Source of the DNA: Malacoraja senta | Taxonomy: Eukaryota | Direction: 5' to 3' | DNA length: 41,901 bases | Assembly (NCBI GenBank): GCA_038087875.1 | Contig: JAXLNO010001219.1 | Location: 62,001-103,901, forward strand | Part shown: positions 1-41,901 of the stretch, piece after piece | Layout: the number at the start of each line of letters is the position of its first letter | Numbering within the stretch: position 1 is the first letter of the stretch | Notes under the pieces: generated by a model | Databases searched by the model: none | What the model was told of the DNA's origin: nothing | What the model saw: only the letters and a program-made list of their open reading frames with translations | Program-made: the position numbers and the translations under genes

Positions 1-321
1 GCACCGCCTGGGATTGTTGAAAGGCAGCTCCTGCAACACTGCCGCGCTCCCTCAGTACCGCACTGCGATCCCAGCCCAGTTTCTGTTCAGGGATCTGGAG
101 TAGGAAGTGAACCCTAATTGTACTGACCCGGCGACAGAACACTGACACAACAGGTACAATAACAGCACTGGCTGCACTTCAGACCGGAGACATTGGCCGT
201 GAAGCAATATGACACATCGTGGAACGATTTAAGTTTTCTTTCATGTAATCTTCAAAATGTATCTATTTCCATTAAACAGTTCATTTGCTCTCCATCTGAA
301 AGTTTCTCCCCTCCATTTCAG

Positions 322-636
322 CTGCAGTGTGGGGAGAGACGTATGTAAGAGGAGTTGTGGCAAGAGCGATCACAATCGATTGCCACTATGCAGCAGAGTA
401 CCGCTCACACACAAAATACTGGTGCCGTGTGCAGAGTCGCCAATGTACGGATGTGGTGGACACAAATGGGCAACACGGACGGAGTGGAAGAATGTCAATC
501 ACCGATAACCCGGCACGAGGAATATTTACTTTGACTGTGGAGGATCTTCACTCTGGAGATACAGGATGGTACAGGTGTGGAATTACTACATCTAACGGCC
601 GTCCAATGTTAAACGTAGAACTCCAAGTATCTGACG
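322..636 (+). CDS. Gene A Ig V-type exon (V1)
   Basis: Acceptor tttcag|CT, donor G|gtacgt, 315 nt, phase 1-1. Motifs IDCHY..KYWC-x6-C..GRMSITD..DTGWYRC are typical of CD300/pIgR/TREM V domains. Confidence 0.93.
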
Positions 637-3600
637 GTACGTTTCGCAGCGATTGACTTGTCGTCTCCACTGAAGTGCCTGATCAATGTTTTCTCCGGGA
701 AGGGTCAGGGCAGCACCGATATCCCGAGGCTCGGCAGCAGTGCAGAGACCTGTGGGGAGCGGGCGGGGGTCGGGAAACCGCACTCATTTTGCTCTCACCC
801 TGTGCGGGGTCTGCCCCATTGAGCGGCCACCCACTTAGAAACATAGAAACATAGAAAATAGGTGCAGGAGGAGGCCATTCGGCCCTTCGAGCCAGCACCG
901 CCATTCATTGCCATCATGGCTGATCGTCCCCAATCAATAACCTATGCCTGCCTTCTCCCCATATCCCTTGATTACACTACACCCTGGAGCTCTATCTGAC
1001 TCTCTCTTAAATCCATCCAGTGATTTGGCCTCCACTGTCCTCTGTGGTAGTGAATGCCACAAATTCACAACTCTCTGGGTGAAAACGTTTTTTCTCACCT
1101 CTGCCTTAAATGGCCTCCCCTTTATTCTAAGACTGTGGCCCCTGGTTCTGGACTCGCCCAACATTGGGAACACTTTTCCTGCATCTAGCTTGTCTAGTTC
1201 TTTTATAATTGTATGTCTTTCTATAAGATCCCCTCTCATCCTTCTAAACTCCAGTGAATACAAGCCTAGTCTTTTCAATCTCTCCTCATAAGACAGACCC
1301 GCCATCCCAGGGATCAATCTCGTGAACCTATGCTGCACTGCCTCAATCACAAGGATGTCCTTCCACAATTAGGAGACCAAAACTGTACGCAATACTCCAG
1401 ATGTGGTCTTTCCAGAGCCCTATACAACTGCAGAAGAACCTCTCTACTATATTGAAATCCTCTTGTTATGAAGGCCAAAATTCCATTAGCTTTCTTCACT
1501 GCCTGCTGTACCTGCAAGCCAACTTTCAGTGACCAGTGCACAAGGAAACCCAGGTCTCGCTGCGCCACCCCCTTACCTAACCTAACCCCGTTGTGATAAT
1601 AATCTGCCGCCTTGTTTTTGCCACCAAAGTGGATAACCTCACATTTATCTATATTATACTTCCACGCATCTGCCCACTCACTCAACCTGTCCTGGTCACC
1701 CTGCAACCTCCTAACATCCTCTTCACAGTTCACACTGCCATCCAGCTTTGTGTCATCCGCAAACTTGCTAGTGTTGCTCCTAATTCCCTCTTCCAAATCA
1801 TTAATATATATGGTAAACAGTTGCGGCCCCAACACCGAGCCTTGCGGCACTCCACTCGCCACTGCCTGCCATTCTGAAAAGGACCCGTTCACTCCTACTC
1901 TTTACTTCCTGTCTGCCAACCAATTTTCTATCCACGTCAACACCCTACTCCCAATACCAATCGCTCTAATTTAAGTCACCAGTCTCTCGGGCGGGTCCTT
2001 ATCAAAGGCTTTCTGAAAGTCTAGATATACTATATCCACTGGCACAACTTCATCCATTTTACTTGTCACATCTTCAAAAAATCCAGAAGATTAGTCAAGC
2101 ATGATTTTCATAAATCCATGCTGACTTGGACTAATCCTTTTACTGTTATCGAAATGCCCCATTATTACCTCTTTAATAATTGACACCAGCATCTTTCCCA
2201 CCACCAAAGTCAGGCTCACTGGTCTATAATTCCCCGTTTTTTCTATCGCTCCTTTTTTGAAAAGTGGAATTTAACTTCTCATTCACTTCACTTTTCACTT
2301 AAAGTGGAATGCTCAGCACATTTCCCTTCCTCTGAACTGTATGAAATGTCACCCTGTCAGAAGTTTGCATTTCGACTCAAACTAATAATCCGACAGATCA
2401 GTGAGAAACAAGTGTTGCTCGCGGTCTGAATACGCCGAGAGTTTAAAAAAACAGTCCCCAGAGCTCAATAGACTGCGATCAGTCCTCCCGTGGTAGGCCA
2501 TCCCGCTTCCCGCCCCCACCTCAGGGATCAGTCATTCCCTCCCAAACCCCGCGCTCTCTCTCTCTCCCTCTGCCCCATCAATGCGCCCCCATCTCCAGCA
2601 GCCAACGTCCACCCACCGCCCGGCAGTCAGCCAATCTCTCCACCCGGACATTTCTCCGGTGTTAAGCAGAATAAACTCATCTTTCACCCCATCAGCCGTC
2701 GCACACAACACATAATCCTCCAACATTTTCGCCACCTCCAACGGGATCCCACTACTAGACACATCTTTCCATCTCCACCGCTTTCTGCTTTCCGAAGAGA
2801 CCGTTCCTTCCGTAACTCCCTGGTCAACGTCCATCCCCCCCCCCAAAAAAAAACCCCATCCTCTCCCCAAGTACCTTCCCCGACAACTGCAGGAGATAGA
2901 TCACCTGTCTCGATACCTCCTTCCTCTACTCCGTCCAAGGTCTCCAACAATCTTTGCGGGTGAGGATTGACTAGCATCTCCTCGAAGCTCACCTACTACA
3001 TCCGCTGTTCCAGGTGTGAACTACTGTATATCGGCGAGACCAAGCGCAGACTCGTCGATCGTTTCGCTGATTAACTCCGCTCAGTCTGCTTCGGCCGACT
3101 TACAACCCATCGGTTTGAATATTGACTTCTCTAACTTCAAGGAACCCTTGCTTTACTCCTGTCCCCATCCCGCCACCATCCTAGCTCTCCAGTTAGTTGC
3201 ACAGTCAAACTGATTTTATTTTACTTATTGTATGCCTCGTTGTCACCTTCCCTTCAGCTCACAATGATCCATTGTCCATTTTCTTTTCACCTTTGATCAC
3301 TTGTTTTCACACCTTACCTTTCCATTTATCTTCTGTCTCCCTGTCCCATGATTCTCAGGCTGAAGATGGGTCTCGACACGAAACGTCACCCATTCCTTCT
3401 TTCGAGAGATGCTGCCTGCTCCGTTGCGTTACTCCAAAATTTTGTGTCTATCTTAAAGGGATCGTAAATTCGTTTTCCACAGCAGAGATGGTTAAGTGTG
3501 TGTAGACATGTAATGGGGGAAATGGAACTCGGTGCATTGTGGTGCTGGATCTGAAATCACACTTGAATATCTACACAATGTTCGTAGTTTAACCACTGTT

Positions 3601-6600
3601 GACACATGGTCGAATTGCATCCTGGTGATAAATGAAAGGCTTAAAATAGCGAATGAATTTGAAGCAGATACTGCAAGACACCTGGACCGAAGGTTCCAAC
3701 GTCATCAGTAAGTTAATTCTACACTTTTAAAATGTGTTTACCAAGGAGGTGGAAGTCAGGATTGTGGACTCGTTGTGTCAGTTCAAACATTCCCTACATT
3801 TGTCCGGCTCAACTCTGTCGCAAACCCAACAATTCCCCGGTGTCTGAGACTGAACCACTGTCCTCGCTCTATCCACCCACCCCAACTCTTTCTCCATCAT
3901 CTCTCCAATCCGCGGCCCAGTCGTGCTGAATTGTCCAGGGCGAGCCGGGGTCATCGGGAATAAAACCTGTCCCAGATGAGCAGCGGGACATTGGGCTCAC
4001 AATTCAGTTTAGTTTATTGTCACGAGTACCGAGGTACAGTGAATCTGGCGGTGTGTGTTTTCACGCTAGTAGCGCTCTCCAGCAAGGGACCCGCTTTATT
4101 TTAACCGGTCCGTACTCTGTCCTCAGTCAGGGCGTTGTAAAGACAGTGGCTGCGGTGAATTTCTAAACACGGGTCCGGCCCAGTGTCGGTTGAGAGATGA
4201 ATGCTGGCAGCGCCGACACTGAAATAGCAAAGTGGGGTATTTCTGTGGGTTGAGAGGCCGGGCACCGCCTGGGATTGTTGAAAGGCAGCTCCTGCAACAC
4301 TGCCGCGCTCCCTCAGTACCGCACTGCGATCCCAGCCCAGTTTCTGCGCAGGGATCTGGAGTGGGAAGTGAACCCTAATGGTACTGACCCGGGGACAGAA
4401 CACTGACACAACTGGTACAATAACAGCACTGCCTGCACTTCAGACCGGAGACATTGGCCGTGAAGCAAAATGACACATCATGGAACGATTATGTTTTTCA
4501 TGTAATCTTCAAAATGTATATATTTCCATTAAACAGTTCATTTGCTCTCCATCTGAAAGTTTTTCCCCTCCCTTTCAGCTGCAGTGTGGGGAGAGAGGAA
4601 TTTAACAGGAGTTGTGGGAAGAGCCATCACAATCGATTGTCACTATGCAGCAGAGTTCCGCTCACAGGCTAAATACTGGTGCCGTGGGCAGAGTCGCCAA
4701 TGTACAGATATGGTGGAAACAAATGGGCAACACGGACGGAGTGGAAGAGTGTCAATCACCGATATACCGGCACTAAGAATATTTACTATGACTGTGGAAG
4801 ATCTTCACTCTGGAGATACAGGATGGTACAGCTGTGGAATCACAGCACCTGCCGACCATTCAATGTTTAACGTATATCTCCAAGTATCTGACGGTACGTT
4901 TCGCAGCGATTGACTTAATGTCTCCACTGAAAAGCCTGATCCATGTTTTCTCCGGGAAGGGTCAGGGCAGCACCGATATCTCGAGGCTCCGCAGCAGTGC
5001 AGAGGCCTGCGGGGAGCGGGCGAGGGTCGGGAAACCCCACTCATGTTTGCTCTCACCCAGTGCGGGCTCTGTCCCATTGAGCGGCCACCCACTTCAAGAC
5101 ACTCAACACATTACCCTGCCTCTGAATTGTATGAAATATCACCCTGTCAGAGGTTTGCATTCCGACAAACTAATAACCCGACAGATCAGTGAGAAACAAG
5201 TGTTGCTCGCCGTCTGAATACCCGGAGAATCATAAACAGGGAATCAGTCCCCAGAGCTCCACAGACTGCGTTCAGTCCCCAGGTACCTTCCCCTACAACT
5301 GCAGGAGATGCAACACCAGTCACTATATATCCCCCCCTTTACTCCATCCATGGGCCTCAACAGTCTTTTCGGGTGAGGCAGACGTTCACTTGCATCTCCT
5401 CTAACCTCATCTACTCTATCCGCTGTTCCAGGTGTGAACAAGCGGATATAGTAGATGGGAGACCAAGCGCAGACTCGGCGATCGTTTCGCTGAACAACTC
5501 CGCTCAGTCTGCCTCGGCCTACGCTACATCCCGATTGCTAAACACTTTTATTCCCCCTCCCATTCCCAAACTGAACTTTCCGTCCTGGACCTCCTCCAGT
5601 GTCAGAGTGAGGCCAAAGGCAAATTGGAAAATCAGCGCCTCATATTTCGCTTGGGCAGCTTACAACCCAGCGGTTTGAATATTGACATCTCTAACTTCAA
5701 GTAACCCTTGCTTTACTCCTTTCCATCCCGCCCCCATCCGAAACCTCCAATTAGATTCACCTGATAATATTTTACTGATTGTATGCCTCGTTGTCACCTT
5801 CCCTTCAGCTGACAATGATTCATTCTACATTTCCCTTTAACATTGTCACCTTTGATCACTTGTTTTAACATCTTACCCTTCCATTTCTCTTCTGTCACCC
5901 AGAACATGACTGTCAGGCTGGAGAAGGGTCTCGATCCGAAACTTCACCCACTCCTTCTCTCGAGAGATGCTGCCTGCTCCGCTGAGTTCCCCCAGTATTT
6001 TGTGTCTCTCTTAAAGCGATCGTAATTAGTTTTCGCGATTAAATTACAAGGCATTGAATTGTGTTTTTGGCACGCTGGTCTTCATCAGTGAGAACATTCA
6101 GAATATAATTTGAGATAATATGCTTCAGACGTGCAGATGTTCAGTCCACACTTTGGGAATTGTGTTCAGCTTCAGTCACTCAGCTCCAAGAAAAGTTGAG
6201 ATGGACAGCGTGCAGAAAGGTTTAAGGGCGACGTTGCCTGGACAGGATGGGATTGACGCAGGGAGCGATTGGACAAACTCAGACTTCATTCCTTAGTGTG
6301 GAAATGATTGAGAGAGGAACTTATAGAAATGTATCAATCACGAGAAGCATGTTCATTTTCCCACGATGTGTGGAATCAAAAAGTGGAGGACAGAGGTAAT
6401 GGGAACTATTTAAAGAGGTGGAATAGTAAGGTGCAATTGACCATAATGTCATGTTTTGTACAGATGAGTGGCCGAAGCTGAACACAATTCGCACAAGTTC
6501 GACCTCAACAATATATGTACAACTGAAACATAACATCCCAACATATGTTCTGAGGAACAACATTTTCCACACATTGGGTAATATGTACATGGAACCTGCT

Positions 6601-9600
6601 GCCAGGGGAAGTTGTTGAGGCAGTTAGAATAGCAGCATTTAAAATAAATTTTGGATATTTGCGTAGATTGGGATCATTGCGAGTGATAAATGAGAAACGC
6701 GGACATATGGAAATGTCATAGAAAGACATGTTGGTCGGCATTAATGAGCTGTTGTGATGGGCATCTTTCGGTTCTCTATAACTCTAACCTTCTTCGGTTT
6801 CTGCGCTTCGCACACTCCCAGAGATGTAGATGAGCCGGTGAGGTATCAACCGGACGGTTCGGGCTGAGATAAAGTGCTGCTGAGATTTAGCAAGTGTTTG
6901 GTTTTTAACAATTCATACAGGTGACTGAATATTTGCTCCATTCCCACAGAACCCATTTCTGCTCCTGTGCTCAGTTATCTGTCAGCAGCAAATGCCTCAC
7001 GTCTTGGAGGCTCAGTGTCAGTGTCCTGTGAGTCTCTCCGTGGATCCCTTCCCATCCATTACACGTGGTTTGAGAAGAAGGAGCATCGGGTGTCAACGAT
7101 CTTGAAAGGCAATCAACTGGATCTGAGTTGTGACATCCTCAGAGGTGAACACCTTCGATATTACTGCACAGCCGCAAATAATCGTGGGACAAAACCCAGT
7201 GAAATAGTCAAGGTGAAAGTCTTCAAAGGAGCAGGAACGTGCAGTTATGTGACAGAAATGAACAATGCAGGTGAGTGTTCCTCTCGTGTCCCTGAACCTG
7301 CTGCTATTCACCTTGTGGTGATGTTCATGGATTTCTTGTTATTTGCAGACGGCATCATTGCAGCCACCGTGAGCTCATGCTGTAAAATGCGAGAGTTTGT
7401 TTGGGGGACTGGCAAATAATTGCCCGTAGCTTCCACCATGGAGGTGTTGCGCAATTTCAGCAAAGGAGAGAAAGACATGCACTTGTCACAAAGGGTTGAG
7501 TGCACTCCATCAAATTTCTGCCTTCTGCCTTAAAAAATGCCGCTTGGCTGCCGCTTAAGGTCTCACAGTCACTTTGAGACATTGAAAGCAACCAAATGCA
7601 TCCTGTTTGGATCCGCCATCATTTACAATCAAGGATGTGAGACCAAGCGGAGGCTTGGCGATCGTTTCGCCGAACACCTCCGGTCGGTCCGCAATAACCA
7701 ACCTGAACTCCCGGTGGCTCAGCACTTCAACTCCCCCTCCCATTCCGTATCTGACCTCTCTGCCCTGGGTCTCCTCCATGGCCACAGCGAGCAACGCCGT
7801 AAATTGGAGGAAATGCACCTCATATTCCGCTTGGGCAGTCTACATCCTGGTGGCCTGAACGTTGAATTCTCCCAATTCTGCTAGCCCTGGCTGTCCCCTC
7901 CCCTTCATCAGCCATCTGGTTGTCTCCTCCCCTCCCCCAGCCCTCGGGCTCCTCCTCCGCCTTTTCCTTTTTTCCTTTCTTCTCCCCACCCCCTATCAGT
8001 CTGAAGAAGGGTTTCGGCCCGAAACGTTACCTATTTCCTTCGCTCCATAGATGCTGCTGCACCCGCTGAGTTTCTCCAGCATTTTTGTGTACCTATGTAC
8101 AATTTCATGATCATGTTCATGATTTTAACTGTTAATTTGTGTTAAACTCCAGTAATATCACTAAATTAAATTGTAATCTACTTGGCCGTCACTCCATCAA
8201 GTATAACCCTTACTTTTGTCAAAGAGAATTTTGAAATGAACTCCCAGTAGTCGTGGAGACGTTCAGATTGGAAGTCCAGAATAGAGTGTGAATGGTTTAC
8301 ATCAGAGAGACCAAGCTTATACAATGCCAGCGTTTCTTAAACTATTTCAGTGCCATTCACCCTTGAGTCTTTATTACAAGATTTAATTCACCCTCCACTA
8401 AATATTCTTATGTTTTTGGGTTATTATCATCTTATTTTCACGTGTGCATAATTTTATATATAATTTATTTTGTCACATGAGCAAAAAACATGAATTAACT
8501 CATTCACCCCAAAATAATTTCATTCGCCCTTGGGTAAACCATTCATCAGTTTAAGAAGCACTGGCCGAGGCTACAATTTCGCCGAACACTTGTGTTTGGT
8601 CTGTCATGACCCAGAGTCGTACTTGATAGACACCCCGTTGATGCAGAGCAGCAGCAGTTTGCACCATCTGCACGATGCACTGCAGCAACTCACCAAGACT
8701 CCCAAGACATTACCTTCCAATTGCAACAGGCTCCGTGTTCAATGCATCATTAGTCACCATTCACACCCACATTGGCTGGGAAGCGCTTTGGAACGATGTG
8801 CAGATGGTGAGGGACGGTGTACAGTATCTGTCTCTCATCGCAATCTAGGTGGAATTCAACAGAGTTAAGAAAATCATTGGGCGGACTCCCCTGTATATAT
8901 TGATGTATACTATAATGTATATGTTTGTGAAAGACTAATTTTGCTCTTCAATCTATGAAAGAATTTCCTTCAGTTTCAGGTGCACTGTGGGCAGAGAGCG
9001 AAGTACGAGGGGTTGTGGGAAGAGCGATCTCAATCGATTGTCACTATGCAGCAGTGTACCGCTCACACACAAAATGCTGGTGCCCTGGGACAAGTCGCCA
9101 ATGTACACATATAGTGGAAACAAATGGGAAACATGGACAGAGCGGAAGAGTGTCAATCACAGATAACCCGGCACGAGGAATATTTACTGTGACTGTGGAG
9201 GATCTTCACTCTGGAGTTACAGGATGGTACAGATGTGGAATTATTACACCTGGCGAACCAACATTTAAAGTACATCTCCAAGTATCTGAAGGTAGGTTTC
9301 TCAGTGAGTGACTTCATGTCTCGACTTTGGCATCTGCATAAAACATTTGTTGGGTCACATATGGGAGCCTGGTGCACAGTTCTGGTCGCCGCTTTATAAA
9401 ACAAAAGATGTGAAAGGTTTGGAGAGGTTACAGAAAAATGTCACCGGGATATTTAGTTGTAGTTTACAAATGCAACATGGAAACGGATCCTTCGGCCCAC
9501 CGAGTCCACACCGACTAGCGATCACCGGTCACACTAGTTCTATGTTATTCCACTTTCCCATTCGCTCCCTACACACAATTCTACAATACCGCCATTCACA

Positions 9601-12600
9601 CACCTCATTAGTGCAACATTATCACTATCAACAATTGTATACAAGGAAATTTAAAAGTTGTTGATAATGATACTGTTGCACTAATGAAGTGTTTGAATGT
9701 TGGTATTGTAGAATTGTGGCAGAGTTTCAGATTAAAAGAAGATTAACTGCAGATGCTGGAAATATAAAACAAAGACAGATGGTGCTGCTGTGTATTGGTG
9801 CAGTGGCAGACATGGTAGTTCTGCCAGCTGGGTGGATGGAGAGACACAGAGATGTTCAAATCTGTTAAATTGTGAGGAGAAGGTACAGGGAAGACTTACA
9901 AGGATGTTGCGAGGGATTGAGCAGATTAGGACTTTATTTCTTGGAGCACAAGAGGATGAGGGATGATCTTATGGCAGGTAAAAAATAATGCGAGGAATAG
10001 ATCGAGTTAATACACAGCCTTTTGCTCAGAGTAGGGGAATCGAGAACCGGAGGACATGGTTTTAATATGAGGGGGGAATGATTTAACAGGAACCTGGGGA
10101 GTAACGTTTTTACACAATGGTTGGTAGGCACATGAAACGAACTGCCGACAGAAGTAGTTATGGCAGGTACTATCGTAACATTTAATAAAATATTGGACAT
10201 GTACATGAATATGATATGTTTAGTGGGTTAAGGGCCAAGAAAGGGCAGGTGGAACTAGTGTAGATTGGGCGTGTTGGTCAGCGAGGGCAAGTTAGACCGA
10301 AGGGCCGGTTTCTATGCTGTATGACTCTATGATTCTATGTAGATGGATGGGTCAGATTCCAAAATGGCGGCTCTGGCTAAGATACATGGTGGATATTGGC
10401 GAGTGTTTGATTTTCAGATGTTCACTCAGTTGTCTGACTGTTTGCTCCTTTCCCACAGACCCCGTGTCTGTTCCTGTGCTTGGCTTTCTGTCACCAGCCA
10501 ATGTCTCCTGTCTCGGGGGCTCAGTGACAGTGTCCTGTGAGTCGGTCAGTGGATCCCTTCCCATTAGCTACACATGGTATGAAAAGACCCCATCTGTGGA
10601 TTCAAAGATCTCAGACCAAAATGCCCTGGATCTGCATTGTCAATCATTCAAACACCAGCACCATCAATATTATTGCACAGCCTCCAATAATAATGGAACA
10701 AAATCCAGTGAAATGGTCAATGTGTCCATCTCCAGCAGTGACGTGCCCTGCAGTTTTCTAGTGAAAATCAACGGCACTGGTAAGTAGTGGGGGGAATGAG
10801 GAGAAGAAGGGGAAGTGCGGGTGGGGGTTTCATCAGATTACAAGTGATAGAAGCAGAAATAGACCATTCAATCATGGCTGATCTATCTTCCCCATTCTCC
10901 TGCTTTCTCCTCATAACGTCCGTCACCCTGAAATCCCTGCACGTTATTTAATTAATTTATCAAGATTAATATATGGAATTATGGCTCATTTGTCAGTACT
11001 TGGTTGTTGGGCTCCAGAAATAGAATTCCTAGTGCTGGTGTAGGCTAACATCCTGTATAGAATTGTCTCTTCCATTTACACAGCTTTAAACTAGGTTTGC
11101 AGTGACATCAGTCCATGCACATTCACTTTCCCACCACATGATCCACACACAGATATGGTAAGGGATCAGACATTATCAGTAAATGTGGCCACAGTTAAAT
11201 CCTTGACGACGGTATCCCATTTACCAGCACCTCGTCCATTGCAGCAATTCAGGTACCTCCACCTTCTGGGTTTAAAAATATGTCTTGATACCCTTGAAAC
11301 ATCCTGCTCCTTAACTTAACCATGTGTTCTCCACATTTACACATATCTGTCGTGCAACATTTCCCAAAAATCCACTGTCTATGCAGCTCAGAGTTTTTGC
11401 ACACCTGTAATTGGTTTCCCCTTCCTCACCTGGGGGAGGCGGACAGGAGCACTTGGAGAAAACCCACACGGTCACAGGGAGGTGGTAAAAATTCCGTACA
11501 TCCGTAGTCAGGATCGAACCCGGGTCTCTGGCGTTGTAAGGCAGCAACTCTACCGCTGCGCTACTGTGCCGTCGACACCTGGCGCCAGAGTTGTTACCAG
11601 CCCGCCTGCTTGTCGTAACATCTCCCATTTACTCAACTCACACTGAAGAAACATTATCCTGTCTGTTAAGCCTATCAACTACTTACATCGGAAAACCATA
11701 CTCCTTTGTTCAACTGCAAGTGAAAAGCAGTGAAACTGACTTTTATTTCCTTGTTCCAACAGGTCATGAATATTCTTGTGAAAATTCGATAACATCCAAT
11801 TACTCTGCAAGGTAAACCACTTTATTTCCAATGGAAGTTACAATATAGTAATTGCTGGTGTTTTGGTTGGGAATGCTTTATTTGGGAGAAATTTGTGCCT
11901 GCCTTTCACTGGCATTAAATGCCCTGAGAGTATTGATCTGAATGCACAGTGGCACAGCCGATAGAATCACAGCCTCACAACACCACGACCCTGGTTCATT
12001 AGGTGCTGTCTGTGCGTGGTCTGCATGTTTTGCCTTTTATTGTGTTGGTTTCATTTAAGTGCTCCAGTTTCCTCCCAGCTCCCAAAGATGTGCCAGTTGT
12101 AAATTGCCCCGTGTGTACAGGACAGCGGTTGAATCTGTGGATAGGGGATGGGGCGGGGAGGGAGGGAGGGTGTTGGACGGTAGTGCTAGTTGATGAGGAA
12201 GTGGGGAAAATAAAAATGGGATTGACAGAGGATCCGTGTGAATGTAGTTGACTGTCGGCACAGACCAGAAGGGCCAAATGGCCTGTTTCAATACTGTGTT
12301 TCTCCATGGGTCTTTGATCCAATGAAACCAAATATCGAAGCATAATCAAATTTTGTACGTCCAGCCATGATCACATTGAATGGCGGTGCTGGCTCAAAGG
12401 GCCGAATGGCCTACCCCTGCACCTCTTGTCTATTGTCTATTGTCTATTGTTTCAAGCCTGACACCAAATATAAATGTATCTCTTAAATATTCGTTAATAA
12501 TATGTATATAACTTGCAAACCAATTATTAGTTAACTCTTCAGAAGGGGAATTACACTGGGTTTACATCTCATTGTGTTGTGTACATGCTTGGATGATAAG

Positions 12601-14863
12601 AACAAGTTCTTCCATTTGCTGCTTTTCAGAGAGCGCTTCCTGCAGTATTCACCATGACTTCTCCTTCACTAACCTCATCCCATGCTGTGAGATGAATATA
12701 GTTGCCAAACCCAAGTCTTGCAGTTTAGCTTGGTTGACACTTGCTCTGGTGTGGTGCTGATAGGTAAATGCATTATGAATTATGGGATAAGACACCCCCC
12801 CTTGATATCACTTATGGCAACACCTTGCCATTGGTGGGGTCACGCACCAACAATTCGCTGGCGCAGAATGTGAGAAAAGTCTTGAATCAGACCGAATACA
12901 GCGAACTGAGTTAACTCAATCAATCAATCAATCAATCAACCGTTATTGTCATTTTAAACATTTCACACATAAATAAAAACAATAAAAACACTCCAAAATA
13001 ATAATAATCAATAAATAAATATATAAATAAAACAATCCAGTCCCTGATAAAAACAATACGAATAGCTAAAAAGTGCAGGTAAAAAAACAGCAACATTAAA
13101 ATACAAGTAAAAACATTCATAAATAACTGACGCTCCCTTACACATTGAACCTTGAAAACATTGTTTTTTTAAATTATCCCTGAATATTCCATCATAATAC
13201 AGTCATGAAAGTGGGAACACTTTGTTATTTATCTTGTTACAATTGAAATAGGTCTGGCTTTCTATCACACTCTTGCGATAGGAAATAAGAATATTAATAA
13301 AACGCACGCCGCTATTAGCGAACCTTTAACCGATTTTTCGAACACACACCATCCACACACCTACCGCGTTAATCCAAGTAATATCGAGGGGGCGAGATTA
13401 AGCATTAACATTTTTAATTTATTTTATTACTTGGCCTCATCCGTTTCCATATTTATTGTCCCACCTCCCTTCCACCATTAGAATTGATCCCTTTTAATTA
13501 ATCTATCCATATGGATTTTATTATAATCTTCCTTGCAGCTGCATTTTCTTTCTTCCAGGGTATTACACTGTTCTTTGTATCTTTCACACATCCACAGTGT
13601 TCCCTTTCCCGTGACTCCCAGTCTGAAGAAGGGTCTCGACCCGAAACGTCACACATGGGGTCATGCAGCAAAGATTCGGTGGCGCAGAAAGTGAGAAACC
13701 AGCCTTGAATTCAACCGAATACACCGAACTGTCTTAACTGACGCTCCCTTACACATTGAACCTTGAAACCTCTCCCGCTGTGTTTCGCCAGCATTGTGTG
13801 TCACTGAATTCACTGCTCCATCTGCTGACTTATTTCTCTGTCTTCTCCGAATCCATTTAACCGTCTAATCTCTGATACCCAGTATTGTAGATATGCTCCA
13901 GCAAAGAGGTCAGTAATTGGTGATCATAGGTTGTCCCCCCCCCCCCAGTCCAACACCCGTTCTTTCTCCAAGATGATCTCCATTGGCTCTGCTGCTTCGC
14001 CCCGCTCCACTTCACTAAGATTATGAAGCAAATAACAGGTAAATGTTTCAAAGATAAATCGTCACGTTTCCTCCCATTGATTCTGTATCTCTTGCCCTTT
14101 GCCCAGTTACATCTCATGGAATGTGGGGCGCTGGTTGTTCTTTCTCCTGCTTGTGCTCTGGAGTATCTCAACCGCGGTGTTCACAAGAGGCTGTAAGGTA
14201 GGTTTTATTATCATCATGTTCATAAATTATAGGAGCAGAATTGGTCCATTCAGCCCATTATATATAATCCGCCCCCAATCACGACTATTCTAGCCTTCGC
14301 TCCCGATCCATCCTCCTGCCTTCACCCTATAACCCTTGACATCCTTATTTATGAGGAATATGAAAATCTCCGGCTTAAAAATATCAATTGATTTGGATAG
14401 GTACAAAAATACTGGAGTAACTCAGCGGGACAGGCAGTATCTCCGGAGTGGATTGATATGGCCTCCACAGCCTCCTATGGTAATGAAATCCATTGATTCA
14501 CCACCCTCTGCCCAAAACAATCCATTCTCTTCGCCGAATGTATCCAAACGGTTTCCATTAATGCTTTCAAATATCCTGTCCATTGATATAAACAAAAGTC
14601 GTGCACGTTTTCATAACCTGAAGTTAAACCAAATCACTATGTAGATGATATCATGTGGTTTTGTCAGGTTGTACGTGTGCTGGGTGGATTTCTGTGCGCG
14701 GTGTGGATTCGTTGGGGTCCATCTTCCAGACAGCCATGTGTTGGGGGTGGTCGGGTCAAATAAAGCGTGGTTCCCACTGTCAGTGAGTCTGATGACTTCA
14801 CATTGTCTTTTGCAGAGACGCGATGAATCAGAACCTCGCCACTCGACACACGAATTAGAATGA
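322..14863 (+). CDS. Gene A (5'-truncated by window): multi-domain CD300/pIgR-like V + FCRL-like C2 receptor; join(322..636,4579..4893,6950..7270,8980..9291,10459..10779,11763..11811,14107..14197,14816..14863)
   Basis: All exons have AG/GT boundaries with compatible phases (1-1 for Ig exons, then 1-2, 2-0, 0-stop) and an open frame throughout. Confidence 0.82.
838..2250 (-). mobile_element. CR1-type LINE, 5'-truncated
   Basis: RT motifs GVPQGSVLGPQLFTIYINDL and KFADDTKL, C-terminal SYEERLKRLGLYSLE; (AGAAACAT)n tail at about 838-858. Frame is broken. Confidence 0.93.
2470..3452 (+). mobile_element. Penelope-like element remnant
   Basis: Translates to RDPTTRHIFPSPPLSAFRRDRS and GIY-YIG-like CSRCELLYIGETKRRL; degenerate. 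Confidence 0.8.
4579..4893 (+). CDS. Gene A Ig V-type exon (V2)
   Basis: Acceptor cctttcag|CT, donor G|gtacgt, 315 nt; four-Cys V domain; N-glycosylation sequon NLT. Confidence 0.93.
5230..6010 (+). mobile_element. Penelope-like element remnant
   Basis: TFTCISSNLIYSIRCSRC..TKRRLGDRFAE fragments; same 3' tail as other copies. Confidence 0.75.
6050..6790 (+). mobile_element. Highly decayed CR1 LINE 3' fragment
   Basis: Weak similarity by eye to the CR1 ORF2 C-terminus and 3' region of the other copies. Confidence 0.5.
6950..7270 (+). CDS. Gene A Ig C2-type exon (C2a), FCRL/PECAM-like
   Basis: Acceptor ttcccacag|AA, donor G|gtgagt, 321 nt. Translation EPISAPVL..GGSVSVSCESLRGSLPIHYTWF..RYYCTAAN. 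Confidence 0.9.
7625..8095 (+). mobile_element. Penelope-like element, GIY-YIG endonuclease C-terminus plus 3' tail
   Basis: Open frame ETKRRLGDRFAEHLRSVRNNQPELPVAQHFNSPSH..KLEEMHLIFRLGSLHPGGLNVEF. Confidence 0.88.
8980..9291 (+). CDS. Gene A Ig V-type exon (V3)
   Basis: Acceptor tttcag|GT, donor G|gtaggt, 312 nt, open frame; KCWC and GVTGWYRC variants. Confidence 0.9.
9890..10332 (+). mobile_element. CR1 LINE 3' fragment
   Basis: Decayed match to the CR1 ORF2 end; (CTATGATT)n tail at about 10315-10340. Confidence 0.7.
10459..10779 (+). CDS. Gene A Ig C2-type exon (C2b), FCRL/PECAM-like
   Basis: Acceptor tttcccacag|AC, donor G|gtaagt, 321 nt. Translation DPVSVPVL..VTVSCESVSGSLPISYTWY..QYYCTASN; several N-x-S/T sequons. 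Confidence 0.92.
11404..11575 (-). mobile_element. tRNA-derived SINE (partial)
   Basis: Reverse complement GGCACAGTAGCGCAGCGGTAGAG..GGGTTCGATCCTGACT carries A- and B-box-like motifs. Confidence 0.78.
11763..11811 (+). CDS. Gene A Cys-containing linker micro-exon (GHEYSCENSITSNYSA)
   Basis: Acceptor ttttatttccttgttccaacag|, donor AAG|gtaaac, 49 nt. Converts phase 1 to phase 2, exactly what the TM exon needs. Confidence 0.75.
11946..12310 (+). mobile_element. Degenerate tRNA-derived SINE
   Basis: Decayed match to the SINE at 16631-16953. Confidence 0.6.
12917..12937. repeat. (CAAT)n microsatellite
   Basis: Direct reading; copy at about 37251-37272. Confidence 0.85.
14107..14197 (+). CDS. Gene A transmembrane exon (YISWNVGRWLFFLLLVLWSISTAVFTRGCK)
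   Basis: Long pyrimidine tract ending gcccag|T (phase 2), donor AAG|gtaggt. Hydrophobic stretch with an N-terminal Arg. Confidence 0.8.
14816..14863 (+). CDS. Gene A terminal cytoplasmic exon (RRDESEPRHSTHELE*)
   Basis: Acceptor cattgtcttttgcag|, phase 0 matching the TM donor, TGA at 14861-14863. Confidence 0.68.
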   Translation, partial: RRDESEPRHSTHELE

Positions 14864-15263
14864 AGACTCCTAGCTTGCACCAACAGTGAGGGAATTCTGC
14901 ACCGCGATGAAATATTTATGCATCATCCTGCTTTGTCAACTGATACCAATTGGACGAATATATGTATCTTGCAATTCAACGAACGGTTTCATGAAAGTGA
15001 CTTCAAAGCAATGTTCCAAACTTTCCAAACCATATCTGTTTCCAAAACTCATTTACCGCACTGGTCTTAATGTTTGTCACCTCTTCCAAGGTTTCTTTCA
15101 TCACCTTCGAACTATTGTTTTAACCTCTGCGTGGTTTCTGCTGCTCAAAAGTCTTATACCCTGTTAAAATATATTATATGCATTCAACTTCCTGGAAAAA
15201 AATGTTTTCGCTGACAAATGAATAATTATGCATCAGGATGCTTCTTAATAAATTTTTGTTGTC

Positions 15264-15269
15264 AATAAA
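15264..15269 (+). terminator. Candidate polyadenylation signal, gene A
   Basis: AATAAA about 400 nt after the stop codon, followed by T/GT-rich sequence; preserved in copy B. Confidence 0.4.
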
Positions 15270-15469
15270 TGGTTTGTCTAATTTGTTTTGTTTAGACTGT
15301 AAATTTAGTGTTGAAGAACAGACTGAAATCAGATTGCTGGAGATTTCTCCTGTTGCCAAACGTTAAAGGCGTTAAGGAATGGCAATGATTAATCTTTCAG
15401 ACCATGCTATCCCATCAGAACAAAACTCCCGATGCTGGTTTAAACTGAAGATAGACATAAATTGCTGGG

Positions 15470-16440
15470 GTAACTCAGAGTGACAGGCGGCATCTGTGGA
15501 TATATGAGGTAAGTTTAGGCGGACTCAGCGGCGGTATTCAACGAATTGATCGCCGATCCTGCGCTTGTTCTCGCTTCTCGGCGATCGCTTCGCTGAACAG
15601 CTCCGCTCAGTCGGCCTAAACCTACCTGACATCCCGGTCAATAGACAATAGACAATAGACAATAGGTGCAGGAGTAGGCCATTTGGCCCTTCGAGCCAGC
15701 ACCTCCATTCAATGTGATCATGGCTGATCATCCCCAATCAGTACCCCGTTCCAGCCTTCTCCCTATATCCCCTGACTCCGCAATTTTTAAAAGCCCTATC
15801 TATCTCTCTCTTGAAAGCATCCAGAGAACCTGCCTCCACCGCCCTCTGAGGCATAGAATTCCACAGACTCACCACTCTCTGTGAGAAAAAGTGTTTCCTC
15901 GTCTCCGTTCTAAATGGCTTACTCCTTATTCTTAAACTATCGCTCCTGGTTCTGAACTCCCCGAATATCGGGAACACGTTTCGCTAAACAGTTTAACTCC
16001 CCCTCCCATTCCCACACTGACATTTCTATCCTGGGCATCCTCCATTGTCAGAGTGAGTCCCAGCGCAAATAGGTGGAACAGCACCTGATATTTCGCTAGG
16101 GCAGCTTACACCCCAGCGGTGTGAACATTGACTTCTCTAACTTCAAGTAACCCTTGCTTTCCCTCTCAATCCAGCCCCCCAATTACCAGCTCTCCGATCA
16201 GTCTGACAGTCTCCGACTACATTTTACCTCTCATTGCTTTGTTGTTATCTTCTCCCAGCTAACAATGATCTATTCTACATTTTCCTTGAGCTTCACCCCC
16301 TTTGTCCCGTTTTCACACCTTACAATTCCTAATCTAATTATCTCCACCTCCCTTGACTTCAGTCTGAATAAGGGTCTCGATCCGAAACGTCACCCATTCC
16401 TTTCATCCATAGATGCTACCTGTCCCAATGAGATACTCCA
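15470..16440 (+). mobile_element. Penelope-like remnant interrupted by a CR1 fragment
   Basis: LGDRFAE.. at about 15585-15638 resumes at about 15980 (CTAAACAGTTTAACTCCCCC). Confidence 0.72.
15639..15978 (-). mobile_element. CR1 LINE 3' fragment nested in Penelope
   Basis: (CAATAGA)n tail; ORF 15738-15977 FRTETRKHFFSQRVVSLWNS. Confidence 0.85.
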
Positions 16441-16630
16441 GCATGTTGTACAACAATATTTTTTTGATTAAATGATTGAAAGAAACAGCATGGATACTGA
16501 CCATTTGGCCCACTGAGTCCACGTCAACCAGCAATCAACCCTTTCACAGTAATGTTGATAAACATTTTATTGCTGCAACGAGTTATTCATTTTGTCCACC
16601 GTACAAAAGAGTTAATGGACTATAAATAAT

Positions 16631-16953
16631 GGCCAAGGTGGCGCAACGGTAGAGTTGCTGCCTTACAACGCTTGCAGTGCGGGAGACCCAGGTTCGATCC
16701 CGACTACGGGAGCTGTGTGTACGGAGTTTTTACGTTCCACCGTGACCGCGTGATATTTCTCACAGATCTTCGATTTCCTCCCACACTACAAAGACGTACA
16801 GGTATGTAGGTTAATTGGCTTGCTATAAATGTAAATTGTCCACAGTGTGTGTGGGATAGCGTTATTGTGCGGGGATCGCTGGTCAGTGTGGACTCGGTGG
16901 GCCGAAGGGCCTGTTTCCGCGCTGTATCTCCAAACTAAACTAAACTAAACTAA
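16631..16953 (+). mobile_element. Full-length tRNA-derived SINE
   Basis: A-box TGGCGCAACGG, B-box GGTTCGATCCC, (TAAAC)n tail. Confidence 0.88.
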
Positions 16954-19100
16954 ATTAGTGGAAAGTCTATTCTTGTGCCGAACAAAATGGTTGAGTTGCA
17001 GCTTGCAAAGCCCGGGGTGTGAAACTGCAAATACATTGTGTTGCTTTCTTCAGTCTGACTTGTGACTGTAACCCCGCCCATGAAAGAACTGTGAAGGATG
17101 TTGTTTGAATATAAGAAATGGTGACCTGCAAAAACGGAGTAACCACCATAAAGTTCCGAAAGAGTCAAGGATTGCTTTGGGTAAAATGTCCCACTTATAA
17201 AGATAAATATTATCCACACAGTAAGCAGGGAGACGAGGAAATGAGACCAGAGGCTGCTTTGAACTCATAAACCCCCATGTTAGGGATATCCGAGGAGTGC
17301 TGAATAGCCAGAGATACTTGCAGATTCTGTGGTCACATTGATGCTGCCTGGCCCCTTTCAACTCGAGCTTGTTGATGGTCTAATGGGAGGAATGAACTTG
17401 AATTGGATCTTACCCCACTGCTAGACATCCCAAAGTGCCTCATAGATAGTGAGAGGTAAACAGTCTGAGATGCGACAGATAGACACAAAATACTGGAACA
17501 ACTCAGCGGGATAGGCAGCATCACAGCAGGGAAAGAACGGGTGACATTTCGGGTCGATGCCACTATTGTGTTTAGTGATGGGTACTGGCTTGCAATGTAC
17601 TTTAATCTAATATGTTCAAACAGTCATTTATTTCTTTACACTGATTTGTTCTGCAGTGCTGACACTTTGCTCGCGCTGCTGAAAAAAAGGGTGTGTAGAT
17701 TCGTAACTCTGAACAGCATCTTGCGAGCAGCTCGCTGTAAAACTGTTTGCTGAGAAGTGTTTGCAGTAGTCATGGGTCAAAGGCGAATGTAGACAGAATT
17801 CAATTGTTCTGCTGCATCGTCCGTTCCTCTCTGCAGTGTTTTTAGGTGGGCAAGTATGCAGGAAATAGCTCCTAACAAAAGATCCTTTACTGAGGGTCGC
17901 CAACGCTCAGCTAACACCAGTGGCGGACTCATCAGTGTGTTACACCCATAGTACGTGATACACAACATTGCCACAGATGTACACAACCAGAATAAACGAC
18001 ACTGTTCCACTAAAAGTGACACACCAGAACGATAGACGGCAGCAGATATTAGGTTATATTATAATGCAACTAGTTGCCTACAGAATGAATTCGTTGCAAG
18101 CAGATGTACAAAATCAGCCAATGGAATGTACACGAACACAACCCTGATAATGTATTCGCTCTGCATTGTAAAGAAGACAAGTTAATAATTCAATTCGCCG
18201 TGCATATTCTACCTTGCTTTAACTTCACTAAGTGTATCACTTCGCCCTTGTTGAGTTACATTACACATGTCAGTTACATTCCACATCCCGCTTTCCCAGC
18301 TGATCTCCATCCTGTGGTAATTCTAGACAAACTTCTTCACAGTCCTCCAGACCGTTAATTTTCTATTTTCAAAATGTGAATACCATGACAATAGTGTTTC
18401 AAATTTGAATTGAAGAGTTGAAGCAGAGAGGAGAGGGTCAAACTCCAATTAACCTCAGCTGATTTCAGATGAAAATCCCCTACTTCCTAACGCCAGCTTC
18501 CTGTTTTGCCCCTTGTCAACAGTAATAAGCAAAAACAAAAGTTCCAATTATTATATTTTTGATCTGCCGGTCCACTTACAAAATCATCAAGAGGGAATGA
18601 TCGGGAAGTGTACACATCTTAGGCGTTTCTACAATTCTAAATCGTCATATTTTATCCAACGTATCATTGTTTACATGAAGGGGCCCGACCCGAAACGTCA
18701 CCTAACCATTTTCTCCAGAGGTGCTGCCTGGCCCGCAGAGTTCCTTATGAATTTTTTTGTCTATCATTATTTCCACCACTTTTCAGTGTTAACAGACTCT
18801 GAGTACAGAGATAATCGCCGCTGCATCCTAACGGATACATCACACTTGACGAAGTGGTTGAAGCAGCTGCAATAACAACATGTAACGAGCACTTGGACAG
18901 TTCCACGTATGGGGAAGGTTTGGGGAGTTTCGTGTTGAACGTGGGAAAATCTGACTAACTTAGATGAGCACATTGGTCTAACGCGTTGGGGAGAAGGGCC
19001 TGTTTCCGTGACGTATGACTGTGATCATCCGACCCAACCATTTGTTAAATATAACCCTGATCCTTTCACACTGTAACGTGTCGAGCTGCTGCTGGCTCGC

Positions 19101-19227
19101 TGTGGTTCACGATCTGAAGTCCTGTTCCCTTCTTCGTCGTTGCTATTCGAGAGATGAGGTTGTATCTGAGAGCTACGAGCTGAGCGACAGACTGACAAGT
19201 GCTGACCTCGTCACTGTGGATAAAACA
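19101..19227 (+). promoter_or_regulatory. Putative proximal promoter/5'UTR of gene B
   Basis: Unique sequence just upstream of the leader ATG; RUNX-type TGTGGTT at 19101-19107. Transcription start unknown. Confidence 0.3.
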
Positions 19228-19264
19228 ATGTGGATTCCCATTCTTCTCATCTCCTCGCTGCCGG
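19228..19264 (+). CDS. Gene B leader exon (MWIPILLISSLP-G)
   Basis: aaaacaATG (A at -3), hydrophobic peptide, phase-1 donor G|gtgagt. Splices to V0 to give the signal peptide MWIPILLISSLPGAVWA. Confidence 0.87.
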
Positions 19265-22200
19265 GTGAGTGAAAGCCAGATCCTGATATTCCAATGATCA
19301 ATGTTATTTGGCGTCCCATGCACCCTTTTCACAGCAGAGATAGTTAAGTATGTGTAGACATGTAATGGGGGAGGTGCAACTCAGTGCATTGTGGTGATGG
19401 ATCTGAAATCACATTTGAATATCTAGACTATGTTCGTAGTTTAATCACTGTTGGCACTTGGTCTAATAGCATCCTGATGATAGTTTATAGGCATAAAATA
19501 GCAAATGAATTTGGAGCAGATACTCCAAGATACCTGGACCGGACATAGGTTGCAGCATCACCAGGAAGTTAATTCTACACTTTTGAAATGTGTTTACAAC
19601 TTAGGGGGGAGTCGGGATTGTGGACTCATTGTGTCAGTTCAAATATTCCCTGCATTTGTCCAACTCAACTCTGTCGCAAACCCAACAATCCCCCGGAGTC
19701 TGAGACTGAACCACTGTCCTCGCCCTATCCACCTACCCCCAACTCTCTCTCCATCCTCTTTCCAATCCGCAACCAAGTCGCGCTGAAATGCAAGTTCAGT
19801 TTATTGTCACGTGTACCGAGGTACAGTGAAAAGCTTTTTCTTGCGTGCTAACCAGCCAGATACATGATTATAATCGATCCTCTTACAGTGCATAGATACA
19901 TGAAAGGGAAATAAAGTTTAGTGTAAGGTAAAGCCAGCGAAGTCCGATCAAGGGTAGTCCGAGGGTCTCCAAAGAGGTAGATAGTTCAGCACTGCTCTCT
20001 GGTTGTGGTAGGATGATTCCGATGTCTGAGTACAACTGCGAAGGAACTGTCCCCGAATCTGGCGGTGTGCGTTTTCACGCTAATAACGCTCTCCGATAAT
20101 GTACCCGCTTTATTGTAGTTCGTCCGTCCTCTGTGTCCTCAGTCAGGGCTTTGTAAAGGCAGTGAATGTCTAAACACGGGTCCGCCTTTCCGCGGCCGGG
20201 TGGGACTACAGGGGTACCAGGCGCTGTTCGCGGGCACCTGGGGGATTTCCGGGACATCTGGGCACCGCCTGGGGTTGAATACATCCTTGACAAGTATTGT
20301 AACATAGTTGTATAGTTGTTTATTTCGTTTATTTGTTTCTCTTGTATTATGGTGGTGGGTTCTGTTTTGTTTTATTGTATCGTAAGTATTATTTTCAATA
20401 ATTAAATTAATTATTTGATAATATTTTTAAAAAAACACGGGTCCGGCCCAGTGTCGGTTGAGAGATGAATGTTGGCAGCGCAGCCGGCGGCACCGCCAAT
20501 TAAATAGCAAAGTGGGTGCTATTTAATTAAATAGCCTGTGATTGTTGGAAGGCAGCTCCTGCAACACTGCCGCGCTCCCTCAGAACCGCACTGCGATCCC
20601 AGCCCAGTTTCTGCTCAGGGATCTGGAGTGGGAAGTGAACCCAAATTGTACTGACCCGCGGACAGAACATTGACACAACTGGTACAATAACAGCACTGTC
20701 TGCACTTCAGACCGGAGACATTGGTCGTGAAGCAATATGACACATTATGGAACGTTTTACGTTTTCTTTCATGTAATCTTCAAAATGTATCAATTCTGGG
20801 TAAATATTTTTAGTATAATATCTAAAGTGACCAGCACACAAGTGGACCCGGATCCAAAATTTATAATACTCGGAACATCAGAATTAAATCAAACATTTAC
20901 AACAACACAAAGAAACTTTATTGATTATAGTATAATAACAGGAAAAAATTTAATTCTAAAATTTTGGAAAGGCCCTACGGCCCCCACAATCAAAATGTGG
21001 ATTATAGAAATGACGGTGACCTTAAACGTGGAAAGAATCAGATTTTCCCTGTTGGACAAACAGGAATTATTCGTTGGAACATGGTCTCCCTTTATTGATT
21101 ATTTAAAGGGTCAGAATGGTTCAGCACGGGAACCTGACTAATGCTCGGGCTAAAGAATGGATGAAATGTTATACTCTGAAATGTACGAATATATCTCGAA
21201 TTAAGTTTTTTATTTTAATAATTTTTTCCATTCTTCTTTAACTATCTTTCTCTTTTTTTTTTGTTTTTTGTTTTGTTTTTTGTTTTTTTTGTTTGTTTTT
21301 TTCTCTTTTTCTTCTCTCTCTTTTCTTTCTTTACTTCATCTATCTTTTTAGTTCTATCTAGTTAAAAAAAAAAAAAAAAAAGACAAAAGGTATTGGAGAC
21401 AATGTAATAATAATGGATAATATTATCAATTCAAAAATGTAAGCCTGTAATGATGTTAATAGGTTATGTACTTATCTCCAATAAAAAATATTTTCCAAAA
21501 AAAACAAAATGTATCAATTACCATTAAACAGTTAATTTGCTCTCCATCTGAAAGTTTCTCCGCTCAGTTTCAGGTGCAGTGTGGGCAAAGTGGGAAGTAA
21601 AAGGAGTTGTGGGAAGAGAGATCACAATCGATTGTCACTATGCAGCAGAGTACCGCTCACACACAAAATACTGGTGCCGTGGGAGGAGTCGATCGTGTAG
21701 AGTTTTAGTGGAAACAAATGGGCAACACGGACGGAGTGGAAGAGTGTCAATCACAGATAACCCGGCTCGAGGAATATTTACTGTGACTGTGGAGGATCTT
21801 CACTCTGAAGATACAGGATGGTACAGCTGTGGAATTTCAACATCAGCCGACCATCCAATATTTAACGTTTTACTCGAAGTATCTGACGGTATGTTTCGCA
21901 GCGAATGACTTGACGTCTCCAGCAGAAAGACAATACAGGATTACAATCGATCCTCTTACAGTGCATAGATACATGAAAAGGAAATTACGTTTAGTGTAAG
22001 GCGAATCCAGCAAAGTCCGATCAAGGGTAGTCCGAGGGTCATCAAAGAGATAGATAGTTCCGCACTACTCTCTGGATGTGGTAGGATGATTCAGATGCCT
22101 GACAACAGCTGTGAAGAAATTGTCCCCGAATCTGGCGGTGTGCGTGTTCACGCTAGTAACGCTCTCCGGTAAGGGACCTGGAGGTGGGTGGTGAGTGGGC

Positions 22201-25200
22201 GAGTGGTGAGTGGGTGAGTGGTTGGGTGAGTGGGCAGATGCATGGCAGATGAAGTTTAATGTGGATAAATGTGAGTTTATCCACTTTAGTAGCAAAATCA
22301 GGAAGGCAGATTATTATCTGAATGTTGTCAGGTTGGGAGAAGGGGAAGTACAAAGAGATCTGGGGGTCCTTGTTCATCACTCACTGAAAGTAAGCATGCA
22401 GGTACAGCAGGCAGTGAAGAAAGCTAGTGGCATGTTGACCTTAATAACAAGAGGAGTTGAGTACAGGAGCAAAGAAGTCCTTCTGCAGTTGTACATGGCC
22501 CCAGTGAGACCACACCTGGATTATTGTTTGCAGTTTTGATCTCCAAATTTGAGGAAGGACCTTCTTGCTATCGAGGGAGTGCAGTGTATGTTGAGGGAGT
22601 GCAACAAGGTTAATTCCCGGGATGGCGGGACTGTCATCTGTTGATTGAATGGTGCGGCTGCGCTTGTATACTCAGGAATTTAGAAGGATGAGATGGGATG
22701 TTATTGAAAAATATAAGATTATTAAGGGATTGGACACGCGAGAGGCAGGAAACATTTTCCCGATATTAAGAATAATGGATAGGCCATTTAGAACGGAGAT
22801 GAGGAAAAACGTTTTCACCCAGAGAGTTGTGAATCTGTGGAATTATCTGCCTCAGAAGGCAGTGGAGGCCGATTCACTGGATGCATTGAAAAGAGAGTTA
22901 GATAGAGCGCTTTGGGCTTGCGGAATCAAGGGGTATGCGGAAAGGCAGGAACGGGGTACTGATTGTGGATGATCAGCCATGAACACATTGAATAGCGGTG
23001 CTGGCTCGAAGGGCTGAATGGCCTACACCTGCACCTATTGCCTATGTATCTATGTATCTCTTTATCTATGTCTGTATCTACAGTTCCTTGTGTCTCCACC
23101 TCTGATATTGAAAAGCAAGACCAATCAAATATTCAGCAAGAGAACACTATACCCGTTGGAGTAACTGGGCGCAGTGGTTTCCTGATGATTGTTATCGGGT
23201 GTTACATTTGTATTTGAAGTGAACCCTACTGATGTTAACGACTCACGAATAGATTTAGGTTCTGTTGATATAAGGAAATAAAGGACAATTAAAGATAGAC
23301 AAAAAAATGCTGGATTAACTCAGCGAGACAGGCAGCATCGCTGGAGAGAATGAATGGGTAACGTTTCGGGTCTGAGCATGGGTCTCGACCCGAAACGTCA
23401 GAGCGAGAGAGTTAGATGGAGCTCTAAAAGATAGCGGCGCCATGGGATATGGTGAGAAGGTATGAACGGGGTACTGATTGTGGATAATCAGCCATGGTCA
23501 TAGTGAATGTCGGTGCTGGCTCGAAGGGCCGAATGGCCTACTCCTACCACAGTTGTCTCTTATCTCTTGACCAGCTTTATTGTAACCCGTCTGTCCTCCG
23601 TTCTCAGTCAGGGCTATGTAAAAGCAGTGGCGGCGGTGAATGCCTAAACACGGGTCCGGCCCAGTGTCGGTTGAGAGATGAATGTTGGCAGCGTAGCCGG
23701 CGGCACCGCCAATGAAATAGCAAAGTGAGGTCTTTCTGCAGGGTGAGAGGCCGGGCACCGCCTGAGATTGTTGAAAGGCAGCTCCTGCAACACTGCCGCG
23801 CTCCCTCAGTACCGCACTGCGATCCCAGCCCAGTTTCTGCTCAGGGATCTGGAGTAGGAAGTGAACCCTAATTGTACTGACCAGGGGACAGAACACTGAC
23901 ACAACAGGTACAATAACAGCACTGCCTGCACTTCATACCGGAGACATTGGCCGTGAAGCAATATGACACATCATGGAACGATTTAAGTTTTCTTGCATGT
24001 TTTCTTCAAAATGTATCTATTTCCATTAAACAGTTCATTTGTTCTCCATCTGAAAGTTTCTCCCCTCCAATTCAGCTGCAGTGTGGGGAGAGACGTATGT
24101 AACAGGAGTTGTGGGAAGAGCGATCACAATCTATTGTCACTATGAAGCAGAGTACCGCTCACACACAAAATACTGGTGCCGTGTGCAGAATCGGCAATGT
24201 ACAGATATGATGGAAACAAATGGGCAACACGGACGGAGTGGAAGAGTGTCAATCACAAATAACCCGGCACGAGGAATATTTACTTTGACTGTGGAGGATC
24301 TTCACTCTGGAGATACAGGATGGTACAGGTGTGGAATTACAACATCTAACGGCCGTTCAATGTTAAACGTAGAACTCCAAGTATCTGACGGTACGTTTCT
24401 CAGCGATTGACTTGTCGTCTGCACTGAAAGGCCTGATCTATGTTTTCTCCGGGAAGGGTCAGGGCAGCACCGATATCCCGAGGCTCCGCAGCAGTGCAGA
24501 GACCTGCGGGGAGCGGGCGGGGGTCGGGAAACCGCACTCATTTTGCTCTCACCCTGAGCGGGCTCTGCCCCACTGAGCGGCCACCCACTTAGAAACATAG
24601 AAACATAGAAAATAGGTGCAGGAGGAGGCCATTCGGCCTTTCGAGCCAGCACCGCCATTTGTTGCTATCATGGCTGATCGTCCCCAATCAATGACCTGTG
24701 CCAGCCTTCTCCCCATATCCCTTGATTCCACTAGACCCTGGAGCTCTATCTGACTCTCTCTTAAATCCATCCAGTGATTTGGCCTCCACTGTCCTCTGTG
24801 GCAGGGAATGCCACAAATTCACAACTCTCTGGGTGAAAACGTTTTTTCTCACCTCAGTCTTAAATGGCCTCCCCTTTATTCTAAGTGTGGCCCCTGGTTC
24901 TGGACTCGCCCAACATTGGGAACATTTTTCCTGCATCTAGCTTGTCCAGTCCTTTTATAATGTTATGTGTTTCTATAAGACCCCCCTCAAACTTCTAAAC
25001 TCCAGTGAATACAAGCCTAGTCTTTTCAATCTTTCCTCATAAGACAGTCCCGCCATCCCAGGGATCAATCTCGTGAACCTATGCTGCACTGCCTCAATCA
25101 CAAGGATGTCCTTCCACAAATTAGGAGACCAAAACTGTACGCAATACTCCAGATGTGGTCTTTCCAGAGCCCTATACAACTGCAGAAGAACCTCTGTACT

Positions 25201-28200
25201 CCTATACTGAAATTCTCTTGTTATGAAGGCCAACATTCCATTAGCTTTCTTCACTGCCTGCTGTACCTGCAAGCCAACTTTCAGTGACCGGTGTACAAGG
25301 ACACCTAGGTCTCGCTGCGCCTCCCCCTTACCTAACCTAACCCCGTTTTGATAATAATCTGCCCCCTTGTTTTTGCCACCAAAGTGGATAACCTCACATT
25401 TATCTATATTATACTGCCACGCATCTGCCCACTCACTCAACCTGGTCACCCTGCAACCTGCTAACATCCTCTTCATAGTTCACACTGCCATCCAGCTTTG
25501 TGTCATCCGCAAACTTGCTAGTGTTGCTCCTAATTCCCTCTTCCAAATCATTAATATAAATGGTAAACAGTTGCGGCCCCAACACCGAGCCTAGCGGCAC
25601 TCCATTCGCCACTGCCTGCCATTCTGAAAAGGACCCGTTCACTCCTACTCTTTACTTCCTGTCTGCCAACCAATCTTCTATCCACGTCAACACCCTACCC
25701 CCAATACCATGCGCTCTAATTGTAGTCACCAGTCTCCCGGGCGGGTACTTATCAAAGGCTTTCTGAAAGTCTAGATACACTACATCCACTGGCTCCCCTT
25801 CATCCATTTTACTTGTCACATCCTCAAAAAAATCCAGAAGATTACATAGATACATAGAAAATAGGTGCAGGAGTAGGCCATTCGGCCCTCCGAGCCTGCA
25901 CCGCCATTCAATATGATCATGGCTGATCATCCAACTCAGTATCCCGTACCTGCCTTCTCTCCATACCCCCTGATCCCTTTAGCCACAAGGGCCACATCTA
26001 ACTCCCTCTTAAATATAGCCAATGAACTGGCCTCAACTACCCTCTGTGGCAGAGAGTTCCAGAGATTCACCACTCTCTGTGTGAAAAAGTTTTTCCTCAT
26101 CTCGGTCTTAAAGGATTTCCCCCTTATCCTTAAGCTGTGACCCCTTGTCCTGGACTTCCCCAACATCGGGAACAATCTTCCTGCATCTAGCCTGTCCAAC
26201 CCCATAAGAATTTTGTACGTTTCTATAAGATCCCCTCTCAATCTCCTAAATTCTAGCGAGTATAAGCCAAGTCTATCCAGTCTTTCTTCATATGAAAGTC
26301 CTGACATCCCAGGAATCAGTCTGGTGAACCTTCTCTGCACTCCGTCTATGGCTATAATGTCCTTCCACTTGAAGTGTGTCGAGCATGATTTTCCTTTCAT
26401 AAATCCATGCTGACTTGGACTAATCCTTTTACTGCTATCCAAATGCCCCATTATTACCTCTTTAATAATTGACACCAGCATCTTTCCCACCACCGAAGTC
26501 AGGCTAACTGGTCTGTAATTCCCCGTTTTCTCTCTCGCTCCTTTTTTGAAAAGTGGAATTTAACTTCTCTTTCACTTCACTTTTCACTTCAAGTGGAATG
26601 CTCAGCACATTTCCCTTCCTCTGAACTGTATGAAATGTCACCCTGTCAGAAGTTTGCATTCCGACTCAAAATAATAATCCGACTGATCAGTGAGAACAAG
26701 TGTTGCTCGCGGACTGAATACCCCGAGAGTTTTTAAAAAATCAGTCCCCAGAGCTCAATAGAGTGCGTTCAGTCCTCCCGGGGTAGGCCATCCCTCTTCC
26801 CGCCCCCATCTCAGGGACCAGTCATTCCCTCCCAAACCCCGCGCTCTCTCTCTCTCCCTCTGCCCCGTCAATGCGCCCCCATCCCCAGCAGCCACTGTCC
26901 ACCCACCGCCCGGCAGTCAGCCAACCTCTCCACCCGGACATTTCCCCGATGTTAAGCAGAATAAACTCATCTTTCACCACATCAGCCGTCGCACACAACA
27001 CATAATCATCCAACATTATCGCCACCTGCAACGGGATCCCACTACTAGACATATATTTCCATCTCCACCGCTTTCTGCTTTCCGAAGAGACCGTTCCTTC
27101 CGTAACTCCCTGGTCAACGTCCACCCTCCCCCCCCCCCAAAAAAAAACATCCCCTCCCCAAGTACCTTCCCCGACAACTGCAGGAGATAGATCACCTGTC
27201 TCGATACCTCCTTCCTCTATTCCGTCCAAGGTCTCCAACAATCTTTTCGGGTGAGGATTGACTTGCATCTCCTCCAAGCTCACCTACTACATCCGCTGTT
27301 GCAGGTGTGAACTACTATATATCGGCTAGACCAAGCGCAGACTCGTCGATCGTTTCGCTGACTAACTCCGCTCAGTCTGCTCCTGGACCTCCTCCACTAT
27401 CCAACGTAAATAGGAGGAAAAGCACCTGGGCAACTTACAACCCATCGTTTGAATCTTGACTTCTCTAACTTCAAGGAACCCTTGCTTTACTCCTGTCCCC
27501 ATCCCGCCACCATCCTAGCTCTCCAGTTAGTTGCACAGTCAAACTGATTTTCTTTTACTTATTGTATGCCTCGTTGTCACCTTCCCTTCAGCTCACAATG
27601 ATCCATTGTCCATTTTATTTTCACCTTTGATCAGTTGTTTTCACACCTTACCTGTCCATTTATCTTCTGTCTCCCTGTCCCATGATTCTCAGGCTGAAGG
27701 TGGGTCTCGACCCGAAACGTCACCCATTCCTTCTTTCGAGAGATGCTGCCTGCTCCGTTGCGTTACTCCAGCATTTTGTGTCTATCTTAAAGGGATCGTA
27801 ATTCGTTTTCCACAGCAGAGATGGTTAAGTGTGTGTAGACATGTAATGGGGGAAATGGAACTCGGTGCATTGTGGTGATGGATCTGAAATCACACTTGAA
27901 TATCTACACAATGTTCGTAGTTTAACCACTGTTGACACATGGTCGAATTGCATCATGATGATAAATGAAAGGCTTAAAATAGCGAATGAATTTGAAGCAG
28001 ATACTGCAAGACACCTGGACCGAAGGTTCCAACGTCATCAGTAAGTTAATTCTACACTTTTAAAATGTGTTTACCAAGGAGGTGGAAGTCAGGATTGTGG
28101 ACTCATTGTGTCAGTTCAAACATTCCCAGCATTTGTCCGGCTCAACTCTGTCGCAAACCCAACAATTCCCCGGTGTCTGAGACTGAACCACTGTCCTCGC

Positions 28201-31200
28201 TCTATCCACCCACCCCAACTCTTTCTCCATCATCTCTCCAATCCGCGGCCCAGTCGTGCTGAATTGTCCAGGGCGAGCCGGGGTCATGGGGAATAAAACC
28301 TGTCCCAGATGAGCAGCGGGACATTGGGCTCACAATTCAGTTTAGTTTATTGTCACGAGTACCGAGGTACAGTGAATCTGGCGGAGTGTGTTTTCACGCT
28401 AGTAGCGTTCTCCAGCAAGGGACCCGCTTTATTGTAACCCGTCCGTACTCTGTACTCAGTCAGGGCGTTGTAAACACAGTGGCTGCGGTGAATTTCTAAA
28501 CACGGGTCCGGCCCAGTGTCGGTTGAGAGATGAATGCTGGCAGCGCCGACACTGAAATAGCAAAGTGAGGTATTTCTGTAGGGTGAGAGGCCGGGCACCG
28601 CCTGGGATTGTTGAAAGGCAGCTCCTGCAACACTGCCGCGCTCCCTCAGTACCGCACTGCGATCCCAGCCCAGTTTCTGCGCAGGGATCTGGAGTGGGAA
28701 GTGAACCCTAATTGTACTGACCCGGGGACAGAACACTGACACAACTGGTACAATAACAGCACTGCCTGCACTTCAGACCGGAGACATTGGCCGTGAAGCA
28801 AAATGACACATCATGGAACGATTATGTTTTTCATGTAATCTTCAAAATGTATATATTTCCATTAAACAGTTCATTTGCTCTCCATCTGAAAGTTTTTCCC
28901 CTCCCTTTCAGCTGCAGTGTGGGGAGAGAGGAATTTAACAGGAGTTGTGGGAAGAGCCATCACAATCGATTGTCACTATGCAGCAGAGTTCCGCTCACAG
29001 GCTAAATACTGGTGCCGTGGGCAGAGTCGCCAATGTACAGATATGGTGGAAACAAATGGGCAACACGGACGGAGTGGAAGAGTGTCAATCACCGATATAC
29101 CGGCACTAAGAATATTTACTATGACTGTGGAAGATCTTCACTCTGGAGATACAGGATGGTACAGCTGTGGAATCACAGCACCTGCCGACCATTCAATGTT
29201 TAACGTATATCTCCAAGTATCTGACGGTACGTTTCGCAGCGATTGACTTAATGTCTCCACTGAAAAGCCTGATCCATGTTTTCTCCGGGAAGGGTCAGGG
29301 CAGCACCGATATCTCGAGGCTCCGCAGCAGTGCAGAGGCCTGCGGGGAGCGGGCGAGGGTCGGGAAACCCCACTCATGTTTGCTCTCACCCAGTGCGGGC
29401 TCTGTCCCATTGAGCGGCCACCCACTTCAAGACACTCAACACATTACCCTGCCTCTGAATTGTATGAAATATCACCCTGTCAGAGGTTTGCATTCCGACA
29501 AACTAATAACCCGACAGATCAGTGAGAAACAAGTGTTGCTCGCCGTCTGAATACCCGGAGAATCATAAACAGGGAATCAGTCCCCAGAGCTCCACAGACT
29601 GCGTTCAGTCCCCAGGTACCTTCCCCTACAACTGCAGGAGATGCAACACCAGTCACTATATATCCCCCCTTTACTCCATCCATGGGCCTCAACAGTCTTT
29701 TCGGGTGAGGCAGACGTTCACTTGCATCTCCTCTAACCTCATCTACTCTATCCGCTGTTCCAGGTGTGAACAAGCGGATATAGTAGATGGGAGACCAAGC
29801 GCAGACTCGGCGATCGTTTCGCTGAACAACTCCGCTCAGTCTGCCTCGGCCTACGCTACATCCCGATTGCTAAACACTTTTATTCCCCCTCCCATTCCCA
29901 AACTGAACTTTCCGTCCTGGACCTCCTCCAGTGCCAGAGTGAGGCCAAAGGCAAATTGGAAAATCAGCGCCTCATATTTCGCTTGGGCAGCTTACAACCC
30001 AGCGGTTTGAATATTGACATCTCTAACTTCAAGTAACCCTTGCTTTACTCCTTTCCATCCCGCCCCCATCCGAAACCTCCAATTAGATTCACCTGATAAT
30101 ATTTTACTGATTGTATGCCTCGTTGTCACCTTCCCTTCAGCTGACAATGATTCATTCTACATTTCCCTTTAACATTGTCACCTTTGATCACTTGTTTTAA
30201 CATCTTACCCTTCCATTTCTCTTCTGTCACCCAGAACATGACTGTCAGGCTGGAGAAGGGTCTCGATCCGAAACTTCACCCACTCCTTCTCTCGAGAGAT
30301 GCTGCCTGCTCCGCTGAGTTCCCCCAGTATTTTGTGTCTCTCTTAAAGCGATCGTAATTAGTTTTCGCGATTAAATTACAAGGCATTGAATTGTGTTTTT
30401 GGCACGCTGGTCTTCATCAGTGAGAACATTCAGAATATAATTTGAGATAATATGCTTCAGACGTGCAGATGTTCAGTCCACACTTTGGGAATTGTGTTCA
30501 GCTTCAGTCACTCAACTCCAAGAAAAGTTGAGATGGACAGCGTGCAGAAAGGTTTAAGGGCGACGTTGCCTGGACAGGATGGGATTGACGCAGGGAGCGA
30601 TTGGACAAACTCAGACTTCATTCCTTAGTGTGGAAATGATTGAGAGAGGAACTTATAGAAATGTATCAATCACGAGAAGCATGTTCATTTTCCCACGATG
30701 TGTGGAATCAAAAAGTGGAGGACAGAGGTAATGGGAACTATTTAAAGAGGGAGGAATAGTAAGGTGCAATTGACCATAATGTCATGTTTTGTACAGATGA
30801 GTGGCCGAAGCTGAACACAATTCGCACAAGTTCGACCTCAACAACATATGTACAACTGAAACATAACATCCCAACATATGTTCTGAGGAACAACATTTTC
30901 CACACATTGGGTAATATGTACATGGAACCTGCTGCCAGGGGAAGTTGTTGAGGCAGTTAGAATAGCAGCATTTAAAATAAATTTTGGATATTTGCGTAGA
31001 TTGGGATCATTGCGAGTGATAAATGAGAAACGCGGACATATGGAAATGTCATAGAAAGACATGTTGGTCGGCATTAATGAGCTGTTGTGATGGGCATCTT
31101 TCGTTTCTCTATAACTCTAACCTTCTTCGGTTTCTGCGCTTCGCACACTCCCAGAGATGTAGATGAGCCGGTGAGGTATCAACCGGACGGTTCGGGCTGA

Positions 31201-34200
31201 GATAAAGTGCTGCTGAGATTTAGCAAGTGTTTGGTTTTTAACAATTCATACAGGTGACTGAATATTTGCTCCATTCCCACAGAACCCATTTCTGCTCCTG
31301 TGCTCAGTTATCTGTCAGCAGCAAATGCCTCACGTCTTGGAGGCTCAGTGTCAGTGTCCTGTGAGTCTCTCCGTGGATCCCTTCCCATCCATTACACGTG
31401 GTTTGAGAAGAAGGAGCATCGGGTGTCAACGATCTTGAAAGGCAATCAACTGGATCTGAGTTGTGACATCCTCAGAGGTGAACACCTTCGATATTACTGC
31501 ACAGCCGCAAATAATCGTGGGACAAAACCCAGTGAAATAGTCAAGGTGAAAGTCTTCAAAGGAGCAGGAACGTGCAGTTATGTGACAGAAATGAACAATG
31601 CAGGTGAGTGTTCCTCTCGTGTCCCTGAACCTGCTGCTATTCACCTTGTGGTGATGTTCATGGATTTCTTGTTATTTGCAGACGGCATCATTGCAGCCAC
31701 CGTGAGCTCATGCTGTAAAATGCGAGAGTTTGTTTGGGGGACTGGCAAATAATTGCCCGTAGCTTCCACCATGGAGGTGTTGCGCTAATTCAGCAAAGGA
31801 GAGAAAGACATGCACTTGTCACAAAGGGTTGAGTGCACTCCATCAAATTTCTGCCTTCTGCCTTAAAAAATGCCGCTTGGCTGCCGCTTAAGGTCTCACA
31901 GTCACTTTGAGACATTGAAAGCAACCAAATGCATCCTGTTTGGATCCGCCATCATTTACAATCAAGGATGTGAGACCAAGCGGAGGCTTGGCGATCGTTT
32001 CGCCGAACACCTCCGGTCGGTCCGCAATAACCAACCTGAACTCCCGGTGGCTCAGCACTTCAACTCCCCCTCCCATTCCGTATCTGACCTCTCTGCCCTG
32101 GGTCTCCTCCATGGCCACAGCGAGCAACGCCGTAAATTGGAGGAAATGCACCTCATATTCCGCTTGGGCAGTCTACATCCTGGTGGCCTGAACGTTGAAT
32201 TCTCCCAATTCTGCTAGCCCTGGCTGTCCCCTCCCCTTCATCAGCCATCTGGTTGTCTCCTCCCCTCCCCCAGCCCTCGGGCTCCTCCTCCGCCTTTTCC
32301 TTTTTTCCTTTCTTCTCCCCACCCCCTATCAGTCTGAAGAAGGGTTTCGGCCCGAAACGTTACCTATTTCCTTCGCTCCATAGATGCTGCTGCACCCGCT
32401 GAGTTTCTCCAGCATTTTTGTGTACCTATGTACAATTTCATGATCATGTTCATGATTTTAACTGTTAATTTGTGTTAAACTCCAGTAATATCACTAAATT
32501 AAATTGTAATCTACTTGGCCGTCACTCCATCAAGTATAACCCTTACTTTTGTCAAAGAGAATTTTGAAATGAACTCCCAGTAGTCGTGGAGACGTTCAGA
32601 TTGGAAGTCCAGAATAGAGTGTGAATGGTTTACATCAGACAGACCAAGCTTATACAATGCCAGCGTTTCTTAAACTATTTCAGTGCCATTCACCCTTGAG
32701 TCTTTATTACAAGATTTAATTCACCCTCCACTAAATATTCTTATGTTTTTTTGGTTATTATCATCTTATTTTCACGTGTGCATAATTTTATATATAATTT
32801 ATTTTGTCACATGAGCAAAAAACATGAATTAACTCATTCACCCCAAAATAATTTCATTCGCCCTTGGGTAAACCATTCATCAGTTTAAGAAGCACTGGCC
32901 GAGGCTACAATTTCGCCGAACACTTGTGTTTGGTCTGTCATGACCCAGAGTCGTACTTGATAGACACCCCGTTGATGCAGAGCAGCAGCAGTTTGCACCA
33001 TCTGCACGATGCACTGCAGCAACTCACCAAGACTCCCAAGACATTACCTTCCAATTGCAACAGGCTCCGTGTTCAATGCATCATTAGTCACCATTCACAC
33101 CCACATTGGCTGGGAAGCGCTTTGGAACGATGTGCAGATGGTGAGGGACGGTGTACAGTATCTGTCTCTCATCGCAATCTAGGTGGAATTCAACAGAGTT
33201 AAGAAAATCATTGGGCGGACTCCCCTGTATATATTGATGTATACTATAATGTATATGTTTGTGAAAGACTAATTTTGCTCTTCAATCTATGAAAGAATTT
33301 CCTTCAGTTTCAGGTGCACTGTGGGCAGAGAGCGAAGTACGAGGGGTTGTGGGAAGAGCGATCTCAATCGATTGTCACTATGCAGCAGTGTACCGCTCAC
33401 ACACAAAATGCTGGTGCCCTGGGACAAGTCGCCAATGTACACATATAGTGGAAACAAATGGGAAACATGGACAGAGCGGAAGAGTGTCAATCACAGATAA
33501 CCCGGCACGAGGAATATTTACTGTGACTGTGGAGGATCTTCACTCTGGAGTTACAGGATGGTACAGATGTGGAATTATTACACCTGGCGAACCAACATTT
33601 AAAGTACATCTCCAAGTATCTGAAGGTAGGTTTCTCAGTGAGTGACTTCATGTCTCGACTTTGGCATCTGCATAAAACATTTGTTGGGTCACATATGGGA
33701 GCCTGGTGCACAGTTCTGGTCGCCGCTTTATAAAACAAAAGATGTGAAAGGTTTGGAGAGGTTACAGAAAAATGTCACCGGGATATTTAGTTGTAGTTTA
33801 CAAATGCAACATGGAAACGGATCCTTCGGCCCACCGAGTCCACACCGACTAGCGATCACCGGTCACACTAGTTCTATGTTATTCCACTTTCCCATTCGCT
33901 CCCTACACACAATTCTACAATACCGCCATTCACACACCTCATTAGTGCAACATTATCACTATCAACAATTGTATACAAGGAAATTTAAAAGTTGTTGATA
34001 ATGATACTGTTGCACTAATGAAGTGTTTGAATGTTGGTATTGTAGAATTGTGGCAGAGTTTCAGATTAAAAGAAGATTAACTGCAGATGCTGGAAATATA
34101 AAACAAAGACAGATGGTGCTGCTGTGTATTGGTGCAGTGGCAGACATGGTAGTTCTGCCAGCTGGGTGGATGGAGAGACACAGAGATGTTCAAATCTGTT

Positions 34201-37200
34201 AAATTGTGAGGAGAAGGTACAGGGAAGACTTACAAGGATGTTGCGAGGGATTGAGCAGATTAGGACTTTATTTCTTGGAGCACAAGAGGATGAGGGATGA
34301 TCTTATGGCAGGTAAAAAATAATGCGAGGAATAGATCGAGTTAATACACAGCCTTTTGCTCAGAGTAGGGGAATCGAGAACCGGAGGACATGGTTTTAAT
34401 ATGAGGGGGGAATGATTTAACAGGAACCTGGGGAGTAACGTTTTTACACAATGGTTGGTAGGCACATGAAACGAACTGCCGACAGAAGTAGTTATGGCAG
34501 GTACTATCGTAACATTTAATAAAATATTGGACATGTACATGAATATGATATGTTTAGTGGGTTAAGGGCCAAGAAAGGGCAGGTGGAACTAGTGTAGATT
34601 GGGCGTGTTGGTCAGCGAGGGCAAGTTAGACCGAAGGGCCGGTTTCTATGCTGTATGACTCTATGATTCTATGTAGATGGATGGGTCAGATTACAAAATG
34701 GCGGCTCTGGCTAAGATACATGGTGGATATTGGCGAGTGTTTGATTTTCAGATGTTCACTCAGTTGTCTGACTGTTTGCTCCTTTCCCACAGACCCCGTG
34801 TCTGTTCCTGTGCTTGGCTTTCTGTCACCAGCCAATGTCTCCTGTCTCGGGGGCTCAGTGACAGTGTCCTGTGAGTCGGTCAGTGGATCCCTTCCCATTA
34901 GCTACACATGGTATGAAAAGACCCCATCTGTGGATTCAAAGATCTCAGACCAAAATGCCCTGGATCTGCATTGTCAATCATTCAAACACCAGCACCATCA
35001 ATATTATTGCACAGCCTCCAATAATAATGGAACAAAATCCAGTGAAATGGTCAATGTGTCCATCTCCAGCAGTGACGTGCCCTGCAGTTTTCTAGTGAAA
35101 ATCAACGGCACTGGTAAGTAGTGGGGGGAATGAGGAGAAGAAGGGGAAGTGCGGGTGGGGGTTTCATCAGATTACAAGTGATAGAAGCAGAAATAGACCA
35201 TTCAATCATGGCTGATCTATCTTCCCCATTCTCCTGCTTTCTCCTCATAACGTCCGTCACCCTGAAATCCCTGCACGTTATTTAATTAATTTATCAAGAT
35301 TAATATATGGAATTATGGCTCATTTGTCAGTACTTGGTTGTTGGGCTCCAGAAATAGAATTCCTAGTGCTGGTGTAGGCTAACATCCTGTATAGAATTGT
35401 CTCTTCCATTTACACAGCTTTAAACTAGGTTTGCAGTGACATCAGTCCATGCACATTCACTTTCCCACCACATGATCCACACACAGATATGGTAAGGGAT
35501 CAGACATTATCAGTAAATGTGGCCACAGTTAAATCCTTGACGACGGTATCCCATTTACCAGCACCTCGTCCATTGCAGCAATTCAGGTACCTCCACCTTC
35601 TGGGTTTAAAAATATGTCTTGATACCCTTGAAACATCCTGCTCCTTAACTTAACCATGTGTTCTCCACATTTACACATATCTGTCGTGCAACATTTCCCA
35701 AAAATCCACTGTCTATGCAGCTCAGAGTTTTTGCACACCTGTAATTGGTTTCCCCTTCCTCACCTGGGGGAGGCGGACAGGAGCACTTGGAGAAAACCCA
35801 CACGGTCACAGGGAGGTGGTAAAAATTCCGTACATCCGTAGTCAGGATCGAACCCGGGTCTCTGGCGTTGTAAGGCAGCAACTCTACCGCTGCGCTACTG
35901 TGCCGTCGACACCTGGCGCCAGAGTTGTTACCAGCCCGCCTGCTTGTCGTAACATCTCCCATTTACTCAACTCACACTGAAGAAACATTATCCTGTCTGT
36001 TAAGCCTATCAACTACTTACATCGGAAAACCATACTCCTTTGTTCAACTGCAAGTGAAAAGCAGTGAAACTGACTTTTATTTCCTTGTTCCAACAGGTCA
36101 TGAATATTCTTGTGAAAATTCGATAACATCCAATTACTCTGCAAGGTAAACCACTTTATTTCCAATGGAAGTTACAATATAGTAATTGCTGGTGTTTTGG
36201 TTGGGAATGCTTTATTTGGGAGAAATTTGTGCCTGCCTTTCACTGGCATTAAATGCCCTGAGAGTATTGATCTGAATGCACAGTGGCACAGCCGATAGAA
36301 TCACAGCCTCATAACACCACGACCCTGGTTCATTAGGTGCTGTCTGTGCGTGGTCTGCATGTTTTGCCTTTTATTGTGTTGGTTTCATTTAAGTGCTCCA
36401 GTTTCCTCCCAGCTCCCAAAGATGTGCCAGTTGTAAATTGCCCCGTGTGTACAGGACAGCGGTTGAATCTGTGGATAGGGGATGGGGCGGGGAGGGAGGG
36501 AGGGTGTTGGACGGTAGTGCTAGTTGATGAGGAAGTGGGGAAAATAAAAATGGGATTGACAGAGGATCCGTGTGAATGTAGTTGACTGTCGGCACAGACC
36601 AGAAGGGCCAAATGGCCTGTTTCAATACTGTGTTTCTCCATGGGTCTTTGATCCAATGAAACCAAATATCGAAGCATAATCAAATTTTGTACGTCCAGCC
36701 ATGATCACATTGAATGGCGGTGCTGGCTCAAAGGGCCGAATGGCCTACCCCTGCACCTCTTGTCTATTGTCTATTGTCTATTGTTTCAAGCCTGACACCA
36801 AATATAAATGTATCTCTTAAATATTCGTTAATAATATGTATATAACTTGCAAACCAATTATTAGTTAACTCTTCAGAAGGGGAATTACACTGGGTTTACA
36901 TCTCATTGTGTTGTGTACATGCTTGGATGATAAGAACAAGTTCTTCCATTTGCTGCTTTTCAGAGAGCGCTTCCTGCAGTATTCACCATGACTTCTCCTT
37001 CACTAACCTCATCCCATGCTGTGAGATGAATATAGTTGCCAAACCCAAGTCTTGCAGTTTAGCTTGGTTGACACTTGCTCTGGTGTGGTGCTGATAGGTA
37101 AATGCATTATGAATTATGGGCTAAGACACCCCCCCTTGATATCACTTATGGCAACACCTTGCCATTGATGGGGTCACGCACCAACAATTCGCTGGCGCAG

Positions 37201-39198
37201 AATGTGAGAAAAGTCTTGAATCAGACCGAATACAGCGAACTGAGTTAACTCAATCAATCAATCAATCAATCAACCGTTATTGTCATTTTAAACATTTCAC
37301 ACATAAATAAAAACAATAAAAACACTCCAAAATAATAATAATCAATAAATAAATATATAAATAAAACAATCCAGTCCCTGATAAAAACAATACGAATAGC
37401 TAAAAAGTGCAGGTAAAAAAACAGCAACATTAAAATACAAGTAAAAACATTCATAAATAACTGACGCTCCCTTACACATTGAACCTTGAAAACATTGTTT
37501 TTTTAAATTATCCCTGAATATTCCATCATAATACAGTCATGAAAGTGGGAACACTTTGTTATTTATCTTGTTACAATTGAAATAGGTCTGGCTTTCTATC
37601 ACACTCTTGCGATAGGAAATAAGAATATTAATAAAACGCACGCCGCTATTAGCGAACCTTTAACCGATTTTTCGAACACACACCATCCACACACCTACCG
37701 CGTTAATCCAAGTAATATCGAGGGGGCGAGATTAAGCATTAACATTTTTAATTTATTTTATTACTTGGCCTCATCCGTTTCCATATTTATTGTCCCACCT
37801 CCCTTCCACCATTAGAATTGATCCCTTTTAATTAATCTATCCATATGGATTTTATTATAATCTTCCTTGCAGCTGCATTTTCTTTCTTCCAGGGTATTAC
37901 ACTGTTCTTTGTATCTTTCACACATCCACAGTGTTCCCTTTCCCGTGACTCCCAGTCTGAAGAAGGGTCTCGACCCGAAACGTCACACATGGGGTCATGC
38001 AGCAAAGATTCGGTGGCGCAGAAAGTGAGAAACCAGCCTTGAATTCAACCGAATACACCGAACTGTCTTAACTGACGCTCCCTTACACATTGAACCTTGA
38101 AACCTCTCCCGCTGTGTTTCGCCAGCATTGTGTGTCACTGAATTCACTGCTCCATCTGCTGACTTATTTCTCTGTCTTCTCCGAATCCATTTAACCGTCT
38201 AATCTCTGATACCCAGTATTGTAGATATGCTCCAGCAAAGAGGTCAGTAATTGGTGATCATAGGTTGTCCCCCCCCCCCCCAGTCCAACACCCGTTCTTT
38301 CTCCAAGATGATCTCCATTGGCTCTGCTGCTTCGCCCCGCTCCACTTCACTAAGATTATGAAGCAAATAACAGGTAAATGTTTCAAAGATAAATCGTCAC
38401 GTTTCCTCCCATTGATTCTGTATCTCTTGCCCTTTGCCCAGTTACATCTCATGGAATGTGGGGCGCTGGTTGTTCTTTCTCCTGCTTGTGCTCTGGAGTA
38501 TCTCAACCGCGGTGTTCACAAGAGGCTGTAAGGTAGGTTTTATTATCATCATGTTCATAAATTATAGGAGCAGAATTGGTCCATTCAGCCCATTATATAT
38601 AATCCGCCCCCAATCACGACTATTCTAGCCTTCGCTCCCGATCCATCCTCCTGCCTTCACCCTATAACCCTTGACATCCTTATTTATGAGGAATATGAAA
38701 ATCTCCGGCTTAAAAATATCAATTGATTTGGATAGGTACAAAAATACTGGAGTAACTCAGCGGGACAGGCAGTATCTCCGGAGTGGATTGATATGGCCTC
38801 CACAGCCTCCTATGGTAATGAAATCCATTGATTCACCACCCTCTGCCCAAAACAATCCATTCTCTTCGCCGAATGTATCCAAACGGTTTCCATTAATGCT
38901 TTCAAATATCCTGTCCATTGATATAAACAAAAGTCGTGCACGTTTTCATAACCTGAAGTTAAACCAAATCACTATGTAGATGATATCATGTGGTTTTGTC
39001 AGGTTGTACGTGTGCTGGGTGGATTTCTGTGCGCGGTGTGGATTCGTTGGGGTCCATCTTCCAGACAGCCATGTGTTGGGGGTGGTCGGGTCAAATAAAG
39101 CGTGGTTCCCACTGTCAGTGAGTCTGATGACTTCACATTGTCTTTTGCAGAGACGCGATGAATCAGAACCTCGCCACTGGACACACGAATTAGAATGA
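19228..39198 (+). CDS. Gene B (complete model, 707 aa): SP-V-V-V-C2-V-C2-linker-TM(Arg)-short tail; join(19228..19264,21574..21888,24076..24390,28912..29226,31283..31603,33314..33625,34793..35113,36097..36145,38442..38532,39151..39198)
   Basis: Ten exons with GT-AG boundaries and compatible phases sum to 2124 nt (708 codons), with no internal stop. Confidence 0.82.
19790..20090 (-). repeat. Interspersed repeat, probably a LINE 3' end (family uncertain)
   Basis: Shared with 21930-22170; internally deleted copies at about 4000-4080 and 28335-28415. Confidence 0.55.
20185..20432 (+). mobile_element. Tx1-clade LINE 3' end with 13-bp TSD
   Basis: Flanked by AAACACGGGTCCG (20172-20184 and 20433-20445); encodes GDFRDIWAPPGVEYILDKYCNIVV*; AT-rich 3'UTR and A-tail. 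Confidence 0.8.
20796..21504 (+). mobile_element. 5'-truncated L1 LINE with 15-bp TSD
   Basis: Flanked by CAAAATGTATCAATT (20781-20795 and 21505-21519); ORF2 end ILKFWKGPTAPTIKMW..WSPFIDYLKG; T-rich 3'UTR, AATAAA at 21480, A-tail. Confidence 0.88.
21574..21888 (+). CDS. Gene B Ig V-type exon (V0, N-terminal)
   Basis: Acceptor tttcag|GT, donor G|gtatgt, 315 nt, four-Cys CD300/pIgR-type V domain. Confidence 0.93.
22230..23090 (+). mobile_element. CR1 LINE, 5'-truncated, sense to gene B
   Basis: WADAWQMKFNVDKCE..RPHLDYCLQF and FRTEMRKNVFTQRVVNLWN; (TATGTATC)n tail. Confidence 0.92.
24076..24390 (+). CDS. Gene B Ig V-type exon (V1)
   Basis: Acceptor ttcag|CT, donor G|gtacgt; paralogue of 322-636 with 11 amino-acid differences. 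Confidence 0.93.
24592..26530 (-). mobile_element. CR1 LINE (orthologous to 838-2250) with a nested insert
   Basis: Same insertion site after the V1 exon; same RT motifs. Confidence 0.92.
25844..26365 (-). mobile_element. Younger CR1 3' fragment nested in the CR1, copy B only
   Basis: Starts with an ACATAGATACATAG tail; encodes GMSGLSYEERLDRLGLYSLE..GTGY*; absent from copy A at about 2090. Confidence 0.87.
26740..27785 (+). mobile_element. Penelope-like remnant (paralogue of 2470-3452)
   Basis: Same RT/GIY-YIG fragments. Confidence 0.78.
28912..29226 (+). CDS. Gene B Ig V-type exon (V2)
   Basis: Same splice sites and translation as 4579-4893. Confidence 0.93.
31283..31603 (+). CDS. Gene B Ig C2-type exon (C2a)
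   Basis: Same splice sites and translation as 6950-7270. Confidence 0.9.
31958..32428 (+). mobile_element. Penelope-like GIY-YIG 3' fragment (copy of 7625-8095)
   Basis: Identical ORF 31870-32217. Confidence 0.86.
33314..33625 (+). CDS. Gene B Ig V-type exon (V3)
   Basis: Same splice sites and translation as 8980-9291. Confidence 0.9.
34793..35113 (+). CDS. Gene B Ig C2-type exon (C2b)
   Basis: Same splice sites and translation as 10459-10779. Confidence 0.92.
36097..36145 (+). CDS. Gene B Cys linker micro-exon
   Basis: Copy of 11763-11811 with the same AG/GT sites. Confidence 0.75.
38442..38532 (+). CDS. Gene B transmembrane exon
   Basis: Copy of 14107-14197. Confidence 0.8.
39151..39198 (+). 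CDS. Gene B terminal cytoplasmic exon (RRDESEPRHWTHELE*)
   Basis: Copy of 14816-14863 with one TCG>TGG (Ser>Trp) change. Confidence 0.68.
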   Translation, partial: RRDESEPRHWTHELE

Positions 39199-39973
39199 AG
39201 ACTCCTAGCTTGCACCAACAGTGAGGGAATTCTGCACCGCGATGAAATATTTATGCATCATCCTGCTTTGTCAACTGATACCAATTGGACGAATATATGT
39301 ATCTTGCAATTCAACGAACGGTTTCATGAAAGTGACTTCAAAGCAATGTTCCAAACTTTCCAAACCATATCTGTTTCCAAAACTCATTTACCGCACTGGT
39401 CTTAATGTTTGTCACCTCTTCCAAGGTTTCTTTCATCACCTTCGAACTATTGTTTTAACCTCTGCGTGGTTTCTGCTGCTCAAAAGTCTTATACCCTGTT
39501 AAAATATATTATATGCATTCAACGTCCTGGAAAAAAATGTTTTCGCTGACAAATGAATAATTATGCATCAGGATGCTTCTTAATAAATTTTTGTTGTCAA
39601 TAAATGGTTTGTCTAATTTGTTTTGTTTAGACTGTAAATTTAGTGTTGAAGAACAGACTGAAATCAGATTGCTGGAGATTTCTCCTGTTGCCAAACGTTA
39701 AAGGCGTTAAGGAATGGCAATGATTAATCTTTCAGACCATGCTATCCCATCAGAACAAAACTCCAGATGCTGGTTTAAACTGAAGATAGACATAAATTGC
39801 TGGGGTAACTCAGAGTGACAGGCGGCATCTGTGGATATATGAGGTAAGTTTAGGCGGACTCAGCGGCGGTATTCAACGAATTGATCGCCGATCCTGCGCT
39901 TGTTCTCGCTTCTCGGCGATCGCTTCGCTGAACAGCTCCGCTCAGTCGGCCTAAACCTACCTGACATCCCGGT

Positions 39974-40313
39974 CAATAGACAATAGACAATAGACAATAG
40001 GTGCAGGAGTAGGCCATTTGGCCCTTCGAGCCAGCACCTCCATTCAATGTGATCATGGCTGATCATCCCCAATCAGTACCCCGTTCCAGCCTTCTCCCTA
40101 TATCCCCTGACTCCGCAATTTTTAAAAGCCCTATCTATCTCTCTCTTGAAAGCATCCAGAGAACCTGCCTCCACCGCCCTCTGAGGCATAGAATTCCACA
40201 GACTCACCACTCTCTGTGAGAAAAAGTGTTTCCTCGTCTCCGTTCTAAATGGCTTACTCCTTATTCTTAAACTATCGCTCCTGGTTCTGAACTCCCCGAA
40301 TATCGGGAACACG
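39974..40313 (-). mobile_element. CR1 3' fragment nested in Penelope (copy of 15639-15978)
   Basis: Identical ORF 40073-40312. Confidence 0.85.
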
Positions 40314-40965
40314 TTTCGCTAAACAGTTTAACTCCCCCTCCCATTCCCACACTGACATTTCTATCCTGGGCATCCTCCATTGTCAGAGTGAGTCCCAGCG
40401 CAAATAGGAGGAACAGCACCTGATATTTCGCTAGGGCAGCTTACACCCCAGCGGTGTGAACATTGACTTCTCTAACTTCAAGTAACCCTTGCTTTCCCTC
40501 TCAATCCAGCCCCCCAATTACCAGCTCTCCGATCAGTCTGACAGTCTCCGACTACATTTTACCTCTCATTGCTTTGTTGTTATCTTCTCCCAGCTAACAA
40601 TGATCTATTCTACATTTTCCTTGAGCTTCACCCCCTTTGTCCCGTTTTCACACCTTACAATTCCTAATCTAATTATCTCCACCTCCCTTGACTTCAGTCT
40701 GAATAAGGGTCTCGATCCGAAACGTCACCCATTCCTTTCATCCATAGATGCTACCTGTCCCAATGAGATACTCCAGCATGTTGTACAACAATATTTTTTT
40801 GATTAAATGATTGAAAGAAACAGCATGGATACTGACCATTTGGCCCACTGAGTCCACGTCAACCAGCAATCAACCCTTTCACAGTAATGTTGATAAACAT
40901 TTTATTGCTGCAACGAGTTATTCATTTTGTCCACCGTACAAAAGAGTTAATGGACTATAAATAAT

Positions 40966-41288
40966 GGCCAAGGTGGCGCAACGGTAGAGTTGCTGCCTTA
41001 CAACGCTTGCAGTGCGGGAGACCCAGGTTCGATCCCGACTACGGGAGCTGTGTGTACGGAGTTTTTACGTTCCACCGTGACCGCGTGATATTTCTCACAG
41101 ATCTTCGATTTCCTCCCACACTACAAAGACGTACAGGTATGTAGGTTAATTGGCTTGCTATAAATGTAAATTGTCCACAGTGTGTGTGGGATAGCGTTAT
41201 TGTGCGGGGATCGCTGGTCAGTGTGGACTCGGTGGGCCGAAGGGCCTGTTTCCGCGCTGTATCTCCAAACTAAACTAAACTAAACTAA
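40966..41288 (+). mobile_element. Full-length tRNA-derived SINE (copy of 16631-16953)
   Basis: Same A/B boxes and (TAAAC)n tail. Confidence 0.88.
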
Positions 41289-41901
41289 ATTAGTGGAAAG
41301 TCTATTCTTGTGCCGAACAAAATGGTTGAGTTGCAGCTTGCAAAGCCCGGGGTGTGAAACTGCAAATACATTGTGTTGCTTTCTTCAGTCTGACTTGTGA
41401 CTGTAACCCCGCCCATGAAAGAACTGTGAAGGATGTTGTTTGAATATAAGAAATGGTGACCTGCAAAAACGGAGTAACCACCATAAAGTTCCGAAAGAGT
41501 CAAGGATTGCTTTGGGTAAAATGTCCCACTTACAAAGATAAATATTATCCACACAGTAAGCAGGGAGACGAGGAAATGAGACCAGAGGCTGCTTTGAACT
41601 CATAAACCCCCATGTTAGGGATATCCGAGGAGTGCTGAATAGCCAGAGATACTTGCAGATTCTGTGTTCACATTGATGCTGCCTGGCCCCTTTCAACTCG
41701 AGCTTGTTGATGGTCTAATGGGAGGAATGAACTTGAATTGGATCTTACCCCACTGCTAGACATCCCAAAGTGCCTCATAGATAGTGAGAGGTAAACAGTC
41801 TGAGATGCGACAGATAGACACAAAATACTGGAACAACTCAGCGGGATAGGCAGCATCACAGCAGGGAAAGAACGGGTGACATTTCGGGTCGATGCCACTA
41901 T

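Follow-up and report, generated by a model that had tools for sequence, protein, structure and literature searches.

Two tandem copies of an immune-type receptor gene lie in the 41,901 nucleotides of Malacoraja senta DNA analysed here (the window; contig JAXLNO010001219.1, positions 62,001 to 103,901 of the forward strand), and the divergence between them drops about 28-fold, with a corresponding contrast in age, at a single point in the intron upstream of the V2 exon. The hybrid reading frame of the downstream gene, gene B, is intact across this step. A drop of this size at one point calls either for a recent exchange between the copies, by unequal crossover or long gene conversion, or for an artefact of assembly. 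The best explanation in our view, advanced tentatively and with rather less than even confidence, is that a recent unequal crossover (NAHR) between older tandem MDIR copies, themselves about 5% diverged, made gene B a hybrid.

A tandem pair of MDIR genes

The copies were aligned using BLAST and a MAFFT pair alignment, which set positions 1-17566 against 23755-41901 on the plus strand. Copy A (1-17566) is cut by the start of the window and comprises the exons from V1 to the tail of gene A together with 2.7 kb of 3' flank, and copy B as aligned to it (23755-41901) is truncated where the window, and probably the contig too, ends. The stretch between them (17567-23754, plus strand) has no partner inside the window and holds the leader and V0 exons of gene B, which starts at 19228, upstream of the aligned part of copy B. 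At the far left the alignment is offset by 23754, a figure that rises to 24333 to the right of 3098, and the repeat period is 24.3 kb. Exon order is the same in both copies, and canonical splice sites are kept in both.

Gene B is an intact 10-exon gene whose spliced model encodes 707 amino acids in the layout L-V0-V1-V2-C2a-V3-C2b-stalk-TM-tail, beginning with a leader exon at 19228-19264 and a V0 exon at 21574-21888. The exons found in both copies, all on the plus strand like these two, are V1 at 322-636 (24076-24390 in copy B), V2 at 4579-4893 (28912-29226), the FCRL5-like C2a at 6950-7270 (31283-31603), V3 at 8980-9291 (33314-33625), C2b at 10459-10779 (34793-35113), the stalk at 11763-11811 (36097-36145), TM at 14107-14197 (38442-38532) and a last exon at 14816-14863 (39151-39198) that encodes the short tail and the stop codon. 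The 707-residue model has the features of a type I membrane protein: it carries a leader, its membrane span starts ...NVGRWLFF..., with an arginine near the start, and its 15-residue tail lacks tyrosine. Judged from this charged residue and the short tail, the receptor end would resemble the activating type.

All four V exons match Pfam V-set (E = 1e-10 to 1e-14), and the best solved-structure matches of the V domains are pIgR (2.4e-50) and CD300/CMRF35, as expected of the extracellular domains of the MDIR family. Among annotated proteins, the nearest belong to Rhinoraja, Leucoraja, Amblyraja and Rostroraja, with at most 92% identity per exon, and MDIR3 and MDIR5 of Rostroraja eglanteria are among the relatives. 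Protein identity to MDIR5 is 67-87% over the V0, V1, V2, C2a, V3, C2b and TM exons, 41% in the stalk and 69% in the tail, and 12 of 12 leader residues are shared. Sequence similarity assigns both copies, each a single gene, to the skate MDIR family, for which databases use the label 'pIgR-like'.

The modular domain immune-type receptors, or MDIRs, are known from the clearnose skate; the family is cited in PMC3031540, and MDIR3 and MDIR5 are found in UniProt. The present gene shares with them the combination of pIgR/CD300-like V domains and C2 domains, the short tail and the charged residue in the membrane span. It differs in having six domains (V-V-V-C2-V-C2) in 707 amino acids, compared with 501 amino acids in MDIR5 and 701 in MDIR3. 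No published genomic description of MDIR arrays was found in the literature searched.

Three tiers of identity between the copies

The MAFFT pair alignment of copies A and B contains a total of 205 difference events, which number 19-30 per 500 bp up to position 3500, then 7 and 10, and then 0-3 until the window end. A Poisson changepoint analysis of these events supports a single step with a likelihood ratio of 379, its maximum-likelihood position being after 4250 (support 4250-4299); a second step at 3097-3121 adds 2ΔlnL = 17.3. An earlier note on this DNA had described a sharp identity step, at 4380/28713, between a divergent and a near-identical part. The sharp step is confirmed, and identity along 1-17566 versus 23756-41901 is far from uniform, but the copies fall into three tiers rather than two, differing at 5.0% of sites over 1-3121, 2.2% over 3122-4250 and 0.18% over 4251-17566; the proposed position is near the step, yet 4380 proves to be the first difference beyond it.

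The first tier (1-3121, aligned with 23755-27455) includes the V1 exon and remains of CR1-like LINEs, and carries 142 substitutions and 14 indels. The indels seen in the earlier note are present left of 3121, among them a 44-bp event and a 533-bp insert private to copy B (25845-26377, minus strand). As had been noted, the insert sits within an older CR1 copy; it represents the 3' end of a CR1-like LINE and has three copies at 93-95% identity in one A. radiata locus (L001). The count of 16 substitutions in the 315-nt V1 exon was likewise correct; 11 of them are non-synonymous and five synonymous, and the resulting dN/dS of 0.64 gives no signal of diversifying selection on V1. The second tier (3122-4250, aligned with 27456-28583) has its left edge at the site of the 44-bp indel (27384-27427) and at the edge of a repeated element (3099-3477). 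Its intermediate divergence points to probable earlier exchanges in the same array.

The near-identical tract (4251-17566, aligned with 28584-41901) differs by 20 substitutions and four one-base homopolymer indels, with 23 of these events to the right of 4380, where about 20 had been estimated by eye. It spans the V2, C2a, V3, C2b, stalk, TM and tail exons, the introns between them and the 3' flank, and is at least 13.3 kb long, its left boundary alone being visible and its right end lying beyond the window. The V2, C2a, V3, C2b and TM exons, previously reported as identical in translation, have no nucleotide differences at all, and neither does the stalk; the last exon has a single non-synonymous difference (C at 14844, G at 39179; Ser/Trp). 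The rate shows no significant change within the tract up to the window end, and a further tier (0.31% before about 8418, 0.12% after) was rejected as non-significant given the free changepoint (2ΔlnL of about 5 by hand calculation). What the earlier note called a homogenised signalling chassis does include the signalling parts, but both C2 domains and two V domains out of four belong to it as well. The swap of distal ligand-binding domains that it envisaged can be followed for V1, the one exon comparable on the diverged side, as the leader and V0 of copy A fall outside the window.

Neither selection nor variation in mutation rate can account for the step, since the introns, the transposon copies and the 2.7 kb of 3' flank match as closely as the exons do. 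The tandem paralogues switch in register, at a single sharp point, from old to near-zero divergence, as a crossover hybrid would. The exchange endpoint most likely lies between 4251 and 4380 (28584-28713 in copy B), the last dense difference being at 4250. To the right of the step, the difference at 4380/28713 is followed by the next one only after 951 bp. Its G is private to the V2 module of copy A, and it probably arose after the event, because the V2 module of copy B and both V1 modules carry T.

The conserved intronic core at the step

The step coincides with the left edge of a conserved intronic core of 240 bp (4251-4490, plus strand), which precedes copy A's V2 exon by 89-328 bp. Other copies of the core lie at 1-229 (V1 of copy A), 20534-20754 (V0), about 23744-23983 (V1 of copy B) and 28584-28823 (V2 of copy B), and are 94.6-99.6% alike within the window. 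The Poisson chance of so few old differences over the whole core is 0.005-0.03. The earlier note had put the step inside a module repeated before each V exon; the endpoint does fall in the V2 module, but the core, found before V0, V1 and V2, is absent before V3. Identity of the core to Amblyraja and Leucoraja is 95.8-97.9%, compared with 85-88% for the V exon. The V-exon module is made up of the upstream core, a phase 1-1 V exon and some 300 bp of the intron downstream; all of it can still be aligned in a sawfish, in which conservation is best in the downstream flank.

The core has no match in Rfam, shows no folding signal (z = 0.05) and has no Pfam match in its minus-strand ORFs, and was rejected as a coding exon and as a structured RNA or member of a known RNA family. 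Nor was recombination limited to the core for a long stretch of identity: the copies agree without interruption over 129 bp at the endpoint, and the longest such runs elsewhere in the diverged part, in the second tier, reach 147-159 bp. An out-of-register exchange between V1 and V2 modules was also discarded, as exon order is the same in both copies and the V1 modules of A and B have diverged symmetrically from the V2 module (19 sites versus 17), with no clustering. Of the crossover or long conversion through the repeated module that had been suggested, a recent exchange (or an artefact) is required by the step, but the internal repetition of the module is unneeded, because the exchange is in register, V2 with V2, between copies of the same exon order. 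We consider it very doubtful that the module is a maintained exchange cassette, whose conserved intronic arms would be preferred homology sites for the germline swapping of entire ligand-binding domains between MDIR genes, with the step as one instance of selected shuffling and not of random crossover.

Crossover, conversion and assembly

Under unequal crossover, misaligned tandem copies would have exchanged in register in the intron upstream of V2, at about 4251-4380. The front of the hybrid gene B (V1 with its flanks and, by extension, the leader and V0) would derive from one parent copy, and its body, from V2 to past the stop codon, from the other, leaving that body near-identical to the body of gene A. 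A fresh crossover duplicate is predicted to be uniformly near-identical in exons, introns, transposons and 3' flank, and the observed pattern thus fits. The left parts are, from their sequence, truly old paralogues, with 5% divergence, 14 indels, a private LINE and the 19-versus-17 symmetry. The intact gene B and its canonical splice sites would also count for crossover. What defines a crossover is the prediction that the copies stay near-identical for all of the 24.3-kb period and that a third copy, resembling B in its left part, comes next, and this concerns sequence beyond the window.

Several observations weigh against crossover. Conversion tracts on the 13-kb scale are known in human, and copy B apparently ends at the contig end. 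The tandem copies of the A. radiata array are 2-8% diverged, and no young near-identical tract is seen in the array as fetched, which also counts against it. The A. radiata and L. erinacea loci are 87-92% identical at the DNA level, and among these loci and the annotated relatives there is no independent assembly of the array.

A single long interlocus gene conversion, in which one copy overwrote the other for at least 13.3 kb from 4251-4380 rightwards while copy number stayed at two, is a somewhat unlikely account, although the step and the uniform near-identity fit it as well as they fit crossover. Conversion tracts in human segmental duplications have a mean length of 6.26 kb, the longest 10% exceeding 14.4 kb (Vollger et al. 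2023, PMC10172114), so tracts of such size do occur, but at least 13 kb would belong to the upper tail of reported lengths. As in those duplications, paralogues here have a block far more identical than its surroundings, on a scale of kilobases to tens of kilobases; unlike there, one boundary is visible, so that a tract and a fresh duplicate look alike. The 2.2% tier and the homogenised module core suggest recurrent exchange of the conversion type. Against this, no right-hand boundary appears within 13.3 kb, and a contig break inside copy B somewhat better fits a repeat longer than the reads. We infer that crossover, not conversion, took place, and that the sequence has been assembled correctly at this point.

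Alternatively, copy B as a whole, or just its near-identical part, might be sequence of the second haplotype or an under-collapsed form of copy A that was set in tandem or attached by way of the shared module where a contig ends. We regard such an assembly artefact as unlikely, though far from negligible. The contig probably ends at 41901, inside copy B, and the divergence of 0.18% is comparable with the heterozygosity range of three other vertebrates (0.22-0.95%; PMC9516828). Four of the 24 differences in the tract are homopolymer-length changes, and a divergence of 0.18% with such changes would be equally expected from two alleles or from consensus errors. The transition/transversion ratio of the tract (0.43) is low for real mutations, compared with 0.80 in the first tier and 0.75 in the whole diverged part (1-4250), though the latter contrast has a Fisher p of 0.34, and the substitution spectrum was dropped as an uninformative test for errors. 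False heterotype duplications in vertebrate assemblies, of which gaps between copies are one hallmark (Ko et al. 2022, PMC9516828), resemble the present case: near-identical copies lie side by side on a single sequence within a polymorphic multigene region, and their divergence is of allelic size. Here, in contrast, no gap separates the copies, the whole window being free of N, and one third of the aligned unit is 2-5% diverged with a private transposon insertion. With its own 533-bp LINE insert, the left part of copy B clearly belongs to another paralogue or to a strongly divergent haplotype; the 707-residue frame runs through the junction, where register is perfectly kept. A gapless contig across transposon-rich repeats implies long reads, and single reads should then span the junction between B-specific and near-identical sequence. 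Even two haplotypes would need a real exchange between paralogues to produce a step from 5% to 0.18%.

A recent duplication of the whole unit, followed by replacement of one copy's front from a third, diverged paralogue in the cluster, would leave the same two-copy pattern, and the cluster has many paralogues. It is nonetheless highly improbable, since it takes two events where one suffices, no donor is visible within the window, and the symmetry of the two V1 modules relative to V2 hints at no foreign donor.

Recent exchange between tandem copies, the process that we prefer here in the form of unequal crossover, is well known in KIR-type receptor arrays, and, assembly error aside, the step would be its usual footprint. 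In the human KIR complex, hybrid genes and copy-number changes arise by unequal crossover/NAHR, with breakpoints linked to Alu elements (Traherne et al. 2010, PMC2816608). The skate locus is similarly a tandem array of Ig-domain immune receptors, in which an in-register exchange in an intron or repeat would yield an intact hybrid gene that takes its outer domains from one gene and its body and signalling end from another. It differs from KIR in that the MDIRs combine pIgR/CD300-type V domains with FCRL-type C2 domains, the endpoint lies in a conserved intronic element and not in an Alu, and the proposed event is seen in a single assembly only.

MDIR gene counts and claims of 'recent expansion' in this assembly hinge on the near-identical copies being real. 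The proteins of the neighbouring genes differ in 11 residues of one outer V domain and in one tail residue, and are otherwise identical where comparable. Provided that the step is genuine, a cartilaginous fish would here show a hybrid receptor gene of very young age, and birth-and-exchange dynamics of the KIR/LILR type would also operate in the MDIR family, in the oldest jawed-vertebrate lineage.

Genes A and B and their divergence

Each copy holds one gene of the MDIR family. Its V exons are of the pIgR/CD300 type and its C2 exons of the FCRL5 type, according to six-frame reading, Pfam and solved-structure searches, and a library-wide search with name look-up returned as relatives of the V2 exon 'polymeric immunoglobulin receptor-like' proteins of Rhinoraja, Leucoraja and Amblyraja, together with MDIR3 and MDIR5 of clearnose skate. 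With exon placement guided by MDIR5 and other relatives, gene B was spliced from ten exons (L at 19228-19264, V0, V1, V2, C2a, V3, C2b, stalk, TM and tail, the last of them reaching to 39198). Its splice sites are canonical and its reading frame of 707 aa is intact. The leader and V0 of gene A lie upstream of the window and are therefore outside the comparison of the two genes.

The window contains no N bases. BLAST of its first half against its second and a MAFFT pair alignment show copy A (1-17566) and copy B (23755-41901) to be direct tandem repeats, offset by 23754 at the left end and by 24333 to the right of 3098. Poisson changepoint analysis of the 205 difference events in the alignment defined three tiers, where the earlier note had seen a sharp step between two levels and had named uniform identity as the result that would speak against it. 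Divergence is 5.0% in tier 1 (1-3121; 142 substitutions and 14 indels), 2.2% in tier 2 (3122-4250, partner 27456-28583) and 0.18% in the near-identical tract (4251-17566; 20 substitutions and four one-base homopolymer indels). The main step is real and very strongly supported (likelihood ratio 379). Its maximum-likelihood position is after 4250 (support 4250-4299), and 4380/28713, originally proposed as the step, proved to be the first difference to its right, with the following one 951 bp beyond. Since the G at 4380 is private to the V2 module of copy A, while the V2 module of B and both V1 modules have T, it is probably a mutation younger than the event. A second step adds 2dlnL = 17.3 and falls together with a 44-bp indel and the border of a repeated element (3098/3099); the 2.2% tier suggests an earlier exchange in the same array, of which it is probably a remnant.

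Exon by exon, V1A and V1B differ at 16 of 315 nt, as previously counted (11 non-synonymous and 5 synonymous; dN/dS 0.64), and not a single nucleotide differs in V2, C2a, V3, C2b, stalk or TM. The identity claimed for all of these but the stalk was thus borne out, and the last exon differs once, at 14844/39179, a Ser/Trp difference in the cytoplasmic tail of 15 residues and the sole coding difference of the near-identical tract. In its left part B alone carries 533 bp from the 3' end of a CR1-like LINE, inserted within an older CR1 copy, as had been noticed. Intron ORF fragments of the form '...ETKRRLGDRFAEHLRSV...LIFRLGSLQPSGLNI(D/E)FSNF' recur several times (5438-5701 and 7534-7881, with copies at 29770-30033 and 31867-32214); these are remains of an abundant transposon, and Pfam gave no match to them at E <= 0.01.

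A conserved intronic core upstream of V2

The step lies in the module before V2. This module, including the intron upstream of V2, recurs before V0, V1 and V2, and not, as the earlier note had it, before each V exon, its core being absent before V3. The 240-bp core (4251-4490) lies 89-328 bp upstream of the V2 exon, with further copies in the window at 1-229, 20534-20754, about 23744-23983 and 28584-28823, in the Amblyraja radiata locus L001 at 14523-14759, 27277-27516 and 46750-46987, and in the Leucoraja erinacea locus L002 at 11052-11288 and 27621-27856. Cores of different modules are 94.6-96.5% identical, with only about 82% identity just upstream. Against A. radiata and L. erinacea the core retains 95.8-97.9% identity, the flanks 90-94% and the V exon 85-88%. 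Taking paralogous modules and skate genera together, the V exons (84-88%) are less conserved than the core (95-98%). Homology to the sawfish Pristis pectinata (L003) begins at about 4226, the core edge, and continues through the exon and 300 bp of downstream intron; the latter (4894-5200 versus about 3340-3655 of L003) is 88% identical and the exon only 81%, and upstream of the core the sequences are not alignable (52%). The public P. pectinata gene model (L003 3001-3336) opens at an intronic ATG just before the V exon and has no signal peptide; its first exon is probably mis-annotated.

The core matched nothing in Rfam, and it showed neither a folding signal nor recognisable coding potential. 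By eye, without a motif scan, we spotted GGAAGTGAA (ETS/IRF-like) and ATTGG (CCAAT-like) motifs in it. Conserved intron flanks like these typify regulated cassette exons. Because whole Ig-domain exons distinguish the annotated isoforms of related skates, these flanks may control cassette-exon splicing.

The step starts precisely at the core's left edge. To some extent this is to be expected, as old differences are few in conserved sequence, yet the chance of one or fewer of them over the whole core is 0.005-0.03, so the exchange endpoint most likely lies within 4251-4380. The identical run there measures 129 bp and does not exceed the longest ones in the rest of tier 2 (147-159 bp), and we therefore make no claim that the exchange required the module. 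The earlier reading as exchange or artefact stands; the special role it gave the module and its 'signalling chassis' are unsupported.

Origin of the near-identical tract

Constraint was rejected as the cause of the step, since the copies resemble each other as closely in introns, transposon remains and 2.7 kb of 3' flank as they do in the exons. Sequence was exchanged in register. Divergence from V2 is symmetric and unclustered, with 19 sites for V1A and 17 for V1B, and we accordingly see no sign of exchange between V1 and V2 modules.

We tentatively favour unequal crossover between two older tandem paralogues, which would yield a hybrid gene copy as well as a new duplicate spanning one full 24.3-kb period, the first 13.3 kb of which the window would show. 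A single long gene-conversion tract is a rather doubtful candidate, and its length by itself does not exclude it, given that human conversion tracts average 6.26 kb and the longest 10% exceed 14.4 kb (PMC10172114). An assembly artefact is somewhat less likely still: alleles or consensus errors would give 0.18% divergence and homopolymer differences, and the contig probably ends at 41901, inside copy B, given the unusually short window and a neighbouring window that begins 62,000 bases upstream, but B differs plainly in its left part, its junction keeps register and an intact reading frame, and no gap, one of four hallmarks listed for false duplications (PMC9516828), separates the copies. In a gapless long-read contig, moreover, single reads should span the junction. 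No independent M. senta assembly was found among the proteins of skate relatives and the A. radiata and L. erinacea loci. A two-step history for the tract seems very improbable.

For crossover or conversion, matching processes are known from the human KIR complex, where hybrid genes form (PMC2816608), and from segmental duplications, where interlocus conversion occurs. Tandem copies in the A. radiata array fetched (L001) are 2-8% apart and lack a young near-identical tract, so near-identity such as this is not typical of the cluster as a whole. The MDIR family and this type of event are already known; if real, this example would be new.

Follow-up and report, generated by a model that had tools for sequence, protein, structure and literature searches.

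The window analysed here, a 41,901-nucleotide stretch of a Malacoraja senta contig (JAXLNO010001219.1, positions 62,001 to 103,901 of the forward strand), contains a spliced gene whose ten exons, bordered by canonical AG/GT sites, extend from 19228 to 39198 on the + strand. All of these exons lie in frame where a preliminary description of this DNA had placed them, and joining them yields an uninterrupted coding sequence of 2124 nt, which in this spliced gene model specifies a type I membrane protein of 707 amino acids plus stop. The predicted protein consists of a leader, six immunoglobulin (Ig) domains in the order V-V-V-C2-V-C2, a cysteine-containing stalk, a transmembrane (TM) segment and a tail of 20 amino acids. 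Its exons are the following:

19228..19264, + strand: leader exon, encoding MWIPILLISSLP plus 1 base; the sole leader in the window (relatives start MWIPILL or MDKTMWIPILL)
21574..21888, + strand: V1 exon, pIgR-D1/CD300-type V-set (Pfam V-set E 2e-14; pIgR D1 57 bits, with the RHT.KYWCR stretch in common)
24076..24390, + strand: V2 exon, an exon duplicate of V3 (flanks of ~1 kb 90.6% identical)
28912..29226, + strand: V3 exon, equivalent of the first V of MDIR5; upstream lies an intron-1-like sequence (27806-28263), within which a repeat occupies the leader position
31283..31603, + strand: C2a exon, FCRL5-like C2 (FCRL5 E 4.5e-38); groups at 100/100 with the C2a domains of MDIR3 and MDIR5
33314..33625, + strand: V4 exon, 'internal V' subfamily, KCWC (pIgR E 4e-38); groups at 96/97 with MDIR3 d4 and MDIR5 d3
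34793..35113, + strand: C2b exon, FCRL5-like C2 with five cysteines (best single FCRL5 domain 36.8 bits)
36097..36145, + strand: stalk exon, GHEYSCENSITSNYSA; phase 1 to 2; contains the EYSCE cysteine, which is conserved
38442..38532, + strand: TM exon, SYISWNVGRWLFFLLLVLWSISTAVFTRGCK, with an arginine at the outer edge of the hydrophobic core
39151..39198, + strand: tail exon, RRDESEPRHWTHELE, then stop; no tyrosine

This gene (copy B) lies in a tandem duplication, whose upstream copy A runs on the same strand and is cut at its 5' end by the start of the window:

322..14863, + strand: upstream tandem copy A
322-636, + strand: V2', 16 mismatches to copy B
4579-4893, + strand: V3', identical to copy B
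6950-7270, + strand: C2a', identical to copy B
8980-9291, + strand: V4', identical to copy B
10459-10779, + strand: C2b', identical to copy B
11763-11811, + strand: stalk', identical to copy B
14107-14197, + strand: TM', identical to copy B
14816-14863, + strand: tail', 1 mismatch to copy B

All six Ig exons of copy B are of phase 1-1. V1, V2 and V3 are open in frame, keep the canonical Cys/Trp/DxGxYxC framework and are furnished with AG/GT sites and polypyrimidine tracts. At both V1 and V4 a second acceptor is present 6 nt upstream (at 21568 and 33308, respectively), use of which would lengthen the domain by Val-Ser; MDIR5 and most relatives have this longer form (LPVSGA...). Judging by the intron-1-like sequence upstream of it, V3 looks as if it had once been the first V of the gene, and V3 as the start of a separate gene was considered and rejected, because a repeat occupies the leader position upstream of it. 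Searches of the window for a second leader exon and for ITIM-tail exons found neither, and an ARAGORN scan found no tRNA gene.

In Pfam, the four V exons are typed as V-set (E 4e-10 to 2e-14) and the two C2 exons as Ig_C17orf99/Ig_3/Ig_2. V1 matches pIgR with an E of 1e-60 and C2b matches FCRL5 with an E of 1e-42, and the domain pattern is thus not due to chance. Matches of the V domains to CD300 have E values of 1e-15 to 1e-20, whereas among single domains pIgR D1, which shares the RHT.KYWCR stretch, matches them best; by these comparisons, the V domains are of the pIgR/CD300/NKp44/TREM type. Their previously proposed V-set nature is therefore borne out by Pfam, but the KYWC-x6-C motif ascribed to all four does not extend to V4, which reads KCWC. 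Among solved structures, FCRL5 is closest to the C2 domains in sequence; six of its domains (PDB 9loc) match with 17-37 bits each, i.e. far above titin, CD22 and FCRL4. An FCRL-type pattern beginning with PVS-x-PVL had been claimed for both C2 domains; their FCRL5-like character holds, but C2a starts with P-I-S rather than P-V-S. An AF2 model of C2b (pLDDT 90.5) is an all-beta Ig sandwich, and searching Swiss-Prot models and the PDB with it returned only generic C2/I-set and FN3 matches (E ~5e-3 to 4e-2), with VSIG10L2, FCRL5, HEPACAM2, PECAM1, ESAM and CD22 all at E ~1e-2; at the level of the predicted fold, this search does not discriminate FCRL from PECAM, CD22 or ESAM. Among the V exons dN/dS is ~0.6-1.8, which fits diversifying selection but is compatible with relaxed constraint as well.

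Skate proteins give the strongest matches to the predicted protein. Over residues 213-707, stalk, TM segment and tail included, it is colinear with and 77% identical to MDIR5 of Rostroraja eglanteria (P0187; residues 6-501), and in these last three parts the two strings hardly differ; MDIR3 of the same species (P0167) matches over residues 107-679 at 73%, and an Amblyraja radiata 'pIgR-like' protein (P0168) over residues 113-679 at 78%. In trees of the single domains, V4, C2a and C2b each join the domains that hold the matching position in MDIR3 and MDIR5 (supports of 96/97, 100/100 and 93/87, respectively), and V1-V3 fall into the N-terminal V group. There is little doubt, then, that the gene is a member of the cartilaginous-fish MDIR family, and it is very likely best explained overall as an MDIR5-type gene assembled from phase-1 exon modules of pIgR/CD300-like V and FCRL5-like C2 domains. 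That skates possess such a CD300/pIgR-like family, as the preliminary description stated, is documented: MDIRs are multigene activating and inhibitory receptors of skates that resemble CD300, TREM, FCAR and pIgR (PMC3031540).

The preliminary description itself had seen in this gene a new, lineage-specific hybrid class of immune receptor joining domain types that otherwise occur in separate families. In mammals the two types are indeed kept apart, the pIgR and CD300 matches consisting of V domains only and the FCRL5 match of C2 domains only, and all 143 fetched proteins that carry both types are chondrichthyan; the gene is an immune-type receptor confined to cartilaginous fish. The class is not new, however. 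The cDNA-derived MDIR2, MDIR3 and MDIR5 already combine V and C2 domains of these very subfamilies in this order (V-C2-V-C2 in MDIR5, V-V-C2-V-C2 in MDIR3), and the V/C2 architecture is found throughout the Chondrichthyes: RefSeq has dozens of models with it, from a chimaera as well as from sharks, rays and skates, labelled "pIgR-like" or "FCRL5". The MDIR family, described in skates in 2006, is defined by just this mixing of V and C2 domains, and a new hybrid class is accordingly a most improbable reading. The preliminary description had itself named an architecture already annotated as that of an MDIR as a ground for refutation, and this has largely come about: the interleaved design occurs in named MDIRs, while the exact order V-V-V-C2-V-C2 occurred in none of the other fetched proteins, a homologue set that includes MDIR2, MDIR3 and MDIR5 but neither MDIR1 nor MDIR4. 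The commonest pattern in this set is (V-C)n, V-V-C-V-C-TM occurs five times, and V-V-V-C-TM is present in a Hemitrygon RefSeq model (P0219). By this comparison, novelty is confined to the extra (third) N-terminal V, which is unmatched among the fetched proteins.

How firmly does the six-domain product stand? One concern is the assembly. Positions 3098-17566 and 27433-41901 are 99.65% identical over 14.5 kb, the exons from V3 to TM do not differ at all, and the homology reaches exactly to the end of the window, as if two haplotypes had been laid in tandem, in which case gene B could be a chimera in its junction and exons. Yet the adjoining 3 kb are only ~95% identical (with the 16 differences in V2), which is too divergent for alleles beside a block differing by 0.35% and looks like gene conversion in a real tandem array; moreover, MDIRs are known to form a large multigene family, and the exon order of gene B matches that of MDIR3 and MDIR5. 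We therefore regard a partial assembly artefact as improbable. A weightier concern is splicing. Run searches found no RNA runs of this species but only small RNA runs of related organisms and DNA-like runs; one read mapping, dominated by repeats, yielded no joined exons. RNA contigs of a related species end at the borders of the C2b exon, and in them 38530 is joined to 39149, as predicted for the TM-tail splice, the only one of the proposed junctions to be confirmed in this way, and the MDIR3 and MDIR5 records document the joining of V to C2 in another skate. The gene may thus be real and its six-domain protein of 707 amino acids nevertheless not its main product, if V1 and V2 are cassette exons, or duplicates of recent origin, and are frequently skipped, so that the usual ectodomains on the same TM segment and tail are MDIR5-like or MDIR3-like. 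All Ig exons being of phase 1-1, any subset of them would stay in frame; a Rhinoraja RefSeq model (P0232) skips an intact V exon inside the gene, which means that the presence of an exon is no proof of its inclusion; and the Leucoraja isoforms X1 and X2 (803 and 593 amino acids) differ by one V-C2 pair. The intron-1-like sequence upstream of V3 and the singularity of the V-V-V-C-V-C order point the same way. Against this, V1-V3 have kept their open frames, framework residues and splice sites, the window's sole leader precedes V1, and Hemitrygon P0219 provides a precedent for three consecutive V domains. Frequent skipping seems to us a serious possibility that falls just short of even, and co-splicing of all three N-terminal V exons an even bet. 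With exons this modular, duplication and skipping would make for a variable number of N-terminal V domains, and the V-V-V-C2-V-C2 protein of 707 amino acids would be the maximal isoform, and a predicted one.

A VGRW... TM segment together with a K[RK]xDESxP tail is conserved in ~30 batoid proteins, whose sources are skates, stingrays, mantas and sawfish, and VGRW is invariant from skates to sawfish and mantas, although neighbouring residues vary. ITIM-type relatives, seen in other species, have an uncharged TM segment and tails with VVYADV, ITYAVV or SIYASV, whereas the window holds two tandem short-tail copies. In the mechanism we propose, ligand binding would fall to the V domains, while the arginine-containing TM segment would recruit an ITAM adaptor with an acidic TM segment, making the gene a putative activating or co-receptor partner of ITIM-bearing MDIRs. 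MDIRs are not known to use an adaptor, and such adaptor-coupled activation is put forward tentatively. The arginine adjoins the very edge of a hydrophobic core of 17 residues and could lie outside the bilayer; as it precedes this core and a second arginine (FTRGCK) follows it, the TM segment can also be read without a buried charge. The protein might then not signal at all but act as a decoy, ligand sink or co-receptor that works via its ectodomain, its stalk cysteine or its acidic tail, and the conserved K[RK]xDESxP motif hints at a function of the tail. The 2006 description of the skate family is said to have classed MDIR5 as lacking typical activating or inhibitory motifs. Furthermore, no FcR gamma chain was found in shark genomes (Akula et al. 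2014, PMC4016189). We nevertheless consider a non-signalling MDIR rather unlikely: a core of 17 residues is short for a bilayer, and the VGR residues therefore probably enter it; an invariant VGRW amid varying neighbours is typical of adaptor-binding TM segments; and ITIM-bearing relatives with a different, uncharged TM segment make up the classic paired-receptor layout.

Overall, the annotation result is that a gene to which automatic pipelines give the label 'pIgR-like', 'FCRL5' or 'uncharacterized' is an MDIR of the MDIR5 type. The locus shows how a receptor can be lengthened via phase-1 exon duplication and internal leader loss, and the conservation of the arginine-containing TM segment and tail across batoids provides a concrete, testable handle on MDIR signalling. 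Domains related to pIgR D1 and FCRL5 in skates, rays, sharks and a chimaera also bear on the published claim that cartilaginous fish lack such receptors; in the published view, pIgR, FcRL and FcR-gamma first appeared in bony fish (PMC4016189). Binding of Ig by the receptor is pure speculation. It is a long shot that in cartilaginous fish the V-C2 MDIRs correspond to the Ig-binding receptors pIgR/Fc-alpha-mu-R and FCRL, with this short-tailed member, which carries the arginine in its TM segment, acting as an activating Fc-like receptor for IgM, IgW or IgNAR; if this were true, Ig-binding modules of the pIgR-D1 and FCRL5 types, combined in one chain, would predate the split between cartilaginous and bony fish, and the published view would be contradicted.

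Comparison with known receptors places the protein outside the pIgR, CD300/CMRF35 and FCRL families. Its V domains share the V-set fold and the extra C-x6-C disulfide with those of pIgR, CD300/CMRF35, NKp44, TREM and FCMR. However, pIgR is all-V with a long sorting tail, whereas the window protein has two interleaved C2 domains and a tail of ~20 amino acids, and in place of the single V on a stalk that characterizes CD300/CMRF35 it has six Ig domains. With FCRL5 (PDB 9loc) its C2 domains share the motif PVSxPVL...CE...GSLPI.Y...YYCTA.N, but this resemblance is limited to the C2 domains: FCRL proteins are all-C2 receptors without V domains and with ITIM/ITAM-like tails, as opposed to the four V domains and the tyrosine-free tail found here. 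In its membrane-proximal layout the protein is reminiscent of FcalphaRI, LILRA and PIR-A, the adaptor-coupled activating members of paired receptor families, with which it has in common a short tail without tyrosine, a basic residue towards the outer end of its TM segment and ITIM-bearing sisters with near-identical ectodomains, although the position of its arginine within the membrane is uncertain. Within the MDIR family, the V-V-C2-V-C2 ectodomains of MDIR3 and of the RefSeq 'pIgR-like' proteins of Amblyraja, Leucoraja and Rhinoraja align with V2-V3-C2a-V4-C2b at 73-78%, yet are followed by an uncharged TM segment and a tail of ~120 amino acids with ITIM-like tyrosines. MDIR5 (P0187), by contrast, has the same leader, V, C2a, V, C2b, EYSCE stalk, VGRW TM segment and RRDESEP tail, with equal domain subfamilies throughout; the window gene differs from it in reading KCWC rather than KYWC in V4 and in having V1 and V2 inserted between the leader and the equivalent of the first V of MDIR5.

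The ten exons of the gene, all with canonical AG/GT borders on the + strand between 19228 and 39198, splice into a 2124-nt open frame encoding 707 amino acids and a stop, which reproduces the preliminary description in all exons, borders and the single open frame.

Exons of the predicted receptor gene
19228-19264, + strand, leader exon
21574-21888, + strand, V1 exon
24076-24390, + strand, V2 exon
28912-29226, + strand, V3 exon
31283-31603, + strand, C2a exon
33314-33625, + strand, V4 exon
34793-35113, + strand, C2b exon
36097-36145, + strand, stalk exon (49 nt, phase 1 to phase 2)
38442-38532, + strand, transmembrane (TM) exon
39151-39198, + strand, tail exon, including the stop

Each of the six Ig exons starts and ends in phase 1. 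An alternative AG lies 6 nt upstream of V1 and likewise of V4; its use would add Val-Ser, and this extended form ('LPVSGA...') is the one found in most relatives. The motifs first ascribed to the V and C2 domains are present, but C2a starts with PIS and V4 carries KCWC. The latter (33400-33420) occurs in both tandem copies, i.e. this ten-exon gene (copy B) and an upstream copy A cut at its 5' end by the window start; all relatives have KYWC, and KCWC implies an additional unpaired cysteine beside the second disulfide.

Typing the domains as pIgR/CD300-like V and FCRL-like C2 was right, with pIgR and FCRL5 as top matches among PDB sequences. Pfam classifies all four V exons as V-set and both C2 exons, near threshold, as Ig_C17orf99, Ig_3 or Ig_2. 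For V1 (E 1e-60) and V4 (E 4e-38), pIgR is followed at lower rank by CD300/CMRF35 molecules, NKp44, TIM, TREM2 and FCMR; pIgR D1 gives the best single-domain alignment (57 bits, including the 'RHT.KYWCR' stretch). FCRL5 (9loc) is matched by C2b at E 1e-42 and by C2a at 4.5e-38, its six domains scoring 17-37 bits each with the pattern PVSxPVL / CE..GSLPI.Y / YYCTA.N in common, and the runners-up are much weaker (titin, <=16 bits per domain; CD22 d6-d7 and FCRL4, E >1e-3). The AF2 model of C2b (pLDDT 90.5) is an all-beta Ig sandwich, and a fold search with it returned generic C2/I-type matches only, with weak E-values (VSIG10L2, FCRL5, HEPACAM2, PECAM1, ESAM and CD22). Thus, the label 'FCRL-type' is based on sequence, not on fold.

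By sequence comparison, the gene is a modular domain immune-type receptor (MDIR) of the short-tail MDIR5 type, since BLAST matches, the membrane-proximal region and domain phylogeny all point to the MDIRs. Its homologues include Rostroraja eglanteria entries named 'Modular domain immune-type receptor', i.e. MDIR3 (P0167), MDIR5 (P0187) and MDIR2 (P0260). When the predicted protein was compared with all fetched proteins, MDIR5 6-501 aligned with residues 213-707 at 77% identity, MDIR3 with residues 107-679 at 73% and an Amblyraja 'pIgR-like' protein (P0168) with residues 113-679 at 78%. MDIR5 has the layout V-C2-V-C2, then GHEYSCENPITSSYSASYISWKVGRWLLFLLLVIWSISTAVFTRGSKKRDESEPRHSAHELQ, and its stalk, TM and tail are near-identical to those of the window gene. 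In maximum-likelihood trees with one domain per tip, V4 clusters with MDIR5 d3 and MDIR3 d4 (support 96/97), C2a with MDIR5 d2 and MDIR3 d3 (100/100), C2b with MDIR5 d4 and MDIR3 d5 (93/87) and V3 with the second V of the Amblyraja protein (98/90). The abstract of Cannon et al. 2006 is said to describe MDIRs with one to six ectodomains from four domain subfamilies, and with similarity to 'FcR homologs'.

The hybrid architecture had been proposed as a novelty, perhaps lineage-specific, which was not borne out, as MDIR3, MDIR5 and many other chondrichthyan proteins interleave V and C2. Against 1.8 billion representatives, C2b matched 47 proteins below 1e-30, and the close matches looked up were all from cartilaginous fish and all combined V-set and C2 domains. 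With HMMs built on the gene's own V and C2 exons, 143 fetched proteins were found to contain both types, most commonly as V-C-TM, V-C-V-C-TM or V-C-V-C-V-C-TM; V-V-C-V-C-TM occurred five times, V-V-V-C-TM once (Hemitrygon P0219) and V-V-V-C-V-C-TM, among these typed proteins, in the window gene alone. Homologues occur in skates, stingrays, mantas, sawfish, an electric ray, many sharks and Callorhinchus, under the RefSeq labels 'polymeric immunoglobulin receptor-like', 'Fc receptor-like protein 5' or 'uncharacterized'. Therefore, the interleaving is already known and extends beyond skates, and the third N-terminal V is the sole unusual feature. A 'TRIM69-like' RefSeq model of Rhinoraja longicauda (P0004, XP_078277019.1) joins RING/B-box/PRY to MDIR C2a-V-C2b-TM-tail exons and probably results from read-through or chimeric annotation of adjacent genes. 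A 2014 survey reported shark genomes to contain no pIgR or FcRL homologues (PMC4016189), in contrast to the best solved domain matches of these cartilaginous-fish MDIR-type proteins, which are pIgR D1 and FCRL5.

Searches for RNA runs turned up none from the window's organism. Of the junctions, RNA-derived contigs from a related organism, with ~92% identity to the window, support the TM-tail splice, which two of them (X1 record 7, X2 record 14) cross continuously from 38530 to 39149, and the borders of C2b, an exon that they cover and at whose ends they stop; the remaining joins are predicted. V1, V2 and V3 are intact in frame, framework residues and splice sites, and the single leader lies upstream of V1, with no second leader exon in the window. 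The stretch directly upstream of V3 (27806-28263; 3473-3930 in copy A) shares 87% identity with intron 1 (19326-19787), which suggests that V3 once held the first V position in an MDIR5-like unit, V1 and V2 being additions through duplication. The leader site expected upstream of V3 is taken up by a repeat ending ...GGTCTCGACCCGAAACGTCACC; together with the intron-1-like stretch, it looks like the relic of an internal leader lost at the fusion of units. In the Rhinoraja longicauda locus L001, LOC144605586 contains a V4-type exon (15858-16166), intact and flanked by good splice sites, that is missing from the corresponding RefSeq protein (P0232, V-V-C2-TM), and Leucoraja isoforms differ by one V-C2 pair. 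On these observations, we regard the 707-amino-acid form as the maximal isoform and put the chance of its being the main one at about even.

A tandem duplication, repeating at ~24.3 kb, lies in the window (1-17566 versus 23755-41901); identity is 99.65% in its 3' 14.5 kb (3098-17566 versus 27433-41901) and ~95% in its 5' 3 kb (1-3090 versus 23755-27381). The V3-to-TM exons are identical between the copies and the tail has one mismatch, whereas V2 shows 16 differences, 11 of them non-synonymous; dN/dS for the N-terminal V exons is 0.6-1.8. This pattern of identity fits recent gene conversion, or possibly haplotypes placed in tandem. LINE elements, seen as reverse-transcriptase-like ORF fragments at 22210-22972 (+), 24973-26493 (-) and 40073-40312 (-) with recurrent ...FTQRVVNLWNSLPQ... 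tails, occupy the V1-V2-V3 introns and the region 3' of the gene. The intron 3' of C2b holds a very high-copy repeat (35730-35900 and 11398-11559), whose contig depths are of the order of 1e5 in every run and at which ARAGORN found no tRNA.

The short-tail module 'W.VGRW(L/V)(L/F)F.LL...FTR..K(R/K).(D/E)(E/Q)S.P' is kept in ~30 proteins, from skates to sawfish and mantas. Its arginine at the outer TM end could recruit an ITAM adaptor with an acidic TM; however, this residue sits at the margin of a hydrophobic core 17 residues long, the conserved tail may instead have a function of its own, and FcR-gamma has been reported absent from sharks (PMC4016189). Ligand binding would fall to the V domains, in which the variable positions map to loop regions; Ig binding is suggested, its sole basis being the likeness to pIgR D1 and FCRL5. 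A conserved stalk cysteine (EYSCE) and the fifth cysteine of C2b may allow dimerisation or form one more disulfide. In the ITIM-type relatives the TM differs and is without charge, and the tails carry VVYADV, ITYAVV and SIYASV; no ITIM-tail exons were found within the window. MDIRs with an arginine-bearing TM and a short tail, next to others with ITIM tails, have the arrangement of paired receptors, with an activating and an inhibitory form.
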